Origin: SAR202 cluster bacterium bin87
GTDB taxonomy: Bacteria > Chloroflexota > Dehalococcoidia > Lucifugimonadales > UBA3495
Length of the DNA: 64,000 nucleotides
NCBI GenBank assembly: GCA_002238825.1
Contig: MPNC01000017.1
Span: 4,324 to 68,323 of the forward strand
Direction: 5' to 3'
Shown: piece after piece, positions 1 through 64,000 of the stretch
Numbering within the stretch: the stretch's first letter is position 1
How the letters are laid out: every line of letters begins with the position of its first letter
The notes under the pieces: generated by a model
Told to the model about the DNA's origin: nothing
Seen by the model: only the letters and a program-made list of their open reading frames with translations
Databases searched by the model: none
Made by a program: the position numbers and the translations under genes

Positions 1-1478
1 GTGACCCGACTCCGCGTGCCGGCATGCCCGTGACTCCACATGACATCGCCCAACGACTGGCCTCCTTCCAACAAGCCTGGCACGACCCGAGTCGCGACCG
101 AGACCACGCCACCCAGCCCGACTTCTCCACCATCGAATGGGCCAATATCGTCAACACCACGAGGCGCAACTGCACCGCCCTGCCCATCGTGCGCATCCTG
201 AAAACTCCGCGCATCTCGGACGACACGGCCATAATCGCCATGACAAATCGCCGCGGACAAAATACCTCGCTGTCGCCTTCTTCAAACCGCTCAGCCACCT
301 CTGTTTCGTGATGCCTCCCCATCACCACCCCTACGCCTTCTACCCCGACGGCATCATGGATCACACATCACTCGCCGGCGTCATCAACACCACGCTCGCA
401 TGCCCCAACCCTTGGGTGCGACGCCCGGAATCACCGACGCTTGCCCTCAACAGTGACGGCTACACGATACCGCAACACCGCGGATCCGCGACGCCGCAAC
501 ACCACGTTTCCACGGATCCACGACTCCGAGTTTCCACGTTTCCGCGACTCCTCAACTCCGCATCTCCACGGCTCTTTGTCACCGTGGCCACGCCGCATAC
601 GACTCGCCCGATCACCATGCCCATCGAAGAACCCTCACCCTACCAACTCGCTCAAATGCTGCGCGACTTCGCCCAGGCCAAAGTCGACCTACACTCCATC
701 GCCGCCGCCGTCACTGCTGCCGGCACACTGCCCGAATACGAAGCCGCCATCTGGTTCGCCAGCTTGCGATCCGGCAACCTGCGCTGCTCCTTTTCCCCCA
801 CCCGATCAGCCACCCTGCACCGCTGACGCCACCGTCGCCGTCTCACAAAACCCAACGACCCCGACGGACAAATCGACTTCTCCTGCCGGCAAAACCTGGT
901 CTACTGCATCACCAAAGGACTCTCACACTCCTGCCCCGTCGGCCACAGAAACTCTACCCTGCGATACCACGCCTTCTCACTGCAGTCCGCCCAACGACGC
1001 CTGCGTCACGCCGCTGACTCCGCGCCAAATAATCACGCCCAGATCCGATACCTCAAAGGCCAAATCCAACGCCGACTGACCTCTCACCCGCTACTCACTA
1101 CACCAAGTTAGACCGTCATGATCCTTCCGTCCTGCCACTGCACCGCCATCCAGAACCCAGGCCCTCACCACCCCCACTGCCCCGCCGTCGCCGAGCCCCA
1201 GCCCCTCGACCAGACCCAAGCCTCGGCACACAACGCCTACACCCAACACTTCATCGCCCACAACATCGCACGCGCCATCGTCTTCCTCAAGAACGACGAC
1301 GGCTCCTCCTTTTCTCCATCCTGGCCGCCCACTTCGACCCCGCATAACCCCCTTCAGGCCCTGCCCTCAGCCCAAATGGCCCATGACGCCCAATGTACAC
1401 ACATTCCTGCCTGAGTAAGTAGCGTTCCTACTTCATCCCCCGTGACGGGACGGCCAGACGGCCGTCCCGGTGCCCAAC

Positions 1479-1605
1479 GTACATCCGGGCAAACTTACCA
1501 CCCCCCACTGTCCCGTAATGCGAATGATTGCAATAAGAGCCGTTTTTGGCCGTTTTGCGGGGATCAGTGTACATCCGGGCAAACTTACCACCCCCCACTG
1601 TCCCG
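1479..1605. repeat. two perfect 37-bp direct repeats (1479-1515 and 1569-1605) separated by 53 bp
   Basis: GTACATCCGGGCAAACTTACCACCCCCCACTGTCCCG read twice in the same orientation. Confidence 0.9.
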
Positions 1606-1630
1606 GAAAAAGATGACACAAAAAGCGTCC

Positions 1631-1652
1631 AAAAGGGCAACAGCCCTTTTTT
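1631..1652 (+). terminator. intrinsic-terminator-like hairpin
   Basis: AAAAGGGC-aaca-GCCCTTTT followed by TT. The A-run before and T-run after mean it could act in either direction. Confidence 0.45.
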
Positions 1653-2364
1653 GCGCGACACCCACGACCAAGGTCGTGTTCTATGCAGAACCGTGTTGGA
1701 GTGAGACAGGATTGGGTGAGTGTCGACAGGGGTTGGGTCGGAATTGGCGGCGGTGGGAGTTGATTTTGGAGCGGCCGTGACCGGGCCGCCCATGGCGGCT
1801 GCGCAAGCGGAGTCATGCTCTACACAGGCCCAAAGCCTGCCGCCTCAGACGACGCTCACGATATGGAAATGTCCGGCACGCCGGCCACAGAAGCAAGCCT
1901 TCCGGCAACCGAGAACCGAAAAGGAGGACCATCAGAATGATCAGCAGATTGCACAACTGGCGCGGCCCCGCAAGGTGATGATCTCCGCCGCCATCGCGGG
2001 GGCGTTCCTGCTCTCGGCAACCCTGGCCCTCGTCCTGAACAGCCAGGGCAACTCCGGCGAGCGGGTGGTGGAAGCCGCCAGGCCGGGTCAACCGGCAGGT
2101 GGATGACACCCAGGATGCCCTAACCGAAATCAGGGAACACATCCCCGAGGAACACCGGCTGCAGGCCGCCCCGCCCACGAACCACGAGCAGCAGCAAACG
2201 AGTGGATCGATGCCGCCGCAGCCCCAGCCGCCAGCGTCCGCCGGCAATCCGCCAGTCACCGGCGACGGCGCGTCACGGACTGCCGGCGACAGCTGCCCCT
2301 TCGCGGCGCCCCACCATTTTGCGCGGCAATTTGTCGACTTCCTGAAGCCACGAATGAAGCCGGC

Positions 2365-2522
2365 CGCGTCGCCAGGAGCTCATCCAAACATGCGGTATAA
2401 TGTTGTTAGCCTGCATCTTATAAATGACGTCATCATGCCCGATCGCGTCGCCAGGAGCTTGTCAATAGATACAGAATAATATTATTATACAGCATCTATT
2501 AAATGACGCCAGCGCCGCCAAC
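2365..2522. repeat. degenerate ~79-bp tandem duplication just upstream of the recombinase gene
   Basis: CGCGTCGCCAGGAGCT occurs at 2365 and 2444. GCATCT(TA/AT)TAAATGACG occurs at 2413 and 2492. Both pairs are 79 bp apart. The stretch is AT-rich and has TATAAT at 2396-2401. Confidence 0.7.
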
Positions 2523-2531
2523 GGACTGCCC

Positions 2532-3521
2532 ATGACACCCTCCATCGGACCGGAGAGACCCTCCCATCAGCCTGTGATTCCTCCGAAAGCGGAGGCTCGT
2601 GATGAGCGCGGAGCCGAGCTCTTGAGGGAAGCCCTGATCGGAACCGTGAATACCAGGAACACCTATATCGCCCGGTGGCGTTCGTTCACCGACTGGTGTG
2701 ACTCAACGGGCCTCAGTCCCCTGCCAGCCAGCCCCGATACCGTGATTCGTTACCTGGAGGCCCTCGCCGGTTCCACGTCCAGATCCACCTCCAGCCCCAG
2801 CTTCGCCACGCTTCGCCTCGCCGCCTCCGTCATCACGAAGGTGCACGAATTGGCGGGGTATCTGTCGCCCTGCAAAAACCGGAGCGTGAAAGAAACCTTG
2901 AAGGGATTGCAGTTCCAGTTGGCCAAACCCAGGGCCGAGGTCGGAGCGCTTACCCCCAAAAACTGCTGCGGGATTTTGTCAGCTGCGAATGTACCTCGCG
3001 ACCGTGGTCGCGGCCAGGAAACGTGGGCGCGCGTGGGCCAGCGGGGCCGGTTCGACGTTGCCCTGGTGCACGTCCTGTCCGAGGCCGGCCTGAGCGCGGC
3101 CGAGGCGTCGCAGCTGACTTGGGGCGACGTGCAGCGCTGGGACGACGGCAGCGGACGCATCACCGTGCCCGGCTCCCTGACCGGCGTCTGGACCGAGGAG
3201 GCCATCGTGGCCATCACCGGTAAAACCATGGAGGCGTTGGACGCCATACGCCCGTCTGAGTCGGCCAGCGATGTCAGGGTGTTTGGCCTTTCGGCGTCGC
3301 AGATCGTGAGGCGGGTGAAGGCGGCCGCCAAGGAGGCCTTGATTAAGAACTGGCAGGCTTTCAACGGAAGCAGCGGTCGGGTCGGCTTGGTCATGCGGCT
3401 GACCGAAAAGGGAGCTCCCGAGCATGTGGTCGAGCGGCAGGCCCGCAGGATGCAGCGCAATGGCATCGTGGGCCGCTACACGTCCGGGGAATGCGCCGCG
3501 GAAGCGCTGCAGTACCTGTAA
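2532..3521 (+). CDS. Cre-like tyrosine recombinase paralogue with degenerate catalytic residues (probably inactive)
   Basis: 329-aa ORF colinear with the paralogue at 9644-10627 (TYIARWRSFTDWC...VIRYLEAL; C-terminal GRYTSGE...LQYL). The aligned catalytic positions differ: GLSAAE vs GLRRSE, PGSLTG vs RSKTD, GSSGRVG vs GHSGRVG, ARR vs GRW. Confidence 0.75.
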   Translation: MTPSIGPERPSHQPVIPPKAEARDERGAELLREALIGTVNTRNTYIARWRSFTDWCDSTGLSPLPASPDTVIRYLEALAGSTSRSTSSPSFATLRLAASVITKVHELAGYLSPCKNRSVKETLKGLQFQLAKPRAEVGALTPKNCCGILSAANVPRDRGRGQETWARVGQRGRFDVALVHVLSEAGLSAAEASQLTWGDVQRWDDGSGRITVPGSLTGVWTEEAIVAITGKTMEALDAIRPSESASDVRVFGLSASQIVRRVKAAAKEALIKNWQAFNGSSGRVGLVMRLTEKGAPEHVVERQARRMQRNGIVGRYTSGECAAEALQYL

Positions 3522-3629
3522 TCGCACTGCCACGCCCTTCGCAACGCGCTCGACCGGGACCCGTTCCACCACTTGATGCTCACCGCCGACCACCTCACCA
3601 TCGCGGTGGGTAATGGCGCCGGCGGGGAG

Positions 3630-3680
3630 CCTCCGTCGACGTCAATCCTCCGTCGACGTCAATCCTCCGTCAACGTCAAT
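3630..3680. repeat. 3 x 17-bp tandem repeat CCTCCGTCGACGTCAAT
   Basis: Copies at 3630-3646, 3647-3663 and 3664-3680 (one G>A change in the last). Each contains overlapping GTCGAC/GACGTC palindromes. Confidence 0.9.
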
Positions 3681-3908
3681 GATGAGAGGCGGCAATGCGG
3701 CGTTGACGTACCCGGTGTCGTCGGGCAGGAAGTCCGCGTGGTGTACCGACATGTCGATGCGGCTGGTGGTTTCCGCGGTGATGAAAACGTGGGCGCCGCG
3801 CCATGATCGGGGAGGCCAACGATTCGGATGCCCGACCATGGATCCGCCGCACGTGGACGTCCGGATGCCCACTGGGCCGCCAGGCATCCCCAGCCAGGAC
3901 CATGATCC

Positions 3909-3944
3909 GGGCATGGAGCCGGGCATGGAGCCGGGCATGGAGCC
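3909..3944. repeat. 3 x 12-bp tandem repeat GGGCATGGAGCC
   Basis: Three perfect adjacent copies read directly. Confidence 0.9.
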
Positions 3945-4642
3945 GGGGACCCGTTCGGCTCCGTGATCTGGTCTCTTCGAGGGTCAATGCGATGTGTCGC
4001 GTCTCCGCGCCGGCCTTCATGCCGGCTCCGGTGGAACACCGCATGGTCGGCGGTCTCGTCATGGTCTGCCAGGATGTGGCGTGGCGTCGCTGATGGTGAG
4101 GCGACAAACCGGATATGACGCTCTGATCCACCTGTCTCCGGGGATGCCGGCGCACCCAGGGCGCCGCCATCGGTCGCCGATAGATGGGTTGGGCAGACGC
4201 TTCGCATCCGCCGTCCCATTCAACCCCACGCTGGCGGAATCCTGGCGACACAACACGGATGGGCGTGAAAAGGACCATGTGACCTCCGCGATGATGAGCA
4301 AGGCTGCGGGCGGAATGGCAGCCAACCGGTTGCATGACCGTACGGCCAGGATGGGGCGAAGTTCGATTGCGGTAATGCAGGTGCACGTCGCCGCCATGCC
4401 GGCCCACGGCGAGCGCCGGCTGCCCATCTTCAACACCGTGGACTTCCGGCCCTACGGAGGCCGCATTGAGCCGGCGGTTTCCTGAGCAGGTCCGGTCACA
4501 TTGCCCATCCGCTCGGGATACAATGTCGCTCCACCGGTCGGAGGTGTCATGAGAATCGAGGCAAGGCGGCGATCCTCAGACGCCGCACCGGCGGAGATGA
4601 ACGCCGGTTGCATCGCCCGAGGTTGATCAGGAAGGTAACCAA

Positions 4643-5500
4643 TTGGAAGAGCGCGCCAACGGCGTCCTGATCGCCATCGACTGGGAGAACATCCGCCGCG
4701 GCGCGTTGATGTACCAGACGGCGGTGACTCCTCAGGCCGTCGCCCAGGCGATGATCGCCGTCGGCCGAATCTTCGGAGAGGTGCTGGGCGGGAAGGCCTT
4801 CGGCGACTGGAGCCTCCGGCCCGAGGACGGCCGGGCGTTTACCGAGGCCGACATCACGCTCTACCACGCGCCCCGCACCATGGCCGGCAAGGACCGGTCC
4901 GACCCGTCCATCCTGCTGGAGGTCTACGACTGGGTTCGCGACCGTGAGGACTGTGGGTTCATCATCCTGGGTTCGGGGGACTCGGACTACCAGGTCCTGG
5001 TGGACCGCGCACGGGCGCGGGGTCGCCGGATCATACTGTGCGCCTTCAGTCAGGCCGTGGGCCGCGAGATGCTCGCTGCTGCGCCGCTCTTCCCGCTGGA
5101 GGCGGAGTTGGGAATCCACCTGGCCGAACACGGCGACGTGGAGGTCAGGACCGACGCACTGCAGGGAAACGTGTCGTCATCCGGCAACGACGTGGCCCTC
5201 GACACCTTCATCACGGAGATGGATCGTCTCGAGGAACGCATGAACTTCGTGGGCTACAGCATGCTCTGCAACCAGTGGATGCTGGAGTGGGGCATGGGCT
5301 GGAACGAACACGAATGCCGCAGGATGGTGGACGACCTGGTGCAGGCCGGTGTGGTGGAACGCCACGACGTGGTCAACCACAACAACCCGCAGTTTCCCAC
5401 CGCGGCGGTGCGGCTGGTGCGCGCCAATGAGACCGTGCGGAGCGCGTTGGGCTTGAATCGGCCGCCCATCAGCAACCCCGTCCTGCTGCCGTCAGGTTGA
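4643..5500 (+). CDS. NYN (LabA-like) domain protein
   Basis: 285-aa ORF with a TTG start preceded by GGAAGG. N-terminal VLIAIDWENIRRG ... FIILGSGDSDYQVLVDRARARGRRIILCAF is the NYN/LabA pattern. The C-terminal half is unassigned. Confidence 0.7.
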   Translation: MEERANGVLIAIDWENIRRGALMYQTAVTPQAVAQAMIAVGRIFGEVLGGKAFGDWSLRPEDGRAFTEADITLYHAPRTMAGKDRSDPSILLEVYDWVRDREDCGFIILGSGDSDYQVLVDRARARGRRIILCAFSQAVGREMLAAAPLFPLEAELGIHLAEHGDVEVRTDALQGNVSSSGNDVALDTFITEMDRLEERMNFVGYSMLCNQWMLEWGMGWNEHECRRMVDDLVQAGVVERHDVVNHNNPQFPTAAVRLVRANETVRSALGLNRPPISNPVLLPSG

Positions 5501-5841
5501 TCGTCGCTGCTACTCCCGGAGCTTCGGCAGAATGCACAACGCGCTTCATCCTTATTGCTGATCCTGCGTTAGCGTAGCGCGCGGATTCGTCAATCGGTGG
5601 CCTTTAGTTTGGAGCGGCAAAGATTGGAACCAAGCCGGTACGGGTCCGGAGGTTAATTGATCCACGTAATGGATGTTGGGCGAAACAAATCCAGTATCGG
5701 TAACGCCAATGTAAAACGATAGAACGTCCACTGTCAGCGTTATGAGCCGGCCCCAAACTGTGCCTGCACTTGACGTTGTGTTGTAAGGCCCTGTTGATCA
5801 TGGGCGGCCGTAGCCAAATGTAAACCTTGGAACCGGTGTCG

Positions 5842-6216
5842 TCAGACGTTTCTTCTACCAAGGACCTCCTCAAAATCCTGCGGAGTCGGCGGGAATATGT
5901 GGAACCATCTGTAATTGAATACACGCTCACGGTCCTGGTCTGTGTCCTGTAGAGCGTCCGCCAGGCCTGCTCCTGGCTTTCCTGTTTCTTGGTTGACCAC
6001 TAACACGGTCAGTGGCGGCAGGCTGTTGGCCTGGCAGTAAAGCATGACCGGGTCTAGGAGACCGGACATGAACTGGCCAGCTCCTTGGTACCCCAGTTTC
6101 TGGGCAAGAGCATTGTAGGTCGTAGTTTGCCGGTTGGCAGCCATCGCGATGAGTATCTGCCAGATCTGCAAGGCCCGGTTAGGTTGTGTCGACTCTTCCT
6201 TAAATCGTCTTACCAT
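5842..6216 (-). CDS. hypothetical protein, possible winged-helix DNA-binding fold
   Basis: 124-aa ORF in a lower-GC patch (TTYNALAQKLGY...LPPLTVLVVNQETGKPGAG). No family recognised with confidence. Confidence 0.45.
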   Translation of the reverse strand: MVRRFKEESTQPNRALQIWQILIAMAANRQTTTYNALAQKLGYQGAGQFMSGLLDPVMLYCQANSLPPLTVLVVNQETGKPGAGLADALQDTDQDRERVFNYRWFHIFPPTPQDFEEVLGRRNV

Positions 6217-6274
6217 GCTCTCCCTCTCGAGCAGATCGCATAGCCTCGGACACTCGATATGTTCTGGTCATGAT

Positions 6275-6412
6275 TCACACCCTACCTTTCCCCGATGTCC
6301 CCAGGTACCGCGGGTTGACCGACAAGTACTCTTGCGACCGGTGGCCCTTGACCCGGTTACAGTGAGCACACAACATCAGCAAGTTCTCGATGTTGTATTG
6401 ACCACCGCTGCC
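6275..6412 (-). pseudogene. 3' remnant of an HNH endonuclease gene
   Basis: The minus-strand translation is GSGGQYNIENLLMLCAHCNRVKGHRSQEYL...GRV*, which is the terminal N...CxxCN..K part of an HNH motif. An in-frame stop lies immediately upstream, so only about 45 codons remain. Confidence 0.5.
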
Positions 6413-6448
6413 TTATTGGACCAGGTTCAGAACCGTGCTGCTGGAAGG

Positions 6449-6952
6449 TTATGGATTTCGACGCGATGGCGGCAGGATCAGGTCCTCAACCTCGACTCCC
6501 AGGGTCCGTGCGATTGCCGTGAGGGTCTCGGTTCGCGGGCTATGCTCTCCATTCTCAATGCGGGTGAGCGTTACCCTGCCGATCCCCGCGCGGGATGAAA
6601 GGTCCGCCTGGGTCAAACCCGCCGCCTCACGACGCTCCCGGATACGCCCACCCAGACTCGCGCGCGCCTGCCTGGCCTGAGCCTCTATCCGCGGTCGGTA
6701 GGTCGGATCGCAGTAGTGGCGGGCGAAGTCCCAGGGGATCTCGGACAGATCGCCGCTAACCGTGATCAGGATCATCTCATACGGCGTGGGCAGTTCCAGG
6801 CCCTTGAGACCGTCGCCCTTCGCAACTTCGGGCAGGTCACTGAACGGGATCAGGCCGGAGCATCCATCCACGAAGGTGAGCTCGATTCCCTCGTCCAGCA
6901 CAGAGGCGGACGACATCATGCGGTCGGCGTTTTTCACCAGCGTCGTGGCCAT
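6449..6952 (-). CDS. DUF2442-like domain fused to an XRE-family HTH
   Basis: 167-aa ORF. The C-terminal LGGRIRERREAAGLTQADLSSRAGIGRVTLTRIENGEHSPRTETLTAIARTLGV is a classic XRE HTH. Its start lies 7 nt after the stop of the DUF4160 gene. Confidence 0.7.
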   Translation of the reverse strand: MATTLVKNADRMMSSASVLDEGIELTFVDGCSGLIPFSDLPEVAKGDGLKGLELPTPYEMILITVSGDLSEIPWDFARHYCDPTYRPRIEAQARQARASLGGRIRERREAAGLTQADLSSRAGIGRVTLTRIENGEHSPRTETLTAIARTLGVEVEDLILPPSRRNP

Positions 6953-6958
6953 TGTTCC

Positions 6959-7201
6959 TCACCTCGCGTGAATTCGGAACCACTCTTCCCGGATGGCGGC
7001 CGCGTGGGCGTCGAATGCCTCGAGGATCGCACGGTAATGCCCGGGCGGCGGCTCATGGGAATATTCGCCGTTGTCCAGGAGGATCCGTGCCCAGTCTTCA
7101 TTCCCGACGCGTACGTGGACGTGGGGCGGCTCAAAATCAAACTCCCTGGTGCGGATGACGAATTGGTACTGGCCTACGATGGCCACCGTCGGCATATCCA
7201 T
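6959..7201 (-). CDS. DUF4160 domain protein
   Basis: 80-aa ORF with the FEPPHVHV signature. Paralogous to 11926-12162. Confidence 0.7.
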   Translation of the reverse strand: MDMPTVAIVGQYQFVIRTREFDFEPPHVHVRVGNEDWARILLDNGEYSHEPPPGHYRAILEAFDAHAAAIREEWFRIHAR

Positions 7202-7239
7202 CTCCAGGAAGCCTGAAAGTCCAGGTCGCGCCGTCGCAA

Positions 7240-7260
7240 TTGTATCACGATGTGATACAA
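7240..7260. promoter_or_regulatory. perfect 9-bp inverted repeat, candidate operator of the DUF4160 / HTH-DUF2442 operon
   Basis: TTGTATCAC-gat-GTGATACAA lies 39 bp upstream of the 7201 start codon. Confidence 0.4.
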
Positions 7261-7385
7261 CTCTCGCCAGGGCCTCGTGCGGTTGGTAACCGGTGAGTTA
7301 TGCACCGTATGTTGGTTTGCTTCGGTTGCCCGCCCATCGGCTTTGTCCCATAACTACCGGTTTCGGAACAGGAACCACCTCTGCC

Positions 7386-8372
7386 CTAATGCACCTCCAC
7401 GTATGACCCTGGCAGGTTGCCGGGTCGGTAGCCGTTATCGGAGTCGGCCATGCGTTGCAAAACGCTCCGATGAATCTTGGCGCCGTCCGGAATTTGGCGG
7501 TCCTTCGCGCCCAGCCGCCATATATGCTGATCAGACCGTCGTGTCTCCCCTGAATGGTCGGCGTTCAGAGACTCCCTCCAGTCGGGTCTCAGTTTCAATC
7601 CCTTGTCCTCGGCGTGGCGCAGCATCCATTCCAGCGTGATGTCGGAGATGCGCCGGTCGGATTCCTGTCCTCCCACGTCTCCGTGGCATCCGGGGAACCA
7701 CACCTGCTCGATGGTCTGGCCGGCGGGCAGATCGGTCTCGTCCCACTGCGAAACCCTGAAGTGGCGGCGTCTTTCATCCAGGGCCAGCGCCTGGTATCCA
7801 TAGGTGACATCGTGGTTCAGACGGTTGTTGGAAAACTGTTTCCGCCTCACCCATCCGATCGAGGCCACGGTGTCCCATACGCCGATGAAGTGAGGCCTGC
7901 ACTGGCGGGAGAAACTGCGCTTGAACCCAGCGGCGATTTCATCGTTGCCCGCGCGGCGGTAGATGGAGGTCATGTAGGGGACCAGGTTCTCGCTCCCTCT
8001 GGTGAGCAGACCGCACTTGTGCAACATGCCGGCCAGCACCCGGACGGTGTGAGCGCCCCGGCTGTACCCAAACAGGTAGACCTGGTCCCCTGGCTCGTAG
8101 CCGGCCATGAGGTATCGGTAAGCTTCCCTGACATTCCCGTTCAGACCCTCGCTGGTTATCCCCATGCCGGACGCCGACGCGACCAGCATGTCCAGCAAAC
8201 CGATGGTCCCGTTCCGCAACGGACTGTGGGTTCCGACGCCCGGGTCGTAGTAGGAGATCTGCTCCGGACCATCCGGACCCAGACGCTCGAACAGGCGCAC
8301 TATGTTGGTGTTCTTGTCCGGGGCGTCGTACTTGCCCCGCGTGCCGTCGCAGCAAATTACGATTCTTTTCAT
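7386..8372 (-). CDS. DUF2235 (Tle1-like) alpha/beta hydrolase
   Basis: 328-aa ORF. It has IVICCDGT...NTNIVRLF, the nucleophile-elbow-like YLFGYSRGAHTVR, and FIGVWDTVASIG. Confidence 0.7.
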   Translation of the reverse strand: MKRIVICCDGTRGKYDAPDKNTNIVRLFERLGPDGPEQISYYDPGVGTHSPLRNGTIGLLDMLVASASGMGITSEGLNGNVREAYRYLMAGYEPGDQVYLFGYSRGAHTVRVLAGMLHKCGLLTRGSENLVPYMTSIYRRAGNDEIAAGFKRSFSRQCRPHFIGVWDTVASIGWVRRKQFSNNRLNHDVTYGYQALALDERRRHFRVSQWDETDLPAGQTIEQVWFPGCHGDVGGQESDRRISDITLEWMLRHAEDKGLKLRPDWRESLNADHSGETRRSDQHIWRLGAKDRQIPDGAKIHRSVLQRMADSDNGYRPGNLPGSYVEVH

Positions 8373-8397
8373 GATCCATTCCCGGTGAGCGGTTCAG

Positions 8398-8625
8398 CTA
8401 CTTATCGTTCATCAACGTCGTCCCCAGGCTCGATAATGCCGTGATCCCCACCGGCAGCAGCCCCACGAGCGCGCCGGTGACAAATTCCGAAATCTCATCG
8501 GTCGTGATTGCCAGGTAAACCAGATAGCCGATTCCCCCGTTCAGTATCGCGATCAAGAGCGCGATGACCAACAGGTTCACGCGCACGGGCGTGAACCAAC
8601 GGCGTTTCCCTGATTCCTCTGCCAT
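8398..8625 (-). CDS. small two-TM membrane protein
   Basis: Only the last 75 codons of the 358-aa ORF look real. The start MAEESGKRRW is preceded by AAAGGAGG. There are two hydrophobic segments. Confidence 0.5.
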   Translation of the reverse strand: MAEESGKRRWFTPVRVNLLVIALLIAILNGGIGYLVYLAITTDEISEFVTGALVGLLPVGITALSSLGTTLMNDK

Positions 8626-9005
8626 GACGATGCCTCCTTTTCCGGCGCCGCTCGTCAACCTCGACCAGGACGCAGCTGCCCTCACCTGGCCCGAGCAGTC
8701 CCCGGTGTTGATGCTTCTGCAGGGTTGACTGCCTCGCAGGTCCCGTCGGTGTGGGATGCTAACCCATGCGACCGCGACGGCGCCGACCACGCCACTGCGA
8801 GCGGGCCGAGCGACAGGTTGGCGAGCCCACAATAACGGGCACGAGTATAGTGCCCATTGGGTTGATATCTTCCACCTTGGCCATGCCGACCAGGACCATG
8901 TCTTGATGGTCCTGATCTCCAGGACATTCAGTGAGGTTTGGAACCGGTACCGGGCGCTGGCGTACATCACCCGTTGGCCTCGGCGCCAGGCATGCTCCGC
9001 AATGT

Positions 9006-9203
9006 TCACTCCCGGGATACGGACACCACCGGCCCCGCGCCGGCCCTGACCTCGGTGATGACGCCGGCGGCCACCGCAGCCCTGATGATGTGATGGCGGC
9101 AGTAGTCCTGGCCGGCGATGCGGTAGAGGGTCTTGACGTAGACGGTGTGGGGAGCGCGCACGGGCGGCTCCAGCTCGGCGCCGCAGACAACGCACCTGGA
9201 CAT
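9006..9203 (-). CDS. small Cys/His-containing hypothetical protein
   Basis: 65 codons from MSRCVVCGAELE, preceded by GGAGGTG. It is divergent from the recombinase at 9644. Confidence 0.45.
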   Translation of the reverse strand: MSRCVVCGAELEPPVRAPHTVYVKTLYRIAGQDYCRHHIIRAAVAAGVITEVRAGAGPVVSVSRE

Positions 9204-9308
9204 GGTTCTCACCTCCGGAGGTCTGGTTCGTTGCCGGAAGTGTAGTGGGCCGCCCCGAGGCTCGTTTTGTTCCCTTCCCCGGACAGCTGCCGGGTCGTGG
9301 ACTGGTTT

Positions 9309-9416
9309 CCATTGCATAACAATGGAGACCAATGCATTGGATACCAATTGATTCCACCTCGAATGCATTCCAATGGACAGGTATGGATACCATTGGAATG
9401 GATACCAATGCATTGG
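9309..9416. repeat. cluster of palindromes and TGGATACCA repeats
   Basis: The perfect 12-bp palindrome CCAATGCATTGG occurs at 9329-9340 and 9405-9416. CCATTG-cataa-CAATGG lies at 9309-9325. TGGATACCA occurs three times (about 9338, 9384, 9399). CATTCCAATGG and CCATTGGAATGG form an inverted pair. Confidence 0.85.
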
Positions 9417-9585
9417 TTGCCGTGGGCGCCGATGCGGCCCTGAGCGTGGTCACGGGGCGCGACCGGATGGTCACGGCGGGGCCGGCGGTATAAAACCCGC
9501 CATCGGGGGGCCTTTCAGCCCGCGGTGGTCAGGCAAACGACGGTGCAAGTGCCCCTTGCGCCCATCTTGCGCACATTTATTCGCC

Positions 9586-9609
9586 GCGCGATAATTACGG
9601 TTATCGCGC
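9586..9609. promoter_or_regulatory. perfect 9-bp inverted repeat upstream of the recombinase
   Basis: GCGCGATAA-ttacgg-TTATCGCGC lies about 35-50 bp upstream of the possible starts. Confidence 0.4.
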
Positions 9610-9643
9610 ATCTTTTACCCGCCCGGATCGCCCCTGAAATCCC

Positions 9644-10627
9644 TTGACCGGAGACCCCCAGATGACCACCGCCGCCGACCATCAGATCGTCCCGCGCCAA
9701 TCCTCACCTCTCCCCGAGCTGCGGGCCGCCGACCGGGGCGTCGCTGAGTCGCTCGAGTCGGTCCTCGCCGACAACACCCGCCGGACCTACACCACCCAGT
9801 GGCGCAGCTTCACCGGCTGGTGCGACGAGGTGGGCCTCCGCTCTCTGCCCGCCGAGCCGCTCACCGTGGCTCGCTACCTGGCCGCCCGCGCGGGCTCCGG
9901 CGCCAGCATCGCCACCATCCGGCTGGCCACGTCGGCCATCTCGAAAGCGCACGAGTGGGCCAAGCTGGAATCACCCTGCCGGGACCCGGGCGTGCGCGCG
10001 TCTTTGAAAGGATGGGGGCGTAGGCTTGCCAAGCCCCAGCGCCAGTCCGGGGCTCTGACCGCCGACGTGCTCGCCGTGATCCGGCTCACCGCGGTGCAGC
10101 CTCGCAAACGCGGCCGCGGGTTCGAGACGCCCGAGCAGGCAGCGGAGCGGGGGAAGTTTGACGTGGCGCTGGTGGCGGCGCTGTCCGACGCCGGGTTGAG
10201 ACGCAGCGAGGCCGCTGCGCTGATCTGGGGCGGCGTGCAGCGCTGGGACGACGGCTCCGGCCGCATCACCGTGATTCGTTCGAAGACCGACGCCGAGGCC
10301 CAGGGCGCGGTGGTGGCCATAACCCCCGCCGCCATGGAGGCGCTTGCCGCCATCCGGCCGGCGGGGGTTGGCGGTGGCGAGAAGGTCTTCAGACTTTCGG
10401 AGTCGCAGATCGCCCGGCGGGTGAAGGCCATCGCCCAGGCCGCGGGGTTAGAGGATTGGGAGTACTTCAGCGGCCACAGCGGGCGCGTCGGCATGGCCCG
10501 GCGCATGGCCCAGAACGGCGCCCCCACCCACGAGATCGAGCGCCAGGGCCGCTGGAAACAGGGCGGCGGCATGGTCGGCCGCTACACCCGCGGCGAGACC
10601 GCCGGCTCGGCGCTCAGATACCTGTAG
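9644..10627 (+). CDS. Cre-like tyrosine recombinase (catalytic residues intact)
   Basis: 327-aa ORF. An alternative ATG at 9661 follows GGAGA. GLRRSE (Arg), RSKTD (Lys), GHSGRVG (His-x-x-Arg), GRW (Trp) and GRYTRG (Tyr) line up with the Cre catalytic set. Confidence 0.85.
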   Translation: MTGDPQMTTAADHQIVPRQSSPLPELRAADRGVAESLESVLADNTRRTYTTQWRSFTGWCDEVGLRSLPAEPLTVARYLAARAGSGASIATIRLATSAISKAHEWAKLESPCRDPGVRASLKGWGRRLAKPQRQSGALTADVLAVIRLTAVQPRKRGRGFETPEQAAERGKFDVALVAALSDAGLRRSEAAALIWGGVQRWDDGSGRITVIRSKTDAEAQGAVVAITPAAMEALAAIRPAGVGGGEKVFRLSESQIARRVKAIAQAAGLEDWEYFSGHSGRVGMARRMAQNGAPTHEIERQGRWKQGGGMVGRYTRGETAGSALRYL

Positions 10628-10656
10628 CCATGAGCAGATGGGTGTTGACCGTCCAT

Positions 10657-11322
10657 TCATAATCCGGCATCGATTGCGCCATTCATAAATTGTTGGGCAC
10701 ATTGGTAGTGCCAATTGGTTCGCAATTCAGTCCTGAACCTACGTAACTCGCACCCCGGTGTATGGGGCGGATTACTGGAATTGTAGAACACAATCTTCCG
10801 GCAATCGAAAGGCCGGGTTAGTTCACGAAATAACGGCAAATAGCTCTTGCCGCCGAAGAATACTATTGGTTCGCTGCACTCTTCGGGAATCAGGCACAAA
10901 TCCCTAAAATCTGTGCTGGCGTCTCGCCTAATCCCGGTGCCACGCTTCGCAGAGAAAGTGACGTCGTATGGTGGCGTCAGGAATTCACTATTGATCAGTC
11001 CCCAACCGGCGGAGAGGACATAGACACGGCCAGGGCCATAGGTTTCGACCAACCTGGAATAGGCCGGGTTCCGGTAAAGTTGCCATGCTGGTAGGAGACC
11101 TAATGGATTGGAACCCGGGCTTTCGTTGTAATCCAGTAACCTACGCCGCCATGATTCCCCATATTCGGATATATCGTCCGGGTGCGCGTACACATACTCC
11201 GGGTGGTGATGGTCAGGCATCTCTGCGGGTTTGGCCACGAACATAACCGGCGAGCCGTCCCCTCGCGTCAGTGAACCCGCCCCGTGTCGTTTGTCTCCAG
11301 CACACTGGATAACGAAAATCAC
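10657..11322 (-). CDS. hypothetical protein, DUF6884-like pattern
   Basis: 221-aa ORF in a lower-GC block. The pattern VIQCAGDK ... LYRNPAYSRL ... YVLSAGWGLI ... PPYDVTF resembles my recollection of DUF6884-type proteins. Confidence 0.5.
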   Translation of the reverse strand: MIFVIQCAGDKRHGAGSLTRGDGSPVMFVAKPAEMPDHHHPEYVYAHPDDISEYGESWRRRLLDYNESPGSNPLGLLPAWQLYRNPAYSRLVETYGPGRVYVLSAGWGLINSEFLTPPYDVTFSAKRGTGIRRDASTDFRDLCLIPEECSEPIVFFGGKSYLPLFRELTRPFDCRKIVFYNSSNPPHTPGCELRRFRTELRTNWHYQCAQQFMNGAIDAGL

Positions 11323-11429
11323 CGTTTCACCTCCATCGCAGCCACGGTGGGAGCCAGGGGTTTTGCCATGATCGGCTGAGAACGCCTGTCAATGCGGCCG
11401 GGCTCACATGGCCGTACAGTTGGGTCCCC

Positions 11430-11528
11430 CACGAGATCGAGCGCCGGGACCGCTGCACACAGGGTGGCAGCATGGTCGGCCACTACACCCGCGGCGAACC
11501 CGCAGGGTCCCCGCTGCGCTACCTGTAA
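11430..11528 (+). pseudogene. 3' fragment of a third Cre-like recombinase copy
   Basis: It translates to HEIERRDRCTQGGSMVGHYTRGEPAGSPLRYL*. The end of the 9644-10627 product reads HEIERQGRWKQGGGMVGRYTRGETAGSALRYL*. Confidence 0.85.
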
Positions 11529-11585
11529 TGTCGGTAACGCTAAAACGAGCAGCGTTCTCTACCGCGCTTTCGTTATGTAATGCCC

Positions 11586-11945
11586 TCAGCTGCTCGCCCG
11601 TGGGTTTGAGTCGGCTGCCTTGAGTTCATACCAAGTGAGACCACCTCCCTCCTGCTTCGCTTCAAGCCACCGCTGCAACCATCTCGGGCTCTCTCCAGAT
11701 CGTCGCCCAGCCAGCAGCCCTTCCACGCTGATGTCCTCATCCAAGTCGGGCCAATGAAGATGTTGTCCACCGGCGTGAATCTCCCAGTTATCCCGCTCCT
11801 CAGGCGTCGCGTACACCAAACGAGGATACCAATCCAGCGGCACGGATATGGTACGACCGTCCATCAGGTCGGCGGTCAACGTGTCCTCGCTAACGGCAAT
11901 GGCGATGGCAGCCGGTGCCGCCAGTTCAACCGCTGAAGTGGTCAT
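11586..11945 (-). CDS. DUF2442 domain protein
   Basis: Internal start MTTSAVEL at 11945. It has the HLHWPDLDEDISVEGLL signature and overlaps the DUF4160 stop by 20 nt. Confidence 0.65.
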   Translation of the reverse strand: MTTSAVELAAPAAIAIAVSEDTLTADLMDGRTISVPLDWYPRLVYATPEERDNWEIHAGGQHLHWPDLDEDISVEGLLAGRRSGESPRWLQRWLEAKQEGGGLTWYELKAADSNPRASS

Positions 11946-12162
11946 GCCAAGCCTCCAAAAATAACGCTTGATTCCGTTCGACGATGCTCCCGATACGGCG
12001 TATTTCCGTTCTGCTGAAATTGCCGCTGTTCTGCAACTCGACCGGATGCAACCAGAATTTGGCGAAAGCGTTGTCGCGCCTGATGTGTACATGCGGCGGT
12101 TCATTCCGATCGCCCGATACGAAGTAGAATCGGAACGGACCTTCTCTCAATATCGTCGGCAT
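11926..12162 (-). CDS. DUF4160 domain protein
   Basis: 78-aa ORF with the EPPHVHI signature. Confidence 0.7.
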   Translation of the reverse strand: MPTILREGPFRFYFVSGDRNEPPHVHIRRDNAFAKFWLHPVELQNSGNFSRTEIRRIGSIVERNQALFLEAWHDHFSG

Positions 12163-12679
12163 CGCTGTCTTAGTATTTTACTGCATGGCATTCTGATTTC
12201 TCCAACTTTAACGTTGCCAGCGAGCGGAGCGGCGAAAACCACCGTGATACTGACGCCCGCGCGGTACATTTTCTCTCCGCCTTTTACAGAACACGTACCT
12301 GCGCCCGAAAATTGGTATCAAGAACGCTTTGGATCGCTGAAACCACACGTACGAACGACCGTCATGAATTCCGTCTCATTCGCCCTGCGGTCGCACCGCA
12401 ATAACGACGGATTTCAATCGTGCACGGATGCGGATGTCGTAATGCGAGAGCCGGAAGTTTGGGAGGCGAAAATCGCAATCGGTCCGGTCCCAGGATCTCC
12501 CGAACAAAACAGTTTACGTAACAAATCTTGCGTGAATCAATGGAGGTATCAAAATAGGGGAGATTGTTGCAGGCGACCGCATCCCTGAGTCATTTGGGCG
12601 CGCTTGCCACTTACTCCGCGAACATCCCCAAACGTTCAGGTAGTGACGACGTGTTATGTTGTTTCATCAGCTTGACCTA

Positions 12680-13654
12680 TCAATTGGATTGTCCGACCGG
12701 TAAGCTGAACTCAAGGATTTTGGTCGCTTTTTTGTCTAGATCGTCTTCTTTCGTTTCCGATTCACCAGGTTCCAAGACCGCTAAGCCTACATCTGTAGAT
12801 TCTGTCACGGTGGCCTTCTCGAAAGGCCTCATGCCTCTGCCTATCCGGATTACGTTTTGGTCGAACCGTATATGCCTGTCATGTGCATACACCCTGAAAT
12901 CAGATTCTCTAAATAGACGAACGGTCACGGATGCGATTCGGTTACCATTGAGACGGTAGAATGCCGCTTCGATCGCATTCTGTATCGTATGGAGGGACCC
13001 GTTTCGGCCGGGAGACGAATAAAGCGTGATTTCGCAACCTTCAGAATCACGGTCGCAAAAATTCAGCAAGCTAATCACACCGTCTATGTTGTTATTTTGC
13101 ACCGCATACTGATCCACGACCACGATCACATTGGCATGGCTCGCAAGCCGTTGAAAGCGTTGCGTCCAAATATCCTCCCTCAATTCGCCCTGCTCGATAG
13201 GCTTTGCACTAAGGGTCTCACAATGGCCGAATCGCAAGGACGCATCTATATCCCAGAGCCTGACACCCTCCACGGATCCCAGACACATACTCTCGCCGTC
13301 TGGGATTCCCAAAATCGTGGCTTGACCATCTCCCAAGAGAGCGACCTCAAATTTTTCGTCTGGCACGGTCAGCGCATCAGCGGTTACCAGATTGTTCCAG
13401 TCGAACGCGCTTTCATCGGTGGGAATCCAGCGGTAACGGTTGCCGTTGTTCTTTGCTACGCTGGACCAAGCCACGGTCCACAATTTACGCGCACGAGGAT
13501 TAAGTTCATGTAACCTCGCGATTATCGAACGATCGCTGCGCGCAGGGCAAGTCAAAATGCCGAACCGTTCCCAATTGACCAGCAGTCGTTTGACATGGCT
13601 TGGCGTTGCAGAATTGTTTATGGCTTGCGATTGAATCGCGAATGTCACGAGCAT
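12680..13654 (-). CDS. hypothetical protein, partner of the upstream ATPase
   Basis: 324-aa ORF. Its ATG lies 14 nt after the ATPase stop and is preceded by GGGAG. The region is lower-GC. I recognise no motif. Confidence 0.6.
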   Translation of the reverse strand: MLVTFAIQSQAINNSATPSHVKRLLVNWERFGILTCPARSDRSIIARLHELNPRARKLWTVAWSSVAKNNGNRYRWIPTDESAFDWNNLVTADALTVPDEKFEVALLGDGQATILGIPDGESMCLGSVEGVRLWDIDASLRFGHCETLSAKPIEQGELREDIWTQRFQRLASHANVIVVVDQYAVQNNNIDGVISLLNFCDRDSEGCEITLYSSPGRNGSLHTIQNAIEAAFYRLNGNRIASVTVRLFRESDFRVYAHDRHIRFDQNVIRIGRGMRPFEKATVTESTDVGLAVLEPGESETKEDDLDKKATKILEFSLPVGQSN

Positions 13655-13668
13655 ATTCCACTCCCAAT

Positions 13669-15237
13669 CTAGGCCATTAACTCTTCGAAGCCTTCCTCAA
13701 AGAATCCGCCGGGCCATGGGTCTATGAAGTCCCCATTCTCATCAAGGCGGAGTTGGGTAATAGCACTTCCTTCGGTGTCGGAGGCATTAGGATCCACGTA
13801 CAGGACGGACACGTCCGAATGTTTCAATTTACCTTCTCTGATGCCTCTCTGAATTCGGAGGATTATGAGTTCACTATGAGTTTCTATGATCCATTGCTTT
13901 TCTGATCTCCCAGAAATGGTTTCAATGAATAAGTCTGCCAAGTTAGCTTGCAACTTGGGGTGCAGGTGAATCTCTGGCTGTTCGACACACAATATCCGGC
14001 CTTCAACGCCCGTAAAGAAATCAACTCCCTCCACTATCACCGGTAGAATCTGGTTTATGCCAAATCCAACGTCTGGCAACGTTACGGCCGTGCCAGACTC
14101 GCGTTCGACGAGTACGACTGCAACGTGCTCCCCAGATACGGCTATATCGCCTACCTTGTGAATAGCCATTTGATATGGGATGCGGAACTCGTGAAACCAA
14201 TTGTTCACCAGACGAATGAGACCTGGTTGGTAATACAACCTATGGTGAGTGAATTCGCCACGCAGGCCCGAAAAAAAGGTGTCCACGCCAGGAATCTTAT
14301 AAAGTCTTTCGGGATAACTCCTTAACGGCCCCAAATACCTTACTGCACTCAATTGCGCCGAAAAAGATGATGGGATATTTTTCAGTTCTAGGATTTCCTC
14401 CCAGTTCAACCGCTCATCTATTGATTGGAGAAGTACCTCGTCAGGGTCACGAGCCAAAGCCCTCGCATTTGCACGTGCTCGGGGCAGGTCTCTATCCAAT
14501 GGGAACAGTTCGTTCAATTGTTGCTCTGACATTTGCTCCAATTCTTCGTATTGGCGTAACGTATTGTTGGTTTCCAACACCCTTTCCCTTCCTCTTTCCC
14601 GAACGAGGCCTTGTTCGCGTTCGGGTAGGAGCGGCTCGTCGCGTTCCAGGAGCTTCTCAATTTCCAATAGTTTGAGCTGTGGCACAAATTGCCTGTCGTG
14701 AGCAAAATCCAAAATCTTGGTATGGTAGGTAACGTCCGGGGTTGACACCGAGGCGTGCCACCAACTCCCTATATCATTGGTCAATTCAGTTGAAATGAGT
14801 CTCTGTCCATCCCGCGTCACCTCATAAGTAGCTGTCGTCAATATCCCTGAATCCTCTAATTGTTCGTCACCTTTCTCGTCGAAGTCCGACACGCTGTCGA
14901 AAGCCAAACGAACGTTTAGATGATTTCCTCTGCTGTCGAATTTCAAGCTCAGAGCGAGTTGGTTGTCCAAGTTGTGCCGGTGAAGCAAAGCCGGGTAACT
15001 GCCCAAGTCTATGTATTCTCCTCTTGTTACTAGCCCCCAAATTGTGGAGGCGTTTCCTGCTTCCAGCGCCGACTGCTTGAGCATCAAGATCGCCTGTATG
15101 ATCGAGCTCTTTCCGCCAGAATTGGGCCCGTAAATGAGGGTGATTTTTGACATCGGTGCTTTCTGTTCTACGTCGCCAAACGCTTTGAAATTCCTGATAC
15201 CGACTTCCAACAGCATTGAGTGCCCCCGGGTTCGCAT
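13669..15237 (-). CDS. AAA15/AAA21-type (ABC-like) ATPase with a DUF3696-like C-terminus
   Basis: 522-aa ORF, with an alternative start MLLEVGIRNFKAF at 15216. It has Walker A GPNSGGKSS, a Walker B/D-loop-like ILCVEQPEIHLHP, an H-loop-like IIETHSE, and the C-terminal LDENGDFIDPWPGGFFEE. Confidence 0.75.
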   Translation of the reverse strand: MRTRGHSMLLEVGIRNFKAFGDVEQKAPMSKITLIYGPNSGGKSSIIQAILMLKQSALEAGNASTIWGLVTRGEYIDLGSYPALLHRHNLDNQLALSLKFDSRGNHLNVRLAFDSVSDFDEKGDEQLEDSGILTTATYEVTRDGQRLISTELTNDIGSWWHASVSTPDVTYHTKILDFAHDRQFVPQLKLLEIEKLLERDEPLLPEREQGLVRERGRERVLETNNTLRQYEELEQMSEQQLNELFPLDRDLPRARANARALARDPDEVLLQSIDERLNWEEILELKNIPSSFSAQLSAVRYLGPLRSYPERLYKIPGVDTFFSGLRGEFTHHRLYYQPGLIRLVNNWFHEFRIPYQMAIHKVGDIAVSGEHVAVVLVERESGTAVTLPDVGFGINQILPVIVEGVDFFTGVEGRILCVEQPEIHLHPKLQANLADLFIETISGRSEKQWIIETHSELIILRIQRGIREGKLKHSDVSVLYVDPNASDTEGSAITQLRLDENGDFIDPWPGGFFEEGFEELMA

Positions 15238-15469
15238 GTGTTCTGTCTAAGCGTGTTTACGTTACTCTCGATCGCCAGAATAGATCATGGGACTCTGCGT
15301 ATGCAGGGATAGGCCGCCAAAGGAAACACCAGAAAACTGAAGGACCCTGGGTTGATGTAGCACCCGGCTCCTTCTCGTCATTGTAGATGGTGCCTGCAGT
15401 GATCGACCGCAATCGATTACGAAAAAGCGAGCAACCCCAATTGGCAAACAACGGGTTTCTGATAGCCTG

Positions 15470-16969
15470 TCATGCCTCTCCAAACACCAATGGAACCTCC
15501 GCTCCCAAATCCGCCGCCATCTCCTCCAACTGTTCCAGCGCGGCGCGCAGGTCCTCCATGATCTCCTCGGCGATGACGTCGGGCGGTGGCAGGTTTTCGG
15601 AATCTTCCAGGCTCTCGTCGCGTAGCCAGAAGATGTCCAGGTTGGCCTTGTCCCGCTGGGTCAGCTCGTCGTAGGTGAAGCGGCGGAACCGCTCGGACTC
15701 CTCCCGCTGCGTCCGATCGTCGGCGCAGTAGCAGGACACGAAGTCGTCCAGGTGCGCCCGGGTCAGCGGGTTGGTTTTCAGCGTGAAGTGCTGGTTGGTG
15801 CGCAGATCGTAGATCCACAGCTCCCGCGTCCACGGCGTCTCGCTGGCCGGCCTGCGGTCGAAGAACAGCACGTTGGCCTTGACCCCCTGGGCGTAGAACA
15901 CGCCGGTGGGCAGCCGCAGCAGGGTGTGTGCGTCGCATTCATCGAGTAGCTTTCGGCGGATGGTCTCGCCGGCGCCGCCCTCGAACAGCACGTTGTCGGG
16001 CAGCACGATGGCCGCGCTGCCGTTCATATTCAGCAGCGTGCGGACGTGCTGCAGGAAGCTCAGCTGCCGGTTGCTGGTGGTGGCCCAGAAGTCGGGGCGC
16101 TCCACCGTCAGGCTCTGCCGCTCCGTCCGGCCCTCCTCGTTGACAAAGGTCAGCGTGGACGTGCGGCCGAAAGGCGGGTTGGTCAGCACCATGTCGTAGT
16201 TGACGCTGGTCGGCGCGCGCAGGCTGTCGTCAACCCTGATGTTGGTGCGGTCACCGCCGATGCCGTGCAGGTACAGGTTCATCACGCCCAGCCGCGCCGC
16301 GCTGTCCACGATCTCCCAGCCGTGCAGCGCGTCGTTGCGCAGAAAGTCCGACTGCTCACGGTTCATGGTCGGATGATGCTGGACGATATAGTCGTGGGCG
16401 GCCAGCAGGAACCCGCCGGTGCCGCAGGCCGGGTCGCAGATGGTCGTGCCCGTTCCGGGCCGCATAACGTCCACAATGGCCTGGATCAGCGGGCGCGGCG
16501 TGAAGTACTGGCCGGCGCCGGTCTTCACGTCCTGGGCGTTGCGCTCCAGCAGCGACTCGTAGGCGTCGCCCTTCACGTCAGCGCTGAGGCCGTGCCAGTT
16601 CTCGCTGTCGATGAGCTCCTTGACCAGCCGGGTCAGCATGGCCGGTTCCTGGATGCGGCTCTGGGCCTTGCCGAAGATCACCCCCAGCGTGCCCGGCTGG
16701 TGGGACAGGGTTTCCAGGATGTAGCGATAGTGGATTTCCAGCTCCGCGCCGTCCCGGGCCAGCAGGCTGGGCCAGTCGCAGCCCACGGGGATGGGCGGCG
16801 GCTGGTAGTCGGGCAGAATGGTGAAGGGCGGCTGGGTGCGCTCGTGCATCATCTTGAGGAAGATGAGATAGGTGAGCTGCTCCAGGTAGTCGCCGTAGGA
16901 CAGGCCGGCGTTGCGCAGCACGTCGCAGTAGTTCCACAGCTTCTGGCCGATAGATGATGCAGTGGTCAT
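15470..16969 (-). CDS. hsdM: type I R-M N6-adenine DNA methyltransferase subunit
   Basis: Internal start MTTASSIGQKLWNYCDVLR at 16969. It has the HsdM N-terminal domain, the AdoMet motif DPACGTGGFL and the catalytic NPPFG. Its ATG overlaps the hsdS stop (ATGA). Confidence 0.9.
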   Translation of the reverse strand: MTTASSIGQKLWNYCDVLRNAGLSYGDYLEQLTYLIFLKMMHERTQPPFTILPDYQPPPIPVGCDWPSLLARDGAELEIHYRYILETLSHQPGTLGVIFGKAQSRIQEPAMLTRLVKELIDSENWHGLSADVKGDAYESLLERNAQDVKTGAGQYFTPRPLIQAIVDVMRPGTGTTICDPACGTGGFLLAAHDYIVQHHPTMNREQSDFLRNDALHGWEIVDSAARLGVMNLYLHGIGGDRTNIRVDDSLRAPTSVNYDMVLTNPPFGRTSTLTFVNEEGRTERQSLTVERPDFWATTSNRQLSFLQHVRTLLNMNGSAAIVLPDNVLFEGGAGETIRRKLLDECDAHTLLRLPTGVFYAQGVKANVLFFDRRPASETPWTRELWIYDLRTNQHFTLKTNPLTRAHLDDFVSCYCADDRTQREESERFRRFTYDELTQRDKANLDIFWLRDESLEDSENLPPPDVIAEEIMEDLRAALEQLEEMAADLGAEVPLVFGEA

Positions 16970-18540
16970 GCGGATGCCTCTTCGAGAGCTAGTTGCGGCG
17001 GCACCTTTTGGACCCGCCGCCGGCGCGACGGCTGTTTTTTGCTTGCGGATGCCGCCGCCTGCTCCGCCTCCCGCTGGGCGCGGATGCGTTCCAGCAGGAC
17101 CGACGCCGGCTCGTCGTCGGGATCCTGGGGCACCAGCTGGCCGGCGAAGGCGCGCTTGAGGATGCTCTGGCGTAGCCGCTCGGCTCGTTGCAGGCTGGCC
17201 TCCACCGCCGCCGCCGCCTGCTGGATTACCGACAGCCGCCGTTCCACCTCCGCTACGATGCGGCGCTGATCCGCGAGGGGCGGAATCCCAACGACCCATG
17301 TTTCGGCTCGCTGTGCGCCCAAGTGATGGATACCTACGCCTCTGGCCGCACGACCCAGCGCCCCTGACCGCGCATCGGATAACAGGTGATAAAACAGATA
17401 AGGGATTACATCAGATGCTACCCTGACACGTATCAACGTGTTCTGAAAACAACAGCCGTCTACTTCGCTGTTCCAGACTGCGGGTTTACCTACCTCGTCT
17501 GCGGTTCCCGATGCTTCGGAAAGTAAAATATCACCGGTCAACAATCCGTAGGTTTCGTATTCCGCCGACGTGAAGTCCATCTCTTTGACGTCTGATAGGT
17601 CTAGGCCGTCCCATGTGACGTTAGCCGCCCGCATATAGGGGCGCATGTTTGGTCCGGTGGCTCGTTTAGGCGACCGTTGCCGGCCCAACCGCACCTCACC
17701 GAGCTGAGCTAGAGTTGCCCACCCCCACCCTTCCGGCAACGGTGGCAGGTCGGACGTGTCAGGCGCGGCCGGCTCCTTGTACTTGCCCCGCCGTTTCTCC
17801 TGGGTCTGCCAGCGCGACCGCCTTTCCGCCAAGATGCGCTCCAGCAGGACATCGGCCGGCTCGTACTCCCGAGCCTCGGCGCGGGCCAGTTCTGCCTCGG
17901 TGGGCACCAGCTCGCCGGAGCACGCTGCCCGCAGGACGCTGGCCCGGTAGCGTTTCAGGTTCGCCTGCGTCCGCCGCAGCGCCGCCACCGACGCATCCAG
18001 GCGCGTGAACTGCTTCTCAATCTCCGCCACGATGCGACGCTGTTCGGGGAAGGGCGGGAGTGGAAATATGGCATCGCTCAGAAAACCGGGAGGCACACGC
18101 AGTTGCCCCGCCGTGCCCGCCATATTCCTCTGTGCTTCTTTACGAAACTCTTCTCGCAACAAAAAATACGCCAAGTATTCGTTGGAAAGCGCATCCGACG
18201 CACGCACCACGTGGAACTCAGTAGATCCGCAACCTGAACCATTGGTTAGACCCTTCGCTATCGCAATCTTCCCGTTTTCCATGCACGGGGTAATCTTGGC
18301 GAACAGTACGTCGCCCTCTGAAAACCGTGTGTAACCCTTGCGAACCTCGCTGTACTTCCTCACCTGCGAAGCATCCATCAGGCCAGTGCCGGCCTCTACA
18401 GCCGCCATCGGGACGAAAGATATGGGACAGTCGCCAACGATAGGATTCGTGAACGTCCGCGGGTTAACGGCGCATACGTCGGCAAGGGCGGCAGCCGACC
18501 ATCCTCGAGGCAGATCTCGTTGTTGAGAATTCAGTGTCAT
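16966..18540 (-). CDS. hsdS: type I R-M specificity subunit
   Basis: Internal start MTLNSQQRDLPRGW at 18540. There are two target-recognition domains, each followed by a conserved helix (FPEQRRIVAEIEKQF / LADQRRIVAEVERRL). Confidence 0.85.
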   Translation of the reverse strand: MTLNSQQRDLPRGWSAAALADVCAVNPRTFTNPIVGDCPISFVPMAAVEAGTGLMDASQVRKYSEVRKGYTRFSEGDVLFAKITPCMENGKIAIAKGLTNGSGCGSTEFHVVRASDALSNEYLAYFLLREEFRKEAQRNMAGTAGQLRVPPGFLSDAIFPLPPFPEQRRIVAEIEKQFTRLDASVAALRRTQANLKRYRASVLRAACSGELVPTEAELARAEAREYEPADVLLERILAERRSRWQTQEKRRGKYKEPAAPDTSDLPPLPEGWGWATLAQLGEVRLGRQRSPKRATGPNMRPYMRAANVTWDGLDLSDVKEMDFTSAEYETYGLLTGDILLSEASGTADEVGKPAVWNSEVDGCCFQNTLIRVRVASDVIPYLFYHLLSDARSGALGRAARGVGIHHLGAQRAETWVVGIPPLADQRRIVAEVERRLSVIQQAAAAVEASLQRAERLRQSILKRAFAGQLVPQDPDDEPASVLLERIRAQREAEQAAASASKKQPSRRRRVQKVPPQLALEEASA

Positions 18541-18563
18541 CGACCGGTCTAAACGACGGCTCG

Positions 18564-18794
18564 TTACGACACGAAAGGCGCCGGGGCTGGTACTTCTACT
18601 TCCACCGCGGCGCACGTCGCTTTGGGGATGGGGTCTCCGTCCTCAACCATGCCTTCCAGGTGGAAGACGGCAGCCTCCTGGATGAGGTCCCGGGTTTCCT
18701 CAAAGGTATCGGCGGCCGCAATGCAGCCTGGTATGTCGGGCAGATGCGCCGAATACCCGTTGCCGGTTTTGACGATAAGCGCCACGTATTTCAT
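18564..18794 (-). CDS. hicB: HicB-family antitoxin
   Basis: Start MKYVALIVKTGNGYSAHLPDIPGC. Its ATG overlaps the hicA stop (ATGA). Confidence 0.75.
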   Translation of the reverse strand: MKYVALIVKTGNGYSAHLPDIPGCIAAADTFEETRDLIQEAAVFHLEGMVEDGDPIPKATCAAVEVEVPAPAPFVS

Positions 18795-18997
18795 CGGTAT
18801 TCCCTCCTGTCCAGTCCCGCCTGGTCGAGGATGCTGTACCACGTTCGGATATCCAGTTCCTTACCGGGGTTCCCTGCGATTGTCACCCGACCCGGCTTTT
18901 CGGGGTGCCTGTATTGGCGATGGCTGCCTTTAGTCCTCACCCGGAACCAGCCGTCCTGTTCAACCATGCGGATCGCTTCACGTACTCTGGGAGGCAT
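18791..18997 (-). CDS. hicA: HicA-family mRNA interferase toxin
   Basis: 68 aa, with GWFRVRTKGSHRQYRHPEKPGRVTIAGNPGKEL. Confidence 0.8.
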   Translation of the reverse strand: MPPRVREAIRMVEQDGWFRVRTKGSHRQYRHPEKPGRVTIAGNPGKELDIRTWYSILDQAGLDRREYR

Positions 18998-19039
18998 ACG
19001 GCGGTTCCGTGATGGCCAACTCGACTTCGGCGACCGTGG

Positions 19040-19297
19040 TCATTTCCTTTTCTCCCCTTGCGCCAGGAGTCCCATCAGCTTGCGGTTGCGCTCCAAGCTG
19101 TGCCGGAAATGCGCGACCGCGTCGGGCTGCACATCATTGCTGCTCTTGCATTCGACATAAAGACGGATTGCGTCTTCCAGCACCGCCCCAAAATCCTGTC
19201 CTTCAGCGCGGGCTATCTCCCTTATTGAGGCCAGCAACTCAGGTGGTGCCTGCCCGGAGAATGGTTCTTTCGCGGTAACCATCCGGTTCTCTCCCAA
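19040..19297 (-). CDS. small RHH/antitoxin-like protein
   Basis: 85-aa ORF between hsdR and hicA (LLASIREIARAEGQDFGAVLEDAIRLYVE). The assignment is tentative. Confidence 0.45.
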   Translation of the reverse strand: MGENRMVTAKEPFSGQAPPELLASIREIARAEGQDFGAVLEDAIRLYVECKSSNDVQPDAVAHFRHSLERNRKLMGLLAQGEKRK

Positions 19298-19351
19298 ATT
19301 ATCGTGATGCCATTCTGCGGGTGACCGCGTTGGCGGGTCAAGGCTGACTGG

Positions 19352-22123
19352 CTACGTCACCAGCTCCAGGTTCAGCTCCTCTATGATGGCCTGCAAATCG
19401 TCGCCGAACAAGTCGTAGGCTGCAATCAAACCGCCCCGTTGGTCTAACGGCGAGTTCTGAAGGTCTCGCATCTCCGCGCTCACGTTGCCGGCGATGCGGT
19501 CGCGGATGGCCTCCAGCCACCACCGTTGCTCGTCGGTGAACTCCCGCCCCGCGGTTTCCTGCATGGCCAGCCAGCCTTCGAACCGTTGGTTCACATGGTC
19601 AGCGAACGGGGCCAGCTCGTCGGCCTCGCCGGTGGCATAGCGCACCAGCGCGACGATGTCCGCCAGTTGCCGTTGACCGGAGCCACGCACCTTGGACTCG
19701 TCGAGTCGCTGGTACGCCTGCCACAGCCGCTCGGTGGTCCACGACCGGGGCGGCGCCTGCATGGCATCGGCCAGCGCGCGGATGTCGTCCAGGTGCAGCC
19801 GTTGCCGGTAGGGCCGCTCGTACAGCACCTGCAACGCAGTGATCTCATCCCGGTTCTCCTCGATGAACCAGCGGAAGGACTGAATCTCGATCTGGGCGGC
19901 ATCCTCGGTGAAGCCGGCTTCCAGAACCACGTCCTTGCTCACGGTATCAATGGTCTGCTCGTGAGACTGGTGGATCGTCTCCAACCGCTGGCGCAGTTTA
20001 GGATTGGATGCGAAGGGTGCTGCGGCGTCTTCCCGCAGTTTCTTCTCCGCATCGTCGATCGCCTCGGACGGCGGTTCGTCCAGGCCGGTAGCCTCCTTCG
20101 CTGCTTCCAGCGCGGCATCGGGATCGGTGGCCCGCACCAGGTTGGCGATGAGGGTTTGCAGGGAGACGCCTTCAGCTGCAGTTTCTATGGCTTCGCGTTC
20201 CGCTGGCGATATCTTGCGTGAAAGGCGCGCCAAACGGCTGGCCAGCGATGACAGATGGTCGGGCTCGCGGCTGCCCTTGGCGATGAGGTCCAAGAGTTGC
20301 CCGAAGGTCTTCGTGGGTTCGCGCTCCAGCGAGTAGGAGTCCGACAGCTCCGACTCCGTAACGCCCACCGCGTCAATGATGACGAAACGGTCTTTGTTGG
20401 GCGCGTCGGGCGTGACTGCGTTGAAATCGGTGGGCGAGATCACGCGCACGCCGCGACCCTTCATCTGCTCGAAGAAGTTGCGACTCTGCACGTTGCGCAT
20501 GAAAAACACGACCTCAACGGGCTTGATATCGGTGCCAGTGGCGATCATGTCCACCGTCACCACGATGCGCGGGTGGTAGCTGTTGCGAAACGTCGCAATC
20601 AGGCTCTCCGGATTCACCCCGGTTGTGCGGTACGTGATCTTCTGGCAGAACTCGTTGCCCTTGCCGAACTCCGTTCGCACGATGTCCACGATGTCGTCGG
20701 CGTGGCTGTCGTCCTTGGCGAAGATGATGGTCTTGGGCACCTCGGTACGACCGGGGAATATCTCGGTGAACAGCTTGTCTCGGAACGTGCGGATGACGGT
20801 GCGGATCTGGTCCTCCGCCACCACGTCTCGATCAAGCTGGTTGGGTCTGTAGGTCAGATCCTCGTCCAACTCTTCGGCCCATCGCGCCTTCTTGGCCTGG
20901 CGGTTGCGGCGGTCTATATGCTGACCCGCCTCAACGCTCGATCCCTCCTCAGTGATCTGCGTGCGGATGCGGTAGATATCCGAATCGACGTTTACGCCGT
21001 CGGCCACGGCTTCCTCGTGCGTGTACTCCATCACCAGGTTCTGCTGGAAGAACCCAAATGTCAGCGCGGAAGGGGTCGCGGTGAGGCCGATGAGGAAGGC
21101 GTCGAAGTACTCCAGTACCTGCCGCCAAAGGTTGTAGATGGAGCGGTGGCACTCGTCGGTGATGATGAAGTCAAAAGTGTCGATTGAGATGTCGGGGTTG
21201 TACTCCACGGTGCCCGGCTGTGAGTTGACCTGGGCGAAGTCGAAGCCGGACAGTTCCTCCTTCTCCGGTTCGAGATCTTCTCCCCGTAGCATGGAATACA
21301 CCCGCTGGATGGTCGAAATGCACACCCGACTCACTGGGTCGATGCGTGCCGAGTCCATCAGCTGGACGTTGTACAACTCGGTGAACTTCCGGTTTTCCTC
21401 AGGCGTGCTGAACCCCTGGAACTCCCGCAGGGTCTGGCGGCCCAGGTTGTTGCGGTCCACCAGGAACAGCACACGCTTGGCTCCCGCGTGCTTGATGAGC
21501 CGGTACACCAGGTTGCAGGCGGTGAAGGTCTTACCGCTGCCGGTGGCCATCTGAATCAGAGCGCGCGGCCGGCCTTCGGCCAGCGACTGCTCCAGATTGA
21601 GGATGGCGCGTTCCTGCACCGGCCACAGAGCCGACGCGTCCAAGACCGGCATGGTTCGCAAGCTCCGGCGCAGGTTGGATTGGGTCGACGATGTCGTTCC
21701 TGAACCGACCCACCGCATCAGTGTGTCCGGCGTGTGGAAAGCGAACACGTTGCGACTGCGGGGTTCCGGGTCCAGCAGGTTGGTGAACCGTGTCTCCACC
21801 CCGGTGGTCTCGTAGATGAAAGGTAGCGGTTTACAGTGTGCGGGCAGGATGTCCGGTAACCCGTCGCTGTACTTGTGCGATTGGGTCTCCACACCGGTGA
21901 GGGTGTAGCCGGCCGGCTTGGCCTCGACCACGCCGGCCGCCTTGCCATCAACGTACAGTAAGTAATCGGCAGTACCGTGGCCCGGTTTCAGTCCAAACTC
22001 GCGCACCGCAACGCCGCTAGGGGCGGACAGGTTGACCGAGCCGGCGTCCTGCACCGCCCATCCCGCCTGCTCCAGGAGGTTGTCAATTTGGATGCGGGCC
22101 TTCTGCTCCAGTGTCATACTCAC
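19352..22123 (-). CDS. hsdR: type I restriction enzyme R subunit
   Basis: 923-aa ORF. It has an N-terminal nuclease-like region and the helicase motifs MATGSGKTFTA, TDECHRS and LIGLTATP. Confidence 0.9.
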   Translation of the reverse strand: MSMTLEQKARIQIDNLLEQAGWAVQDAGSVNLSAPSGVAVREFGLKPGHGTADYLLYVDGKAAGVVEAKPAGYTLTGVETQSHKYSDGLPDILPAHCKPLPFIYETTGVETRFTNLLDPEPRSRNVFAFHTPDTLMRWVGSGTTSSTQSNLRRSLRTMPVLDASALWPVQERAILNLEQSLAEGRPRALIQMATGSGKTFTACNLVYRLIKHAGAKRVLFLVDRNNLGRQTLREFQGFSTPEENRKFTELYNVQLMDSARIDPVSRVCISTIQRVYSMLRGEDLEPEKEELSGFDFAQVNSQPGTVEYNPDISIDTFDFIITDECHRSIYNLWRQVLEYFDAFLIGLTATPSALTFGFFQQNLVMEYTHEEAVADGVNVDSDIYRIRTQITEEGSSVEAGQHIDRRNRQAKKARWAEELDEDLTYRPNQLDRDVVAEDQIRTVIRTFRDKLFTEIFPGRTEVPKTIIFAKDDSHADDIVDIVRTEFGKGNEFCQKITYRTTGVNPESLIATFRNSYHPRIVVTVDMIATGTDIKPVEVVFFMRNVQSRNFFEQMKGRGVRVISPTDFNAVTPDAPNKDRFVIIDAVGVTESELSDSYSLEREPTKTFGQLLDLIAKGSREPDHLSSLASRLARLSRKISPAEREAIETAAEGVSLQTLIANLVRATDPDAALEAAKEATGLDEPPSEAIDDAEKKLREDAAAPFASNPKLRQRLETIHQSHEQTIDTVSKDVVLEAGFTEDAAQIEIQSFRWFIEENRDEITALQVLYERPYRQRLHLDDIRALADAMQAPPRSWTTERLWQAYQRLDESKVRGSGQRQLADIVALVRYATGEADELAPFADHVNQRFEGWLAMQETAGREFTDEQRWWLEAIRDRIAGNVSAEMRDLQNSPLDQRGGLIAAYDLFGDDLQAIIEELNLELVT

Positions 22124-22279
22124 TCAGTCGACGGTAAACCCAATCTATAAGATCGCATTGCCACCATCGTAGCCAATCGCCGGGCAGCAGTCCACCGCCG
22201 TGCCAGTCGAGGCCATCGGGACCCCGCGTTGCCTCATCGAGGCATGTTACCGAGACTTTAGCGCCTGGGGAGCAAAGCC

Positions 22280-23062
22280 TCAGCGGGAAAACTCACCGTC
22301 GAATCGCGGCGATCCGTCCAGCGCCCCTCCGGCGTCTTCACCGCCAAACTCCAGCAGATCCACAGCCTGCTCGTATCGCTCTTCTTCATACCCGTCCGGG
22401 TCAATCGCCTGGTACATGCGGTCAATGGCCTCGTGGGGAAGTCCGGCAGCGCGGGCCTCTCCCAGCAGGATGCTCACAGTAGTGTCGTCTGTCGACGGCG
22501 GAGTTACGCCCAACGCTTCCGCTTCATGACCCATGGCCGCCGCCAGCCTGGCCAGCTTCACCGAGTCCAGCCCCTGCCGCCGTGCCGTCGTGATGATCGC
22601 CCGCGCCTGCCTCAGCGTGGCGAATTCGGTGTCGAAGTCCGAGTTCCGCAACAGGTGTTCCGATACGTCCGGTTCATCCCGCGCCACCGCCGCCAGAACG
22701 TCCAGCATGGCGCCATGGCGTAGGTCCTGCTCTTGCAGCGCCGACACGAACTCGCTGAAGCGATCTATCGCCACGTCGTGTAGACCGGCGTCGGCCAGGT
22801 CTGACATCACCAGGGCATACGGCAGCAGGAGGTCCGACCATGCCTCCTCTTCCGGACCCATTGCCAACAGCGCGCCAATCACCCGGTCAACCTGCTGCTC
22901 AGCGGCCGCCGCCGGGAACCCCATCGGGTAGGTGTCCAGTATCGACTGGACCACTTTGGCCTCGCGGTAGTAGTAGACGATGTACAGTCCGCCCTCGGCG
23001 TGCGGCGGGTTGGGGTCCCACTCGTCGAAGCGTCCGCTGTGGAAGTCAGCCGGTCCAACCAC
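22280..23062 (-). CDS. hypothetical protein
   Basis: 260-aa ORF with a GTG start. It is acidic and helical-looking, and I recognise no family. Confidence 0.5.
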   Translation of the reverse strand: MVGPADFHSGRFDEWDPNPPHAEGGLYIVYYYREAKVVQSILDTYPMGFPAAAAEQQVDRVIGALLAMGPEEEAWSDLLLPYALVMSDLADAGLHDVAIDRFSEFVSALQEQDLRHGAMLDVLAAVARDEPDVSEHLLRNSDFDTEFATLRQARAIITTARRQGLDSVKLARLAAAMGHEAEALGVTPPSTDDTTVSILLGEARAAGLPHEAIDRMYQAIDPDGYEEERYEQAVDLLEFGGEDAGGALDGSPRFDGEFSR

Positions 23063-23781
23063 CAGGCGGCCGCGCGTTCGGTCACCGCGGGCAGTCCCTG
23101 CATGGCGGGCCGGATTTCCATCGGCAGGTCCTGGTTGAATTCGCGCAAATCCGCAGCCACCGTTTCCGCCAGCAGCGCCCCGCGGGCGTCGGTCAGCCCG
23201 TCGTCCAGGTCGGGAATAGCGGTGTCCTCAAGACGTTCCCGGCTTTCCTCGGCCTCTGTCGCCAGTTGGACCAGCACCACCAGGTAGGCTTCGCCCATGA
23301 GGTCCCCTTGCGGAAGCTCGGCCCGCTGGCGGCGGAACAGTCTCACCACCTGGAGGCTGGTGATGCACGCGAAGCGGGCAGCGTACCAGGGCTCGGCATC
23401 ATGGTCCGCAACCTCCGGCGCCGGTCGCTGCCGGAGCCGCGCCGCAGCGTCATTCAAACGCCCCATCAAACTGATGCGCCGCTCCGTCTCCGCTGCTGAC
23501 ATGGGCGTCTCCTCGCCCTGGTCCTGCTGACCCACTGCCCTTCCGACCATCGCGCCGGAGAGTTCGCTTTCCTTCTCCAGCATCAGGCCGGTCAACGCCA
23601 GCAGAGCCCCATCGGCTTCCGGCGAGTCGTGATGTCTGCCGCTTTCCACGGTATCCAGCCCAGCGCTGACCTGCTCCATGGTCGCTTCGCGGAAAGCCGT
23701 GCGCCACGCCCGTCGGTGAGGCGAGCGCTCGCGGTCAATCTCGCACCGCTCACAATCGCAGTAGGCCGGGTTGGCATTCAT
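22879..23781 (-). CDS. hypothetical protein with a Cys-rich N-terminus; the 3' ~180 nt overlap the next ORF and look out of frame
   Basis: 300-aa ORF (MNANPAYCDCERCEID...). After ...ERAAAWW the sequence turns into R/T/S-rich low-complexity text. At that same point the 22280-23062 frame opens. Confidence 0.45.
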   Translation of the reverse strand: MNANPAYCDCERCEIDRERSPHRRAWRTAFREATMEQVSAGLDTVESGRHHDSPEADGALLALTGLMLEKESELSGAMVGRAVGQQDQGEETPMSAAETERRISLMGRLNDAAARLRQRPAPEVADHDAEPWYAARFACITSLQVVRLFRRQRAELPQGDLMGEAYLVVLVQLATEAEESRERLEDTAIPDLDDGLTDARGALLAETVAADLREFNQDLPMEIRPAMQGLPAVTERAAAWWLDRLTSTADASTSGTPTRRTPRADCTSSTTTARPKWSSRYWTPTRWGSRRRPLSSRLTG

Positions 23782-24192
23782 GGACTCGCCTCCAGTTTGA
23801 TGGGCCCGGTTGGGACGGCGTTGTGGGAAACCGGATTACCCCGGCATAATGGCCGCACGCCGCGCGGGCCAGCTATATTTCGCATCAATCCGTCCGCAGG
23901 GCGAACAGTAGTGAGGCAGCCAACGGGTGAGCATACGTGCCCAATTCTACCTTGGCAGACTTCATTAGCAACTCTGCCATTCGAACGGCGAGTTTCGACG
24001 GCGCAATGGCGCCGGTAGCGGTTCATGCAATCTTTTGTCGCCAGCCCGACTAGGAATGGACCCTGCTCTGGCACGGCGTGGAATTCCAGCAACTCGGTTC
24101 CGTTTGAAATTGGGTGGTCATTGGTTTACTATCGCCCGCAGCTTTGATACCGGGGATTTTTGGCGCGGTAGTGCGACGAACGGCAGGCGATC

Positions 24193-24885
24193 GTGCCTTA
24201 CACGCACTTTCACAACTGGTCAATTCACACTCACCATCGCCGGCCTAAAGGCGGCAATCACGATCGCGCCATCCGCCGGAGGCAAAGACCTTGGCGCATT
24301 GGTTTCGTGGTGATCATTGTTGCGGCGATGCTCGGCGGTGCGGGTTGGCTCATACGATGGGAGCACGAAAACAACACCATCCAGTCGGCCGCAACCGATG
24401 CGCTGGAGGCCCAATCAGCCCGGCAGCAAGCGCAGCGTGAAACGCGAGTTGCTGAAGATGCTACACGACAAGAGCAGCACGAGCGGAAGGTGGTTGAGCT
24501 CATCAATGATGAACGCGCTCAACGTGGGATAGGGACGTTGACTTGGGATGCTCGGCTACAAGCCATCGCCCGGGCGCACAGCAGGGACATGGCGGATAAC
24601 GACTATTTCTCCCATACCAACAAAGCGGGTCAGAGCCATCGCGAACGCGCACTGGATGCGGGCTATCAATGCCGCAACCGGGTTTGGGGCGGAGTAGCGG
24701 AAAATATCTATTTCGGCACTACCGGGTATCGGAGCCCGCAGTCTGCCGTCACCAGTTGGCTGGGGAGTCCAGGACACCGCAGAGCGATGCTGGATGGAAC
24801 ATTCCAAAAGGCCGCCATCGGTATCCACGACGGATATTTGAGCGGATACGGGGACGGGTATTACACAACCTTAATGCTGTGCTGA
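24193..24885 (+). CDS. CAP/SCP (YkwD-like) domain protein with an N-terminal TM anchor
   Basis: It has the TM segment IGFVVIIVAAMLGGAGWLI, then LINDERAQRGIGTLTWDARL...AHSRDMADNDYFSH...GENI...WLGSPGHRRAML. Confidence 0.75.
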   Translation: MPYTHFHNWSIHTHHRRPKGGNHDRAIRRRQRPWRIGFVVIIVAAMLGGAGWLIRWEHENNTIQSAATDALEAQSARQQAQRETRVAEDATRQEQHERKVVELINDERAQRGIGTLTWDARLQAIARAHSRDMADNDYFSHTNKAGQSHRERALDAGYQCRNRVWGGVAENIYFGTTGYRSPQSAVTSWLGSPGHRRAMLDGTFQKAAIGIHDGYLSGYGDGYYTTLMLC

Positions 24886-24942
24886 GCCGCCGTATTATCG
24901 GCTGCACCGGTGCGTTCAGTGGACGTTAGCGGGGGGTGATCG

Positions 24943-25161
24943 ATGCCTCAGAAAAAACGTCGAGATACCCTGCCGGACCGGGCGGTGATACGGCTGCTTG
25001 TGTCCAGCAACCCAAAGCGGCGCCGTGGCGCCGCTTACGGACGGTTCGAACGATATCGGGATGGCATGACGGTGGGAGAATACCGGGAAACCGTCGGATA
25101 CAAAAAGGCCAACGCTGATCTGTGGTATGACCAGGATCATGGTTTTATCCGCGTCGTCTAA
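24943..25161 (+). CDS. small basic hypothetical protein
   Basis: 72-aa ORF. I recognise no motif. Confidence 0.35.
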   Translation: MPQKKRRDTLPDRAVIRLLVSSNPKRRRGAAYGRFERYRDGMTVGEYRETVGYKKANADLWYDQDHGFIRVV

Positions 25162-25304
25162 TTACATTGCTTGGTGCCAAAGGACCGTCCGTCAATTGCT
25201 CGGGTCCGCTGGAAGGTGTTTTCCCCAATGTCGGATCAATGCCGTGGTTTAGAGCCCCCGCAAAGTATGGAGCCCGCTAAGCACATGTAATCTGAGGAGA
25301 ACCC

Positions 25305-25787
25305 ATGAATTCGATAATCCAGGGCACTGTCGCTGGTTTAATCGCCGCTTTGGCAGCTACTGCGATTTTGGGCATTGCTAGTTTCGGTCATAATTGGTGG
25401 GCTAAGCACCAAGATGTGAAATATCTTCGCAGCCTATTGTCGGATGGACAGCAGCGAGTGATGGCAGCTGAAGACACGTTCCACAGCGGCATGAACGCAA
25501 CGATGCCTGCTGACGTCCTCCGCGCCGCACAATACAACTATATGATGAAGGAAGTCGGTCTCGCATTGGAAAGATGGACCGTTCATTTGTCTCATAACCA
25601 GAAGAAGGATATATACGACGCCTTGGACTGGTATAACCAATCTGGTTTGCACGCCGTGAAAAGGAACGGACAGGTGCAATTCATAGACCTCCCCGACGGG
25701 AGGTGGCCTACCACCGCCATGTCAGCGGAAGAGGCCAAGAGACGGTTTGAGAACCTGCGAGCCATCAAGTGGTTGAAGTTGCGGTAA
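25305..25787 (+). CDS. hypothetical membrane-anchored protein
   Basis: 160-aa ORF preceded by GAGGAGAA. It has an N-terminal hydrophobic helix and lies in a lower-GC patch. Confidence 0.5.
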   Translation: MNSIIQGTVAGLIAALAATAILGIASFGHNWWAKHQDVKYLRSLLSDGQQRVMAAEDTFHSGMNATMPADVLRAAQYNYMMKEVGLALERWTVHLSHNQKKDIYDALDWYNQSGLHAVKRNGQVQFIDLPDGRWPTTAMSAEEAKRRFENLRAIKWLKLR

Positions 25788-26072
25788 AGCCGCCGGCCTC
25801 GAGCATCGGCGGCATCCTGCCCGTCGCGTACGCCTCCTCAACCTGAGGCGCCAACCACTGTCCCACCGTTCCGCCGTCTGGCACCACGATGTTGGCCAGG
25901 AACTCGCTCTCCAACGTCGTGAGGCCGGACTCCACCGCCTCCAACTTGGCCCGGATGATCAGGAGCAACGCCCGCCAGCGCTGCCTGCAAGCCTGCTCCC
26001 ACGCCGACTGCTGAGCGACGGCCGTCCGCCTGGCCTTCCGCAGGGTGAGGGCGAAGTCGTCGATCGGCGGGA
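25765..26072 (-). pseudogene. 3' fragment of a paralogue of the 53925-54428 gene, truncated by the Tn3-type IR
   Basis: The minus-strand translation is IPPIDDF...QACRQRWRALLLIIRAKLEAVESGLTTLESEFLANIVVPDGGTVGQW. It aligns with LPDPGDF...QACRQRWRALLLVIKAKLEAVTAGISTVETEFLANIVLPDNTTAGEW. The homology stops at the IR. Confidence 0.75.
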
Positions 26073-26073
26073 T

Positions 26074-26110
26074 CGGGTCGATTCCGGTATGGGCAGGATC
26101 GTACGCTAGG
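26074..26110 (+). repeat. Tn3-family terminal inverted repeat (left)
   Basis: cGGGTCGATTCCGGTATGGGCAGGATCGTACGCTAGG. Confidence 0.8.
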
Positions 26111-26685
26111 GGGAGTGATGCCGGTTGAGTGTGCGATAGACGGTTGGTCTTGAGACGGAGAAGAGCTCGGCGAGGTCGCTGATGGAATACTCGCCGATGG
26201 CGTGCATGCGGCAGAGTTCCCGCTGCCGTCGATCGGACAACTTGGGCTGCTTGCCGCGCAACTTCCCCCGAGCGCGCGGGCGATGGCCATGCCCTCGCGG
26301 GTGCGCATGCGGATGAGATCGGCCTCGAACTCGGCGAAGGCGGCGAGGATATTGAAGAACATCTTTCCCATGGGATCGTCCGGGTCGTAGAGCGCCCGGC
26401 CCAGGGCCAGTTTCACGCCGCGTTCCCGCAGCCGGTCGGCGATGGCGCGCGCATCCGGGACAGACCTGGCCAGGCGGTCGAGTTTGGGCACGATCAGGGT
26501 GTCGCCGGAGCGCACGGCGGCGAGGGCCTGGTCGAGGCCGGGTCGGGCGCGGTTCTGCCGGTGAGGCCGTGATCAGTGTAGATGCGATCCTCGGCGACGC
26601 CGAGTTCCAGGAGGGCCTGGCGCTGGGCAGCCAGATCCTGCCGGTCGGTGGAACAGCGGGCGTATCCGATGAGGGTTGCGGTCAT
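26106..26685 (-). pseudogene. serine recombinase (resolvase) with at least two frameshifts
   Basis: Frame 1 reads MTATLIGYARCSTDRQDLAAQRQALLELGVAEDRIYTDHGLTG. Frame 2 reads NRARPGLDQALAAVRSGDTLIVPKLDRLARSVPDAR...FAEFEADLIRMRTREGMAIARA. Frame 3 reads RGKLRGKQPKLSDRRQRELCRMHAIGEYSISDLAELFSVSRPTVYRTLNRHHSP*. Confidence 0.85.
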
Positions 26686-26880
26686 GGGGGAAGTACACGA
26701 ATAGGGTCCCGCATCCGCAATAATTACCGTACTATTCATATGAGACGCTCCTGGTGCCGGTCTGGCGGAGGTCGGAGCGACGGTCTGGGCCGTACGCTGG
26801 ACGTTCCCCTTACGGACAGCGCCGCGCATGGCGGGATGAACGAATAACGGAGCGCAACTGGTGGCCGGACATCCTGCGGG

Positions 26881-27345
26881 TTGCTGCCACCCCTGACCAG
26901 CGGCGCCCAGCCTCCCAGCCAGCTGCTGCGAAAGTTCGCGGCCTATCCGCGCCAGCACGAACTGGCCGTCACTCTCCGCGAAATCGGACGGGTCGAACGC
27001 ACCCTCTTCATCGTCGACTGGATGCTCGACGCCGATATGCAGCGTCGAGCCAACACCGGCCTGAACAAGGGCGAGGCTCATCACGCGCTCAAGAACGCCC
27101 TCCACATCGCGCGCCAGGGCGAAATCCGCGACCGCTCCAGCGAGGGCCAGCATTACCGCATGCCCGGGCTCAACCTGCTCGCCGCCATCGTCGTTTACTG
27201 GAACACCGCCCACCTCGGCGGAGCGGTTGGACAGCGGAAACACGCCGGGCCGACCGTCGAGCCCGAGCTCCTGGCCCACATCTCACCCCTGGGATGGGCC
27301 CGCATCCTGCTGACCGGCGAATACCGGTGGCCAAAGCGCCGATAG
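26881..27345 (+). pseudogene. C-terminal stub of a Tn3-family transposase
   Basis: YPRQHELAVTLREIGRVERTLFIVDWMLDADMQRRANTGLNKGEAHHALKNALHIARQGEIRDRS...LNLLAAIVVYWNT...ISPLGWARILLTGEYRW matches the conserved TnpA C-terminus. About 850 upstream codons are missing. Confidence 0.8.
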
Positions 27346-27349
27346 CGAC

Positions 27350-27387
27350 CTTAGCGTACGATTCTGCCCCCTACCGGAATCGACCCC
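27350..27387 (-). repeat. Tn3-family terminal inverted repeat (right)
   Basis: The reverse complement reads GGGGTCGATTCCGGTAGGGGGCAGAATCGTACGCTAAG. Confidence 0.85.
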
Positions 27388-27629
27388 TTCCTGCGGTAGT
27401 TGAGCACCCTGAGCCCCAGCGGGAGTAGAGCTGGTTACCTCCGACGCTCACTAGGGGCTGAAAATGCCATCGCCGCGGTGTTCGCTGGGGCCAACTAGCA
27501 GCGCTGCCGCACCCACCTCATGATCAAACTCTGCTCGCGTTGGGGGGACGGTCGGCACCACCGGTCGCTCAGCGTCAGTAGTTCGCAGATTTCTACCGAA
27601 AGTCTGACAACAGATGACATTTCTCCCGC

Positions 27630-27920
27630 TTATAGACCCCAAGCATCTTTGAGGATGAGGTACTCTTGTTGATAGCCATGCGTCCGCAGATGTTCCAAGT
27701 AAACCTCTCGTGGGGGTATGTTACTGTAGTATGGGACCGAGCCCCTGGAAAGCCCTCCGCCAGTTCCCCTGGAAAGCCCTCCGCCAGTTCCCCTGGAAAG
27801 CCCTCCGCCAGTTCCCCTGGAAAGCCCTCCGCCAGTTCCCCTGGAAAGCCCCCCGCCAGGGCTCTTGTTCAGTCCCCCACCAGTTCCCGTGGAACTATTC
27901 CGTGACCATCCTTTTGACAT
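27630..27920 (-). CDS. small protein with GGGLSRGT tandem repeats
   Basis: 96-aa ORF. It has five 8-residue Gly-rich repeats followed by VPYYSNIPPREVYLEHLRTHGYQQEYLILKDAWGL. Confidence 0.45.
   Translation of the reverse strand: MSKGWSRNSSTGTGGGLNKSPGGGLSRGTGGGLSRGTGGGLSRGTGGGLSRGTGGGLSRGSVPYYSNIPPREVYLEHLRTHGYQQEYLILKDAWGL
27742..27861. repeat. 5 x 24-bp tandem repeat (4 perfect, 1 degenerate)
   Basis: CCCCTGGAAAGCCCTCCGCCAGTT at 27742, 27766, 27790 and 27814, with a degenerate copy at 27838. Confidence 0.9.
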
Positions 27921-28167
27921 AATTCCGCATTACCTCCTAGCTGAGTGCCGCTCCGCGAATCATACTACGGCAATCAAGCCGAATCGGGCGACCATTTACA
28001 TTGCCAGTCATCGCACACAGGACACCCGCCCACGGCAATCCCGACCTTCTTCGATTTGCACAACGCTCGTTACGTGAAGTAGTTTGTTGGGGACTGCAAC
28101 CGCCAGCGCGACTCCGTTTTCCGCCGCCCTCTATAAGACAACGTCGAATTTAGGCGTGGTATATGCT

Positions 28168-29703
28168 TCAGACCAAGCGTCCTACCCTGTCGAACGGTAC
28201 CTCGGCAATGCTCCGGTAGATATCGACCACTTCGTCATTGAATTCAAACCGATTGGCGAGCGTGTCCACAACCACTTGGACTATCAGGGACGCGCATCCT
28301 ATCACCGAAGCGGGCGGAGCGTTGTTGACCGGGGCCGAGCACCCCAGTGCGGGCGTCGCGAAGTCGTTACGTCCATCACCTCCGGGGATAACAGGATATT
28401 TGGCGCCTTCCTCCCTGAGGTGGATCGGAGTATCCCCTGCCAACACTTGACGCTGCACCCGTGCCACACTGCCCCCACGGTAAAGCGCACCGGATACCAG
28501 TGGCTTTCTCCATTTCTCGGCGACCATGGCCAACGCAGGTACGAATGCATCGTTGCCAGTAGCGTCGATCACGATATCCGCGCTCGAGATGAGTTCACAT
28601 ATCCTACCGGGAGTCATCGGAGCTTCCGGAAACTCGCCAACCTCGGTCCAGGGAGCGTGCTTTTCAATCACGTGATGGACAGCTTGCACCTTGGGCTTGC
28701 CCACCTGGTCATGGCCCGCGACGTGTCTGACCACGTTCTCGGGTAAAAGTACGTCGCCGTCCACGATGTCCAAGTGGCCGAGCCCGCTTTCCGCGAGCGT
28801 GGTCCCAACGTAACCTCCCAGAGCGCCGGCCCCGAACATAGTTGCCCTGATGGTCCGCAGCACCGGCGCGTCAGGGCCCGCGCGCGCGATCAGGTTGTTT
28901 TCATCGGTTGGTCCTGGCTGCAATGCGATCGCCTCCACATCATTATTCATTCCTGCACACGCCATCACCAGCGCGTCTTTCGCTTCGTACCGCTCCCAAC
29001 AGAATAGGATGAAATCCACTCCGCCGCTGGATACGAACGGTTCAGGCCTACGCCGGTCGTCCAATTGGCGCCTTAGCGGTTTGGCTTGGGCCCGGGATAG
29101 GCACCGGAACACTTCCGAAAGCTGACGGGGCGGCGGGGTGGTCAATCGGCTCGGGTGGAACCAGAGGCCGCGCAGATGATTCGACGACCTGGCGCGCCCC
29201 GGACCCACATCGATCCTTGGTGGAGCCCGGTTCACAACACCATGCAGATCTCCCCAACCGCCTCTGTGGATGCCGAGCTCATCACGGTCGAAGGTTACAA
29301 CGATGGGCAGTTTCCTCTGAAAGTTCAGGAAAGCGTCATATCCCAAGTCATCGCCTTCCCAGCCATGCTCTGCACTCTCGCACCATTCCTCAATACGCGA
29401 GAAAAATCCCTCTGCAGTCTCCCAATCGCGGCTGGAATCTCCGTCCTGCCACATACAGACAAACCCACCAAGCGTGGAGTGGTTGGTGTCAAGGCCATCG
29501 ACGAACAGGGCCGGAGGCCGAAATGGCCATCCTTCCACGATCATGATATCCATGGTCGTTGCCGCGGTCAGGGGCGCAAACGCCTCATGGATCGGGCCGC
29601 GCCAGCGCGATTGATTCACAGCCGATACCGGAGCGAAGCCGGCCGCCTTCAGATCGCACTCGAACGCTTCTAACGACTCCATGTGGAAATGGTCGTCCGT
29701 CAT
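28168..29703 (-). CDS. cap2: CBASS Cap2-like E2/E1 fusion protein
   Basis: 511-aa ORF. The N-terminal E2-like region has HSTLGGFVCMWQDGD. The C-terminal ThiF/E1 adenylation domain has MFGAGALGGYVGTTLAESGLGHLDIVDGDVLLPENVVRH. Its start is 5 nt after the CD-NTase stop. Confidence 0.8.
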   Translation of the reverse strand: MTDDHFHMESLEAFECDLKAAGFAPVSAVNQSRWRGPIHEAFAPLTAATTMDIMIVEGWPFRPPALFVDGLDTNHSTLGGFVCMWQDGDSSRDWETAEGFFSRIEEWCESAEHGWEGDDLGYDAFLNFQRKLPIVVTFDRDELGIHRGGWGDLHGVVNRAPPRIDVGPGRARSSNHLRGLWFHPSRLTTPPPRQLSEVFRCLSRAQAKPLRRQLDDRRRPEPFVSSGGVDFILFCWERYEAKDALVMACAGMNNDVEAIALQPGPTDENNLIARAGPDAPVLRTIRATMFGAGALGGYVGTTLAESGLGHLDIVDGDVLLPENVVRHVAGHDQVGKPKVQAVHHVIEKHAPWTEVGEFPEAPMTPGRICELISSADIVIDATGNDAFVPALAMVAEKWRKPLVSGALYRGGSVARVQRQVLAGDTPIHLREEGAKYPVIPGGDGRNDFATPALGCSAPVNNAPPASVIGCASLIVQVVVDTLANRFEFNDEVVDIYRSIAEVPFDRVGRLV

Positions 29704-29708
29704 GGCGC

Positions 29709-30743
29709 TTATCCGAACCTGCGCGCCTCATTCGGCCGCTGGGCTACCGGTGTGGAACCAGCACCAGCTGCGGCGGTGCGGGCGCTACGCCCCGAGCCTT
29801 GGCCAGCACGGTTTCCGCTCCCGACCGCGTTGGATCCTCCACCACCAGAACTCCCGCCTTTGCCGAAGCTATCGCCGAACAGTTCCTGCCAGATCTTGAT
29901 GGCCTTCTCAGCCGAAGGCTCAGCTTTCGCTCGCTTCGCGGTTCCCGCGTAAGACTGGACTCGGTTCCTGAAGTTGGCGTATTTACGCTGGTCCCAGTGC
30001 CGGTTGAAGTTCTCCGTCGGCAGCACCGGATTCTTGATCTCCGGCATATTGGGGTGCTGCTGCAGGTAGTTGTCCATCCGGGACAGGACGGTCTCCAGCG
30101 TGTCGGCCACCGTGCTCACCGCCGCGGTTCCTTTATCGGACGCCTTGATAGTGTTGCCGGCCAGGGTGGTCAGGAGAATCGACTTGGCGGTAAAGCTGTT
30201 CTTGTGGTCCCGAAGGTGCTTGAGCAACCTGACCACTCGCTTCAGATTGCCACCGGTGATGCGATTCTTTTCGTTGAACCAGTCGCGGTATCCGGTACCG
30301 TCAGTTTCTTCGAATTTGTTGTCAACCCGGTTGCAGACGTAGTGCTTACCACCGCTGGTCACCCGGGGTACTGTGTCGAGGTGAAAATCGCCGGCGTAGT
30401 CGACGGTCACGCACCTGGTCTTGAGCCTGAGCTTGTCGACGTAGTTCTTGTTACCAGCCAGCGTCTTGTTAATCGCGTGGACGTAGTCTTTGGCTTCCCA
30501 CTTGGGGTTCGGGTTCATCACGATCTGGATGTCGGCATCATACTCATCGTTGTCGTCCACCGGCTTGATGAGTGTACCCAGGGCATAGGACCCCTGCTTG
30601 TCCATTGTTTGGTACCCAGGCAGGTTGTCCTTGAGATAGTCGTTCACCGCGCCCACGGATGTTTCCAGTCGGTCCAGCCGGCTCTGATTTAGGTTCACCT
30701 CATCCCTGAGAAACTCGGCGAACTGCTGAATATTCTTGGTCAA
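29709..30743 (-). CDS. CD-NTase (SMODS-type cGAS/DncV-like nucleotidyltransferase) with a long Gly-terminated tail
   Basis: 344-aa ORF with a TTG start after AAGGAG. It has QGSYALGTLIKP...EYDADIQIV and DFHLDTVPR (GS / DxD / third-Asp pattern). About 50 residues of G/S/A-rich tail end in ...EARRFG*. Confidence 0.8.
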   Translation of the reverse strand: MTKNIQQFAEFLRDEVNLNQSRLDRLETSVGAVNDYLKDNLPGYQTMDKQGSYALGTLIKPVDDNDEYDADIQIVMNPNPKWEAKDYVHAINKTLAGNKNYVDKLRLKTRCVTVDYAGDFHLDTVPRVTSGGKHYVCNRVDNKFEETDGTGYRDWFNEKNRITGGNLKRVVRLLKHLRDHKNSFTAKSILLTTLAGNTIKASDKGTAAVSTVADTLETVLSRMDNYLQQHPNMPEIKNPVLPTENFNRHWDQRKYANFRNRVQSYAGTAKRAKAEPSAEKAIKIWQELFGDSFGKGGSSGGGGSNAVGSGNRAGQGSGRSARTAAAGAGSTPVAQRPNEARRFG

Positions 30744-30761
30744 TGTCCTTACTCCTTACAG

Positions 30762-31793
30762 TTATGCCAACGCCGTGAATGGCGCCGAAATGTGAGTTAA
30801 AAACGCCGCCGAAATCCGGTCGGCGTACTGCTCCGCGACGGCGCATGCTTCATCCGGCAGCAACCGTCTGGCCTTCTCCCAATCGTCCAGATCGACGCGC
30901 TCGGCTCCTTCCAGTCGATCCAGACGCGTAACCTTGTCGCGACCGATCAGCAGCCCAGCCTGATTGACCGCGGTGAGGGACTGGTAGTGCATGGCCACGT
31001 AGATGATCTCACGCCATTGAAACTGCCCGGCTCCGGCCGCCTGCTTGCTGCCAATCCGAAAACCGTCCTGTCCGCACCCGATGCTCAGGATCGCGATGTT
31101 CTCCCGTTGTACCGTGAAGCAGGTCAGAGCTTCGACCAAACCCATCATGGTCGGATTGTTAGCCCAGATGCCCCCGTCCAGGAGGATGTACCCATCTTGA
31201 ACCACCGGCTTCAGGTAGGTAGGAGCTGCCGAAGTCGCGGCCGCCACCTCGGCCATGGGCTTGTCGCCGTCCAGGAAATACCCGGGATGGTGGGGAGTCT
31301 TATACACCGCGGGGTCTCCATGCTTGGCCTCGGTCGCCGGTATCAGCAACCGATATCTGGATTCCCGAAGGGTTATCTCCCCCAGAGTCTCACGAAGCAG
31401 TTCATCCAGGGCGGCCCGATCGTATCGATTGCGCGACAACCGACTCAGTAATCGCTGACCGCTCGCACGTTGCTCCGGAGGAAACACACGGTGGCCCTCG
31501 TTGACGTACAGATCCAGCAGAGAGCGCGCCGTCAGTCCAGCGCCCAACCCCAGGGCTATGATCCCACCGGTCGAGGTGCCGGCAATCAGGTCGAAGTAGT
31601 CGCCGATTGGCTGACCGTCAAGGCAGTTCTCCTCCAGATAGGCCAGGATCGCCACCGGGAAAATGCCCTTGATGCCGCCGCCATCAATCGACAGGATCCT
31701 GAATGTGGCGTCGTCGGGCCAAGGCAATGGTTCCCGACGGGTCTGCAGGATCGTAGCCGACCTGCGTGCTGGTTTATCGCGCTCTGCATTCAT
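30762..31793 (-). CDS. capV: patatin-like phospholipase effector
   Basis: 343-aa ORF with ILSIDGGGIKG, the nucleophile motif AGTSTGG, and DGGIWANNP. Confidence 0.85.
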   Translation of the reverse strand: MNAERDKPARRSATILQTRREPLPWPDDATFRILSIDGGGIKGIFPVAILAYLEENCLDGQPIGDYFDLIAGTSTGGIIALGLGAGLTARSLLDLYVNEGHRVFPPEQRASGQRLLSRLSRNRYDRAALDELLRETLGEITLRESRYRLLIPATEAKHGDPAVYKTPHHPGYFLDGDKPMAEVAAATSAAPTYLKPVVQDGYILLDGGIWANNPTMMGLVEALTCFTVQRENIAILSIGCGQDGFRIGSKQAAGAGQFQWREIIYVAMHYQSLTAVNQAGLLIGRDKVTRLDRLEGAERVDLDDWEKARRLLPDEACAVAEQYADRISAAFLTHISAPFTALA

Positions 31794-31817
31794 GACATAA
31801 AAACCGAAATCAGCGGA

Positions 31818-31833
31818 TACGCTAATCAGCGTA
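31818..31833. promoter_or_regulatory. 16-bp palindrome in the capP-capV intergenic spacer, candidate operator
   Basis: TACGCT-aatc-AGCGTA lies within the 67-nt gap upstream of capV. Confidence 0.3.
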
Positions 31834-31860
31834 GCACAGCCCGCAAAAAATGCAAGCCAC

Positions 31861-32598
31861 TTACTTCAATCCCAGCGACCGTTCCTCAGGCCTGTCCGTC
31901 AGGTATCCCAACTGCGCCAGCCTCACCCTCGCCGCATCATTCGAGACTTCAAACTGGCCCGCTATCCTGGCGATGAGATCTGCCCCTTTGACAGACGCGG
32001 TTGGAACTGACCCAAAAGTACCCCATGCGTCAAAGGTCATCTGGACCAACCGTCCGAGTCGCGTGACCGGCATCAGGATGGCTCCCGATACGTACCCGGC
32101 CTGCCACTCCATCCAATCGACGCCGGATCCCCCGCTGTCTCCCGGCCTTTTACACCTGGGCCCGGGCGCTTCCTCCTCATCCGGGAAAAGCCTGGGCTGA
32201 TCGAATGGCCACAACCTCGCGTGCAACTTCACGTGGCCGAACTCGTGGGTGAGGGTCGTCCGCAACCGGTGTTCCCGGTGGCTTGCATCGGCCAGCTCCT
32301 GGGAGATTTTCACCACGGGTTTCTGGTCAGGATAAAACAGGGTCAGCCCCTGTACCTCCTCACCCTCCTCGCCTTCCTCACTGAGGTCGGCGTACTGGTC
32401 CAAGTCGGACGTATCACATTCGATCATGACGGTCAGGTCCTGAGTCGACACCGGGAACTCAGCCTTCCCGTACGTCTCCAGCAGGAAGCCAACGATCCAT
32501 TCCTCGCTCAGGCTATCCAGCTCCTCCTGACGATAATAAGGCCGCTCCGGAAAGCGGCCCGTCCGATCTTTGATCCATCTGATCGAGTTAGCGCTCAT
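31861..32598 (-). CDS. capP: ImmA/IrrE-family Zn metallopeptidase (CapP-like)
   Basis: 245-aa ORF with the HExxH motif (LTHEFGHVKLH). Its ATG overlaps the stop of the HTH gene (ATGA). Confidence 0.75.
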   Translation of the reverse strand: MSANSIRWIKDRTGRFPERPYYRQEELDSLSEEWIVGFLLETYGKAEFPVSTQDLTVMIECDTSDLDQYADLSEEGEEGEEVQGLTLFYPDQKPVVKISQELADASHREHRLRTTLTHEFGHVKLHARLWPFDQPRLFPDEEEAPGPRCKRPGDSGGSGVDWMEWQAGYVSGAILMPVTRLGRLVQMTFDAWGTFGSVPTASVKGADLIARIAGQFEVSNDAARVRLAQLGYLTDRPEERSLGLK

Positions 32599-32912
32599 CG
32601 GCTCCGGCCACTCAGGTTGCGCCGGAAGGCCTTCATGGCAGTTGTGATGCCTTCCCGGTCACGCGACATCTCGAGCATATCCGAGGGGAACCTCCCCGCC
32701 AGAAAGAGCAGATAGTCCAAGTCCAAGTCCAAGGTATCCGCCAACTGGCGAACGATATGTTCGCTGGGAGGATTGCGCCGGTCATGCTCAATATCGTTCA
32801 GATATTGAGCCGAGATGGCCTGGCCGTCCTCCTTCAAGGTTTCGGCCGCTACCTGCTTCTGGCTCAGTTTTCTGTCCTTGCGGGCCTGTGTGATTGCTTC
32901 TCCGAATGTCAT
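32595..32912 (-). CDS. capH: XRE-family HTH regulator (CapH-like)
   Basis: 105-aa ORF with LSQKQVAAETLKEDGQAISAQYLNDIEHDRRNPP. It is paired with the metallopeptidase directly upstream of CBASS. Confidence 0.75.
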   Translation of the reverse strand: MTFGEAITQARKDRKLSQKQVAAETLKEDGQAISAQYLNDIEHDRRNPPSEHIVRQLADTLDLDLDYLLFLAGRFPSDMLEMSRDREGITTAMKAFRRNLSGRSR

Positions 32913-33209
32913 AACGCCCGCTCCTCAATGCTGGTTCCACCACACCGCACCCCCGCAGTGGGACACTGGCAACCGTGATCTACATAGAGCGTAACACCTG
33001 CCCGGAGGGCGGTGTGCAACCTCCCAACACAACCGGTCAGTGGCATTCGAGACCTCTCCTGCCCGTCGATGTATTGCTACTGAACACGACGAGCGCCTCA
33101 CCATCACGATTGCCGCCAAGAATACCAACGGGGTGGATTCACGTAAAGACCGATCCCGCCCGCCAGCCCTGTCATCCCAACCAACTACAGCGCCGGTATC
33201 GCACGCGGA

Positions 33210-36170
33210 TTATCGGGAGCTGTCCCCGAACAGTTCCTGCCAGAGTTTGACGGCCTCCTCAGCCGAGGGCTTGGCTTTCGCCTGCTGCGCCGTCTGTGCG
33301 TACGATTGGATCCGGTCCCTGAAATTGGCGTACCTCCGCTGGTCCCAGTACCGGTTGAAGTTCTCCGTAGGCAGCACCGGATTCTTGATCTCCGGCAAAT
33401 TGGGATGCTGTTGCAGGTAATCGTTCATCCGGGAGAGGACGGTCTCCAGCGTGTCGGCCACCGTGCTCACCGCCGCGGTTCCTTTATCAGACTCCCGAAT
33501 CATGTTGCCGGAGAGAGTCGTCAACATGATCGACTTGGCGGTGAAACTGCTCTTGTGGTCCCGGAGGTATTTGAGCAGTCTGACCACTCGCTTCAGGTTG
33601 CCGCCTGTGATGAGATCCTTTTCATTGAACCAGTCGCGGTACCTATTACCGTCCGTCTCCTCGAACTTGTTGTCGATCCGGTTGCAGACGTAATGCTTAC
33701 CTTCGATGGTCACCCGAGGAACCACATCCAGGTGAAAGTCGCCGGCGTAAGCGACCGTTACGCACCTGGTCTTGAGCCGGAGCTTATCGGCATACGTCTT
33801 GTTGCCAGCCAAGGTACGGTTGATCGCGAGGACATAGTCCTTCGGTTCCCACTTAGGATGCAGGTCCATCACGATTTGGATATCGGCATCATACTCATCG
33901 CCGCCGTCCACCGGCTTGATGAGCGTATCCAGGGCGTAAGAGCCCTGCCTCTCCATCTTCTGGTATCCGGTCAGGTTGTCTTTAAGGTAGCCGTTCACCG
34001 CTCCCACGGCAGTTCCCAATCGGTCCAGACGGCTCTGGTTGAGATTCACTTCGTTCTGCAGTTTCCTGGACGTCAACTCGGCACTACTAGTTGCCTCCCT
34101 CAACAGCATATCGAAGCTGATCCCAGCCAAATCGCGCCGAACATCTTTCGCAACCGCATGCACTTCCTTGGCGACGTGCGTCTCCTGGCCTTGCTCTTGC
34201 TGCAGAGCGGTAATCAAGGGCAGCAGCAAACCTGCCGCCGGTGATGCCTGTATGAGTTCCAGAGCGCGGGCCACACCGAATATCACAGACAATTGTGTCA
34301 ATGCCTGGATGAAACCCGGGCGGAGTTCGCCCTCTTTGGCCAAACAGCCCAGCAACAAAGAGAAATCGTTCTCAGTAAGGTTTTTCCCTTGGAGGAGGAG
34401 GGCAGCCGCCTTGGACAACAGTGCGCTGGTCACTTTCCCAACCATGCTCTTCGCATTATCAGAGGCGAACCTCTCCACGACTGCGTCAAAAACGACCGCC
34501 GCTTCGCTTGGGTTTTGGTTCTGCATCAGAGCCAACCCCTTACGATGCATCGTGTCAGCTACCAGTTCGCTGAGTTCAGTGGTTGGCACGGTGGCCAAAC
34601 AGTCCAAAGCTTGGTCATACGCGTAAACAGCTTCAGATGCATTCCCGAGTTGAGACCACGCCCTTCCTTTGCTATCCAACGCTGTTCCGAGCATGACGAC
34701 CACCGCAGGGTCTCTGCTCGTTCCAAAGGTGACCAGCATTTGGTCGCACGCGCCGATGCCCTCAAGATACCGGCCCGCCCAGTTCAACCGCAGGACCTTG
34801 TTCAACAAAGCCACAGCCGCCTGGTGCCGATCACCTGTCACCTGGGACATCCGCAACCTATCTGCAACCTGCTCAAAGATGGCGACGGCTTCATTATCAT
34901 GACCAATATCGGCCAAGAGTTGCGCTTTTTGGATCAACACCTGGGCTACCGGCTCTTGAACGTCAGCCGTTTCAAGGCGGGATTCCCGGTAGATGTCCGC
35001 GACAATATCCCACAGATCTGCCGGTGAATAGAGGCAAGCCATGAAGTCTATAAGCGCTTCAACCACCTGACTGGACCCGCTGTCCCTTCGCAACAGATAG
35101 TAGATGTTGTAAAGCCGCTCGCTCAGGTAGTACTGCCGGCGCCGAGGCGTTCCCCCGACGACGACTACAGCCCCCCGTTCCATTAAGCGCGCCAACAAGG
35201 CGCTGCACTTGTTGATATCGAGACGAGACTGATCGGCAACCTCTCTGGCGGTAGCAGGTTTCCATAACCTGGCCAAGGAGAGATAAACCCGGCGCTCCAG
35301 TGCCGGCAACGATTCCAGGTGGCTCTTGAAATACTCCGTGTGGTCGTCAACCAGGTCCAGCAGATTGCTTTTTAGTTCACCGAACGACCGGCCGACGCCA
35401 AAAAGAGCGATGATAGTAAGCAATCTGGGATTGCCTCCGGTGAGGATCTCCAGGGGCCTGACCGCCAGGGTTGTGGACGGTTGTCCGCTGACAGCCTCCC
35501 ACAGGGCCACGCATTCTGGTGTATCCAGGGGATGTAGTGTGATTACCCGAAACAGATCGTATAGCGCATGATCGGGATGGTCGATTTCGTCGAACCGGCT
35601 GGTGGCGCTGCCCAGCAGGACAATGCGAGGCTCCGTCTGCAGGGTGTGGCGCAACCGCCATCCCGCGTCAGGATCATCCATGTCGGCGAACAGCATATTC
35701 AGGTTTTCCACCACCAACACGACCCGTTTCCCGTGGCGGTCCGCGAAATCCAGAACCGACCCCAGGCAGCGGTCGGCCAGGTCCCGGTCATTCCCGGTGG
35801 TCCTGAGGTCATCATAGGACAGGCGCAAATCGGCGCGCTCGTCGTCCGGAGCCTGCTCCACCAAACGGCCCACGCACTCCAACCAGAATTCCCCAATGGT
35901 GGAGATCTCGTAACTCTCCTCCGCGAACACGATGGGGTAGAATCCCTCCAGCGCGCCATCCCGGCGCGCCTCAGCCGCCACGCGTAGCAGCAAGTGGGTT
36001 TTTCCGCTGCCTCGCGGTCCGATCACCAATGCGTGGGCGTTGGATTGGCCGGTACTCGCGCGCAGGCATTCCAAGAGCGACTCGAACTCGCCGGTGCGCA
36101 CGCAGAACGACGCTACGATCTCATCGTCGGTGAGGAAGCCAGGGTTGTATTTCTTGACGCCGACTGCCAT
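33210..36170 (-). CDS. fusion protein: STAND/ORC-like P-loop ATPase + wHTH + TPR-like repeats + C-terminal CD-NTase (SMODS) domain
   Basis: The ORF is open to 36242. The likely start MAVGVKKYNPGF at 36170 is preceded by GGGGGA. It has Walker A VIGPRGSGKTHLLL and Walker B-like RVVLVVENLN. The last 280 aa are colinear with, and very similar to, the 29709-30743 CD-NTase (QGSYALDT...EYDADIQIV...DFHLDVVPR). Confidence 0.8.
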   Translation of the reverse strand: MAVGVKKYNPGFLTDDEIVASFCVRTGEFESLLECLRASTGQSNAHALVIGPRGSGKTHLLLRVAAEARRDGALEGFYPIVFAEESYEISTIGEFWLECVGRLVEQAPDDERADLRLSYDDLRTTGNDRDLADRCLGSVLDFADRHGKRVVLVVENLNMLFADMDDPDAGWRLRHTLQTEPRIVLLGSATSRFDEIDHPDHALYDLFRVITLHPLDTPECVALWEAVSGQPSTTLAVRPLEILTGGNPRLLTIIALFGVGRSFGELKSNLLDLVDDHTEYFKSHLESLPALERRVYLSLARLWKPATAREVADQSRLDINKCSALLARLMERGAVVVVGGTPRRRQYYLSERLYNIYYLLRRDSGSSQVVEALIDFMACLYSPADLWDIVADIYRESRLETADVQEPVAQVLIQKAQLLADIGHDNEAVAIFEQVADRLRMSQVTGDRHQAAVALLNKVLRLNWAGRYLEGIGACDQMLVTFGTSRDPAVVVMLGTALDSKGRAWSQLGNASEAVYAYDQALDCLATVPTTELSELVADTMHRKGLALMQNQNPSEAAVVFDAVVERFASDNAKSMVGKVTSALLSKAAALLLQGKNLTENDFSLLLGCLAKEGELRPGFIQALTQLSVIFGVARALELIQASPAAGLLLPLITALQQEQGQETHVAKEVHAVAKDVRRDLAGISFDMLLREATSSAELTSRKLQNEVNLNQSRLDRLGTAVGAVNGYLKDNLTGYQKMERQGSYALDTLIKPVDGGDEYDADIQIVMDLHPKWEPKDYVLAINRTLAGNKTYADKLRLKTRCVTVAYAGDFHLDVVPRVTIEGKHYVCNRIDNKFEETDGNRYRDWFNEKDLITGGNLKRVVRLLKYLRDHKSSFTAKSIMLTTLSGNMIRESDKGTAAVSTVADTLETVLSRMNDYLQQHPNLPEIKNPVLPTENFNRYWDQRRYANFRDRIQSYAQTAQQAKAKPSAEEAVKLWQELFGDSSR

Positions 36171-36190
36171 TGCGGTCCCCCATTCCTGAT

Positions 36191-37471
36191 CTATCGCCGG
36201 TTGATCGGGGTGAAGTATTGACCGTGCCGGGCGCGCCACCAATCCTCCAGCAGGCCGGACACGAAGCCGTAACCTCCGTCCTGGCCCTCCAGGTACCCGT
36301 CATGCTCCAGCGAATAAAGCACATGCTCGACGGGCACTCCTTCGTCATCTGAAGAGAGCGGCGACGACTCCCGGTAGCGCCGCGCGGTTTCGTGAGTCAG
36401 CAGACCGCCGTTGACCGCGGCTTCAGTCAAAAGGCCGAGAGCCACCGTATAGCTCTGGCCCCCCAGGACAGTTCGCAGACGGTCCTCGTAATGCACCAGG
36501 TCAACCTGTCCCCGCACGCTGAGCAGTTCGTGTTCGTACACCTGCGCCACGTCGGCCATGGTCGCCTCGCTCCTCTGATCCCTGACCAGGCGTTCGTGGA
36601 GGTGATGGAAAAACTGCTGGACGTGATGCGGAACGCAACAGCGCAACCGGCGACACATCTCGCCGCGCACCTCTTCGGAGAGATGTATCCCCTGCCCACG
36701 GGCCAATGCAGCCAGGCAGTCAATCGATATCTCCCGACTCCAAGGCTGCAAGTCGAAGGGCGCAAAAACGTTGGCCTGAGCGCTGAGGCCTGCCTGCCTG
36801 AGAATGGGGCCCAACCCGACGCTCCCTGAGATGATCAAGCAGACCCTGCCGGGATACGCCTGGCAATTTCGCCTCAGCCAGCTCATGAACCGGTCCGTGG
36901 CTGCGCGGCGCTCCGGAGTGATGCGGTAATCATGCCCCTTCAGCAGACGGTTTACTAGGATGGAAAGCTCGTCAATGGCCAGCACCACCGGCCGTTCGTT
37001 GGCTGCCAGAGCTTCAAAGAACCGGTCGCCATCACGCTGCCAGTTTCCGGCGTCCATTCCGGCGCGTAACCGCACCTTCAGCTCGGATACTCCCACCTCC
37101 TCCACATTGTCGCGGATGTCCCCCAGGCGGTTGGTGGACCACGTCTGGATACGCCTCCAGATGCTCTGGACCGATTGAGCCTGGATCGCCATCTCGGCGA
37201 CGGCATCAGCCCCGTCCATGGCGGCTTCCAGGTCCACGAACACGGTGGCAAACTGCCCCTCGTCATCCAATCGCCGCAGCAGTTCCCGCACCAGGCTGGT
37301 CTTGCCCATGCGACGCTGCGCGGTCAGGAGCGTGTGCGTGCCGTTTTCCACACGCTCCCGCAGCGCTTCGATCTCGGCCTCTCGATCAAAGAAACGGTCG
37401 CCGTAGACCCAGTTACTGCCGCCTGGGACGAGTTCCAGTTCGCCATCCGGTTGGGTAAAGTTGCTTGCCAT
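36191..37471 (-). CDS. archaeal-ATPase/ORC-like P-loop ATPase
   Basis: Internal start MASNFTQPDG at 37471. It has FFDREAEIEALRERV...AQRRMGKTSLVRELL (Walker A) and VVLAIDELSIL (Walker B). It ends 20 nt before the fusion gene start. Confidence 0.7.
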   Translation of the reverse strand: MASNFTQPDGELELVPGGSNWVYGDRFFDREAEIEALRERVENGTHTLLTAQRRMGKTSLVRELLRRLDDEGQFATVFVDLEAAMDGADAVAEMAIQAQSVQSIWRRIQTWSTNRLGDIRDNVEEVGVSELKVRLRAGMDAGNWQRDGDRFFEALAANERPVVLAIDELSILVNRLLKGHDYRITPERRAATDRFMSWLRRNCQAYPGRVCLIISGSVGLGPILRQAGLSAQANVFAPFDLQPWSREISIDCLAALARGQGIHLSEEVRGEMCRRLRCCVPHHVQQFFHHLHERLVRDQRSEATMADVAQVYEHELLSVRGQVDLVHYEDRLRTVLGGQSYTVALGLLTEAAVNGGLLTHETARRYRESSPLSSDDEGVPVEHVLYSLEHDGYLEGQDGGYGFVSGLLEDWWRARHGQYFTPINRR

Positions 37472-37533
37472 TGATAGATCGTAACACGCAACATATACGT
37501 TGGCAACAAACACGTTGGCAACAGCACCGGTTG

Positions 37534-37890
37534 TTTGCCGAACTGCGGCTGGCCGGCGCAACCACCCTGGAGCGGGCTCGGGCGGTGCTCGATGAGTTTG
37601 TGCCTCGGTTCAACCGGCGCTTCGGCGTTCCCCCGCAGCGCTCCGAGCCAGCGTTCCGACCGCTGGACCAGCAGTTGTGCCTAGAGCAGGTGCTGTGTTT
37701 CCAGCACCGCCGGAAGGTGGACCGGGACAACACGGTGCGGTTCCAGTTGCAGACACTCCAACTGCTGCCGGCGCCGGAACGCCCCAGCTATGCCGGGGCG
37801 ACGGCGGAAGTCCTGGAGGGGCTGGATGCTCAGCTCAAGGTACGCCACGCGGGACGCATCGTCGCTGCCCAGGAGGCCCCGCCAGGTCCG
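37534..37890 (+). pseudogene. C-terminal fragment of a DDE transposase (IS481/ISNCY-like)
   Basis: AELRLAGATTLERARAVLDEFVPRFNRRFGVPP...RKVDRDNTVRFQLQTLQL...AEVLEGLDAQLKVRHAGRIV. There is no catalytic N-terminal part. A separate HTH-like scrap (RERWKAIQQARRKGMSLRAIE) follows at about 38090-38160. Confidence 0.5.
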
Positions 37891-38195
37891 GTATCCCTCC
37901 GTAACGGCCACCAGCCTCCCGCCGTCTCTCCGGTTGCGCCCATCGGGGTAAACCACTGGGATGAACGCTGGACAGCGCACCTGGCTCCGCTGGTCTCAAG
38001 TCAGGAACCCGAGGCGGATCAACCGGACTTCACCGATGGTGAAGTCGCCGCCGCACCACCCGCAACCGTCGCCCCGCGCCAGCCGACCTTCCTGCAGCGG
38101 GAGCGCTGGAAGGCGATCCAGCAAGCCCGGCGCAAGGGCATGTCGCTGCGGGCCATCGAACCAAAGAATACATGCGCCGCCGAACCGGGGAGGGA

Positions 38196-38297
38196 ATGAG
38201 CAAACTCGAAGTCATGCGTTGCCTCAAACGTTACGTTGCCCGCGAGATCTTCTCTACCTTGCAGACTCCCGCAGGATTCGTCAGCAGCCCGGCTTGA
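38196..38297 (+). pseudogene. C-terminal scrap of an IS110-family transposase
   Basis: MSKLEVMRCLKRYVAREIFSTLQ matches the conserved IS110-family tail (..RCLKRYVAREVY..). Confidence 0.5.
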
Positions 38298-38604
38298 CAT
38301 CTATAGGAGCATCATTTTCGCTGAACACTTACCCGGACATTTTCCCTGACCTACGACATCCTTTATACCGGCACTGGTGAAAAGGGCGCGTCGCTGGCCG
38401 GACAGGGTCGTCAGAAGCCTACAGTAGCATAAGCAGATTGCCGACAGGAAACCATAGTGCGACCGACCGAAACGTGGATGGAAACGTGGACACCGCCCTC
38501 CCCGCCGACGCTGGCAACGTGCCGAATGGACGGCAGTGTACCGTAATCGAAAACCCGAACGGTGATTTCCTTGACCCGTCCTCCGAATGTGAGGAATCTC
38601 GCCG

Positions 38605-41600
38605 TTATTCCACACCCTCTTCGGAGGCCATCGTCAGCCAAAATTCGATATGAGGTTCGGTGAAAAACAAGCTTACGTGGGAATCCAGTTGGGGAGGTTT
38701 GACATTGACCAATCTGCCCGGCACGTCCCGAACTTTCCCGTCCGTCGATGCGAAAGCTATGATCCGGTCCGTCATATCGACAAACGAACGGAGAATCTCT
38801 GACCGAGTGATTGCGTCGCCAAAGTGCATATGATGATATCGGCATAGCAAAAGAATATTGCCCGCGTGGCGCGCGCCCCTTGCGTTTACGTGGTCGCAGT
38901 GATGGGCATGCATTACCTCCTGCCGATTTTGTGGTATCGACACGTAGCTCGATCCCGGGGCCAGCACCGAGGGCGCCCACGTGGCCAGGCAAATTTGGCA
39001 ATGCCAAGCGTACTGCACCTCCTTTAAGTTGGCTATTTGGGCATCTTCGGTCGGTATCCGGCTCCGACTAGGGGTTGCCGGCGGCCTGATCCTAGTCTTG
39101 CTGTTCGCACCAGAACCCCCAGGGATCGGTCCGGGACTAGGGATGTTTTTTGATCCGTCAATGATTTGAGCGGGGTGCACACCAGCGGTCTCGACGAGAT
39201 CTCCGTCGTCGTGCGCATGGTCAGAGGCTTCGTACGCTTCGTAATCGGTTTCCGACGCTGACTCGTCCACGCCGTAGTTGGGGTTGCGCTCCTTGAAGTC
39301 CAGTTTGTACGCGCGCTGCAGCACCGGGCCCAGATACTTTTGCGGCGTCTCGAAAATACGCTCGGCGACTAGGTCGAAGAAATTCTCTTCCAGATCCGAG
39401 TCTGACCTCAGATAAAGTGTTCCGTTTTCTGGGTCGATTTGGCCGCTTTCTTCTACCTCAAAGTTTCGACGGAATAGCCGGTAGGTGACAAAGACCGAGT
39501 CCGCGAGTTGGACCTTCTTGACGACCGACAAGCGTTCGCGCCAATTTCTCCTTAGTTTGTCCCGCCGGTCGTCCAGTCCCAGGTTATCCAGCCGCTTCCT
39601 TAATTGCTGCCCTTTCGCACCAGTTTGCAAAGACAAGATCACTCGACCAAATGCGTGATTTGGATCGTGGGCATCGAGGCCATCGGCCACCACCCGGGTC
39701 GGCTCTCCCGCTGCGTCCCTCAGCGTACGCAATCCCAGGGCACGCAATTCAGAAGTGATTGGTTCTGTGACTTTCTGACTTTCCACTATGGCGAGGCCAA
39801 CCGGTCGGTCGCTTGCATACAGCCTGATGCGTTTCTCAAGAGGCTCATGATCAGGGATCGCGATTCGAGCTCGGTTTTGGGTCGCTTCCGATTTCGTGAC
39901 CAGGCGCACCAGGTTCGTGTCGCATTCCACAGGGATAAAGGCAATCTCGGGGTTGCCGGCGGACCACGACCTAGGTCCATTCCCGTGTTTAATGTGGCGA
40001 AGGATTTGGTCGACGTGTTCGGCGATCACGTCCGAACTCTGGCATTGAAGCCAATGGAAGAAACGAAGAGAGTCGGTTTCCGTCGGCTCTCCGCCCACGA
40101 CGCCAATCTTTCGATAAAGTCGTTGAGTCTCAGCGTTGATGTCCGATAATTTGACCACCGTTTTCCACAGGCCCCAATAATCCCTTCTACCCTTCAAAGC
40201 CAACTGGGATGGTGAGAACAATTCACCCTCTACTGGTATGCACGGTAAATTCTGTATACCGGTCGGTGCCGTGCCTTCGCTTTCCGATTGCTTTACGTAT
40301 TCTCGGATTCTCGGAGCGTAAGAGTCGATGCGACCGCCGTCCTCCCGCAACGCATCAGCGATTTGCGTGGCCGTTGGGGTCTCTCTGGGCGCCCAGCCTT
40401 CGACGCGATCCAAAAGCTTTTTTGGACGGTTAATTTTGTGCCTTTCGAGGAGGTACAATCGAGACACCCAGCCTTCGGATCTCAACAATTCTGCCGGCGA
40501 TCTCAGCATCAGGTCTCCGCCTAATGCAACTGCGTACCGAGCGGCTAATTTGGCAAGGCTATCCTTCAATTCAGATACCGACGCGAGGGCCGCAAGGTCA
40601 TCTTCGAACGACAAGAACTGGTGCACTTCATCGGAAGTGAGTTGGCGATCTTTCGGGAACTCAACGGCCCGGTTCGACAAAAAGGCTCTGACTTCATGGA
40701 TGTTGGGAATGCGGCGGACGCTGAACTTGCCTCTCCCGTTCCTGGTTGCCATATCCGCAGTATAAATTTCTCGAGACGGCCTATTGATGTGCGCGCGCAA
40801 AATCGAGGAGACGCGGGAGTCCTTTGGTTCGCATAACGCCGGGAACGCAACCAAATCACCCGTTGTGGTCGGCCAGATAGGCAAGGTTAAGATGCGGTAG
40901 CGGACCGGGGAGGAGAGGGATGCCCAACTGCCGCGCAACCAACGCCAAAACTGCTTGCGGTAGTTCAATGAGGTTTCGTGAAAATCAGTTTCATCAAGAA
41001 AATCATCCAGGGTGTATTGTCGCGGCTTCCACCCACGGCTTTGCAGCAACGGATGATTCTGCAGTGAGGGGTGCAATATCGGTACTTGACGACGGCCCGG
41101 TAGGGAAGGCGGCAAAACCGTCGCAATGAACAAATCGGCGAGGGGTCGCGGCTCTGACTTGGCATCAGGCAGATGCAAATTAGGTTTGATGGAACTTGCA
41201 TTCCGCGATTTATCGTTTTGAATAGTTTCTTTCAAGACGTCCAAATTCCGCTTGGCAACCTCGGGATCCCCGAGGGTTTTTTTCCATTCGGCTTCGCTCG
41301 CCCATGGGAACCACCTTGCGGTTTGCAGCGGTTGCATGCGTTGTACGGCATCATTCTCATCGAAAGTAAAGATCAAGCCATCCGAATCAATGTCGGCTAA
41401 ACAGCGCAACACGGGTGCAGGAATCGACTCACTCACTTGGTCTTCGTTCTTTGGACAAATATTGGAGAGGAGGCCGGAAAACTCCGAATCGCTCCACGTA
41501 AAAGTTGGCAGGATTATCCTCCTGCTGCCGCCCGCAGAAACCCGTCTAGGACCCAAGGGAACCATCGGTCCCGATTTGGCTCGGCGTCGGACCTTCGGCG

Positions 41601-42852
41601 ATGATATTTTGGTACCGGCATTCTGGGTTTGGCCGCGGAGCGGGATAGCCCGCTTGTTCAGGGACCGCCGAACGATGTCTGGTAACCATTCGCTGTCTGG
41701 ATTGCCGTTGACCAAGTACAGTTCCAGGGCCTTGCCGCCGTGGCGTGGGATTAGATATCCCGCCATGATGTCCACCAAGGAGTCGCGACAGGATTCGTCG
41801 ATGCATGAATTGAACCGGTCCCGGTCGCTGATTCCATGCCTTCCCGCATCCGACCTGTACGGTCCCGAGAAGTGGACGCCCAGTCCAGTGAGCGCTGTCG
41901 CGAAACCTTCGTCGTACCCTATAGGATATCGCCTCAGGCCCTTGGTCGATTGAGGCCGCCCTTTCTTGTCGATGCTCCAAGCGATTTCGATGCGAAAGTC
42001 TTTGACGCCTGGATCGAAAAAACCGGGGATCTCCGGACGCGTCCCGTCCAGGAAAAGAGCCCGCAGCGTACATACATGTTCGTGAACTGATCTGGACTCG
42101 GTGGTCGGCGAATGGGACTCTACTTCACATTCTCGCCGAAACAAGCTAAAGCTTTTTCTGTTCCTCCCAGTCCGATGGGTAGGTCGTTTTGCAGTCCAAC
42201 CGATGTCCACCACGCCCAGTTGGTGATGTCTCAAGGTCAGGCGGTATTGGTTCCTGACACCTGGGGAGACCGCTCCCATCAACCTCTCCGGAAGACCAGC
42301 GCACGCGTCGCGATAGAGGCCGCGCACCAAATCTGGGCTCGTCGGCCCAAGTTCGAACGTTTCTCCCATGGTGACCATCAATGTGTTTGAGCGGTATGGC
42401 ACTTCCACTGAACATCCAAAGAGCGGCGCTTCTAAATCTGGCACGGGCGCGCCATAGGCGCCGGGCGAAGGTTCGGCATCTTTGCCGTTGCGGTACAAAG
42501 TTTTTTGTAAACGGACGCCATCGGAACGGATTATGATGTCGTCGCCTAGGCCGAAGCATGCGTTCAGACCATGATTTTTCACCCCGATGCCCGACCTTTT
42601 CGCTTCGACGTCTTCCCCAGCACCAAATAAGGTAGCCAGCCGTTCCCAACCCTTTTCCGAGACGGGCTCTCCGTCGCCTTGACAAATCAGTCGATCAGGA
42701 AGAAACGAAATGCTGGTATGGCTAGCGTTGGCGTCCAACTCATTCTGGATCAGCTCAATGATCAGGTCGTCGAGATTGAGGCCTCTGAAAAACTGCCAAT
42801 AAACAGGGATAACATCGACCTTCTGCTCGTATTCGACGGTTGACATGGTCAC
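38605..42852 (-). CDS. giant GHKL (sacsin/HSP90-like) ATPase protein with a C-terminal HNH-like nuclease motif
   Basis: 1415-aa ORF with visibly lower GC. The N-terminus has LIIELIQNELDANASH (Bergerat N-box), QGDGEPV, and SGIGVKNHGLNACFGLGD. The C-terminus has WHCQICL...MHAHHCDHV...AGNILLLCRYHHMHFG. Confidence 0.75.
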   Translation of the reverse strand: MTMSTVEYEQKVDVIPVYWQFFRGLNLDDLIIELIQNELDANASHTSISFLPDRLICQGDGEPVSEKGWERLATLFGAGEDVEAKRSGIGVKNHGLNACFGLGDDIIIRSDGVRLQKTLYRNGKDAEPSPGAYGAPVPDLEAPLFGCSVEVPYRSNTLMVTMGETFELGPTSPDLVRGLYRDACAGLPERLMGAVSPGVRNQYRLTLRHHQLGVVDIGWTAKRPTHRTGRNRKSFSLFRRECEVESHSPTTESRSVHEHVCTLRALFLDGTRPEIPGFFDPGVKDFRIEIAWSIDKKGRPQSTKGLRRYPIGYDEGFATALTGLGVHFSGPYRSDAGRHGISDRDRFNSCIDESCRDSLVDIMAGYLIPRHGGKALELYLVNGNPDSEWLPDIVRRSLNKRAIPLRGQTQNAGTKISSPKVRRRAKSGPMVPLGPRRVSAGGSRRIILPTFTWSDSEFSGLLSNICPKNEDQVSESIPAPVLRCLADIDSDGLIFTFDENDAVQRMQPLQTARWFPWASEAEWKKTLGDPEVAKRNLDVLKETIQNDKSRNASSIKPNLHLPDAKSEPRPLADLFIATVLPPSLPGRRQVPILHPSLQNHPLLQSRGWKPRQYTLDDFLDETDFHETSLNYRKQFWRWLRGSWASLSSPVRYRILTLPIWPTTTGDLVAFPALCEPKDSRVSSILRAHINRPSREIYTADMATRNGRGKFSVRRIPNIHEVRAFLSNRAVEFPKDRQLTSDEVHQFLSFEDDLAALASVSELKDSLAKLAARYAVALGGDLMLRSPAELLRSEGWVSRLYLLERHKINRPKKLLDRVEGWAPRETPTATQIADALREDGGRIDSYAPRIREYVKQSESEGTAPTGIQNLPCIPVEGELFSPSQLALKGRRDYWGLWKTVVKLSDINAETQRLYRKIGVVGGEPTETDSLRFFHWLQCQSSDVIAEHVDQILRHIKHGNGPRSWSAGNPEIAFIPVECDTNLVRLVTKSEATQNRARIAIPDHEPLEKRIRLYASDRPVGLAIVESQKVTEPITSELRALGLRTLRDAAGEPTRVVADGLDAHDPNHAFGRVILSLQTGAKGQQLRKRLDNLGLDDRRDKLRRNWRERLSVVKKVQLADSVFVTYRLFRRNFEVEESGQIDPENGTLYLRSDSDLEENFFDLVAERIFETPQKYLGPVLQRAYKLDFKERNPNYGVDESASETDYEAYEASDHAHDDGDLVETAGVHPAQIIDGSKNIPSPGPIPGGSGANSKTRIRPPATPSRSRIPTEDAQIANLKEVQYAWHCQICLATWAPSVLAPGSSYVSIPQNRQEVMHAHHCDHVNARGARHAGNILLLCRYHHMHFGDAITRSEILRSFVDMTDRIIAFASTDGKVRDVPGRLVNVKPPQLDSHVSLFFTEPHIEFWLTMASEEGVE

Positions 42853-43022
42853 TCCTTCATCGTCAGGTTATGGAGCATCTCATTCAGTGACACCGGGTCT
42901 AGAGCTGCAGCTCCATAGATGCACGATTCGGCCGAAGGCCCGCCTGGGGGCACTATCATGGAAAAGCGCGCCAAGGGGCGCATTTTACTGGTTGGCACTC
43001 GTCGTGGACAAACGAGCAGCTA

Positions 43023-43145
43023 CGGGTCGATTCCGGTAGAGGGCAGGATCGTACGCTATGGGGAAAGGCGCTGGTTGAGTGTGCGATAGACGGGTCCCCT
43101 TACGGATACCGCCGCGCCTGCCCGTATGAACGGATGACGGAGAGG
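43023..43145 (+). repeat. third (solo) copy of the Tn3-type IR plus about 85 bp of internally deleted element sequence
   Basis: cGGGTCGATTCCGGTAGAGGGCAGGATCGTACGCTATG is followed by GGTTGAGTGTGCGATAGACGG (as at 26122-26142). Then comes CCCCTTACGGA.A.CGCCGCGC......GA.GAACG.AT.ACGGAG (as at about 26806-26850). Confidence 0.75.
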
Positions 43146-43462
43146 TGGAACCTGCCGAGACGAAGCATCTGGAGCGCGCGGCTCGGTTCGACCTGTTGTT
43201 CCGCGTCAACTATTCTTGCCGACGCATTGCCTCAAATCAAATGTTACTGAACTCCGGTCGCACGAGTCTCCTGGCGAATCCAGCCACGAAATTGGAGATG
43301 GCTGGCCAGCACCGGCTACGGCTACGCCGCAGAACATCGGCGAACCCGATTTGGGCATCAATTCTTCCGGTGCCCTCCCCCTTATTGATACCCGCTGTGA
43401 TTCGCGCAACAGCCGTTACGTAACGCCAGAGTTCGTTATGCGCCTGGGCGTCTCTGCGACTG

Positions 43463-43711
43463 TCACCAAGGCCAAAGACGAACCCCAACTCCGATATTGC
43501 CATGTGCCCGACGGGCGTCGGGTGAAACTCCATTCTGGCCATCGGCATAACCGATGGTATAACCCTCTTCGACTCCGTGTCCGTATCCGTCCAGAAACCC
43601 CTGGGCTTCCCCAAAAGACCAGGCGACCCAGGACGCTCCCGCAACCACCAGAATTACCAGGGCGATGCCGGATGCCCATTTGAGTGGGACGTTACGATTC
43701 ATCGAGTTCAC
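43463..43711 (-). CDS. small membrane-anchored hypothetical protein (possibly frameshifted)
   Basis: 82-aa ORF with the N-terminal TM segment WASGIALVILVVAGASWVAW, then GY-rich text. The gene model is weak. Confidence 0.3.
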   Translation of the reverse strand: MNSMNRNVPLKWASGIALVILVVAGASWVAWSFGEAQGFLDGYGHGVEEGYTIGYADGQNGVSPDARRAHGNIGVGVRLWPW

Positions 43712-44656
43712 TTGGTACGCGTGACGATTGTTACGCCGTTGGCCATGACCACCGCCGTCCGCCGCTTTATTGATACCCGCCGTGGTTCACAAAAAAGGGT
43801 CATTACGTAACCTGGCCGCGAAGGATCAGGGTCCCCAGCGCATTCCCGATTTTTCACCGCCCTTACCAGACCCTCGTCCGCGCCTATTAACAGTACCGTG
43901 CGTGGTTGTCCCTGATCTCCGCCATCGTGATCTCACCTCGCGACAGTTGCGCATGCAACCTCCCCTCCACCGCGTCGGCGCTCAGCAACACGGTCCCGAC
44001 CGCTCCGGACACGGTCAGCCGGTGCAGCGCGGTGTTGGGATCCGTCATGCACTCGGCGTACCGACGCACCATCCGTTCGTCGGCGTCCATCCCGCAGGCC
44101 AGCGCCAGCCACACGCAGGCCGTCATCGTCAGCGCCTTCCACAATCGTCCCACAACCGACTCTCCCAGGCGCCCAACGACAGAAACCTTCAGGCGCAGCC
44201 CGCGCCGTCAGCCAGCCGGTCCGGCATCCCACCACCGAACATCTGGGAATCCGCCACCGCGGCGAATTCGGGATCGATGAAGTAGCTCTGCAGCGGGCTG
44301 TTGGCCGCCACCGGCCGGGACAAGATCATCCCCCACTCCCGCTGGAACCTTGCCAGCGCGCGGCCCATCCGCATCGACAGCGTGCGCAGCTCCATGGGCG
44401 TCAGCTCCGCACGCTGGCACAACGCCCTCCGGTGGATGCCCGCCGCGCCGGCCCGCCACACGTGCAGCACCATCCGCCGGGCCGCCGGCTACAGACCGGA
44501 CAGGAAATCTCGGGCGAGCATCTCCGTCCATTCCCCGGGAACCGCTTCGGCGGCTGGCGTGGCCTCCCTGACACCATCAGCAGGTTGCTCCGTTGAGACG
44601 ATGCCGACGGGTTGCGCGCTGGTGGAACCGAGCAGCTGCTGGGCTGCGTGGTCAAG

Positions 44657-44944
44657 GCGCCATCCACGCTGGGTACCTTTCTGCGCAGCTTCCGTTGGGG
44701 CCACGTCCGGCAGTCGGACCGGGTGAGCCGGGAGCTGCTGGCCCGGGCCTGGGGGGCTGGGGCGGGACCAGGCGATGATCCGTTGACCATCGACCTGGAC
44801 TCCACCGTCTGCGAGACCTACGGGCTCGCCAAGGAGGGCGCGCAGTGCCACAACTACGCCGGCCAGCGGGGCTACCACCCACTCCTCGCCGTCGCCGCGG
44901 GCACCGGAGAGGTGCTGACGGCCCGTCTGCGCAAGGGTCGGGCA
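44657..44944 (+). pseudogene. internal fragment of an IS1380-family transposase
   Basis: APSTLGTFLRSFRWGHVRQSDRVSRELLARAW...PLTIDLDSTVCETYGLAKEGA...YAGQRGYHPLLAVAAGTGEVLTARLRKGRA matches the conserved N-terminal third. The remainder is absent. Confidence 0.65.
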
Positions 44945-45201
44945 ACACCAGAATGTGCGCAACGTCATCGAAGCCATTCCCGAGACGGAGTGGACGCCCA
45001 TACCCTATCCAAACCTCTCATCCCTGAGCCGGCCAGTGCGACTGCATCCCTTCGGTGGATTCGGGCTTGGGCACAGCCGGGGCCTCTCGGCTAAGGGAGG
45101 GCCGGCGCCCCGTCCAGCCCCGGTGCACCTGCGTTCCGGTTGCCGGGCGAGACGCCGGCCTCGCCCGTGCGTCTGTGTGTGCTTGCTTTTGTAGTTGCTC
45201 C

Positions 45202-46323
45202 CTACTGGCCCGGCCCGCTGACCGTCAGCTCCAGCCTGCTGGATAGCATCCGCCCGTCCCCGGTGCAGATGGCCCCCTGGGCGTCGCAGTCGCTGGTCTC
45301 CGGCAGGACGATGACCACCTGGCCGTTGCCGTTGGGCTGGACCGTAATCTTCCACCCAATGTTGCTGCCCTGCTCCAGCCGCTCGGCCTTGCGCACCGTC
45401 CTGCCGGTGACCGTGAAGGCGTGGTCTCGCAGGGTCCGGTAGCTCAGGGCGAACTCCTCGCTGAAGCGCAGCTCGAAGGTGAATGCCGCTCCCCCGTCGT
45501 GGCTGTTAGGCGTGTTCTGCAGGCTGGCTATCAGAGGCGGGAGCGGAAGGGCTTCCACCGGAGCCGTGGCCGCACTGGTCAGCACCTCGTCGTTGCCCAC
45601 ATCGTCGGTGAAGCTCACCCTCACCCTGATGATACTGCCTACGTCAGCGGCCACCAGGGTGTACGTGGAGCCCGTCGCGTCCTGAATGTCCGCTCCATCA
45701 GCCTGCCATTGGTAGGCGAAGGTGGCGTTGTCCAGCCCGTCCTCGTCGGCAATGCCGGACGTGCCTGCCGTCAGGGTCTGCCCCACCTGCGCCGTGCCGG
45801 TTATGGTCGGCGCGCCCGTCGCCGGCCGCTCAGTTAGGTCGGTGAGGTTGATGGTCACTGTCACGGTATCGCTGGCCGTGCCGTCCCAGACCCTGATCGT
45901 GACCGAGTAGCTGAACTTGCTCTCGTAGTCGTAGCTCACCTCATTCTTCGTCTTGATCTGACGCGCCGCCGGGTCGAACGTGAACGAGCCCGCGTCCGCG
46001 CCCTCCATCGTGTAGGTCAGGACGTCTCTCAGGTCCCTATCGGTGGCCGCGGGGATGGCCGCGCCCACGTTGCGGTTCGCCACGCTGTTCTCGGCGACGG
46101 TGCGCGTCAGCCTTTCGTCCGGGAACTCCGGCACGCGGTTCGGCGCGTTCGTGGCGAACAGCCGCGGGGTCGACCACCAGCTGGGCGTATCGCCGTTGAG
46201 CGCCCGCACCTGCACGTCATACGCGGTGCCCGGCCTCAGGCCCGTGATCGTCGTGGCCGTGCCCGTGCCGCTGTGCGGCCAGGTCGAATACCCGCCGGTC
46301 CAGAAGTCGTCCCGGTACGTCAC
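45202..46323 (-). CDS. surface-type repeat protein (FN3, cadherin-like, Ig-like repeats), probably 5'-truncated
   Basis: 373-aa ORF that begins inside an FN3-like segment (ITGLRPGTAYDVQVRALNG) and has no signal peptide. It has a cadherin-like TVAENSVANRNVGAAIPATDRD..LTYTMEG, and a C-terminal domain shared with 46520-47929. Confidence 0.55.
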   Translation of the reverse strand: MTYRDDFWTGGYSTWPHSGTGTATTITGLRPGTAYDVQVRALNGDTPSWWSTPRLFATNAPNRVPEFPDERLTRTVAENSVANRNVGAAIPAATDRDLRDVLTYTMEGADAGSFTFDPAARQIKTKNEVSYDYESKFSYSVTIRVWDGTASDTVTVTINLTDLTERPATGAPTITGTAQVGQTLTAGTSGIADEDGLDNATFAYQWQADGADIQDATGSTYTLVAADVGSIIRVRVSFTDDVGNDEVLTSAATAPVEALPLPPLIASLQNTPNSHDGGAAFTFELRFSEEFALSYRTLRDHAFTVTGRTVRKAERLEQGSNIGWKITVQPNGNGQVVIVLPETSDCDAQGAICTGDGRMLSSRLELTVSGPGQ

Positions 46324-46463
46324 CTCGTATGGTGAAAATTGACATGGCGGGTGTGGTTGGGCGCCCTGCCGGTCTGCGCAGCATGAGGCCCGTCGTGGCG
46401 ACGTACAGCCAGGTTGCGGTGGTTGCGCACAATGCCCTGTAGCGCCGCGTAGTCTTTGCTCAA

Positions 46464-46485
46464 CCGCCCTCCCGAGAGAGGGCGG
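46464..46485 (-). terminator. hairpin downstream of the 46520 stop
   Basis: CCGCCCTC-ccgaga-GAGGGCGG lies about 35 nt after the stop codon. The T-tract is weak. Confidence 0.35.
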
Positions 46486-46519
46486 TGTTGTTTACGTAGC
46501 CTTGCGCGGGTTTCGGGGG

Positions 46520-47929
46520 TTACTGCTGCGCCGCGACCCTCAGGGAGACCGAGCCGGACAGCTTCTCGCCGTCTTCCGAGCAGATCGCCCCTTCGTCGCC
46601 GCAAGCGGGGAGGCTCTGGTAGCCCGTTACCCGGACAGCCTCCGACGCAGATGCTGGTCGGAACGTGATTATCCACCCCTGATTGTCGCGCTGCTTTACC
46701 CGCTTCGCCTTAATTATATCTCCGTCGCTGACGACAAAGAGGCGGTCCCGCACGGTCTTGTAGCTCAGGCCGTATGGGGATTCGCTGAACCGGTATGTAA
46801 CCCTGAACTCACCGCCGTCGTGATCCCCGGGGACCGTGGTGAACTCCCCGGTCAGGGGTTCCGGCTCAGACTTCGCTCCCTTTGTGTCCTCCTCCTCTTC
46901 TTCGTCCGACTTCGGAGCCGTCCCCGTCGTGGTAATGGTAACCTCCGGGCTTTGACCGTTATATCGCGCCGCGCCCGTTAGCCGCCAATTCGCCGCTCGG
47001 ACTTGGAAGGTGTGGGCCGTACCAGCCGTTAGCCCACTGATCCCGCAGGACTCAGGGAGGTCATAGAGGCGACCGACGGACCCCGACCCCACATTGCAGG
47101 GCACGATTCTCCAGTCGCCGTAGCTCCCGCTGCCCTCCTTGAACCGGTATTCATAGTGCGTTATGGACCCGTCCGCGCCCTGGGTCACGCTCTCGGCGGG
47201 CCGGTCCCAGTCCAGCCACGCGCTGTTGTCCCCCGTCGCCCCGACGCGGAGGGTAGTCACCACCCCAGGCGACATCATCCTGCGGTACTCGTTGGCGTAG
47301 ATCGAGAGGCGGAGGGACCTCGTGTCCTCCGCCTGGTCTTTGTCTACGTTCATTCCGTCTTTCCACACGATTTCGACGAAGTGGTAGCCGTCTCCGATAG
47401 ACCAGCCAGCGGACGGCCCCGCGTCTTCGTTGTTCGAAGCGGTTCTGTTAAACTCCGCGTTAGCACCGGTGTACCAGAATTTGAGGTAATACTCGGTGGA
47501 GTCACTAAAGAGGATGGTGTTCCCGCCCGACGTGGGGTAGAACCGCTTGACATTTTGATCGTCAGTGTCGAAGGGCCCCCACAGACCGACAACTTTATCG
47601 GTGCCCGCGAGGTCGGTGAAAAGGGCAGCACCTATCTCACCTTTCCCGACGAAGTTCCGCACCCTCACATCTATGTGTCGGATTACATAGCCCCTGCTGA
47701 AACTTCCGGTCGTGAACGGCTGGGTTAATGACCTGAGTTGGCCAGCACTGCCCGCTATCCGTGTGTTGCCCTGCCAAGCCTCGCCTAGGTTGCTTACCTG
47801 CTTGTAGGTAAGTTTGGTATGGCTCGAGAATGCGCTGGGGAGAGGCGGGCCGAAGGCCGCGAAAGCTATGGCGGTGAGCACCAGCAACCCACCGAGGGCA
47901 AGAATACCTGCTCGTATCCGGGTGTTCAT
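46520..47929 (-). CDS. secreted protein with an FN3-like domain and a conserved C-terminal domain
   Basis: 469-aa ORF with the signal/anchor MNTRIRAGILALGGLLVLTAIAFAAF. It has FN3-like LTAGTAHTFQVRAANW. The C-terminus reads DHDGGEFRVTYRFSE...YKTVRDRLFVV...GWIITFRP...CGDEGAICSEDGEKLS. Confidence 0.65.
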   Translation of the reverse strand: MNTRIRAGILALGGLLVLTAIAFAAFGPPLPSAFSSHTKLTYKQVSNLGEAWQGNTRIAGSAGQLRSLTQPFTTGSFSRGYVIRHIDVRVRNFVGKGEIGAALFTDLAGTDKVVGLWGPFDTDDQNVKRFYPTSGGNTILFSDSTEYYLKFWYTGANAEFNRTASNNEDAGPSAGWSIGDGYHFVEIVWKDGMNVDKDQAEDTRSLRLSIYANEYRRMMSPGVVTTLRVGATGDNSAWLDWDRPAESVTQGADGSITHYEYRFKEGSGSYGDWRIVPCNVGSGSVGRLYDLPESCGISGLTAGTAHTFQVRAANWRLTGAARYNGQSPEVTITTTGTAPKSDEEEEEDTKGAKSEPEPLTGEFTTVPGDHDGGEFRVTYRFSESPYGLSYKTVRDRLFVVSDGDIIKAKRVKQRDNQGWIITFRPASASEAVRVTGYQSLPACGDEGAICSEDGEKLSGSVSLRVAAQQ

Positions 47930-47935
47930 ACGAGA

Positions 47936-48110
47936 TTACCTCCTCAATTTATTGTTGTTCGTGATGTAGTGGGAGACGTCTCCGATCGACCAGCCGCTGG
48001 ACGGCGCCACGTACTCGCTGTCCGACGTCGTGCTGGACAGCGCCACGTTCGGGCCGTCGTACGTGAACCTGACGTTGTACCCGGTGCTGTTGTTGAAAAA
48101 GAGCAGTGGA
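47936..48110 (-). pseudogene. short fragment paralogous to the N-terminal domain of 46520-47929
   Basis: LLFFNNSTGYNVRFTYDGPNVALSSTTSDSEYVAPSSGWSIGDVSHY compares with ILFSDSTEYYLKFWYTGANAEFNRTASNNEDAGPSAGWSIGDGYHF. Confidence 0.35.
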
Positions 48111-48394
48111 TGTCCCCGCTCTGTCGTGCCAGTCCTCGTCCGTCGACTGCGGCCCGCTCCGGTTCCGGCCAGCACAGCTCTGCACACGAAGGGGCCGGCA
48201 GACGACGTAAAACAATACAACCATTGGGTGACAATACCGTGCCAATCAAACCCATTACGGTGACAATTACCGTGCAATCTGCTGCCTCTCAGTGGTATGC
48301 TTCACCCAGACGACGGCCCGGCTGGGCGCCGTTGCGCGGATGACGCGCATCCTACTGCCAGCCCATGAGCCGTCCGAGGTAAGGAGAGAATGTC

Positions 48395-50815
48395 GTGAAC
48401 GCTGCGGAGCACGAGTTGGAGACGGCGGCGCTGCGGGACCGCCTGTCGCGCCTGAGCGAGGCCAGCCTGCGCATCAACGAGAGCCTCGACCTGGACACCG
48501 TGCTGCAGGAGGTCGTGGACAGCGCCCGCGCGCTGACGGGCTCCGCCTACGGGGTGATCACCACCCTGGATGACTCGGGGCTCCCCAAGGACTTCGTCAC
48601 CTCCGGGCTCGTCCCAGAGGCCCACCAAGCGCTGGAGAACTACCTGCCGGAGGGCCTGCTGGTCTACCGGTACCTGAGCGCCCTGCGGGAGCCACTCCGT
48701 CTCGACAACTACGGGGAGCACATCGCGTCGCTGGGGCTCTCCGACTTCCTGCCCATCTCGGCCAGCTCCTTCCTGACGGCGCCGATCCGCCACGGGGGCC
48801 GGGCGGAGGGGAACATCTACCTGGCCAAGAGCGAGCCGGGGGACGAGTTCACCCAGGAGGACGAGGAGACGCTGGTGATGTTCGCCTCCCATGCCGCCCT
48901 GGTCATCGCCAACGCCCGCCGGCACCGCAGCGAGCAGCAGGCCCGGACGAACCTCGAAACCCTGATCGACACCTCCCCCGTGGGCGTCGCGGTCTTCGAC
49001 GCCAAGACGGGGGCGCCGGTCTCCTTCAACCGGGAGGCCGCCAGAATCGTGGACGTTCTGCAGGCCCCGGGCCGGCCGCCGGAGCAGATCCTCGAGGTCC
49101 TGACCTTCCGGCGCGCCGACGGGAGGGAGATTTCCCTGGAGGAGTTCCCGGTGGCGCAGGCCCTGAATACCGGCGAGACGGTGCGGGCCGAGGAGGTGGT
49201 CATCCAGGTGCCCGACGGCAGGTCCATCACCACCCTGATTAACGCGACGCCCATCTACTCGGAGGAGGGGGGAGAGCTGGAGTCCGTGGTGGTGACCATC
49301 CAGGACATGACGCCCCTGGAGGAGATCGAGCGGCTGAGGGCCGAGCTGCTCGGGGTGGTGAGCCATGAGCTGCGCACTCCCCTGGCCGCCATCCGGGGCT
49401 CGGCGACCACCATGCTGGACGACGGGTCGGCCCTGGACCCCGCCGAGGTGCGTCAGTTCCACCGGATCATCGTCGATCAGGCCGACCGCATGCGGGCGCT
49501 GATCAGCGACCTGCTGGACGTGGCCCGCATCGAGACGGGCACCCTGTCGATCTCCCCGGAGCCGGCTGAGGTCGCCGTCCTGGTGGACGAGGCCAGGAAC
49601 ACCTCCCTGAATGCGGGCGGCCGGAACAACATACTCATCGAGGTTCCACCGGACCTGCCGCTGGTGATGGCGGACCGGCGACGCATCGTGCAGGTGCTGA
49701 GCAACCTGCTGACCAACGCGGCGCGGCACTCGCCGGAGTCATCCCCCATACGGGTGTCCGCCGTCCGGGAGGGCGTCCACGTCGCGGTATCCGTGGCCGA
49801 CCAGGGGAGTGGCATCCCCCGCGACCGCATGCCGAGCCTGTTCCGAAAGTTCTCCCGGCTCAATGCCGGGGACCAGGCCGGGGACCAGGGAAGCCACACC
49901 GGCCTCGGCCTGTCGGTGTGCAAGGGGCTGGTGGAGGCCCACGGGGGACGCATCTGGGCCGAGAGCGAGGGGGTGGGGCGGGGCGCACGGTTCACCTTCA
50001 CGCTTCCGTTGACCGGAGAGACCGTGACCATTGACCCGGAGCCGGCCACCGGCCGCGCCGGGCGTGTCCCGCGGCCGGGCAAGATCCGGCCACAAATTCT
50101 GGTGGTGGACGACGACCCGCAGACGCTCCGGTATGTACGAGACGCCCTCTCGAAAGCGGGCTACGCGACGACGGTGACCGCCGACCCGGCCGAGGTGCCC
50201 CGCATGATGGAGGAGGAAGCGCCGCAACTGGTCCTGCTGGACCTGATGCTGCCGGATACCGATGGGATCGTCCTCATGCAATCCATCCGGGAGATGGCCA
50301 ACGTGCCGGTCATCTTCATCTCCGCCTACGGCCAGGACCAGATCATCGCCAGAGCCTTCGACATGGGAGCGACCGACTACCTGGTCAAGCCCTTCTCGCC
50401 CACCGAACTGGCGGCGAGGATCCGGGCCGCCTTGCGCCGGCAGGCTTCACCCGGCCTCGACGTGCCCGGTGAGCCCTATCTCTTCGCCGACCTGGCCGTC
50501 GACTACGCCCAGCGCGTAGTGACCATCGCCGGCGCCCCGGTGGACCTGACGAACATCGAGTACCGGCTGCTGACGGAGCTTTCTGCCAACGCCGGCCGTG
50601 TCCTGACCAATGAGCAGCTGCGACGCCGGGTCTGGGGCCAGGACGACTCGGGAGGATCGGGTCCGGTGCGGGCCGTCGTGCGCAGGCTGCGCCGCAAGCT
50701 GGGCGACGACGCGGAGCAGCCCACCTACATCTTCAACAAGCGGCGCGTCGGCTACTGGATGGAGAAAGAGGAGACGCGGGACCAGTACCAGCAACCGTGG
50801 ACAACCCTCACTTGA
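48395..50815 (+). CDS. soluble GAF-PAS histidine kinase fused to a complete OmpR-type response regulator
   Basis: 806-aa ORF with a GTG start after AAGGAGAG. It has the H-box VVSHELRTPLAAIRGS, the G-box GLGLSVCKGLVEAHGG, the receiver ILVVDDDP...LVLLDLMLPDTDG, and the winged helix LTNIEYRLLTEL...VRRLRRKLGD...VGYWM. Confidence 0.85.
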   Translation: MNAAEHELETAALRDRLSRLSEASLRINESLDLDTVLQEVVDSARALTGSAYGVITTLDDSGLPKDFVTSGLVPEAHQALENYLPEGLLVYRYLSALREPLRLDNYGEHIASLGLSDFLPISASSFLTAPIRHGGRAEGNIYLAKSEPGDEFTQEDEETLVMFASHAALVIANARRHRSEQQARTNLETLIDTSPVGVAVFDAKTGAPVSFNREAARIVDVLQAPGRPPEQILEVLTFRRADGREISLEEFPVAQALNTGETVRAEEVVIQVPDGRSITTLINATPIYSEEGGELESVVVTIQDMTPLEEIERLRAELLGVVSHELRTPLAAIRGSATTMLDDGSALDPAEVRQFHRIIVDQADRMRALISDLLDVARIETGTLSISPEPAEVAVLVDEARNTSLNAGGRNNILIEVPPDLPLVMADRRRIVQVLSNLLTNAARHSPESSPIRVSAVREGVHVAVSVADQGSGIPRDRMPSLFRKFSRLNAGDQAGDQGSHTGLGLSVCKGLVEAHGGRIWAESEGVGRGARFTFTLPLTGETVTIDPEPATGRAGRVPRPGKIRPQILVVDDDPQTLRYVRDALSKAGYATTVTADPAEVPRMMEEEAPQLVLLDLMLPDTDGIVLMQSIREMANVPVIFISAYGQDQIIARAFDMGATDYLVKPFSPTELAARIRAALRRQASPGLDVPGEPYLFADLAVDYAQRVVTIAGAPVDLTNIEYRLLTELSANAGRVLTNEQLRRRVWGQDDSGGSGPVRAVVRRLRRKLGDDAEQPTYIFNKRRVGYWMEKEETRDQYQQPWTTLT

Positions 50816-51402
50816 TGGCTGTCCAGCACTGCTCCGAGCATGACCAACCGGTCGACTTCAGGGACGCTGAAGTGCGGTGATAGGCTCGTTAACCCGAAAC
50901 CACCACCGAAGGGATATGGCCGTGCCGGTCAGGCCACGGGGATTATTGACATGGGGGCATCCCATTTGTGGCCCGCGGGGTGCGCCGCCACTTCGCACAG
51001 GGGTGGAAAAGGTCACGTTGGCCACCGCCACCCTTTCAACGAACCCTCGCCCTCAACGAGCACTCACCATCAACGAGCACTCACCGGCTACCTCATGCCG
51101 AAGACCGACACCGCAGAAACCACGATGCGCCCGGTGACGTGGCCCTGCACCTGCCGTAGAAACAACGACGGGATCAGGCGCTGTAGAGGCGATGCAACCT
51201 TATCCGGTTGTCCGCTGCGGGCAGAAGGCGGGGTTCGTCGGCCGCACTGCCCGCAGCGGTGAGACCATTGTATCGGCCCTCCCCGCGCCGGCGTAAGGCC
51301 CGAGTGGCATCAAAATGCGAACCTCCGGCCGCGGATCAGCCGGGAAACCGTGGCCGTGAAGTACAATTGCCCGCGCCATTCCCTTCCCAGGAGCTTCCGA
51401 CT

Positions 51403-51567
51403 ATGACCACCCCATCCGCGAGCGTTGAGATTTACTGCCTCAAGTGCAGGGCCAAGACCGCGTCCCAGGACATCGAGGCCGTCACCATGAAGAACGGCCG
51501 ACCCGCCACCCGCGCCGTCTGCGTGGAGTGCGGCACGAAAAAGTTCCGCATCGGCGTCCTCCCCTGA
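51403..51567 (+). CDS. small zinc-ribbon protein (DUF5679-like)
   Basis: 54 aa, with CLKCRAKT...CVECGTKKFRI. Confidence 0.5.
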   Translation: MTTPSASVEIYCLKCRAKTASQDIEAVTMKNGRPATRAVCVECGTKKFRIGVLP

Positions 51568-51589
51568 CCGACTCACTCATCCCACCGTC

Positions 51590-52816
51590 ATGGCGCTGGA
51601 CCTGGGCCTCACCACCCGACAGCTGCTGTCCACGCTGGACGGCGTGGTATCGGACGCGCATACCCGCGGCCAGCGCCTGGACGATGCCGTCGAACGAGCC
51701 CTCGACGTGCCCATCGACGAGGCCGCCTTCCGCACCGCCGCGGTGGGCCGCCGTCCCTACATCTCCGCCCGCACCGGCCCCGAGGGCCTGCTGGGCACCC
51801 TGCCGCCGCCGGAGGCTCCCCAGGATTGGGTCGCGCTGTCCGTGGACGGCTCCCACATCGACGTGGACCGCCACCTGCCCCTGAGCTGCCACCTCATCAA
51901 CCTGGGCGGCTGCATCATCACCTACGGGCGTGATTTCGGCTGCCGGCTGTTCAGCGAGCCCGCCCTGGCCGTGGAGGAGATCGACCTGTACCTCCGGTCT
52001 CCCGACGGCGCGCGCGGAGAGACCCTGATCGCGGGTCCCCTGCTGGGCGCGCTGCGCACCGTGCGGGAGGTGGAGCGCCTCGCCGACGCCGTCGAAAGCC
52101 TGCCCGACGACCGGCCGGCCCTGGCCCTGCTGGACGGCACCCTGGCCTTCTGGGACCTGCAGCGGGGCCAGTATCCCCGCCACGTCGCCGACCTGCTCAT
52201 CGGAGACCGCCTGCAGCCAGCCCTGGCGCGTCTGCGGGCAGCGTCCACCGACCGGCGTCCGGTGGCCGTGGCCGCCTACACGTCCCGGCCCCGCACCACC
52301 GAGGCGGCCGGCGCCATGCGTCTCATGCTCTGCGACCAGGGCGACGCCGACTGCAATCGGCTCTGCACCGCCCGTCATTCCCAGTCGGAAATCTGCGACG
52401 CCGCGGCAGGTTTCGACGATCGGGAGTTGTTTGAAATCCTGCTGGAACCGGGCCACCGCTCACCCCTGTACCGTTCCAGCCACCTGGCGGCCCGCTTCGC
52501 CCTGGGCCTGGCCACCGGCCAGGAGTGGAGCCATTTCTACTACCTGAACGGCGGCTCCGAAATCGCCCGCGTCGAGGTCCCCGACTGGCTGGCCCAGGAC
52601 CCCGAACTGCTGGCCCTCAGCCACGCCATGCTGGTGAAACAGTGCCAGCTGGGCCTGGGCTATCCGGTGGCCATCTCCGAGGCCCACGAACAGGCGGTGA
52701 TCACCGGCCACGACCGGGAGGAGTTCCGCCGCCTGACCCTCATGCTCCTGGAACAGCGTGGCCTGTCCACCACCGAATCCGCCAAGGCTTTCTCCAAGCG
52801 CCGGCCATGGGTGTAG
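51590..52816 (+). CDS. NurA-like nuclease domain protein
   Basis: 408-aa ORF. LSVDGSHID, ALLDGTLAFWD and GLGYPVAISEAHEQAVI fit the NurA Asp/Glu-His pattern as I remember it. Confidence 0.5.
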   Translation: MALDLGLTTRQLLSTLDGVVSDAHTRGQRLDDAVERALDVPIDEAAFRTAAVGRRPYISARTGPEGLLGTLPPPEAPQDWVALSVDGSHIDVDRHLPLSCHLINLGGCIITYGRDFGCRLFSEPALAVEEIDLYLRSPDGARGETLIAGPLLGALRTVREVERLADAVESLPDDRPALALLDGTLAFWDLQRGQYPRHVADLLIGDRLQPALARLRAASTDRRPVAVAAYTSRPRTTEAAGAMRLMLCDQGDADCNRLCTARHSQSEICDAAAGFDDRELFEILLEPGHRSPLYRSSHLAARFALGLATGQEWSHFYYLNGGSEIARVEVPDWLAQDPELLALSHAMLVKQCQLGLGYPVAISEAHEQAVITGHDREEFRRLTLMLLEQRGLSTTESAKAFSKRRPWV

Positions 52817-52844
52817 CAGCCATCCGCAGCGGCGTTGTTGCCGG

Positions 52845-53060
52845 TCAACCGCACAATGGTTCAGCCTCGAACATGGCGGCCGGCGTGCGGATACTGCCCG
52901 CCTCGCGCAGGAAATCCATGGCCAGCGACACGTCCCGATACACATCGCTCAACGCGCGTTCCACCACGCCGGTATCCACCGGCTCCCAGACGGCTTCGTC
53001 CAGGTAACGGCGCCAGTAGATATGCACGTCATCACGGTCCGCGCGTCGGTCGCCTTCCAT
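52845..53060 (-). CDS. small hypothetical protein
   Basis: 71-aa ORF, unassigned. Confidence 0.25.
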   Translation of the reverse strand: MEGDRRADRDDVHIYWRRYLDEAVWEPVDTGVVERALSDVYRDVSLAMDFLREAGSIRTPAAMFEAEPLCG

Positions 53061-53089
53061 AGGGTACGGCGCTCTCCGTCAGCAGAGTT

Positions 53090-53548
53090 CTACCGGTCCC
53101 TCGGCGCGCTCATTGCAGCCGCCCAGCCGTCAACGTCCACCGGATCCAGTCTCGCCACCTCCGGCAGTCGGTCAAAGTCAGTGTCCGCCGTGACGATGCG
53201 GCTCACCCCCACGCGCTGCATCACTGCCAGGTGCACCAGGTCCCGGGCGCTCACCCCCGGATTATCGTCGGCCAATCGCCCCGCTCGCCTGACGTCCTCT
53301 CCATGCACCGGCTCCACTCGGCCGTGCATCAGTTCCGCGAAATCCTCCAACACCTTCCGGCCCAATGACCATCGCCCGCTGGACACATACCGATGCACCA
53401 GTTCCTGCAGCACCTCGGCATCGGTCACGAACGCCCCGGGATGCTCGGCGACCATCATGAGAACACGGCCGCAGGGCCCCTTGTACCGATGTTCCCGGCC
53501 GGCCGCGTAGATGGGCACGTTGGCGTCAATAAAGACCACCCGGTTCAT
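53090..53548 (-). CDS. vapC: PIN-domain toxin
   Basis: Internal start MNRVVFIDANVPIYAAG. Acidic residues occur in FIDAN, TDAEVLQE, ARDLVHLA and VTADTDF. Confidence 0.8.
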   Translation of the reverse strand: MNRVVFIDANVPIYAAGREHRYKGPCGRVLMMVAEHPGAFVTDAEVLQELVHRYVSSGRWSLGRKVLEDFAELMHGRVEPVHGEDVRRAGRLADDNPGVSARDLVHLAVMQRVGVSRIVTADTDFDRLPEVARLDPVDVDGWAAAMSAPRDR

Positions 53549-53777
53549 GCGCCCCCTCCAGCTCCCGCGACAACTGGGCGGGTTCTGGCGGCTCCTCAAC
53601 CTCCAATGCCGCCAGGCGCCGCGCCGCGGCCCGGCGACGCTCCCGCATCACGTCCTCATACGCGTCGTCGATCAGGCCCCGCACCACCTCGGAGATGGGC
53701 CGGCCCCGCACCTCGACGATCTCGTCCAGGCGCCGCCGCTGTTCGTCGGCCAGCCGTACATCCAGCCTCGCCATCAC
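53526..53777 (-). CDS. vapB: RHH antitoxin
   Basis: 83 aa (ARLDVRLADEQRRRLDEIVEVRGRPISEVVRGLIDDA). It overlaps the vapC start by 23 nt. Confidence 0.75.
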   Translation of the reverse strand: MMARLDVRLADEQRRRLDEIVEVRGRPISEVVRGLIDDAYEDVMRERRRAAARRLAALEVEEPPEPAQLSRELEGAHEPGGLY

Positions 53778-53786
53778 TCTCCTCTC

Positions 53787-53818
53787 TGTACGTGATACTC
53801 TGTACGTAATTGAGTATC
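53787..53818. promoter_or_regulatory. repeat and palindrome cluster upstream of vapB, candidate operator
   Basis: TGTACGT occurs twice (53787, 53801). GATACTC (53794) and GAGTATC (53812) form an inverted repeat. Confidence 0.35.
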
Positions 53819-53924
53819 CGGCACAGGCACGTTGCAGTCAACTCCGCGGTCCATCCATCGCGCATGCCACCCGCGCTGCATCTCGTCCCAACTGAGCGGC
53901 GCCATATCCTGCCCGGTGAACACC

Positions 53925-54428
53925 ATGACCTACGCCCGCAACACCACCGTCAGCGCCATACGCACCCGCAACGAGATCGAGGAAACCCTCGAGCGCTACG
54001 GCGCCGACGGCTTCGCCTATGCCACCCAGGGCAACCTGGCCACCGTCATCTTCGCCATGGCGAACCGCCGCATCCGCTTCGTCCTGGAGCTGCCCGATCC
54101 CGGGGACTTCCGCCACACCAACCACAGCCCGCCCCGGGAGCGCAGCGACCGGGCCCAGCGGGAAGCCCACGACCAGGCCTGTCGCCAGAGGTGGCGGGCG
54201 CTGCTGCTGGTCATCAAGGCCAAGCTGGAGGCCGTGACCGCCGGCATCTCCACCGTCGAGACCGAGTTCCTGGCCAACATCGTCCTGCCCGACAACACCA
54301 CCGCCGGCGAGTGGATGCTGCCCCAGATCGACCGGGCCTACCGCACCGGCGCGATGCCGCCCCTGCTGCCGGCCGCCGGGAACCCTGATCCCCGGTCCTC
54401 CGGCCCCATTGCCCTGCCTCCGGCCTGA
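53925..54428 (+). CDS. hypothetical protein (a paralogue fragment lies at 25765-26072)
   Basis: Likely start MTYARNTTVSAIRTRNEIEETLERYGA. I recognise no family. Confidence 0.55.
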   Translation: MTYARNTTVSAIRTRNEIEETLERYGADGFAYATQGNLATVIFAMANRRIRFVLELPDPGDFRHTNHSPPRERSDRAQREAHDQACRQRWRALLLVIKAKLEAVTAGISTVETEFLANIVLPDNTTAGEWMLPQIDRAYRTGAMPPLLPAAGNPDPRSSGPIALPPA

Positions 54429-54546
54429 GCGCCTACCGCCCGTTGGAACCGGCGTTCCGCTGTGGCACAATGTCGCTGGCGGGCCGGTTGGCGCCCGTGG
54501 GCACGATGGGCGACCTCACCGCATATCTTCCGCCGGGGAGGAGCCC

Positions 54547-54807
54547 ATGGTTGAACAACAGAAGCCCGTGGTGACCGAGCTGGCCCTGGCCGACGCCCTG
54601 AACCGGCTGGTGAACCAGATCGAGGAACTCAGGGCCGACGCGGATCTCCATGTTGAAATCACCACCGACGAGACCGACCTGGTGAAACTGACCTTCTCCG
54701 GAACCCCGAGCGTAGGCTATCCCCTGCGGCGGGAAGTGCGCGACATTCCCGGGGAGGTCATTCGCCGCGTCTGGAACGAGGGCCTGCGCGACCACGAAAC
54801 CGTGTGA
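54547..54807 (+). CDS. small hypothetical protein
   Basis: 86 aa from an ATG preceded by GGGGAGGAG. A 3' paralogous fragment lies at 56257-56454. Confidence 0.5.
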   Translation: MVEQQKPVVTELALADALNRLVNQIEELRADADLHVEITTDETDLVKLTFSGTPSVGYPLRREVRDIPGEVIRRVWNEGLRDHETV

Positions 54808-54951
54808 CGCCGCGCATTGGGAGGCGTCGTCCAAGCCGCCCGTCGACGCAGCGCTTTTTCGCTCCATCCTGACGGTGGGGCTGGACACGACAATCGCGCC
54901 CTTCCCGTTTGGACGCTTCCGGACGCAACAGACCCCCAACGAGGTGAACCC

Positions 54952-56193
54952 ATGCCAGCAGGCGTGTATGGCAATCTGATCCGCGTGGACACCGCCATCG
55001 GAGCCGTCGAAGAGGTGCTGGAACGCCTTCCGCTCTACGCGGGCGTCGCCCAGGGCGGGGTCAGCGAGGACATCCTCCAGGACCTGCTGTTCCGTTTCCC
55101 ACGCGCACTTCCCATTTCCGCCGTCGACGCCACTTACGGCGAAGCCGTCCCGGTGTGCCGGGAACTGTCCACGCCCGCCGGCTATCTGGATGCGCTGTAC
55201 GTCAATCACCTGGGCCGGTTGACACTCGCCGAGTTCAAGCTGTGGCGCAATCCCCAGGCGCGGCGCGAAGTCATCGGACAGATCCTGGACTACGCCAAGG
55301 ACCTCGCTTCGTGGGGATACGAGGACCTGCAGAGCAGGGTATCTTTGGCCACCGGCAGGAAGGGCAACGCCCTCTACGACCTGGTCCGGGAGCATCACCC
55401 CGATTTGGACGAGGCGACATTCGTCGACAGCGTTACCCGCCACCTGCGGCGCGGTGAATTCCTGCTGCTCATCGTCGGCGACGGCATCCAGGAAGGCGCC
55501 GCCAACATCGTCGACTTCGTCCAGCGCCATAGCGGGTTGCACTTCAACCTGGCGCTGGTGGAGGCCGCGCTCTACCGCGACGGCGCCCATCGCCTCATCG
55601 TTCAACCCCGGGTCCTGGCCCAGACCGAAATCGTCCAGCGTTTCGTCGTCGACGGTAGCGTTGAACGGGTCGTCACTATGGATGATGACGACAACCAACA
55701 GGAGACCCTTTCGGACCAGGAGGAGGAGAACCTGCGGTTCTGGACCGCCGTGCTTCGGGACTACGCTTTCGCCGACATCACCGCAGAAGTTCCCGCGCCG
55801 GTCAAAGACTCATCGCTGTACGTTACCGTGCGCCATTCCGGCTTTTCCGGTTGGGGTCTCTGCTTCGGGGGATATATTCATCGCAGACAGTCGGCTGTTG
55901 GCTGTTACCTCACCGCGCGGAAGGACCAGGCACGCGACGTCCGCATCTTCGACGAGCTCGCGGCGTCCTTCGAGGAACTGCGGGCGGAGATGGGCGACGA
56001 CCTCCAGCACTGGACCAATGCGGCCGGCCGCCCCAGGATCGGCTTCAGTCGACCGGCCGGCCTGGCTTTTCTGGCGCATGACGAGGAGAGCAGCGATTTC
56101 CGTGACGCAGTCTTATGGATGCGCGACCGCCTGGACCGGCTGGTCAGCACGATCAATCCCAAGCTGCAGGCCAGGCTCGCCGAAGACCGGTGA
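54952..56193 (+). CDS. PD-(D/E)xK nuclease-like protein with a DUF4268-like C-terminal half
   Basis: Start MPAGVYGNLIR after GAGGTGAA. GYLDALYVNHLGRLTLAEFKLWRNPQARREVIGQILDY gives the D...E-x-K pattern. The C-terminal-half assignment is from memory. Confidence 0.6.
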   Translation: MPAGVYGNLIRVDTAIGAVEEVLERLPLYAGVAQGGVSEDILQDLLFRFPRALPISAVDATYGEAVPVCRELSTPAGYLDALYVNHLGRLTLAEFKLWRNPQARREVIGQILDYAKDLASWGYEDLQSRVSLATGRKGNALYDLVREHHPDLDEATFVDSVTRHLRRGEFLLLIVGDGIQEGAANIVDFVQRHSGLHFNLALVEAALYRDGAHRLIVQPRVLAQTEIVQRFVVDGSVERVVTMDDDDNQQETLSDQEEENLRFWTAVLRDYAFADITAEVPAPVKDSSLYVTVRHSGFSGWGLCFGGYIHRRQSAVGCYLTARKDQARDVRIFDELAASFEELRAEMGDDLQHWTNAAGRPRIGFSRPAGLAFLAHDEESSDFRDAVLWMRDRLDRLVSTINPKLQARLAEDR

Positions 56194-56256
56194 GGCGGCC
56201 ACAAAGCACGCGAGCATCCACCCCCTGAGATCTCCCCAGAACTCCGCAGGCCTCAG

Positions 56257-56454
56257 TTGTTCAATACCGACGTTCACGCGGAGACCACCACCGATGATAC
56301 GCAGCCGGTGAAGCTCGCCTTCTCCGGCACTCCTGATGTGGGGTTCGCCATGCGGCGGGAGGTCAGCGACATTCCTGCCAAGGTGGTTCGCCGCGTCTGG
56401 AACGAGGGTCTCCGCGGCTACGAGATCGTGCAGCGCCACCACGACGCCCGCTGA
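56257..56454 (+). pseudogene. 3' fragment paralogous to 54547-54807
   Basis: VHAETTTDDTQPVKLAFSGTPDVGFAMRREVSDIPAKVVRRVWNEGLRGYE compares with LHVEITTDETDLVKLTFSGTPSVGYPLRREVRDIPGEVIRRVWNEGLRDHE. Confidence 0.65.
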
Positions 56455-56465
56455 CCCTGCGGCGC

Positions 56466-57657
56466 TCATCCGTTGGCGCCGCCCTGCCTGCCGTTGTCGT
56501 CTCCGGTTCCGGGCAGCGCCTGGACCGCCGGCACGGACGTCAGGCCGTCGGGCAACTGCAGCTTGCGGACCGGGTAGTTGATCGTGATCCCCTCAGCCGC
56601 CAGCCGAGAGTGCAGTTCTTCGATCAGCTCGCTGCGCACCTCGAAACCCGCAACCCGATTGCGCGCCCGGATAATCATGTGGAAATTGATGTTGCTCTCC
56701 CCAAAAGCCTCGTACCGGAAGACGGGCTCGCTCTCCGGGTCCGCCCCCGGGCACTCCCGGCGCAACGTCTCCATCACCTCCAGGCTCACCGCCCTCACCC
56801 GCTTCAAGTCGCTCTCGTAGGCCACGCCGCAGGACACCACCACGTCCAGGGGATCCTCCGGCTTGCTGAAGTTCGTGATGATGGTCTCCGCAAACAGCGA
56901 ATTGGGCACCACCACCAGGTTGTTGGCCCAGGTGCGCAGCCGCGTGCTGCGCCAGCTCACGTCCACCACGTAGCCATCGATGCCCCACGTAGCCATCAAT
57001 GCCGTTGGACATCTCGACGTAGTCGCCCACGCTGATCAGCCCCTCCGTAACCACGTAGGTTCCGGCGAAGAGGTTGGCCAGCGTGGGCTGCAGCGCCAGC
57101 GCTACCGCCAGACCGGCGATGCCCAGGCCCGCCACCAGGGGACTGATGTTGATCCCCAGAATGTCCAGGCACACCATGGCCGCCACCGCGATCACAAACC
57201 CCAGCACCCCGCGGCGGACCAGCGGGAACATCCACCCCTCCCCGCGGTCCGGATGGGAACGATGCAGGTGGATCTGCAGCCACAGCAGGGTTGCCGAGGC
57301 GACGCCGTTGACCAGGGAGGCCCCGATCAGCACCGCGATCACCCCGCTGGTCTTGTTCACCACCACCTGCACCGCCGGCGGCGGCGACAGCACCGTCAGC
57401 GCCACGTAGATGCCCGACAGCACGATGAAGGCCGCAAAGGGCAGCCGGATCGCGGCCGCCGTCTTCACGTCGAAATCCACGCTGGACATGATCGAAAGCC
57501 GCAGCAGCCGTCGGAAGACCAGCGTGCTGAACAGTATGGCGATGACGATGGCCACCACCACGATGACGCCGCTGATCAGCAGGTCAACCCAGGTCGTGCC
57601 GGACCCGGCGGCCCAGTGGGACATGGCCTGCCACCAATCGCGGAAAAATTCGCTCAT
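56466..57657 (-). pseudogene. MscS-family mechanosensitive channel disrupted by a 19-bp tandem duplication
   Basis: The N-terminal frame reads ...LQPTLANLFAGTYVVTEGLISVGDYVEMSNGIDGYVG then nonsense. A second frame resumes at GIDGYVVDVSWRSTRLRTWANNLVVVPNSLFAETIITNFS. Confidence 0.8.
56967..57004. repeat. 19-bp tandem duplication (one mismatch)
   Basis: CCACGTAGCCATCGATGCC followed directly by CCACGTAGCCATCAATGCC. Confidence 0.9.
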
Positions 57658-57835
57658 AAGCCTCAGTCCCAAATCTCAGTCCCGATGCCTGGATTTGCTC
57701 AGCGACCCGTAACGCTGGCGGGTGAATATTACCCAAATGCCACGCTGCCGCGGTTCCGAGACCATCCACCGTCCCGGCAGAGCTTGTTGATCCTATGATC
57801 CGGGGCCCGACGATCCGGTCAATCCCGCGATCCGT

Positions 57836-59380
57836 TCAATCCAGGTAGTCCCGCAGCTGGCTCGACCGGGCCGGATGGCGCAGCTTCCGGATCGCTCTCG
57901 CCTCGATCTGCCGGACCCGCTCCCGGGTCACCCCGAACACCTTCCCCACCTCCTCCAGCGTCTGCGGGTCGCCGCCGTCCAGCCCATAGCGCAGCCGCAG
58001 CACCCGGCTCTCACGGTCCCCCAACGCATCCAGCGCCTCCCGCAGCTGTTCCCTCAGCAGGCTCTCCGACACCGTATCCTCCGGGGGCGGACTGCTCCGG
58101 TCCTCAATGAGATCCCCCAGGAACGCGTCCCCGTCCTCTCCCACCGGCAGATCCAGCGATACCGCCTCCCGAGCCGCCCTGCGCGCCTGCATGATCCTCT
58201 CCAGGCTCATTCCCAGCGCCTCGGCCAACTCACCGTCCGTGGCGTCCCGTCCCAGCTCCTGCGCCATGGCCCGTTCCTGCCGCACCAGCCTGTTGATGGT
58301 CTCCACCAGGTGCACCGGTACCCGTATCGTCCGGCCCTGGTTGGCCACGGCTCGGGTCACCGACTGCCGGATCCACCAGGTGGCGTAGGTGCTGAACTTG
58401 TACCCCCGCCGGTGGTCGAACTTCTCCACTCCTCGGATCAGCCCCAGGTTGCCCTCCTGGACCAGGTCCAGAAACGCCACCCCGCGGTTCTGGTACTTTC
58501 CCGCCACGCTGACCACCAGCCGCAGATTGGCCTCCGCCAGGTGGTCGTAAGCCCGCCTCCCCGCCTCACCGGCCCCCTCGAAGTGCCCGGCAATCTCATC
58601 ATCCGCTGCCTCCACCCGCTGGCTCAGCTCCGGATCCCCCAGCATTCGGGACAGCAGGGTCAGGGTGCACCGGTCCGAGTCCTCGGAGTTGTCGGGATGC
58701 AGCTCCGCCCACACCGGCACGTAGGCCGCGACAACTCCCGCCGCCGCCCGCGGCAGCGCCCGCGTGTCCCGGGACAGCCTCACCATGCGCTCGCGGGCGT
58801 CTTCCTCGGTCATGCCCAGATCCCTGGCCGCCCGTTCCACCAGCTCGGGGCTGATCACTCCGTCGATGGCGGCCCTGAACCGCGGATGCTCACACACGTC
58901 CTCCAGCGTCGGTGCGTCGCTCAACTCCAGGTGGCGGGCCACGGTCCGGGCCACCGGTCCGGCCCTGGCAACGCGGGCCAGGAGCAGCATGGCCTTCTCC
59001 CAGGGCGCAGCCGCAGGCGCGCCATCGGCGCCAGCATCCTCTCCGCAGTCGTCGCCCAGCCCCCGGGCCAGTTCCCGCTCCAGCTCCTCCAGGTGGCTGG
59101 CCAGTTCAATCTCTGCGGCCAGCGTGCTTTCCTCCGCCGCGGTCAGCAGCTCCACCCGGCCGATCTCCCGCATATACAAGCCCACCGGGTCCTCGGCAAC
59201 CTCGGCGTCAATGGCGGCAATCTCGGCCTCGAACCGGTCCCAGTCCTCCCCGGCGCCGCCTCGCCCCGCGCCATGGACGTCAGTTATCACCACCGCCTCG
59301 CCAGCCGGATGGCCGTCCCTGGCGACATCGGCAGCATCTTCCCGGGTAACCGCCACGTCGTCGACACCAACCCTAACCAT
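57836..59380 (-). CDS. sigma-70 family (group 1/2-like) RNA polymerase sigma factor
   Basis: Likely start MVRVGVDD after GGAGG. It has region 1.2 [16 protein letters not shown], an insertion, region 2 [37 protein letters not shown], and region 4 [23 protein letters not shown]. Confidence 0.85.
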
Positions 59381-60034
59381 ACGGTTTCGCCTCCATGGAT
59401 TTTTCGGCGCACTGCGACGACCGCGGATCCCTATCCGCACCCTTTTCCCACGCCGCTGTCGATGGCCGCCGTCCCTGGCAGTCCCTGCTTGGACTTGACC
59501 CATCTGGTCGATCCTCTCTGAAACGGGACACCAAAACACGCCTCTCTCGGGTGTGCGCCTCCGCCTGTCACAACGTCTCGTCGCCAATCTCCCGGTGATA
59601 ACGGGCCAGCCGGCGGCCGGCGAGCTCCGCCTGCTGCGCATCCACCATCACCCCCGTACTGATGTTGTGAGTTCGCAACTCCGCCATCTTCATGCGGAAC
59701 CCCTCGGGGCCCTGGGTCGCCTTCACACGGTTTCGGTAGCCAGGATACGTCCCAAGTGCTTAGCCATCACCCGTACGATGTGGGGCCGCAGGCTGGTGGC
59801 TGCCTTGACCAATTACATTCCTCCGTCGTCGCCGCGTCTTCGAGACAATCCCAATTTTAGTCACCTACTGACCAAGGTAGAGGGTCACCGATTTTCACGG
59901 TGGTGACATGAATGGGTGATACTACCAGAAGGTGAATCGGCCAGTTAGCCGAATCACGGCCTCATAGTTGTACCAAATCATGGTGCCACTTGGATTGGAG
60001 TATCCGGCACACTCGAAAAAGCGGTTTCGGAAAA

Positions 60035-60106
60035 GCCGGCCCGGTTCCCGGTCCAGATTGAATTAGATTAAGAAGATATGTTAAGTTAACCGGGAACCGG
60101 GCCGGC
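60035..60106. repeat. perfect 18-bp inverted repeat with a 36-nt AT-rich loop, followed by a (GC)n run
   Basis: GCCGGCCCGGTTCCCGGT (60035-60052) pairs with ACCGGGAACCGGGCCGGC (60089-60106). The right arm encodes the last residues of the 60081-61376 ORF. An alternating GCGCGCGCGCGCGCG run follows. Confidence 0.85.
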
Positions 60107-61376
60107 GCGCGCGCGCGCGTGGTGACTGTATTCCTCTAGCTCCCAAGGCATCGTTAAGTTTGCGAGGAGCTTCTGAGTAATTCAACTGCAGCTGGTTCGG
60201 CCCATAGAACTCCCCAACCAAAGTATTCCACAGGCGAGAGCATTTCCCTGTACCACGGCAGTAGTAAGTGGTCCCAGGCAGGGATTTCATGCATTCCCAA
60301 GTGGTTAACTCCATCGTCCCTTCTCCGCACTCGGGACATGGCGTTGGTGCTTTCTCGACTGGACCGGTAGAACTGATTTCCTGGTCTAGTCTCTTCGGGT
60401 CCAAGCACTTATCCGGTTGAACCACGTACCTGACTCGGAGGGTGCTGCCATAAATCTGTGCCACAGCATCGCAGACGATGCTGTGGTGGAGTGGTAAAGA
60501 CAGCCACTCCACGGCGAAGGATGACCGTGTTGCGACGACCAGTTCGTCGGTCGTTATCCCCACCCCGACCGTGGGCGCCACAAAGTCAGCGTAAGGCCCT
60601 GCAGGCAGAACTTGCCTGATCTCGGACAGCACTGCAAGCCAGGTACTGTCTGCTACTGGTGCAGTTTTCAACGCTTCTGATGGATCAATGGCACGGTTCG
60701 CCGGGGCTTCTCCGATTGTTTCTTCCGCACTGCGTGCCGGCTTCACCTGCGCTTCACCTGCGCTTCGCCCGCGCTTCGGGATCTCCCCGTCAACATTTGC
60801 TTCGTCGGCTGGACGCGGTTTATCAGGCATCCCCTCCGGAATGTGTTCTTCCGCACTGCGTGCTGGCTCCGCCTGCGCTTCACCTGCGCTTCGCCTGCGT
60901 TTCGGGATCTCTTCGTCAACATGTACTTCGTCGGGCTCTCCAGTTGATCGTGGTCCCTGGCCCTCTGGAGCGCTCATATCGGTATGTGGTTTCCGGCTTT
61001 CCCCTGCGGTTGCACCACCCGTATCCATTTCCTGCCGGAGCGCATGCTTTTTGGGAGACATGGCCGCTATCATTGGCATCTGGACATCTGCTTTTATGGT
61101 ACGGTACCCGTAGTCGTTACCACGCCGGATTATTTCCAGGCACCCTTCTACTTTCAATTGGTTTATGGCCGCCGATAAAGTCTGGGGCGCGACTTCCAAG
61201 AAATCCGCCAGGTCTTTCTGTATGAGCCACACCGGTTCTGACGTCTGCTCACACAGCTCGTCGATGACCTCGAGGACCCTGTCCGCCACTAGCCTACTGG
61301 GCGGTTTGGTAGACGCCACGAAGGTCTTGCCGTTCCTGGTAACCGAAACCTGGCTTACATCTGGGCGGCGTGTCAT
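60081..61376 (-). CDS. replication-initiator-like protein (wHTH, internal duplication, DnaA-N-like segment, zinc ribbon)
   Basis: 431-aa ORF. It has an N-terminal wHTH (IQKDLADFLEVAPQTLSAAINQLKVEGCLEI), an acidic duplicated linker, WLAVLSEIRQVL...FAVEWLS, and CPECGEG...YYCRGTGKC. The function is inferred from the plasmid-like context. Confidence 0.5.
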   Translation of the reverse strand: MTRRPDVSQVSVTRNGKTFVASTKPPSRLVADRVLEVIDELCEQTSEPVWLIQKDLADFLEVAPQTLSAAINQLKVEGCLEIIRRGNDYGYRTIKADVQMPMIAAMSPKKHALRQEMDTGGATAGESRKPHTDMSAPEGQGPRSTGEPDEVHVDEEIPKRRRSAGEAQAEPARSAEEHIPEGMPDKPRPADEANVDGEIPKRGRSAGEAQVKPARSAEETIGEAPANRAIDPSEALKTAPVADSTWLAVLSEIRQVLPAGPYADFVAPTVGVGITTDELVVATRSSFAVEWLSLPLHHSIVCDAVAQIYGSTLRVRYVVQPDKCLDPKRLDQEISSTGPVEKAPTPCPECGEGTMELTTWECMKSLPGTTYYCRGTGKCSRLWNTLVGEFYGPNQLQLNYSEAPRKLNDALGARGIQSPRARARRPGSRLT

Positions 61377-61610
61377 ATTGCCTTACCGAATTACGCCGCT
61401 CTGAGGTTCAAGAGTTGCCGGCGGCACCGCGGATCGCCCGCCCGCTCACTGGCACGGACCGACCCCGGAGTTGCCGCCAGGCTTGGGCACTTGCTACCCG
61501 GATTGCCCTGTGTTATCTTTGGCAATGAAATACCCTTTCTGAGCTGCGCATCAGGGTGCGAAAGCACTCCGACGGAGCACTCCTTTTACGCTTAGGGGGA
61601 GGGGGTATCT

Positions 61611-61650
61611 AGGCCAATCTGCCCTGGAAAAGTCGATTGGCCTTTTCTTT
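61611..61650 (+). terminator. rho-independent-type terminator oriented against the flanking genes
   Basis: AGGCCAATC-15 nt loop-GATTGGCCT followed by TTTCTTT. The T-tract is present only on the + strand. Confidence 0.5.
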
Positions 61651-61656
61651 ATGTCA

Positions 61657-61878
61657 TCACGGGTGGTGTCCGTTCAATTTCTCCAGCCCGGGCTGGCCGC
61701 CGTTATCCTGATCGCAATCCGGTTCGACCTCGCGCAGATAGTGGGCAATCGCTAGGCGAACTACCTCCGACGGCCTCAACCCATCGCGCTCTGCGATGCG
61801 CTCAATACGCTCGTAGCTTTTGATATCTACGCTGGCGCGCGCCTGTTTCCTTTTCGCTTTCGTGGTCGTCATCGTCAT
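61657..61878 (-). CDS. RHH (CopG-like) protein
   Basis: Likely start MTMTTTKAKRK. SVDIKSYERIERIAERDGLRPSEVVRLAIAHYL is RHH-like. Confidence 0.55.
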   Translation of the reverse strand: MTMTTTKAKRKQARASVDIKSYERIERIAERDGLRPSEVVRLAIAHYLREVEPDCDQDNGGQPGLEKLNGHHP

Positions 61879-62076
61879 ACTCGAGGATTGTTTCGCTAGG
61901 CCACTTATCCCTTCGCTGTCAAAATTTATCATAAACGCGCTAAAAATAGCAAAGCGTTCAGATGACATAAACGATACTAACCGCCCGGTTTTGCGCTGTC
62001 AACCTTCCGAAAAATGGTTCGCACATTCGAGTGTCCGAAAGCCCAAATTTAGGCGTTGCCAATCTTGTGAGGACGG

Positions 62077-62442
62077 TCAGGTACCGGGTTGGCTTAAGCC
62101 TCGTCTGTCCAGCCACTCTTGGAACGCTTCCTCCGCAATGGCTGATAGTTTCATGTCGAGAATGGTCCCAGCGAGTTGTACATCTCGGCGCAGCTGTACG
62201 GTAAGGTACACGGTCAATCGTCGTTTGTTGGCCACGTCGTCGGCCTTAGACATCAACCCGTAAGCCGACCGGCTTCTCCTCATCTCCCAGCCACGATTCT
62301 CCAGGAAGGCGCGGATGGTATCGTCATCCATCTCCTCAATCGCGTTGGGGACGGGATCTGCTTCAGGTTCTCCCAGTTCTCTTACTGCCGGCTGGCCTCG
62401 TTTCGTCAGGGCTTCCAGCGTCGTCACCTTTTCGTCAGGCAT
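62077..62442 (-). CDS. ParG/CopG-like RHH partner of ParA
   Basis: 121 aa. The C-terminal KRRLTVYLTVQLRRDVQLAGTILDMKLSAIAEEAFQEWL is RHH-like. Its start overlaps the parA stop by 8 nt. Confidence 0.55.
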   Translation of the reverse strand: MPDEKVTTLEALTKRGQPAVRELGEPEADPVPNAIEEMDDDTIRAFLENRGWEMRRSRSAYGLMSKADDVANKRRLTVYLTVQLRRDVQLAGTILDMKLSAIAEEAFQEWLDRRGLSQPGT

Positions 62443-63115
62443 GAATCGGCTCCTTCACCGTTTGATGTTTGCTGCGGATGTCTATCCTTTTTTCTAGCCA
62501 ACTCCAGAACGTCTGAATTTCTTCCGCCGCGGGGCTTCCGGGGGCATATTCGCATACCGCCTGTCCCGCTAGAGTGGCATCCCAGTGACTGACCCGTCTG
62601 ACCAAAGCCACGGGCGCAATCTCTATACCCATGCCCGTGAGCGTTGTCAGCAGGATTTGGCGTCGCGCCTTGATAGCCGGGAGGTTGTTCGGCACCAGAA
62701 TCATCTCCCAGTTATGTAATATTCCCTTGTGGACCAATTTGGCTGTGGTCATGATCTCGAACGGTGCTGCTGTGATCGGTATCAGCAACAGGTCCATGGC
62801 AGACAACGCCTGATCCATGGTGAATGTGTCAGCTCCCGGTAGGTCGCATATCACTAGGTCATACTTGTCGCCTTGCGATATCTGCCTCAGTGCCTCTATT
62901 CCTTCAATGGTGAGCGACCCTTTCACAACCTCGATCCGAGGCGCCTCTGGCCTCAGGCTGTTTCGGATGTCAATCTGCTCGATGATAGTCAACTGGGGGT
63001 CGAAGTCGCACAGTAGCGTTTTTAAGCCTGCAGATTCAGCCCGCTCGGCGGTGTTGAATGCCAGAAGGCTCTTGCCGGTGCCTCCTTTCCAGGAGGCGAA
63101 CCCTATTGTCGTCAT
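62435..63115 (-). CDS. parA: ParA/Soj-type partition ATPase
   Basis: 226 aa with the deviant Walker A SWKGGTGKS, then LLCDFDPQ. Confidence 0.85.
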   Translation of the reverse strand: MTTIGFASWKGGTGKSLLAFNTAERAESAGLKTLLCDFDPQLTIIEQIDIRNSLRPEAPRIEVVKGSLTIEGIEALRQISQGDKYDLVICDLPGADTFTMDQALSAMDLLLIPITAAPFEIMTTAKLVHKGILHNWEMILVPNNLPAIKARRQILLTTLTGMGIEIAPVALVRRVSHWDATLAGQAVCEYAPGSPAAEEIQTFWSWLEKRIDIRSKHQTVKEPIHA

Positions 63116-63589
63116 ACTCCCTGCCTTTGCCGCAGCTTTGGTGACTTGTCACCACGAATGGGTGATTAGGCCAATGTGCCATTTCGGCAGTTTGCCTGTG
63201 CTCAGTATCAACTGATGGCTTGTGGGTAGATTAGCAAGGAGGTTGATCGTTGCGCCTAGCGCGGTTGCTGCAAGTTTCGCGTATTGTCCAAATGCCAGTC
63301 CATCTACCGCCGGCACAGTTTGTCGGGAGCACTGCGACAATCAACTTCCGCCCGCGACGAGATCCCCAACTGATTACTGAACTGACCGGCGAGCATCTCG
63401 TACCAGATCGTGTTGTCGTCATACTCCCTGCCTTTGCCGCGACTTTGATGATTTATCACCATGAATGGGCGAATAAGCCAATGTGCCATTTCGGAGGTTT
63501 GCCTGTGTTCCGTATCACCAGTTGGCTTGCAGGTAGATTAGCAAGGAGGTTGATCTTTGCGCTTAACGCGTTTGCTGCAAGTTTCGCGT
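63106..63589. repeat. two copies of a 177-bp direct repeat (63106-63282, 63413-63589; offset 307 bp)
   Basis: Both copies begin TTGTCGTCATACTCCCTGCCTTTGCCGC and end GCTGCAAGTTTCGCGT, with scattered mismatches. Each carries a minus-strand ATG(MTT..) and a plus-strand AAGGAGG-n8-TTG start. Confidence 0.85.
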
Positions 63590-63900
63590 GTCATCCAAGG
63601 GCTCGGAAACGACCTCCCGCGCCGGAAAAATATCCCCTCATACAGGTCTGATAAGGGAGATTTATCGGATGTTTATCGGTGGGCTGGTCGAGCTGGGCCG
63701 GCGACGGGTCACGCGGAGGCGGACGCCGATGACCGTCACCTCGCCGACACCGTTCTGGGTGAAGCCGGCCACAAATCGCCCGTGCGGGAGGGGTGCGCGG
63801 CCAACGTCATCCACTTCCGGCCCCCCGCGACGTAAACGTTGGTAACATTGATTGATCAACCCGGTTTCCAACCACCGGGCATCCTCACCCAGGAGAGTGC

Positions 63901-64000
63901 ATGACCAATCGCACCACCCAGCGCCGAAAGGGCTCCGCCAACACCGACATGCCGCAGTTCCACGACCCCGACGACCAGGTCATAGGCTTAGATACCGACG
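63901..64000 (+). CDS. 5' end of an ORF running off the window
   Basis: ATG preceded by AGGAGAG; MTNRTTQRRKGSANTDMPQFHDPDD... Confidence 0.35.
   Translation, partial: MTNRTTQRRKGSANTDMPQFHDPDDQVIGLDTD

Follow-up and report, generated by a model that had tools for sequence, protein, structure and literature searches.

What do the two genes do that adjoin the type I restriction-modification (R-M) system of SAR202 cluster bacterium bin87, and do they belong to a defence system that already has a name? The window, i.e. the whole stretch of 64,000 nt that was analysed (contig MPNC01000017.1), contains at this position an ABC-type ATPase gene followed by a gene for a 324-aa partner. An earlier note on this DNA, made from the letters and a list of ORFs, had proposed an undescribed defence pair.

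Organisation and setting of the locus

Both genes are located on the reverse strand. According to the ORF list, the longest ATPase frame spans 13669..15237 (-, 522 aa) and the partner frame 12680..13654 (-, 324 aa). The sequence read agrees with the initial description of two ORFs separated by 14 nt: the ATPase stop codon TAG lies at 13669-13671, the partner ATG at 13652-13654, and the gap holds the GGGAG ribosome-binding site of the partner (13661..13665, -), 6 nt before its ATG. The ORF of 522 aa does exist, but the second ATG (15216, M8) is the more likely start of the ATPase, which then has 515 aa (13669..15216, -). This start is favoured because GGGGG (15223-15227) is found 6 nt upstream and because independent gene calls and homologues start there.

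The gene upstream of the ATPase is hsdM. The region from the hsdM stop to the ATPase start (15217..15469, -) is the presumed promoter region, and a native promoter had been placed in 15238-15469. Promoter and terminator scans of that interval did not recover it, as no sigma-70-like promoter or terminator scored above chance. An Rfam search over 11000-16000 gave no match. Read-through transcription of the pair from hsdM may occur.

The G+C content is 0.48-0.53 over 12000-15500 and 0.65-0.67 in the neighbouring hsdM (500-nt windows), so that the pair lies ~15 points under the adjoining genes. The contrast reported earlier is hence real but smaller than assumed, since hsdM had been put at ~73%. 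The surroundings are a defence island, as the earlier note had stated: besides the type I R-M system with HicAB, the window contains a DUF4160/DUF2442 toxin-antitoxin pair, an integrase and a CBASS. The latter has a patatin effector.

The ATPase belongs to a DUF3696-tailed ABC clade

In Pfam the ATPase matches AAA_15 (3e-24), AAA_21 (2e-20) and, at its C-terminus, DUF3696 (PF12476, 2.5e-5; 24.9 bits vs a cut-off of 22), which corroborates the DUF3696-like tail noticed before (13675..13824, -). The three motifs read from the sequence likewise stand and are invariant among 20 homologues. These are Walker A GPNSGGKSS (15103..15129, -; residues 30-38 of the 515-aa protein), the atypical Walker B / D-loop block CVEQPEIHLHP (13957..13989, -; residues 410-420) and ETHSE. 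A GxG signature is also present. The Walker B acidic pair is E-Q where D-E is expected, a substitution that, judged by its sequence, may render ATP hydrolysis slow or absent.

Three PADLOC models match almost equally well: HEC-03B (2.6e-51), NsnB (9.4e-51, over positions 1-337 of 345) and PDC-M55A (1e-49). Since the HEC-03 and PDC-M55 ATPase models score as well, the NsnB match does not single out Menshen. Divergent members of the ATPase family give the same picture. The next-best match is AriA (1e-26), and GajA (about 1e-11) and PtuA (about 6e-9) are far weaker. The class assignment to the ATPases of Gabija and Septu made earlier is therefore right at the level of ABC/AAA_15, but the protein is much closer to NsnB and HEC-03 (~1e-50 vs about 1e-9 to 1e-11). 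Taken together, the ATPase is a member of the DUF3696-tailed ABC clade.

A charged helical insert (14380..14680, -; roughly residues 180-280) is hypervariable. In the homologue alignment it varies strongly in length and sequence while the ATPase lobes are near-invariant, and tblastn alignments of distant loci break at this point. The insert is thus a candidate sensing surface. The DUF3696 tail is strongly kept among the 20 homologues, and we regard it as the predicted docking site for the partner, by analogy with the AlphaFold 3 models of NsnB-NsnC (PMC12065111).

The partner carries a PLD fold of the MIT_C type

For the partner, the earlier note could read no known motif. This does not hold, as the protein contains an HKD-like H-x-R-x4-D-x6-G-x-G block and a PLD/MIT_C fold. 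It consists of an N-terminal α/β domain (residues 1-150; 13205..13654, -) and a PLD-fold domain of MIT_C type with a short C-terminal β/α extension (residues 151-324; 12680..13204, -, stop included). The MIT_C family (PF16565) is matched at 3e-5 with 24.4 bits, just below the 25-bit Pfam gathering threshold, and the match is precomputed for many partner homologues. Searching the PDB with the family profile retrieves MITD1 (8e-6). The structure model of the whole partner (pLDDT 89.9) finds MITD1 (3e-6), PLD 1f0i (9e-4), SauUSI (2e-3) and BfiI (9.5e-3) in Foldseek, with PLD3, phosphatidylserine synthase and true phospholipases D as further fold matches. Residues ~150-290 are modelled as a PLD fold of MIT_C type.

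In the canonical PLD (HKD) superfamily the motif reads HxK(x4)D(x6)GSxN, and the active site is built from two such motifs. Here the K is replaced by R and no GSxN (S/N) follows. The block (H258-D-R260-H-I-R263-F-D265-x6-G272-R-G274; 12833..12883, -) is invariant in 27 close homologues. Among 150 diverse representatives R260 is kept in 141/141, H258 in 126/141, R263 in 132/141 and G274 in 137/140 sequences. Behind its first strand the PLD-like domain has an acidic residue, D181 (13112..13114, -), which is retained in 145/146. The block aligns with HDRxIRF...IGRG of MITD1 and D181 with the E of its 'VWIEDPY'; in PB-PLD1 as described, the 'D/E after β2' is the counterpart of D181. One family member (P0303) carries two tandem PLD-like domains, which fits an active site built by a dimer. 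On the grounds of these residues, the H-x-R...D site is a putative phosphodiesterase site.

The N-terminal domain is less telling. Modelled alone it is an α/β domain (pLDDT 87) with conserved residues W28, G32, E129 and R132, and Foldseek of this model against the PDB gave no significant match (best E 0.28). PIN-containing entries match weakly (E at least 0.3, TMq 0.35-0.37), and position 8, where strand 1 ends, lacks a conserved acidic residue in the 27 close homologues. The fold search proposed for the 324-aa protein hence identifies its C-terminal half only. It is possible that the N-terminal domain represents an inactive-PIN-like adaptor; given that no PIN match is significant, an NsnC-like docking model is drawn by analogy only.

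A search with a profile of the C-terminal domain alone, aimed at PB-PLD1/BrxL-type proteins with other N-termini, returned same-architecture proteins only. PADLOC, NCBIfam and PHROG hold no model for the partner, and none of the PADLOC PDC models matches it at E <= 0.1.

The pair is a co-diverging module

Co-occurrence across genomes, which the earlier note had named as a check, is consistent. The ATPase is located upstream of the partner in 13/13 independent loci ranging from Chloroflexota MAGs to Aeromonas hydrophila, directly in 12, and in the remaining one (L016) an IS110 lies between the two genes. Most loci have 2-15 nt between the genes. The identity matrices of ATPase and partner correlate (r = 0.79, Mantel p = 2e-4). 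ATPase and partner are thus a genuine module and co-diverge. They also evolve much faster than the syntenic genes next to them: at three sites with shared synteny, identity is 79-99 % in the flanks, 61-81 % in the ATPases and 41-68 % in the partners.

An exhaustive HMM search yielded ~750 clusters of the partner family at 50 % identity, and across these both ORFs are intact and the catalytic motifs invariant. A scan with one peptide pattern from a narrow alignment matched 4/185,579 species genomes; it found only 4 loci because a single pattern was used, and the HMM search reveals a far larger family. In tblastn searches of sequenced plasmids and phages no partner homologue was found. Not every copy resides in a defence island, as the pairs of L004, L015 and L017 lie among housekeeping genes. 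No intact partner without ATPase was seen among the loci examined, and one locus (L012) has an intact ATPase next to an IS-disrupted partner. Both observations lend weak support to a toxic effector.

A third conserved gene (NsnA or an ABC-3C middle component) was considered and rejected, since the flanks differ in every unrelated locus.

Proposed function and alternative readings

We consider it fairly probable that the pair is a self-contained, horizontally mobile conflict module, most likely directed against phages, in which the ATPase senses infection and gates a PLD-type phosphodiesterase effector. The defence role would follow from relatives and context. The ATPase would oligomerise, with the DUF3696 tails gripping the N-terminal α/β domain of the partner in a geometry modelled on NsnB-NsnC. 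Infection would be sensed by the ATPase itself, plausibly via the hypervariable helical insert, with no ParB-DUF262 sensor involved. An ATP-dependent conformational change could then release or activate the partner, whose PLD-fold domains would pair, presumably as a dimer, into a composite H-x-R...D phosphodiesterase site that would degrade nucleic acid, the presumed substrate, and thereby stop phage replication or kill the cell. More tentatively, the pair may be the founding member of a widespread, unnamed NsnBC-type, sensor-less immune family (~750 clusters), whose ATPase insert detects infection and whose MIT_C-type PLD is a true enzyme with H-x-R...D as its active site. If so, a domain that occurs in both eukaryotic MITD1 and BREX BrxL would gain its first catalytic role, and it might act on a membrane lipid or a nucleotide instead of DNA or RNA.

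That the effector acts on membranes, lipids or some other phosphodiester, for instance a nucleotide signal, and not on nucleic acid, is possible though doubtful. Of the solved structures, the C-domain of MITD1, known for its membrane association, is closest in sequence and in fold, phospholipases D and phosphatidylserine synthase are among the fold matches, and lipid-targeting effectors are common in defence, the patatin of the CBASS in the same window being one. However, the PLD-fold nucleases SauUSI and BfiI score similarly in Foldseek, and informal inspection of both proteins noticed no membrane segment or signal sequence. In detail, a MIT_C-type PLD released by the ATPase would here bind or hydrolyse phospholipid, with death by membrane damage. 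An addiction module that stabilises mobile elements, whose ATPase neutralises a toxic partner without any dedicated anti-phage role, appears unlikely. AAA_21 is annotated as 'putative AbiEii toxin, type IV TA', some loci adjoin recombinases, IS elements or other toxin-antitoxin pairs, and the missing lone partner would fit as well. Yet HEC-03 and Menshen, the nearest characterised relatives of the ATPase, are bona fide phage-defence components; moreover, the strong diversification relative to the flanks is more typical of host-parasite conflict than of simple addiction, and at several loci no mobile element is evident. A toxin-antitoxin role would not preclude one in abortive infection.

A Menshen system that lost NsnA and decayed to a non-functional pair is very improbable and already largely refuted. 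The end-to-end NsnB match, the agreement of the partner in layout and PLD-type domain with the described NsnC class, and weak NsnC HMM matches (5e-3 and 5e-4) would be expected of such a remnant. A remnant is at odds, however, with intact frames and invariant motifs across ~750 clusters, with the co-divergence of both genes, with the lack of a DUF262/ParB gene within ±5-8 kb in 13 independent loci, and with HEC-03 as a validated two-gene relative without NsnA. The least probable reading is a housekeeping role in DNA repair or chromosome maintenance, by an SMC/RecF/SbcC-like ATPase with an accessory nuclease. Its basis would be the weak N-terminal SMC_N, RecF and Rad50 matches and the neighbourhood of UvrD, RuvX or NurA at some loci. 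Those matches are confined to the Walker A region (residues ~10-55) and are far under the curated cut-offs, though, and the atypical G+C, the patchy distribution in the single-pattern peptide scan (4/185,579), flanks that differ in unrelated genomes and a divergence much faster than that of adjacent housekeeping genes all speak against it.

Comparison with known systems

Menshen consists of NsnA-NsnB-NsnC. NsnC combines an N-terminal inactive PIN-like (inPIN) domain with a C-terminal effector domain, which in some NsnC is 'PB-PLD1', a class with a MIT_C-like PLD fold, a D/E after β2 and an HDR motif before β5 (Li et al. 2025, PMC12065111). For NsnB a Walker B pair E-N and a GxG signature are reported (PMC12065111). 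The ATPase described here has the same ABC/AAA_15 architecture with DUF3696 tail, and likewise a GxG signature together with a non-canonical Walker B. The effector gene follows a few nt downstream, and its product is likewise composed of a ~150-aa N-terminal α/β domain and a C-terminal effector domain. PB-PLD1, compared by its published description, agrees with the partner in its likeness to MIT_C, in HDR and in an acidic residue behind an early strand. In contrast, the Walker B pair here has Q where NsnB has N (E-Q vs E-N), the variable helical insert adds ~170 residues to the ATPase relative to the NsnB model, and the N-terminal domain shows no significant likeness to PIN. Menshen has NsnA directly upstream of the ATPase gene, a place taken by hsdM in bin87. 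The pair is without NsnA in all 13 loci: no ParB-DUF262/NsnA gene is among the called genes within ±8 kb here, and no NsnA (ParB-DUF262 + ParBDB) within ±5-8 kb in the 12 other loci. Because the published Menshen census took NsnA as its anchor (PMC12065111), it could not have found an NsnA-less family. If our reading holds, an NsnB-NsnC core can work without a ParB-type sensor, which bears on how Menshen-class ATPases sense infection.

PARIS, Septu and Gabija use as effectors the Toprim protein AriB, the HNH protein PtuB, and a Toprim fused in GajA together with the helicase GajB, respectively. As in these systems, an AAA_15/OLD-type ABC ATPase oligomer presumably gates a nuclease-type effector; unlike here, the effectors are others and the ATPases lack the DUF3696 tail. 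Membership was rejected because of the weak ATPase matches and because neither protein contains a Toprim or HNH domain. ABC-3C systems comprise three genes, for an ABC ATPase, a middle component and an effector. Membership in these was dismissed, as conservation across loci is limited to two genes. The PADLOC candidate PDC-M55, a cassette made up of three protein families (FAM_00005>>FAM_02935>>FAM_00004), was discarded since the ATPase alone matches (1e-49).

The MITD1 MIT_C domain is the best profile and fold match for residues ~150-290 and has the acidic residue and HDRxIRF...IGRG in common with the partner. In MITD1, however, MIT_C is paired with an ESCRT-III-binding MIT domain and used for membrane association, while the domain of the partner sits in a bacterial conflict module, presumably gated by an ABC ATPase. 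In the literature available to us, part of it secondary, human MITD1 is the only characterised MIT_C domain and no enzymatic activity is reported for it. With this pair, the question whether MIT_C-type PLD domains have enzymatic activity becomes tractable in bacteria. A MIT_C-type domain at the C-terminus of BrxL was noted by Li et al. (PMC12065111).

HEC-03 is a two-gene system of a DUF3696 ABC ATPase and a PIN-domain protein, validated in E. coli (10.1101/2024.01.29.577857), and both genes are required for defence (Payne et al. 2024, bioRxiv 10.1101/2024.01.29.577857). We compared the validated sequences of Table S2 of that preprint (10.1101/2024.01.29.577857): the ATPase is 25 % identical to that of Pseudomonas cichorii HEC-03 (BLASTP, E 3e-29). 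Both systems have two genes and no separate sensor, with the effector gene immediately downstream, share EQPEIHLHP (MEQPEIHLHP in HEC-03) and DVGFGxxQ in the ATPase, and are associated with restriction-type systems. The HEC-03 partner is a single-domain VapC-like PIN of 157 aa, in contrast to the 324-aa protein with PLD-fold domain found here. Identity with HEC-03 was rejected, as the ATPases are homologous but the partners unrelated (hhalign of the N-terminal domain vs the HEC-03 partner, probability 0.2 %). The HEC-03 partner model in PADLOC matches neither the partner here nor divergent members.

No named system claims the combination of ATPase and partner, and PADLOC, suggested as a check, leaves the pair unassigned: NsnB, HEC-03 and PDC-M55A match the ATPase and no model covers the partner. 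In that respect the proposal of an undescribed defence pair stands, and with no model for its effector, a module of ~750 clusters escapes PADLOC, NCBIfam and PHROGs. The effector is assignable, though, and the gating of a nuclease-like effector by an ABC ATPase is already a well-established concept, the pair itself being known here from sequence and models. With the PLD class of Menshen NsnB-NsnC and with HEC-03 as close precedents of its architecture, the pair is not an entirely undescribed kind of system and rather looks like an uncatalogued two-gene, NsnA-less Menshen/HEC-03-like variant.

A conserved gene pair

The module consists of two co-directional ORFs on the minus strand, an ATPase gene at 13669..15237 (522 aa) and a partner gene at 12680..13654 (324 aa), exactly where the earlier note had placed them. 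The positions of the ATPase stop codon TAG (13669-13671), a GGGAG (13661-13665) and the partner ATG (13652-13654) bear out the claimed intergenic gap of 14 nt and the ribosome-binding site of the partner. The ATPase more likely starts at its second ATG at 15216, resulting in 515 aa. A GGGGG is found 6 nt 5' of this codon, and independent gene calls on identical metagenomic contigs as well as nearly all homologues start at MLxE(L/V)G(L/I)RNFK. G+C amounts to 0.48-0.53 over 12000-15500 versus 0.65-0.67 in hsdM; the suspected compositional break is real, although the 73 % ascribed to hsdM was too high.

Conservation of the module was judged from 13 independent genomic contexts spanning Dehalococcoidia, other Chloroflexota MAGs and Aeromonas hydrophila. 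This check of co-occurrence across genomes found both genes together at every locus, with the ATPase 5' of the partner in 13/13 and a gap of 2-15 nt in most. Neighbouring genes differ between unrelated loci. Partners encoded beside ATPases that are 40-43 % identical to the window ATPase are recognisable homologues across the two domains (hhalign probability 100 %, E 1e-39 to 1e-82), and pairwise identities of ATPases and partners correlate (r = 0.79, Mantel p = 2e-4, 10 loci). At three sites where related genomes hold the pair in the same position, flanking genes are 79-99 % identical, the ATPase 61-81 % and the partner 41-68 %. Divergence of the pair thus far outpaces that of its neighbours, as would be expected for conflict genes subject to diversifying selection or allele replacement.

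Some homologous loci are disrupted. An IS110 lies between the two genes in L016 (6510-7586), the partner gene of L012 (6044-7867) is interrupted by an IS-type transposase, and L014 (6926-7384) retains a truncated C-terminal partner remnant of 152 aa with no ATPase. An intact partner lacking the ATPase was not seen in the loci examined.

When 1.84 billion representatives were searched exhaustively by HMM, the partner family comprised 747 clusters at E <= 1e-3, of which 513 reached E <= 1e-10; almost all are full-length matches in proteins of 310-350 aa. This sizeable family has no name in the sources consulted and appears as 'hypothetical protein' where any name is given. NCBIfam and PHROGs returned nothing for the window partner, and no relatives were found in sequenced plasmids and phages.

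The ATPase

The ATPase matches the Pfam families AAA_15 (3e-24), AAA_21 (2e-20) and DUF3696 (24.9 bits, cut-off 22). Among the PADLOC models, the HEC-03 ATPase (2.6e-51), the Menshen ATPase NsnB (9.4e-51, model covered end to end) and PDC-M55A (1e-49) are practically tied, followed by AriA (1e-26), GajA (~1e-11) and PtuA (~6e-9). The earlier comparison with Gabija and Septu was thus correct at superfamily level, but the closest relatives, scoring at ~1e-50, are others.

The motifs read earlier from the single protein, together with its DUF3696 tail, recur in an alignment of 20 homologues. Walker A (GPNSGGKSS) and the CVEQPEIHLHP block are invariant, the GxG signature reads DVGFGxNQ, the H-loop is ETHSE and the DUF3696 tail is strongly conserved. 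A central helical insert at about residues 180-280 is hypervariable in both length and sequence. In the CVEQPEIHLHP block, E-Q replaces the canonical Walker B D-E pair, suggesting an ATP-binding switch with slow hydrolysis. NsnB has the same GxG signature and a Walker B change from D-E to E-N (Li et al., PMC12065111), and the validated HEC-03 ATPase carries MEQPEIHLHP and DVGFGVSQ.

The partner

The partner had been described as an unassignable effector with no readable motif, a view that did not hold. It scores 24.4 bits on Pfam MIT_C, just under the cut-off of 25, and many homologues have a precomputed match to this family, described by Pfam as 'phospholipase D-like domain at the C-terminus of MIT'. 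A confident AlphaFold2 model built from 27 homologues (pLDDT 89.9, pTM 0.86) was compared with the PDB using Foldseek. It matched the MITD1 C-domain (E 3e-6 to 2e-5, TM 0.64 on target), the bacterial PLD 1f0i (9e-4), the PLD nuclease domains of SauUSI (2e-3) and BfiI (9.5e-3), as well as PLD3 and phosphatidylserine synthase. The family profile reaches MITD1 by sequence alone (E 8e-6), aligning 'VVIVDqYA' with 'VWIEDPYI' and 'HDRHIRFD..IGRG' with 'HDREIRFN..IGRG'. By its fold, the effector is assignable as a PLD/MIT_C-type domain.

Residues D181, H258, R260, H261, R263, F264, D265, G272 and G274 are invariant in 27 close homologues. Among the best 150 representatives of the wider family, conservation remains high for D181 (145/146), R260 (141/141), H258 (126/141), R263 (132/141) and G274 (137/140). 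The block H-x-R-x4-D-x6-G-x-G resembles one PLD HKD motif with lysine exchanged for arginine. Single-HKD nucleases form their active site as dimers. One relative of 574 aa (P0303) has another N-terminus followed by two tandem PLD-like domains (residues 177-343 and 395-559), in line with single-copy partners pairing up to build an active site.

The first ~150 residues of the partner fold into an α/β domain of their own, which is modelled with confidence. It had no significant structural match in the PDB search; the PIN-containing entries PINA 5yww, VapC 5ecw and EST1A 2dok reached only E >= 0.3 and TMq 0.35-0.37.

Genomic setting

The window is a defence island, as the earlier note had proposed. 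Type I R-M, HicA/HicB, a toxin-antitoxin-type pair and CBASS lie around the module. Directly upstream, in this order, are hsdR (19352-22123), a HicA/HicB pair (~18564-18997, minus strand, mapped from locus L001), hsdS (16966-18615) and hsdM. The longest hsdM ORF (15470-17299, minus strand, 609 aa) has a Gly/Pro/Ala-rich N-terminal extension that is probably not translated, because on identical contigs hsdM is called at 499 aa.

Directly downstream, DUF4160 (11926-12162, ~78 aa) overlaps DUF2442 (11586-11945, 119 aa), both on the minus strand. Such pairs are described as a toxin-antitoxin system, and DUF4160 is also found among the effector domains of NsnC, the Menshen effector (Li et al., PMC12065111). 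In the 517-nt low-G+C stretch between the partner stop and DUF4160 (12163-12679) there is no convincing gene, Rfam has no match and no terminator scores above chance. A 221-aa protein (10657-11322, minus strand) with weak matches to DpdC (7e-6) and DUF6884 (2e-5, below cut-off) sits between the DUF4160/DUF2442 pair and a tyrosine integrase (9644-10627, plus strand).

Further features lie within 20 kb. A CBASS-like operon (28168-31793) encodes a patatin phospholipase (30762-31793), a SMODS CD-NTase (29709-30743) and a ThiF/E1-like protein (28168-29703). Separate from it is a 1010-aa AAA_16/STAND, TPR and SMODS fusion (33210-36242). Two adjacent ORFs (25838-27279), each with part of a serine-recombinase (Resolvase) catalytic domain, suggest a frameshifted or split gene. 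All of these lie on the minus strand.

Proposed mechanism

HEC-03 is a validated system whose two genes, one for a homologous ATPase and one for a small effector, are both needed (Payne et al. 2024, bioRxiv 10.1101/2024.01.29.577857). In AlphaFold 3 models of Menshen, paired DUF3696 tails of an NsnB tetramer clamp the N-terminal domain of NsnC, with ATP binding or hydrolysis as the proposed gate on its C-terminal effector, as in PARIS and Septu (Li et al., PMC12065111). Beyond the adjacency, co-divergence, family assignments, fold and site conservation observed for the pair itself, we infer the remaining steps from these two analogies, which give the best-supported reading. An ATPase oligomer would hold the partner through its N-domain. 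The ATPase itself would sense infection, possibly via its variable insert, and then release or activate the partner, whose PLD-type domains would dimerise into a phosphodiesterase destroying nucleic acid. The main mechanistic rival concerns this last step. Since membrane association is the role of the only characterised MIT_C domain, the target may instead of nucleic acid, though with lower probability, be a lipid, a membrane or a small-molecule phosphodiester.

Comparison with known systems

In PADLOC no named system claims both genes: models match the ATPase, and the partners of four divergent loci have none, bar marginal NsnC matches (5e-3 and 5e-4). HEC-03 was rejected as an identity of the pair; its ATPase is homologous (25 % identical, E 3e-29), whereas its partner and the one here are not related (hhalign probability 0.2 %). 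PDC-M55 is a three-family cassette of which the ATPase alone matches, and neither Gabija, Septu nor PARIS fits.

The pair closes a gap in annotation and is relevant to the question of how ATPases of the Menshen/HEC-03 class sense infection. It could also serve to test for enzymatic activity in PLD domains of the MIT_C type. Known here from sequence and predicted structure, it extends a well-known theme. By analogy, it would work like the NsnB-NsnC core of Menshen, and the partner matches the published description of the PB-PLD1 class of NsnC, namely a MIT_C-like domain with an HDR motif and an acidic residue that follows an early strand. In contrast, the defining sensor gene NsnA (ParB-DUF262) is absent at all 13 loci examined. 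The published Menshen census was seeded on NsnA (Li et al., PMC12065111), so this family lies outside it by construction. Taken together, what stands of the undescribed defence pair first suspected is a genuine two-gene module that is conserved, lies in a defence island and is apparently uncatalogued. Its architecture, however, is that of a Menshen/HEC-03 variant lacking the sensor and not a new kind of system.

Follow-up and report, generated by a model that had tools for sequence, protein, structure and literature searches.

A CBASS operon with a predicted E2-E1 ligase Cap2 in a SAR202 cluster bacterium falls within a Cap2 lineage devoid of Cap3

In the type II CBASS described in the literature, Cap2 is always accompanied by the JAB/JAMM isopeptidase Cap3, whose role is unsettled, and the regulatory genes capH and capP are divergent; according to Lau et al., nearly all capH/capP pairs are found upstream of the core genes and on the other strand, with a common promoter region. 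The CD-NTase of type II CBASS ends with Gly or Ala (Jenson et al.). We analysed a CBASS operon carried by a 64,000-nucleotide stretch of DNA, hereafter the window, from a SAR202 cluster bacterium. This operon is probably a working member of a type II-like CBASS lineage that possesses the E2-E1 ligase Cap2 and never Cap3.

The operon lies on the minus strand and reads capH, capP, capV, CD-NTase and cap2, as five intact open reading frames. The capP gene overlaps capH by 4 nt, and the following gaps are of 67 nt (capP to capV), 18 nt (capV to CD-NTase) and 5 nt (CD-NTase to cap2). This order, the common strand and the tight or overlapping spacers had been proposed in an earlier, sequence-only reading and were found again, and the gene identities that it had assigned were confirmed by Pfam and PADLOC matches of the five proteins. 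Megablast of the operon against the PLSDB plasmids gave no match. The surroundings contain Tn3 and IS debris, and related loci such as L004 and L014 are visibly degraded, which could point to an inert remnant decaying in a transposon-ridden island. This explanation is very improbable, as the frames of all five genes are open with their catalytic motifs present and dN/dS, calculated against two relatives, is 0.06-0.22 in each gene, values that indicate an operon apparently maintained by purifying selection.

To find Cap3, Prok-JAB (PF14464) was searched in six frames over the whole genome and no match was obtained on the window's contig, in agreement with the sequence-only reading, which had noted the lack of this gene. 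The only matches of the genome are two sites on another contig (C28), scoring 51 bits and 19 bits, the latter under Pfam's cut-off. The 51-bit match is a 162-aa stand-alone JAB amid housekeeping-type genes, and stand-alone JABs of similar kind occur in most control genomes. As for the relatives, no JAB was found near cap2 in G278, in the genomes of L003 and L004, among the called neighbour genes of L010-L015 or in the downstream ORFs of the clade's metagenome loci. A Cap3 HMM, run in six frames on every locus, detected nothing in the clade but located Cap3 right after cap2 in 16 loci that are more distant, 15 of which are distinct; as a positive control, Prok-JAB matched L028, L031, L032 and L039 at 1e-11 to 7e-15. 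In the more distant relatives, the Prok-JAB gene starts either within the end of cap2, overlapping its stop, or immediately next to it. The Cap2 tree places the window inside a Cap3-less clade (support 94/95) with the Cap3-bearing rows outside; none of its 19 rows has a JAB gene, a count inflated by kinship and corresponding to 18 distinct rows, L016 being identical to the second copy present in the window's own genome. A scan of the genome contigs retrieved only two loci and a phylum-wide genome search only one further genome; most of the compared loci are metagenomic. Three effector types are found in the clade: patatin, Cap17-like and TIR-SAVED. This clade-wide absence of JAB fits the suggestion, already made from the sequence, of a lineage working without deconjugation.

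The other suggestion of that reading was that this genome once had Cap3 and may have lost it when a Tn3 transposon inserted. The Tn3-type inverted repeat that it had placed with its end at 27387 does exist: a 38-bp terminal repeat of the Tn3 family, GGGGTCG...ACGCTAAG, occupies 27350..27387 (minus strand), 780 nt from cap2, and the ORF beside it (26881-27345) matches DDE_Tnp_Tn3 at its C-terminus (1.4e-46), over the final 144 positions of this transposase. Between this repeat and cap2, the fragment of a decayed IS256-family (Transposase_mut) transposase was highlighted at 27419..27540 (plus strand) by tblastn with the transposase of L010, the closest relative. It matches residues 223-263 of that protein, contains in-frame stops and a frame change, and is cut by the Tn3 end. 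Next to it, the DNA at 27541..28067, which includes a Gly-repeat ORF (27920-27630), has no blastn homology in five relatives and is single copy in its own genome. This ORF begins 247 nt after cap2 and is followed by a 63-codon ORF (27642-27451); as the earlier reading had stated, neither shows a JAB, and neither has a Pfam or PADLOC match. The 63-codon ORF is probably not a gene, since it is antisense on the transposase fragment.

Removal of Cap3 by Tn3 or IS insertions is nevertheless highly unlikely, although the distance from the cap2 stop to the Tn3 end and to the IS256-type fragment is at most 780 nt. By blastn, homology to L010 extends over 33151-28068 (91.5% identity) and is lost beyond, so that the first 100 nt past cap2 (28068..28167, minus strand) are still shared and form a common cassette end, beyond which L010 carries unrelated genes and no JAB. 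In the four other relatives (L003, L011, L015 and L012), homology ends between 28170 and 28272; the flanks past cap2 differ among the five loci, in which the cassette stops at the cap2 stop or at most 100 nt beyond. Whereas cap3 overlaps or abuts cap2 where it is present, the DNA at that place in the window is non-coding and conserved in L010. Furthermore, L011, L012, L013, L015, L020 and L022 lack Cap3 even though their neighbouring genes are intact and not of IS origin, and the Tn3 end abuts the IS256-type remnant rather than CBASS DNA. A loss caused by Tn3 is therefore not supported by the cassette end common to five relatives, by the JAB-less clade or by the position of the Tn3 end: the operon is a natural variant of known CBASS and not the product of transposon damage. 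IS debris was also observed downstream of the L003 locus.

CapV (30762..31793, minus strand) is a 343-aa patatin-like phospholipase (Patatin 3.8e-30; PADLOC CBASS phospholipase effector 6e-105) with GTSTG and DGG motifs. The CD-NTase (29709..30743, minus strand; 344 aa) is matched by SMODS (3.1e-29), DncV-like NTase (5.7e-12) and the PADLOC cyclase profile (1.8e-113), and its catalytic stretches read GSYALGT, YDADI and HLDTVP. Its best PDB matches are only at about 1e-13 and no named clade could be assigned. The C-terminal tail is Gly/Ser-rich and ends with ...NEARRFG, in agreement with the terminal residue reported by Jenson et al. In the Cap3-less clade, all 18 readable CD-NTases (17 distinct) have a conserved FG or IG as their very last residues, the sequence of L014, cut at its 5' end, being left out of this count; two of the four Cap3-bearing relatives have 4-5 residues beyond that end.

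Cap2 is encoded at 28168..29703 (minus strand), where it closes the conserved cassette. It consists of 511 residues arranged as a predicted E2-like domain, a linker and an E1 (ThiF) domain. The E2/E1 fusion announced by the sequence-only reading agrees with a full-length match with the PADLOC E1-E2 model PDLC00847 (3.5e-165), and Pfam ThiF was found at residues 282-412 (4.3e-22). With Foldseek, E. cloacae Cap2 ranked first (7TO3_A, 583 columns, E 3.8e-18), and a profile search of the PDB returned Cap2 7TSQ/7TO3 at about 1e-14. Across 30 homologues, N74, H75, C83, W85, C455 and the GxGxxG motif do not vary. In the N-terminal domain, Prok-E2_A matches are below threshold and at the right place; when it was aligned by hhalign with a genuine Prok-E2_A domain (P = 0.0055), the His, Cys and Trp coincided. 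Residues 1-270 modelled alone gave a poor model (pLDDT 55) with weak, non-significant E2 and Atg7-NTD matches. This region was also considered as a hidden JAMM protease and rejected as such, no E...HxH...S..D motif being present in it; the MPN/CSN6-like matches of the poor model are weak (E 0.05-0.15) and were set aside.

The clade could dispense with a deconjugase if its Cap2 had changed job, that is if it bound or adenylated the cyclase tail without transfer, or acted like the E2 of E2-CBASS, an established JAB-less class whose E2 processes and links the cyclase. The proteins of the clade are indeed distant from the Cap2 enzymes characterised so far (a phmmer comparison with 7TO3 reaches 1.6e-6, confined to the E1 part), and the N-H...C-x-W pattern around Cys83 recalls the HPN and Trp features of canonical E2, which E. 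cloacae Cap2 lacks (Ledvina et al.). On the other hand, the architecture and best structural match are those of a full-length Cap2, both cysteines and the adenylation motifs are invariant, the cyclase ends with a conserved Gly like Cap2 substrates, and Cap3-bearing relatives align across the whole length of the protein with 37-46% identity. We consider such a change of function unlikely.

Upstream of the core, capH (32595..32912, minus strand) encodes a putative 105-aa XRE-type HTH repressor (HTH_19 8.8e-10; HTH_3 5.8e-9; PADLOC capH 7.5e-7), also matched by Pfam HTH_31. The capP-like gene (31861..32598, minus strand) encodes a 245-aa HExxH zinc peptidase of the M78/ImmA/IrrE type with the motif HEFGH. 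The PADLOC capP profile (1.1e-8) is matched at positions 25-154 of 242 only, and the Pfam Peptidase_M78 score (7.6e-4) is under Pfam's cut-off; the L025 homologue reaches 1.1e-7 with the same Pfam family. H118, E119, H122, C149 and E164 are invariant across eight homologues, the cysteine being part of the loop that links HExxH to the distal Glu. No match was obtained with phmmer against the PDB, and in a profile search IrrE and CapP ranked first at non-significant scores. The peptidase core spans residues 105-226, leaving no room for a C-terminal GAF domain as judged by length and profile coverage. The pair is on the strand of the core in the window and in seven more loci; the contrast with the usual divergent pairs, which had been noticed from the sequence, thus recurs in eight loci, against the arrangement reported by Lau et al. 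A CapH/CapP-type regulator or M78 peptidase is present in 11 of the 16 Cap3-less loci having sufficient upstream DNA and neither is found in the other five, counts inflated by kinship among the loci. M78 peptidases accompany 408 of 6,233 CBASS in general (about 6.5%), and none of the four Cap3-bearing relatives has a CapH/CapP-type regulator.

The frequency of M78 peptidases in these loci, compared with CBASS in general, could also mean that conjugation is undone by an enzyme encoded elsewhere or by the CapP-like protein doing both tasks; the good Prok-JAB gene on C28 or another host peptidase would be further candidates. This possibility has a small share of the probability. The C28 gene stands in a housekeeping-type context and has counterparts in most control genomes, the Cap3 enzymes characterised so far reportedly act on their cognate CD-NTase specifically (PMC12948482), five of the 16 loci have no M78 peptidase at all, and M78 peptidases are not known to cut isopeptide bonds.

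Two promoter-like elements were detected. The first one, TTTACG, 17 nt, TATTCT (33116..33148, minus strand), is situated about 200 nt before the capH ATG and is the sole nearly invariant stretch upstream of capH in five loci of 65-94% Cap2 identity; it would function as a promoter. The second one occupies the capP-capV spacer (31794..31860, minus strand), with a -35-like TTGCAT at 31855-31850 and an extended -10-like TGcTACGCT. A dyad, TACGCT-N4-AGCGTA (31833-31818), covers the -10. Six co-directional loci keep this promoter-like element together with a half-site of TACGCT type at its -10; the dyad is exact in four of them, among which L003 has it via changes on both arms and L011 as a longer palindrome displaced by a few bases, and has one mismatch in L015 and L029. 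Within the window, a close match was found in this spacer only, nine 3-mismatch matches elsewhere being at chance level, and the motif was not convincingly found upstream of capH. A terminator-like hairpin was rejected as the main reading of the spacer because the T-run is not conserved whereas the dyad is. The conserved promoter-like element and dyad make it probable that a separate, repressible promoter drives the core genes, and they make a single co-transcription of all five genes doubtful.

From the gene content, its conservation, the clade-wide absence of JAB, the cyclase tail, the DNA elements and the purifying selection, all of which were observed, we infer the steps by which a Cap3-free type II-like system would work. 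CapH would bind the dyad overlapping the -10 in the capP-capV spacer and repress that promoter. Upon a stress signal, the CapP-like zinc peptidase would remove CapH, allowing production of CapV, CD-NTase and Cap2. Cap2 would then adenylate the terminal Gly344 of the CD-NTase and pass it to Cys455 (E1), to Cys83 (E2) and to a target, which would prime the cyclase. As the latter is made with a mature ...FG end, C-terminal trimming should be unnecessary. During infection, the cyclase would produce a cyclic nucleotide, and the activated CapV phospholipase would lead to cell death. No dedicated enzyme would reverse the conjugation.

Loss of Cap3 may tentatively be seen as permitted by a brake that moved from reversible conjugation to transcription. 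The regulator frequencies given above, namely 11 of 16 Cap3-less loci against about 6.5% of CBASS and none of four Cap3-bearing relatives, are the basis for this proposal: a CapH/CapP-type switch would silence the operon, the cyclase would be conjugated only in an alarmed cell and an "undo" enzyme would become superfluous. The five loci devoid of regulator indicate that transcriptional control cannot replace Cap3 generally.

A diversified lineage in which Cap2 seems active, the cyclase tail is conserved with its final Gly and Cap3 never occurs constitutes a ready-made comparison set, which lets one ask what reversible conjugation of the cyclase serves and what takes its place. The co-directional, GAF-less CapP variant with an operator-like site inside the operon widens the known CapH/CapP layouts. 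Such systems would be typed wrongly by annotation rules that make a JAB gene obligatory in type II CBASS.

The operon can be compared with three groups of known systems. With the E1E2/JAB class of type II CBASS (V. cholerae DncV-CapV-Cap2-Cap3; E. cloacae CdnD-Cap4-Cap2-Cap3), it shares a CD-NTase with a disordered Gly-ended tail, an effector predicted to be activated by a cyclic nucleotide (here the patatin CapV) and a Cap2, of predicted E2-linker-E1 layout, right behind the cyclase, with 7TO3 as best structural match. It differs from this class by the absence of a Cap3/JAB gene in its whole clade, by a very diverged Cap2 about 80 residues shorter and by the clade-specific ...NEA-x-x-FG end of the cyclase tail. 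Like E2-CBASS ("type II short", SmCdnG-SmE2), it combines a ubiquitin-like conjugation accessory and a Gly-ended cyclase with the lack of a JAB peptidase. However, a single protein unites the E2-like domain with a full E1 (ThiF) domain, in place of a stand-alone E2, and the short 344-aa cyclase has no extra C-terminal helix and sheet module, such as is known from E2-CBASS cyclases. The regulatory pair resembles CapH/CapP (E. coli MS115-1, Thauera sp. K11) and Deinococcus DdrO/IrrE, in which a small XRE-HTH protein also precedes an HExxH M78 peptidase; as in these systems, a peptidase cysteine lies in a loop over the active site and the pair adjoins the CBASS core. In characterised pairs, CapH binds the core promoter and is cleaved by CapP once ssDNA has activated the latter; in the window, a conserved dyad over a -10-like hexamer may be the corresponding site. 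Unlike characterised CapH/CapP, the pair of the window is co-directional with the core, its peptidase is extended by about 100 residues at the N-terminus and leaves no space for the C-terminal GAF domain, and a separate promoter-like element with a dyad stands between capP and capV.

The five genes of the minus-strand CBASS operon at 28168-32912 are intact and tightly packed, and Pfam and PADLOC profiles assigned to each of them the identity proposed in the sequence-only reading. The capH gene (32912-32595) encodes an XRE-type HTH protein (PADLOC capH, 7.5e-7) and overlaps by 4 nt the capP-like gene (32598-31861), whose product carries an HEFGH motif and matches PADLOC capP (1.1e-8), its match to the Pfam M78 peptidase family (7.6e-4) falling under the cut-off. 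After a 67-nt spacer, capV (31793-30762; patatin, 3.8e-30; PADLOC CBASS phospholipase effector, 6e-105) is followed by the CD-NTase gene (30743-29709; SMODS, 3.1e-29) and by cap2 (29703-28168; ThiF E1 domain, 4.3e-22). The dN/dS values of all five genes, calculated against L010, the closest related locus, and L003, a locus from a Dehalococcoidia MAG, are of 0.06-0.22, which indicates purifying selection on the whole operon.

The reading of the 511-aa Cap2 as an E2/E1 fusion was submitted to profile searches and was supported by a match to the PADLOC E1-E2 model PDLC00847 along its full length (3.5e-165). The best PDB match of its AlphaFold model (pLDDT 70) is the E. cloacae Cap2 (7TO3_A; 583 columns, E 3.8e-18), and Atg7 is likewise matched over the full length. 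Across 30 homologues, no variation is seen in the N74, H75, G80, C83 and W85 residues of the E2-like loop, in the GxGxxG motif or at C455. Prok-E2_A matches were found at the expected position, all sub-threshold, and alignment of Cap2 with a bona fide Prok-E2_A domain by hhalign (P = 0.0055) brought the His, Cys and Trp residues into register. No significant E2 fold was obtained for the N-terminal domain alone, of which the separate model was poor.

The absence of Cap3 near cap2 was confirmed by a Prok-JAB profile search of the contig in all frames, which gave no match. The sole good JAB of the genome is a stand-alone 162-aa gene located on another contig (C28) amid housekeeping-type genes. 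It had been proposed that Cap3 was lost through a Tn3 insertion, a 38-bp Tn3 inverted repeat being present downstream of cap2 (27350-27387, minus strand), where it follows the C-terminal end of a Tn3 transposase. This repeat truncates a decayed IS256-family transposase fragment (27419-27540, plus strand; residues ~223-263, containing stop codons and a change of frame), to which the 63-codon ORF is antisense. The Tn3 element was therefore inserted into an IS and not into the CBASS operon. Furthermore, the same five-gene cassette is found in L010 (91.5% nucleotide identity), L003, L011 and L015, and L012 has its three core genes but not capH-capP. In each of these five relatives, homology with the window ends at the cap2 stop codon or at most 100 nt beyond it, and the flanks differ from one relative to another. 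As the whole clade is also devoid of Cap3 (see below), transposon-driven loss was rejected.

On the minus strand, the first 100 nt after the cap2 stop are common to the window and L010 in blastn comparison. Beyond them lies a 527-nt filler, absent from the five relatives (blastn) and present as a single copy in its own genome. It contains the Gly-repeat ORF (27630-27920, minus strand; 96 codons, five GGGLS(R/K)GT-type repeats, a possible Shine-Dalgarno sequence), which has no family match, is absent from the relatives compared and is outside the conserved CBASS cassette.

The Cap2 family of the window numbers 543 homologues at E <= 1e-30. A metagenome scan contributed 29 further loci, and a Cap3 HMM, built from four JAB genes (Prok-JAB 1e-11 to 7e-15) found right after the cap2 of distant relatives, was searched against the six frames of every locus. 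Directly 3' of cap2, it detected Cap3 in 16 (15 distinct) of the more distant loci, and no Cap3 at this position in any locus close to the window. In the maximum-likelihood Cap2 tree, the window falls within a clade of 19 rows (18 distinct; support 94/95) which are all without Cap3, the Cap3-bearing rows being outside; the nearest Cap3-bearing relative is of the L028 type. The only JAB match within the clade loci, an 801-aa E2-E1-JAB triple fusion in L025, was discarded as the Cap3 of the clade, being part of a distinct neighbouring system located 1.5 kb downstream of the CBASS. This stretch (L025 7903-11465) holds the Prok-E2_A/ThiF/Prok-JAB fusion preceded by a 386-aa ORF, whose match to the metallo-beta-lactamase fold is weak, and it resembles a '6a'-type ubiquitin-like system in its own right. 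In another genome, G278, a TIR-SAVED version of the system is present with no JAB in its vicinity. The window's own genome carries a second Cap3-less CBASS, L008 (contig C6, 19000-38000), whose Cap2 is 71% identical to that of the window. This cap2 is preceded by genes for a Cap17-like effector and a CD-NTase ending in ...GGIG, and followed by AbiEi/AbiEii in place of Cap3, with a 1223-aa ORF also downstream; a divergent HTH-M78 fusion and a PIN-like gene complete the locus.

In all the readable CD-NTases of the Cap3-less clade (18 rows, 17 distinct), a conserved ...NEA-x-x-FG or ...IG forms the very C-terminus. The published hallmark of Cap2 substrates being a Gly or Ala at this end (Jenson et al.), the clade thus retains a ready-made substrate end for which trimming is unneeded. 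In L026 and L027, Cap3-less loci outside the clade, the CD-NTase ends in ...GHA. Of the full-length Cap3-bearing relatives, which are four, two show 4-5 additional residues beyond G-F-A (L031, GSFA-GRDS, about 5925-5993; L039, SGFA-TGLDT, about 5940-6005), and these tails suggest that Cap3 would trim a CD-NTase pro-form in both loci. Immediately upstream of the operon, a minus-strand gene (33210-36242) encodes a 1010-aa STAND-ATPase (AAA_16)/wHTH/TPR protein whose C-terminal CD-NTase domain shares ~80% identity with the free cyclase. A 456-aa ATPase gene (36191-37561, minus strand) precedes it, and the synteny of the two genes is conserved in L003. The fused cyclase stops at ...FGDSSR and its L003 counterpart at a degenerate ...SIPVGRVLR; because the ...FG tail is missing, it is unlikely to be a substrate of Cap2. 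Remnants of the 3' end of the fusion gene are seen upstream of capH in L010 (4305-4418) and L011 (2393-2651).

The unusual co-directional arrangement of capH and capP, already pointed out from the sequence, recurs in eight loci (the window, L003, L010, L011, L015, L029, L019 and L025), CapP identity dropping to 24-29% in the distant L019 and L025. In three other clade members, an HTH-M78 fusion gene is divergent and accompanied by a PIN-like gene, and five clade loci have no CapH/CapP-type regulator. In L009 (13863-14627, plus strand) and L021 (2704-3534, minus strand), TIR-SAVED members of the clade, the CapH/CapP position is taken by a divergent gene of 254-276 aa, whose product matches a cyclic-nucleotide-binding domain weakly and may be a regulator of another kind. 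A conserved block located about 200 nt 5' of capH (33116-33148) reads TTTACG, 17 nt, TATTCT. Just 3' of this promoter-like block, a 14-nt tandem duplication (GCGGCAATCGT-TAT / GCGGCAATCGT-AAT) is present in L003 at about 6590-6620 and absent from the other loci. The capP-capV spacer contains TTGCAT, 16 nt, and TACGCT preceded by TG; a dyad, TACGCT-N4-AGCGTA (31818-31833), covers the -10-like hexamer. Six co-directional loci retain this element, L003 with a joint change of the two arms to TCCGCT...AGCGGA. From these sequences, the spacer element is a candidate CapH-controlled promoter of the core genes, which could also be transcribed by read-through from the capH promoter.

In the literature on Cap2 systems without Cap3, only experimental deletions were found (Millman 2020 and Burroughs 2015 being outside the comparison), and the only classes described by Jenson et al. 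and in a 2026 paper are E1E2/JAB and E2-only. A PADLOC profile already fits the Cap2 clade of the window, so that its proteins are catalogued, even if the missing Cap3 goes undiscussed. According to Lau et al., capH/capP pairs are in the vast majority of cases encoded upstream of the core and on the strand opposite to it, with a promoter region in common; the pair of the window differs in orientation and in the 245-aa CapP-like protein, which has ~100 additional N-terminal residues and leaves no space for the GAF domain that CapP/IrrE possess. This protein retains H118, E119, H122 and E164, and the invariant C149, in the loop between them, is reminiscent of the cysteine switch of CapP. The operon is predicted to work as type II CBASS does, yet it is devoid of the Cap3 which characterises that class.

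Follow-up and report, generated by a model that had tools for sequence, protein, structure and literature searches.

Genes of the locus

The window, the whole 64,000-nucleotide stretch of DNA that was analysed, comes from a SAR202 cluster bacterium (Dehalococcoidia) and carries, all on the minus strand, seven genes in the order ATPase, ATPase-TPR-cyclase, capH, capP, capV, tailed cyclase and cap2. The first (36191..37471) encodes a P-loop ATPase matching Pfam ATPase_2 and AAA_16; by homology it has 426 residues (the listed reading frame extends to 37561), and its homologues have 413-426. In about 90 related loci checked, the ATPase-TPR gene is almost always directly preceded by such a homologue. 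The second gene (33210..36170) encodes a fusion protein of 986 residues, starting at Met25 of a listed 1010-residue frame, in which a P-loop ATPase (Walker A GPRGSGKT) is followed by a TrmB-like winged helix, a TPR array and a C-terminal CD-NTase. It matches Pfam AAA_16 (3e-11), TrmB (3e-6), TPR families and SMODS (1e-24), as well as the PADLOC cyclase family PDLC00793 (3e-101). Homologues of 982-1026 residues have this architecture in common, and the Walker A motif and the Walker B Glu are invariant across the family alignment. An AF2 model of the protein is poor overall (pLDDT 59.9); in it, residues 400-660 form helical repeats modelled confidently, at a pLDDT of about 75-95. By sequence, the ATPase-TPR part has no solved relative.

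Downstream of the fusion lie a capH-like HTH regulator of 105 residues (32595..32912; Pfam HTH_19 and HTH_3, PADLOC capH 7.5e-7) and a capP-like M78/IrrE metallopeptidase of 245 residues with an HEFGH motif (31861..32598; Peptidase_M78 7.6e-4, PADLOC capP 1.1e-8). The two genes overlap by 4 nt and their PADLOC scores are modest. The next gene encodes the patatin phospholipase CapV (30762..31793, 343 residues; Patatin 3.8e-30, PADLOC phospholipase effector 6e-105), which scores 251 bits against the NCBIfam model CBASS_lipase, with a cut-off of 200, and is the sole effector that Pfam, PADLOC and NCBIfam find in the locus. It is followed by a free CD-NTase of 344 residues (29709..30743; SMODS 3e-29, PADLOC cyclase 1.8e-113), whose nearest solved structures are the CD-NTase 9sa4 and CdnG 8hsb. 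A Cap2 E1-E2 fusion of 511 residues (28168..29703; Pfam ThiF, PADLOC E1-E2 PDLC00847 over its full length, 3.5e-165) begins 6 nt past the cyclase stop codon. Pfam and PADLOC find no Cap3/JAB among the proteins of the locus and none follows cap2; the genome's single Prok-JAB match is on another contig (C28) with no CBASS gene near it, and gene calls in the related loci show no JAB either.

Much of this resembles type II CBASS, exemplified by DncV-CapV-Cap2-Cap3 of V. cholerae and E. coli and CdnD-Cap4-Cap2-Cap3 of E. cloacae (Jenson et al. 2023, PMC10097602; Ledvina et al., 10.1101/2022.03.31.486616). One CD-NTase has a C-terminal tail that is disordered and ends in Gly, its RRFG corresponding to the GRFA of E. 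cloacae CdnD; Cap2 is encoded immediately downstream of this cyclase, and a nucleotide-activated effector is predicted from the family match of CapV. The locus differs from type II CBASS in lacking Cap3/JAB, in placing capH and capP between two cyclase genes, and in having a second, paralogous CD-NTase fused to the ATPase-winged helix-TPR protein and devoid, in the window, of a conjugatable end.

CapH/CapP-regulated CBASS, reportedly described by Lau et al. in 2022, is said to be controlled by an HTH repressor and an M78 protease that relieves repression on DNA damage. As in those systems, an HTH gene overlapped by the gene of an IrrE/M78-like HEFGH peptidase stands directly upstream of the CBASS core. 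In contrast to them, capH and capP match their PADLOC models weakly here (E about 1e-7 to 1e-8) and follow the fused-cyclase gene downstream, in the same direction. The fused copy is probably outside the capH/capP-regulated unit.

Two cyclase domains with different ends

Both cyclase blocks are CD-NTase (SMODS) domains assigned to the same PADLOC families. By BLASTP, residues 12-292 of the free enzyme align without gaps to residues 728-1008 of the listed frame 33210-36242 (minus strand), with 231 of 281 residues identical (82%), 92% positives and E=9e-173; the original prediction, judging by eye, had put identity at four residues in five and had called the blocks colinear. Their DNA, aligned at a constant offset of 3351 nt, is 82.2% identical over 843 nt. 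Identity in 30-nt windows is 67-97% within 29870-30709 and drops on both flanks to a background of about 17-47%, which sets the limits of the repeats at 29868..30710 for the core of the free enzyme and 33219..34061 for that of the fusion (residues 704-984 of the 986-residue protein), essentially as first drawn.

The tail reported for the free copy alone is confirmed in the window: a G/S/A-rich segment of 52 residues (293-344; 29712..29867, minus strand) ends in RPNEARRFG and is presumably the substrate end for Cap2, whereas the fused copy stops at GDSSR. Its stop codon TAA aligns exactly with the Lys codon AAA that begins the tail. Thus the extended C-terminus with a conserved terminal Gly or Ala that marks type II cyclases is present in the free copy and absent from the fused copy of the window. 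All 117 free homologues have a terminal Gly within a conserved RPNEARRFG motif, as against 23 of 76 fused ones, whose C-termini are highly variable. The E. cloacae CdnD end KTGRFA, which the window tail resembles, has been crystallised in the Cap2 E1 site, and a Gly-to-Arg change at the C-terminus abolished conjugation of E. coli cGAS (PMC10097602). These patterns support the earlier suggestion that the two paralogues would be differentially regulated.

The residues G51, S52, D69, D71 and D123 (free-copy numbering), placed by alignment with the SMODS profile and 9sa4, are present in both window copies, so that the loss of catalytic residues that would have made one copy a dead domain is not seen. 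All three Asp residues occur together in 79 of 85 fused copies, D123 itself in 80, and none of the 123 free copies lacks any of them; orthologues show a mean dN/dS of 0.125 (fused) and 0.115 (free). Both copies are under purifying selection and keep their catalytic residues. At no alignment position do fused and free copies have different fixed residues. The change of GSYALGT to GSYALDT in the fused copy, singled out by the original prediction, is real and of little significance, as 16 of 85 fused copies and 16 of 123 free ones have Asp at this position.

The reading we prefer, held with somewhat more than even confidence, is that of an old paralogue pair undergoing conversion in a two-input CBASS that feeds one CapV. 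The locus would combine a type II-like core (capH-capP, CapV, tailed CD-NTase and Cap2, without Cap3) with an ATPase module of two genes that is widespread. The second protein of this module, made up of P-loop ATPase, winged helix and TPR array, would have gained a copy of that CD-NTase at its C-terminus to serve as output domain. Cap2 would prime the free enzyme by conjugating its conserved RRFG C-terminus, and the fused enzyme, which given its Arg terminus would not be a Cap2 substrate in the window, would be turned on by the NTPase/TPR sensor of its own polypeptide, acting with the partner ATPase. The same cyclic nucleotide from both enzymes would activate the single CapV, and two independent inputs with one output are the most likely arrangement. 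The nucleotides made by the two enzymes, the ligand of CapV and the control of the fused domain by its ATPase/TPR part are all predictions. Twenty-one fused homologues stop directly after FG and so keep a Gly end; Cap2 might act on Gly-ended fused homologues, which counts against this reading.

Such a fused sensor has partial parallels. Kibby et al. (bioRxiv 10.1101/2022.07.19.500537) name SMODS as one of the effector domains found in fusions with bacterial NACHT modules. Like the STAND sensors Avs and bNACHT, the fusion is encoded in a defence island and unites a P-loop NTPase, a helical/winged-helix region, a TPR array and an output enzyme in one polypeptide. It has no Pfam match to NACHT, NB-ARC or Avs; AAA_16, ATPase_2 and ORC-CDC6-like families match best, with a weak match to nSTAND_NTPase5 (9e-4). 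It differs from these sensors in placing the output domain C-terminally, after the TPRs in a MalT-like order, in its obligate upstream partner ATPase, and in an output that would be a signalling cyclase using a separate effector shared with a complete CBASS. In type III CBASS a HORMA sensor and the TRIP13 AAA+ regulator act on the CD-NTase. The analogy is one of concept, a dedicated protein sensor and an ATPase that would control cyclase activity; the proteins are unrelated, and in the window sensor and cyclase form a single polypeptide alongside a Cap2-type regulatory branch.

The fused cyclase could instead be a decaying or non-catalytic remnant, serving as an adaptor or scaffold or being lost, while only the Cap2-primed free enzyme signals. 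Compared with 206 family members, the fused copy of the window has 15 rare residues (<5%) at columns at least 90% conserved, e.g., D115A, G151R, R161L and N182S, and the free copy has zero; the fused domain of the window could therefore be altered or weakened. The missing terminal Gly, the variability of fused C-termini, and the loss of a catalytic Asp in 6 of 85 fused but no free homologues, which counts against the preferred reading, point the same way, as does the fact that ATPase-TPR proteins of about 700 residues without a cyclase domain are common. Against decay, the window's fused copy lacks none of the GS/DxD/D residues, more than 76 clusters have an uninterrupted reading frame, and besides the low mean dN/dS between fused orthologues, the value of the window's domain relative to its closest orthologue (L095) is 0.157, not above that of the rest of the locus. 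We consider a remnant unlikely.

The locus in related Dehalococcoidia

Fifteen loci from related Dehalococcoidia, the window included, have enough flanking sequence for comparison. Both copies stand beside CBASS genes in ten (the window, L001, L002, L005, L006, L007, L009, L015, L087 and L095), eight of which have the seven-gene order of the window, also in orientation. The other two are L001, whose CBASS block is inverted, and L015, with a divergent CapV and without matches to capH or capP. The paired locus occurs in L002 though its fusion is just 62% identical to that of the window.

These arrangements bear on the view that two independent systems are mere neighbours in a defence island, in which case the fused cyclase and its ATPases would signal to no effector or to one encoded elsewhere. 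The fusions of L003 and L008 have no CBASS genes in their vicinity, and one locus (L096) has a capV-cdn-cap2 core without the fusion, its cyclase being 95% identical to that of the window. Between the window and L095, dS is 0.10-0.24 for the first ATPase, the N-terminal part of the fusion, capH and capP and 0.65-1.07 for capV, the free cyclase and cap2, a contrast which indicates that the modules were exchanged separately. Yet the fusion adjoins CBASS genes in two thirds of the loci, mostly in one fixed arrangement, its cyclase is of the same family as the neighbouring free copy and has been repeatedly overwritten by it, and no other nucleotide-sensing effector adjoins the fusion in any locus examined. 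Independence of the two systems is thus improbable. The ATPase module in general is without a recognisable effector or known function, which counts against the preferred reading of two inputs to one CapV.

As both repeats lie on the minus strand they are direct, so deletion between them is possible and inversion is not. The original prediction had proposed both outcomes for capH-capP-capV, and had suggested a search of relatives for recombinant arrangements. Three loci (L085, L086 and L010) have the deletion product: the ATPase is followed by a fusion with the RRFG tail and then directly by cap2, and capH, capP and capV are absent. Unequal crossing-over between the direct repeats has thus repeatedly deleted these three genes in relatives. 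The derivatives have no effector in cis and, together with the fusions that lack CBASS neighbours, indicate that the fusion can persist without an adjacent CapV, an observation that counts against the preferred reading.

Age and concerted evolution of the pair

The pair consists of old, conserved CD-NTase paralogues in a seven-gene defence locus of Dehalococcoidia and is not the recent duplication it was first taken for. The window copies differ with dS 0.78 and dN 0.094 (dN/dS 0.12), far from near-identity at synonymous sites. Other genomes hold closer relatives of each than its partner, with core identities of up to 98% for the free copy and 88% for the fused one. The fusion architecture is found in more than 80 clusters at 90% identity, at least 76 of them full-length (at least 960 residues) at 62-93% identity, and every locus with a named organism is from a Dehalococcoidia MAG. 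That one cyclase copy recently landed in frame behind the ATPase-TPR gene by tandem duplication in situ is very improbable: the blocks are gap-free and colinear and the AU test does not reject a sister relation of the window copies (p=0.19), but 90 of 281 third codon positions differ, the longest identical run is only 53 nt (30085-30137), and this synonymous divergence and the paired architecture conserved in diverged relatives refute it for practical purposes.

Nucleotide identity between the two copies within a locus varies widely (69, 79, 82, 83, 86, 86, 90, 94 and 98.8% in nine loci). A phylogeny, proposed at the outset to place both domains, shows that the fused copies are not one clade: a single clade is rejected by the AU test (p=1.7e-48), the copies of L009 (support 100/99) and of L087 (100/95) are each other's sisters, and in a tree of 209 sequences there are at least 3 switches between fused and free, and 8 on the best tree. 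The varying identity and the rejected single origin of the fused copies imply repeated gene conversion, and the pair evolves in concert, the two copies being made alike again by conversion at times that differ from lineage to lineage.

For the greater part of the window's domain, the last such event dates far back. The exception is a tract of about 170 nt that was probably converted more recently (free residues 196-252, 29988..30158, minus strand; fused partner 33339-33509), as it has 6 synonymous differences in 50 same-residue codons where 16 are expected (permutation p=0.007); the longest identical run falls inside it. Between the window and L095, dS in the fused cyclase domain is 0.42 as against 0.12 in the N-terminal 702 codons of the same gene, and the differing sites form a mosaic.

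Organization of the locus and the two cyclase copies

The genes considered here are all encoded on the minus strand of the window, with domains assigned by Pfam, PADLOC and NCBIfam. From the highest coordinates downwards they are a partner ATPase (36191-37471, 426 aa by homology), the ATPase-wHTH-TPR protein that carries a CD-NTase at its C terminus (long open reading frame 33210-36242), a capH-like HTH gene (32595-32912), a capP-like M78 peptidase gene (31861-32598), the CapV patatin (30762-31793), a stand-alone CD-NTase of 344 aa (29709-30743) and the Cap2 E1-E2 enzyme (28168-29703). The longest reading frames overstate both ATPase genes (by 36171-36242 and 37472-37561). Homologue-based starts at 37471 for the 426-aa partner and at 36170 for the fusion, where Met25 is the probable start and gives 986 aa as in homologues, remove the apparent overlap of the two genes. 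A sigma-70-like site (37506-37478) is found just upstream of the corrected ATPase start; the promoter and terminator scan gave no signal above the shuffled expectation. Downstream of cap2, a reading frame of 96 codons (27630-27920) encodes GTGGGLSR repeats from perfect 24-nt tandem units. It has no match in Pfam, PADLOC or PHROG and, by tblastn, no counterpart in any related locus.

The original prediction described two colinear CD-NTase blocks with about four of five residues identical by eye, and BLASTP and the DNA register bear out every observed detail. Residues 12-292 of the free copy align without gaps to residues 728-1008 of the long reading frame, with 231 of 281 identical (E=9e-173). 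The repeat blocks (29868-30710 and 33219-34061) lie on one strand, in register and 3351 nt apart. Their DNA identity is 82.2% over 843 nt and falls to background level on either side. The two ends had also been read correctly: the free copy alone carries a G/S/A-rich tail, 52 residues long and ending in RRFG, and the fused copy ends in GDSSR, its TAA taking the position of the AAA (Lys) codon that opens the free copy's tail. A "fossil tail" behind this stop codon was looked for: tblastn and a genome search extended the match past the TAA, but in local alignment the post-stop frame matched the free tail no better than it matched composition-shuffled tails (306/5000, p ~0.06).

Loss of catalytic residues, which would make one copy a dead domain, was looked for in the alignment and found in neither window copy: G51-S52, D69-x-D71 and D123 (free-copy numbering) are intact in both. 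The Asp triad is complete in 123/123 free and 79/85 fused homologues (D123 in 80/85). The replacement of Gly56 by Asp, which turns GSYALGT into GSYALDT in the fused copy and had been singled out as a notable difference, is real but carries no meaning, Asp being present in 16/85 fused and 16/123 free sequences.

The C termini are a different matter. The last residue of every one of the 117 free homologues is Gly, at the close of a conserved R-P-N-E-A-R-R-F-G, and their tails run 38-54 residues past the conserved ...FG site at the tail base. Among 76 fused homologues, 21 stop directly after this ...FG, eight stop at the same site but with a Cys end, and two, both deletion products, keep a complete tail; the others have degenerate tails that end in R, I, S or other residues. 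Cap2-dependent conjugation needs a terminal Gly or Ala and is abolished by a Gly-to-Arg change (Jenson et al., PMC10097602). The C terminus of CD-NTases is disordered and conserved, and that of E. cloacae CdnD (...KTGRFA) has been crystallised in the E1 site of Cap2 (Ledvina et al.); it closely resembles the RRFG of the free copy. Because the window's fused copy ends in Arg (...SSR) and a terminal Gly or Ala is required, there are good grounds, by analogy with the published systems, to regard it as not a Cap2 substrate. The proposal that the two paralogues are regulated differently is supported on its conjugation side, and the fused copy would answer to its own sensor part. Cap3 was found neither in the locus, nor in its relatives, nor near any CBASS gene of the genome.

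Concerted evolution and deletion between the repeats

The duplication had been called recent, which the divergence of the copies contradicts. By the Nei-Gojobori method dS is 0.78 and dN 0.094 (dN/dS 0.12), third codon positions hold 90 of the 150 differences, and the longest identical run is 53 nt, the next 28 nt. Each window copy is much nearer to relatives elsewhere than to its partner: homologues of the free copy reach 97-98% identity and for the closest homologous fusion protein, P0001, the figures are 93% overall and 88% over the core domain. Both copies are thus old and both are under purifying selection.

The nucleotide identity of fused and free copies within a locus varies widely among related loci. 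It is 69% in L015 (dS 3.5), 79% in L002 (dS 1.02), 82% in the window (dS 0.78), 83% in L005 (dS 0.64), 86% in both L095 (dS 0.62) and L006 (dS 0.58), 90% in L007 (dS 0.32), 94% in L009 (dS 0.21) and 98.8% in L087 (dS 0.04), with dN/dS of 0.06-0.18 in all nine pairs. When both domains were placed in a phylogeny, as had been advised, the fused copies formed no single clade (AU p=1.7e-48). The maximum-likelihood tree joins fused and free copies as sisters in L009 (100/99) and L087 (100/95), groups the L006 and L007 pairs more weakly, and neither supports nor rejects sisterhood of the window pair (p=0.19). Along a tree of 209 sequences the fused/free label changes eight times, at least three of these changes being forced by starred branches, and no alignment column is fixed differently between the two classes. 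Copy similarity within a locus therefore reflects the time since the last conversion and not the age of the duplication, a caution against dating duplications by the similarity of paralogues.

Comparison with the closest relative, L095, is instructive. The dS between the two fusion genes is 0.12 over the first 702 codons and 0.42 in the cyclase domain, where the sites that differ match, in mosaic fashion, the free copy of their own locus. In the window, residues 196-252 (free-copy numbering) hold six synonymous differences against 16 expected (50-codon window test, p=0.007) and probably mark a conversion tract of later date than its surroundings. As a test of conversion, the longest stretch over which third codon positions agree is not significant (p=0.098).

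The ATPase-wHTH-TPR-SMODS architecture is found in more than 80 clusters at 90% identity, 76 of them of at least 960 aa, with identities of 62-93%. All loci that carry an organism name come from Dehalococcoidia MAGs, and the full fusion did not turn up in 300 other genomes sampled across the class, so it is confined to a narrow set of lineages. The neighbourhood was judged in the 15 loci with enough flanking sequence. Both cyclase copies are present in ten (the window, L001, L002, L005, L006, L007, L009, L015, L087 and L095). Gene order in L002 is the same as in the window over seven genes, yet the fusion proteins of the two loci share only 62% identity. In L015 the CapV-like gene is divergent and capH and capP are without a match, and in L001 an IS interrupts the free copy and the CBASS block stands in inverted orientation. 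Two further loci (L003 and L008) have IS elements or unrelated genes after the fusion, and three are deletion derivatives.

Direct repeats predict the loss of everything between them, and the product expected here is a fusion with the free copy's tail followed directly by cap2. The search for recombinant arrangements in related loci recovered this product three times. In L085 the fusion P0017 (1024 aa) ends in RRPNEARRFG and cap2 starts 6 nt later; L086 has the same end and spacing with P0034 (1006 aa); in L010 a fusion of 1028 aa precedes a truncated cap2. All three lack capH, capP and capV. The repeats had been proposed as a substrate for deletion or inversion: deletion is borne out, but inversion is not expected, since the repeats are direct. 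The inversion of the CBASS block in L001, which adjoins a gene for a resolvase, is an event of another kind. In the tree the cyclase domains of the three derivatives lie at separate points, with free copies and recently converted pairs as their neighbours, which suggests that deletion follows homogenisation. Homologous recombination depends on sequence identity, and the window repeats, being only 82% identical, are now poor substrates. Within a defence operon, repeats both homogenise the parts and destroy the whole. Concerted evolution, repeated loss of the fused Cap2 end and recombinational deletion of effector genes together illustrate how a defence locus is remodelled.

The ATPase-TPR module and a possible second input

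The N-terminal 700 residues of the fusion comprise AAA_16, ATPase_2 and ORC-CDC6-like matches followed by a TrmB-type winged helix and TPRs. Across the family, neither the Walker A motif (GPRGSGKT) nor the Glu of Walker B varies. Searched against PDB sequences, the fusion profile matched in its cyclase domain alone, the ATPase/TPR part finding none. An AlphaFold2 model of the 986-aa protein from a 19-sequence alignment (mean pLDDT 59.9, pTM 0.36) is confident in the TPR region alone. A partner ATPase of 413-426 aa precedes almost every relative (~90 loci in Chloroflexota, Acidobacteriota, Proteobacteria, Binatia and others). Most relatives are ~700 aa long without an output domain, and the cyclase fusion thus extends a widespread two-gene module in a lineage-specific way. 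A scaffold with swappable effectors is not supported, the longer ATPase-TPR relatives adding TPR repeats only and no alternative enzymatic output domain.

The CBASS core and the module appear to move independently. In L096 a capV-cdn-cap2 core stands without the module, and its cyclase shares 95% identity with that of the window. When L095 is set against the window, dS is 0.10-0.24 for the partner ATPase, the N-terminal part of the fusion, capH and capP, as against 0.65-1.07 in capV, the free cyclase and cap2. This contrast indicates separate exchange of the modules, and these otherwise close loci appear to have swapped their CBASS core.

How CD-NTases sense infection is the main open question of CBASS. 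A single locus here presents the same cyclase domain in two contexts, as a presumed Cap2 substrate with a conserved conjugation tail and hard-wired to an NTPase/TPR sensor. CapV is the sole effector in the locus, and dN/dS between orthologues is similar in the two classes (fused 0.125, free 0.115). One effector, cyclase cores interchangeable enough for either to overwrite the other, and similar constraint make one second messenger, one effector and two inputs the simplest reading. The free copy would be primed via Cap2 conjugation, the NTPase/TPR sensor would switch on the fused copy, and both would feed one second messenger to the single CapV. The full proposal is tentative, its chances falling somewhat short of even: a two-input CBASS in which a MalT-like ATPase-wHTH-TPR sensor with its partner ATPase directly drives the attached CD-NTase, the Cap2-primed free paralogue answers a different cue, the same cyclic nucleotide from both reaches one CapV, and gene conversion keeps product and effector specificity matched. 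One reservation is specific to the window: its fused domain may be altered or reduced in activity. At otherwise conserved positions it has 15 rare residues where the free copy has none, although its dN/dS against L095 is only 0.157.

The two-input arrangement, if true, would provide a natural case in which immune signals are integrated and a STAND-like protein has a second messenger as its output. Kibby et al. (bioRxiv 10.1101/2022.07.19.500537) include SMODS in their list of effector domains that occur fused to bacterial NACHT proteins, so that the principle of joining an NTPase to a cyclase is not new. The arrangement is undescribed in the literature searched (CD-NTase/STAND/TPR fusions, paired CD-NTases, CBASS gene conversion and Dehalococcoidia CD-NTases). 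What appears to be new is the combination of a complete Cap2-type CBASS with a paralogous sensor-fused cyclase, concerted evolution and recurrent deletion derivatives. The locus offers a built-in comparison for asking whether a fused STAND-like sensor can activate a CD-NTase and whether two sensing branches act on one effector.

Related modules and neighbouring genes

The two-gene ATPase module, without a recognisable effector domain, often stands among IS elements and defence genes. The window's partner ATPase shares 94.6% identity with its counterpart in the related locus L089, which is paired with an unfused 711-aa TPR protein, and only 63-69% with those of most other fusion loci, a pattern that suggests exchange of partner ATPases between modules. 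A giant SACS/GHKL-type ATPase gene is found a few kb upstream of the ATPase pair in both the window (38605-42852) and L085 (1-1264), so that the two islands share a wider context. Downstream of the module, L095 (12117-14248), L089 (11194-14493), L088 and L085 (12873-14288) carry a type IIG restriction-modification gene, directly after the unfused ATPase pair or after cap2. This gene may be a marker of the ancestral surroundings that received the CBASS genes. A general association of the ATPase pair with this enzyme was rejected, as it is present in a few loci only.

The window's own genome holds both the fused and the plain form of the module, since contig C5 (14775-16850) carries an unfused ATPase-wHTH-TPR paralogue in a 760-aa frame, 59% identical over residues 1-686. 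On contig C6 (L094, 7976-10563) there is a second Cap2-type CBASS core, with no CapV match nearby. Its CD-NTase (347 aa) is 47% identical to the free copy and is followed directly by a Cap2 of 512 aa that is 71% identical to the window's.

Follow-up and report, generated by a model that had tools for sequence, protein, structure and literature searches.

A CD-NTase fused to a STAND-like ATPase–TPR protein beside a type II CBASS operon: a candidate NLR-like infection sensor

In the 64,000-nt stretch of DNA that we analyzed (the window), a 986-aa protein joins a P-loop NTPase, a helical lid, a winged helix, and TPR-like repeats to a C-terminal CD-NTase, and its gene lies between that of a second ATPase and a type II CBASS operon. 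We consider the chance somewhat better than even (probability roughly 0.55) that the fusion and its partner ATPase work as an NLR-like sensor of infection that feeds into the neighbouring CBASS, a reading built on sequence comparison. A sensor–cyclase fusion beside its CBASS would offer a direct way into how such systems detect infection.

The window comes from an uncultured Dehalococcoidia lineage. The ORF of the fusion (33210..36242, (-)) opens with a TTG and would yield 1010 aa if read from there. Since the homologues all begin with MAVG(I/V)KKYNPGF, the start was assigned to the ATG at 36170, which places the gene at 33210..36170 (-) and confirms the product of about 986 aa given in the original prediction. 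Below, Pfam domain positions in the fusion follow the 1010-aa numbering and motif positions the 986-aa numbering.

A P-loop NTPase and a winged helix had been predicted for the N-terminal part, and both were borne out. The NTPase core (aa 1–215; 35526..36170, (-)), with Walker A GPRGSGKT and Walker B VVLVVEN, matched Pfam AAA_16 (residues 46–187, E 3e-11) and ORC-CDC6-like (E 3.6e-7); K57 of the Walker A and E155 of the Walker B motif were invariant in 43/43 fused homologues. A helical lid (aa 216–289) and a winged-helix domain (aa 290–361) follow, placed by Pfam and AF2 (35088..35525, (-)). The latter matched the TrmB winged helix (residues 315–368, E 3e-6), with helices at 290–331 and strands at 335–349 in the AF2 model. 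The model of residues 1–705 was confident (pLDDT 88), with five strands in the NTPase core. Foldseek matched the core to Orc1/Cdc6 (1e-7) and to STAND proteins, and the model as a whole to Orc1/Cdc6, the STAND–TPR protein 6mfv, CED-4, Apaf-1, plant NRC resistosomes, Avs4, and MalT, which upholds a STAND/AAA-type fold. Because of these matches the label ‘STAND-like’ appears fair, the formal class being STAND or ORC/Cdc6-type AAA+; the best profiles were AAA_16, ORC-CDC6-like, and ATPase_2, and the nSTAND5 match fell under the Pfam cut-off. AF2 modelled the full-length protein poorly (pLDDT 62), which puts cyclase–TPR contacts beyond the reach of that model. None of the PADLOC and NCBIfam defence models matched the NTPase/TPR sensor part.

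The predicted TPR-like repeats were likewise recovered. The variable helical array (aa ~362–660) and a conserved C-terminal helix (aa 668–694) span 34089..35087 (-), the family-conserved helix reading ...HVAKEVHAVAKDVRRDL.... Pfam TPR matches were weak (residues 430–592), the region had a pLDDT of 88–98 in the AF2 model, and Foldseek matched it to TPR proteins and 6mfv. TPR identity to other family members ranged from 18 to 90%, whereas the flanking NTPase and cyclase stayed conserved. The window's protein and the unfused P0109 are 90–100% identical in the NTPase and just 22–48% in the TPR region; the fused proteins P0081 and P0083 have the same NTPase and cyclase and unrelated TPR regions (18–38%). 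The TPR region is, on this comparison, a swappable, sensor-like mosaic, and the joining of different TPR alleles to the same cyclase implies selection on the sensor–output combination.

The C-terminal domain (aa 706–986; 33213..34055, (-)) proved to be a complete CD-NTase with GS, D-x-D, and third-Asp motifs, as had been claimed. It matched SMODS (residues 728–875, E 1e-24), the DncV-like NTFase profile (E 2.4e-10), and PADLOC Cyclase PDLC00793 (3e-101); GS 743–744 and D811 were kept in 43/43 fused homologues, and D761 and D763 each in 42/43. The fused cyclase and the neighbouring CBASS operon's own stand-alone cyclase share 82% identity by BLASTP (228/278), which makes them, by sequence, close paralogues. 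The Gly-rich tail of the stand-alone enzyme is absent from the window's fused cyclase, which ends in -SSR instead of -FG; about one-third of the fused proteins retain the -FG end, resembling the tail by which the stand-alone cyclase serves as a Cap2 substrate. Across loci, fused and stand-alone cyclases were 69–94% identical and intermixed in the tree, and pairs from the same locus were the most alike (L009, 94%; L006, 89%; L004, 88%), implying conversion between the two genes and a common product. Of the top 150 representatives of the cyclase clade, only the fused cluster has its cyclase as the C-terminal part of a longer protein.

Pairwise dN/dS between fused and stand-alone cyclases was approximately 0.1. 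In the fused lineage, the values were 0.07–0.12 for the NTPase (rising to 0.17 between the window and L167, the most divergent pair), 0.05–0.16 for the winged helix, 0.11–0.16 for the cyclase, and 0.17–0.37 for the TPR region, which evolved about twice as fast as the other domains. Every domain of the fusion is, by these estimates, under purifying selection.

The neighbouring operon is a type II CBASS with the order capH-capP-capV-cdn-cap2, and PADLOC matched all of its components. The capH-like gene, which is conserved beside fused loci, encodes a 105-aa XRE-family HTH regulator (32595..32912, (-); HTH_19 8.8e-10; PADLOC capH 7.5e-7), and the capP-like gene a 245-aa M78/ImmA-type metallopeptidase with an HEFGH motif (31861..32598, (-); Peptidase_M78 7.6e-4; PADLOC capP 1.1e-8). 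The 343-aa patatin-like phospholipase effector CapV (30762..31793, (-); Patatin 3.8e-30; PADLOC phospholipase effector 6e-105) starts 1417 nt downstream of the fusion stop, in agreement with the predicted distance of about 1.4 kb. The stand-alone CD-NTase (344 aa, Gly-rich tail ...RRFG; 29709..30743, (-); SMODS 3.1e-29; PADLOC cyclase 1.8e-113) and the 511-aa E2–E1 fusion Cap2 (28168..29703, (-); ThiF 4.3e-22; PADLOC E1-E2 3.5e-165) complete the operon; Cap3 was absent from the window's CBASS.

The fusion, found in >80 full-length protein clusters (62–93% identity) mostly from Dehalococcoidia MAGs, specifically co-occurs with CBASS. The genes capH-(capP)-capV-cdn-cap2 were present in 10 of the 14 evaluable fused loci, directly downstream on the same strand in nine of these 10, and two more fused loci (L011 and L166) had a collapsed fusion-cap2 form; none of approximately 150 unfused ATPase-pair loci contained capV, cap2, capH, or capP. 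In four of the 14 (L007, L164/165, L011, and L166), capV was not nearby, a point against the sensor reading; the effector would there have to work in trans, unless the loci are decaying.

The second P-loop ATPase, predicted to lie 20 nt upstream on the same strand, was also verified. Since the ORF of this 426-aa partner, ATP1 (36191..37471, (-); ATG at 37471), ends at 36191 and the fusion starts at 36170, the gap is exactly 20 nt. ATP1 is of the ATPase_2/AAA_16 type (ATPase_2 1.6e-7, just under Pfam's cut-off; AAA_16 3.5e-7), with Walker A RRMGKT, Walker B LAIDEL, and an invariant CRRLRCCVPHH motif. Its relatives in the PDB are weak (2qen and 2fna), and its family comprises 2621 matches under the NCBI name ‘AAA family ATPase’. 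The two ATPase genes are conserved together, ATP1 lying directly upstream of the ATPase–TPR gene in 163/169 related loci from several phyla, mostly without a cyclase. In the ~700-aa form of the pair, Pfam, PADLOC, and NCBIfam found no effector domain in either ATPase. The pair appears to be a widespread portable cassette, a distribution that would suit a sensing or regulatory module able to move between systems.

The usual company of the pair is restriction-modification-like genes, and its ancestral role may therefore not be protein-ligand sensing. In L080 it lies between hmaC and hmaB (HmaC 1.1e-96, HmaB 1e-65), a layout that recurred by tblastn in at least eight further loci; in L003, L017, and L107 it immediately precedes type IIG enzymes (PDLC03627 1.7e-252), and in L005 and L166 a type IIG enzyme follows the CBASS. 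The Hma (HmaA helicase, HmaB methylase, HmaC ATPase) and type IIG loci carry the same two-ATPase cassette but no cyclase or CBASS, and their ATPase–TPR protein stops at the conserved C-terminal helix; the published definition of Hma has three genes and does not include the pair (PADLOC paper, PMC8565338). These contexts suggest that the combination of the pair with a restriction system is the older arrangement, into which a CBASS block was inserted. It is conceivable, though in our judgement unlikely, that the pair chiefly assists or regulates such systems and that the cyclase fusion is a tolerated, lineage-specific by-product of recombination, regulated like any CBASS cyclase (e.g., by Cap2 and a further trigger) and not via the TPR/NTPase part. 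The restriction of the fusion to one 50%-identity cluster and the -FG ends, like the Hma and type IIG neighbours, fit such an origin. However, an accident would not hold dN/dS at 0.11–0.16 with intact catalytic residues over >80 clusters. The two cyclases also form direct repeats 3.35 kb apart, deletion-prone to judge by the collapsed L011 and L166, and yet both are kept in most loci; the union of one cyclase with different TPR alleles likewise argues against a by-product.

If the fusion and ATP1 form an infection sensor, the variable TPR array would bind a ligand arising from the infection, probably a protein of the phage, freeing the ORC/STAND-type NTPase and winged-helix switch for NTP-dependent oligomerization, with ATP1 as a co-assembler or resetting factor. 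Assembly would switch on the C-terminal CD-NTase domains. Their product, a cyclic nucleotide shared with the stand-alone cyclase, would activate the CapV phospholipase, with damage to the membrane and abortive infection as the outcome. A single effector would in that case receive input from two cyclases: the stand-alone enzyme, primed by Cap2, and the one fused to the sensor. The proposed coupling of ligand sensing to messenger synthesis feeding a patatin effector draws its support from comparative evidence.

In itself the neighbouring operon is a textbook type II CBASS (CapV, CD-NTase, Cap2, CapH/CapP), and the fused domain falls in the same narrow cyclase clade; the difference lies in a second cyclase copy on a 700-aa NTPase–winged helix–TPR module with its own partner ATPase. 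With Avs, bNACHT, and NLR STAND receptors the fusion shares the P-loop NTPase, lid, winged-helix switch, variable TPR sensor, and enzymatic output, as well as a sensor region that diverges fast and is swapped between alleles. It differs in the obligatory second ATPase gene, in the profiles that best describe its NTPase, and in an output that is a signal synthase needing a separate effector. In characterised Avs, bNACHT, and NLR proteins the effector is at the N-terminus, whereas that of the fusion is C-terminal to the repeats; proximity-induced activation can therefore not simply be assumed. Animal cGAS and cGLRs also unite ligand sensing and cyclic-nucleotide synthesis for a separate effector in one polypeptide, but cGAS senses its ligand via the NTase fold itself, whereas in the fusion this task would fall to a separate NTPase/TPR module. 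We found no characterised sensor-ATPase/CD-NTase fusion in the literature, and the original prediction knew of none, but the concept is not wholly unprecedented, since SMODS appears in a published list of the nucleotide-signal-generating effector domains that bacterial NACHT STAND proteins carry as fusions (bioRxiv 10.1101/2022.07.19.500537). These NLR-like proteins with a CD-NTase output, noted bioinformatically, belong to the NACHT family and not to an AAA_16/ORC-like one, and the part of the preprint that lists them gives no characterisation, link to a resident CBASS, or partner ATPase.

Accessory proteins including an AAA+ ATPase also control the CD-NTase of type III CBASS, in which a HORMA sensor and Trip13 regulate CdnC, a peptide- or protein-binding module gives the infection signal, and Trip13 is a negative regulator. 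Here, in contrast, the sensor is covalently joined to the cyclase, the operon is type II (Cap2), and HORMA and Trip13 homologues were absent from the fusion locus. By analogy with Trip13, the ATPase–TPR part might restrain or sequester the fused cyclase, or serve as a guard or decoy, so that the cyclase would fire once the complex is disabled, whether by a phage factor or by depletion of ATP, and not upon positive recognition of a ligand. ATP1, so regularly present, could hold such a complex off, and the cyclase is attached to the family's conserved C-terminal helix, beside the sensor. We nevertheless regard restraint as improbable: hypervariable, swappable TPR arrays fit positive pattern recognition better, and the STAND relatives found by Foldseek (Avs4, Apaf-1, and NRC proteins) are activated by ligand binding.

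The IS-rich surroundings (an ISNCY fragment at 37465-38199; cdn disrupted by an IS in L001), the collapsed and CBASS-less fused variants, and the -SSR end could point to a chimera that is decaying or without function, or to an artefact of assembly or frameshift, but this is scarcely credible and largely refuted by the conserved catalytic residues, the purifying selection on all domains, the many full-length clusters, and the identical protein, with the same gene order, on 15 independently assembled contigs (ENA and JGI assemblies, short- and long-read).

Pfam searches showed that the fused protein contains an N-terminal NTPase (AAA_16, 3e-11; ORC-CDC6-like, 3.6e-7), a TrmB-type winged helix (3e-6), weakly matching TPRs, and a C-terminal nucleotidyltransferase domain (SMODS, 1e-24; DncV-like NTFase, 2.4e-10), in agreement with the architecture of the original prediction. 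The Pfam positions refer to a 1010-aa numbering, as the ORF was called at 33210..36242 (minus strand). Since every homologue begins with MAVG(I/V)KKYNPGF, the start was assigned to the ATG at 36170, giving a product of 986 aa. The C-terminus was identified as an oligonucleotide cyclase by PADLOC (3e-101) and matched the CD-NTase 9sa4 in the PDB (7.6e-14). When the residues of 43 fused homologues were compared, K57 of the Walker A motif (GPRGSGKT) and E155 of the Walker B motif (VVLVVEN) were invariant, as were the cyclase residues G743/S744 and D811 (43/43), and D761 and D763 were each found in 42 of the 43.

The second P-loop gene that had been noted 20 nt upstream encodes a 426-aa protein matching ATPase_2 and AAA_16 (36191-37471, minus strand, with its ATG at 37471), whose stop codon at 36191 precedes the ATG of the fusion by that distance. 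We tallied 169 related loci from GTDB genome and JGI metagenome scans, supplemented by look-ups. In 163 of these, this partner ATPase lay directly upstream of the ATPase-TPR gene, including loci whose ATPase-TPR protein was only 35-45% identical. We regard the two ATPases as an obligate and portable pair. They showed no detectable paralogy, as BLASTP aligned only the P-loop region (E 0.24). In the partner, C273, C278, C279, H282 and H283 of the motif MCRRLRCCVPHH (aa 272-283) are invariant in 22 homologues and may form a metal-binding site.

The fold of the N-terminal part was examined with an AlphaFold2 model of residues 1-705 (pLDDT 88.4, pTM 0.83), built from a 134-sequence alignment (A4) reaching down to 35% identity. 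It replaced a poor full-length model from a 43-sequence alignment (pLDDT 62, pTM 0.38), which served for the initial Foldseek pass only. The model starts with a P-loop core of five strands, followed by the helical lid and the winged helix (helices 290-331, hairpin 335-349); approximately 13 helical hairpins then lead to a long terminal helix (668-694). Its best Foldseek matches in the PDB were archaeal Orc1/Cdc6 (2qby_A, 1e-7; also 2v1u_A) and, level with it, the Pyrococcus STAND-TPR protein 6mfv_A (1.3e-7, 745 aligned columns), and further matches included SAMD9, ORC4, CED-4, NLRP7, Apaf-1, the plant NRC and ZAR1 resistosomes, Avs4, and MalT. The Pfam nSTAND_NTPase5 match was below cut-off (E 9e-4), whereas the ORC-CDC6-like match was above it; some distant relatives have NACHT or nSTAND matches. 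The model thus supports an ORC/STAND-type switch followed by a TPR sensor, a description that does not separate STAND proper from ORC/Cdc6-type AAA+. The proposed Avs/NLR-like label held as regards the order of the modules, since a P-loop NTPase, a helical lid and winged helix (a NOD-like module), and a repeat sensor succeed one another as in STAND proteins. It did not hold for the overall layout: the usual Avs or bNACHT system is a single gene with an N-terminal effector, whereas here the effector lies at the C-terminus and a second gene encodes the partner ATPase.

Members of the family occur in Chloroflexota, Acidobacteriota, Alphaproteobacteria, Binatia, Nitrospirales, Desulfobacterota and other phyla, and are named at NCBI only as 'AAA family ATPase' or 'tetratricopeptide repeat protein'. 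Neither ATPase matched the PADLOC 2.0 or NCBIfam 20.0 defence models beyond the P-loop level (mad8, E 2e-4 to 3e-4; DS41_1, 0.004), and the partner has no family in NCBIfam 20.0. A link to MADS was dropped, as P-loop-level mad8 matches (E about 1e-4) were its sole basis. The genes following the pair encode type IIG (MmeI- or Eco57I-like) restriction-modification enzymes, an OLD-family nuclease, a DUF7380/DUF4209 protein, or a conserved 415-aa protein that matched nothing in Pfam or PADLOC (in L046, 12111-13358, and in L047, L051, L055 and L057). At another locus (L080), the pair lies between hmaC and hmaB of the candidate Hma system (HmaC, 1.1e-96; HmaB, 1e-65), and the same layout was found by tblastn in at least 8 further loci; Hma has been described as a three-gene system that does not include the pair (PMC8565338).

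Different defence systems appear to use the ATPase pair as an add-on. We tentatively consider it possible that the pair is an NLR-like sensor of two components, portable and not recognised before, which would resemble a sensor/helper pair and has been plugged into at least three unrelated outputs (Hma, type IIG and CBASS), the last of them by fusion to the cyclase. If so, its CBASS-fused form would be a naturally occurring example of a defined pattern-recognition module directly switching on CD-NTase signalling. Longer family members have more TPRs. Some of approximately 1265 aa (L059:9932-13738, L061:9932-13732, L063:9923-13717) have C-terminal regions of 550-850 aa with no Pfam match, which, like the 415-aa protein, may be further output modules.

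Sliding-window comparison showed 90-100% identity between the window's NTPase (aa 1-200) and its counterpart in the unfused homologue P0109, but only 22-48% in the TPR region; the partner ATPases of these two loci are 95% identical. The fused homologues P0081 and P0083 combine a shared NTPase and cyclase (72-94%) with an unrelated TPR region (18-38%). A ligand-recognition domain would be expected to show such a pattern, in which the repeats are exchanged and evolve faster next to conserved signalling modules.

A search of 5.8 billion proteins gave more than 80 clusters of full-length fusions (981-1026 aa, 62-93% identical), all with SMODS and AAA_16, as well as relatives of approximately 700 aa without the cyclase. 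The dN/dS values, calculated per domain between fused proteins, were 0.07-0.12 for the NTPase (0.17 in the most divergent pair), 0.05-0.16 for the winged helix, 0.17-0.37 for the TPRs and 0.11-0.16 for the cyclase, and by these estimates the fusion is conserved and selected. When the cyclase domain alone was searched against 1.84 billion cluster representatives, it lay at the C-terminus of a larger protein only in the fused cluster P0041 and the fragment P0403 among the best 150 matches, and in all the others it started at about residue 13-15, which makes the fusion a single, lineage-restricted innovation. The genomes carrying it are Dehalococcoidia MAGs. None of 80 loci from the JGI metagenome scan was fused, which is weak evidence since that collection evidently lacks the JGI sample of the window's own locus.

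Downstream of the fusion and on its strand lie the five genes of a CBASS operon, identified by Pfam and PADLOC: a capH-like HTH gene (32595-32912), a capP-like M78 peptidase (31861-32598), the patatin capV (30762-31793), the stand-alone CD-NTase (29709-30743), and cap2 (28168-29703; PADLOC E1-E2, 3.5e-165; Pfam ThiF, 4.3e-22). The predicted patatin effector is this capV, and its position 1.4 kb downstream links the fused cyclase to a nucleotide-activated effector gene. The Cap2 E1/E2 protein, a hallmark of type II CBASS, is thus present. For the Cap3 JAB isopeptidase, no minus-strand ORF of at least 100 aa was found between cap2 (28168) and a resolvase remnant (27279), nor did any gene after cap2 in the related loci match a JAB domain. 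This space is occupied by a 96-aa minus-strand ORF and, within it, tandem repeats of the 24-nt unit CCCCTGGAAAGCCCTCCGCCAGTT, about seven copies head to tail at 27718-27909. A promoter and terminator scan of 27.5-38.7 kb was uninformative, as promoter-like sites were no commoner than in shuffled controls.

Including the window, we found 15 distinct fused loci, of which 14 were evaluable (L008 is cut by a contig end). Ten of the 14 contain a full CBASS, capH-(capP)-capV-cdn-cap2, directly downstream on the same strand in nine of them; in the tenth (L001) it is inverted behind a resolvase and its cdn is split by an IS. Two loci (L011, 9824-13833; L166, 9001-13616) show a collapsed form, in which the fused gene has the full cyclase tail (...ARRFG), is followed immediately by cap2, and capH, capP and capV are absent; this fits the deletion product expected of recombination between the two cyclase repeats. 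The remaining loci (L007, L164/165) have no CBASS within 9-10 kb, and in L164/165 transposases follow the fused gene. None of capV, cap2, capH or capP was found in roughly 150 unfused loci.

A gapless alignment at 82% identity joins residues 728-1005 of the fusion (1010-aa numbering) with residues 12-289 of the stand-alone cyclase, so that essentially the entire catalytic domain is kept, and the two copies form direct repeats 3351 nt apart at the DNA level. In many homologues the junction still has ...AEFLRDEVNLNQ, from residue 8-9 of the stand-alone protein. Pairwise dN/dS between the two copies was 0.10-0.16 with dS 0.6-1.0; the divergence is thus old and constrained, and a recent in-genome duplication was rejected. 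In type II CBASS, the substrate of Cap2 is the cyclase C-terminal tail ending in Gly. The stand-alone cyclase has such a Gly-rich tail ending in ...RRFG, which is absent from the window's fused copy, where the protein ends right after LFGDSSR; among the 43 fused homologues, 13 end in -FG and six in -C. In the cyclase-domain tree, fused and stand-alone copies are intermixed (69-94% identical), and the two copies of one locus are mutual closest relatives in L009 (94%), L006 (89%) and L004 (88%). Between L004 and L005, dS is 0.04-0.15 in the NTPase-TPR part and 0.58 in the cyclase. Both findings suggest that gene conversion has acted between the copies, and thereby argue that the two cyclases would supply one effector with one and the same signal.

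The most economical reading, to which we assign a probability of about 0.55, is that of an NLR-like receptor with CBASS messenger synthesis as its output, in which the mechanism is inferred. The TPRs would bind an infection-derived ligand, the NTPase and winged helix would switch or assemble with the partner ATPase, the tethered cyclase would become active, and CapV would carry out abortive infection, with the Cap2-primed stand-alone cyclase as a second input. The original interpretation, that sensing is coupled to messenger synthesis, is supported to this extent by comparative evidence. The strongest rival is that the pair assists restriction-modification-like systems and that the fusion is a retained recombination product whose cyclase is not regulated by the TPRs. 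The type IIG genes following the pair are in keeping with this, and the restriction of CBASS genes to fused loci and the constraint on the fused cyclase are in keeping with the receptor reading; we regard the rival as rather unlikely. A guard or negative-regulation model is less likely still. Decay or artefact is very improbable, and the fusion is no assembly or frameshift artefact, since 15 contigs of independent ENA and JGI assemblies carry the identical 986-aa protein in unchanged gene order.

Full-text literature searches gave no characterised ATPase-TPR-CD-NTase protein, as had been supposed, though the exact fusion may have been mentioned in earlier bioinformatic work. The general idea is already catalogued to the extent that the bNACHT study lists SMODS among the effector domains fused to NACHT proteins (bioRxiv 10.1101/2022.07.19.500537); the main text of a 2026 STAND survey does not mention cyclases. 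What is new is a CBASS with a receptor-fused second cyclase, and also the widespread, unnamed two-ATPase cassette, with thousands of homologues in several phyla. To our knowledge, what triggers CBASS cyclases during infection is still largely unresolved in the field. Here, a receptor module that can be recognised as such, with its swappable TPR sensor, is built into the cyclase protein, and the effector is encoded alongside, so that seven genes in a compact locus make the identity of the trigger, the activation mechanism and the match of signal to effector testable. The finding also carries further the parallel that links NLR-like receptors of bacteria to cGAS-type signalling.

The surroundings of the locus gave several further observations. 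A repeat of 50-100 nt with the core GGCAGGATCGTACGCTA occurs at 26092-26143 (+), 27349-27394 (-) and 43016-43142 (+), three matches against 0.12 expected. The copies flank a split resolvase gene (25838-27279) and a 15.6-kb block containing the CBASS, the ATPase pair and a sacsin-like gene, and may serve for recombination of a defence cassette that is mobile or can invert; in L001, a resolvase is placed between the inverted CBASS and the ATPase pair. The sacsin-like gene (38605-42852, minus strand) encodes 1415 aa, resembles sacsin in its ATP-binding N-terminus (NCBIfam NF047352, 2e-7), is rich in Cys/His at its C-terminus, and has no Pfam or PADLOC match. It was rejected as a system component, as a tblastn search of the 169 related loci gave no counterpart, and it may be a separate, uncharacterised defence gene. 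The C-terminal third of an ISNCY-family transposase (37465-38199, plus strand; NF033594, 1.3e-24) abuts the start of the partner ATPase. A tRNA-Ala (cgc) called by ARAGORN at 29738-29811 (minus strand) falls within the stretch encoding the Gly/Ala-rich tail of the stand-alone cyclase and is probably spurious. The remainder of the defence island, at 12680-22123, comprises an MIT_C/PLD-like protein (12680-13654), an AAA_15/AAA_21 and DUF3696 ATPase (13669-15237), and a type I restriction-modification system (hsdM 15470-17299, hsdS 16966-18615, hsdR 19352-22123).
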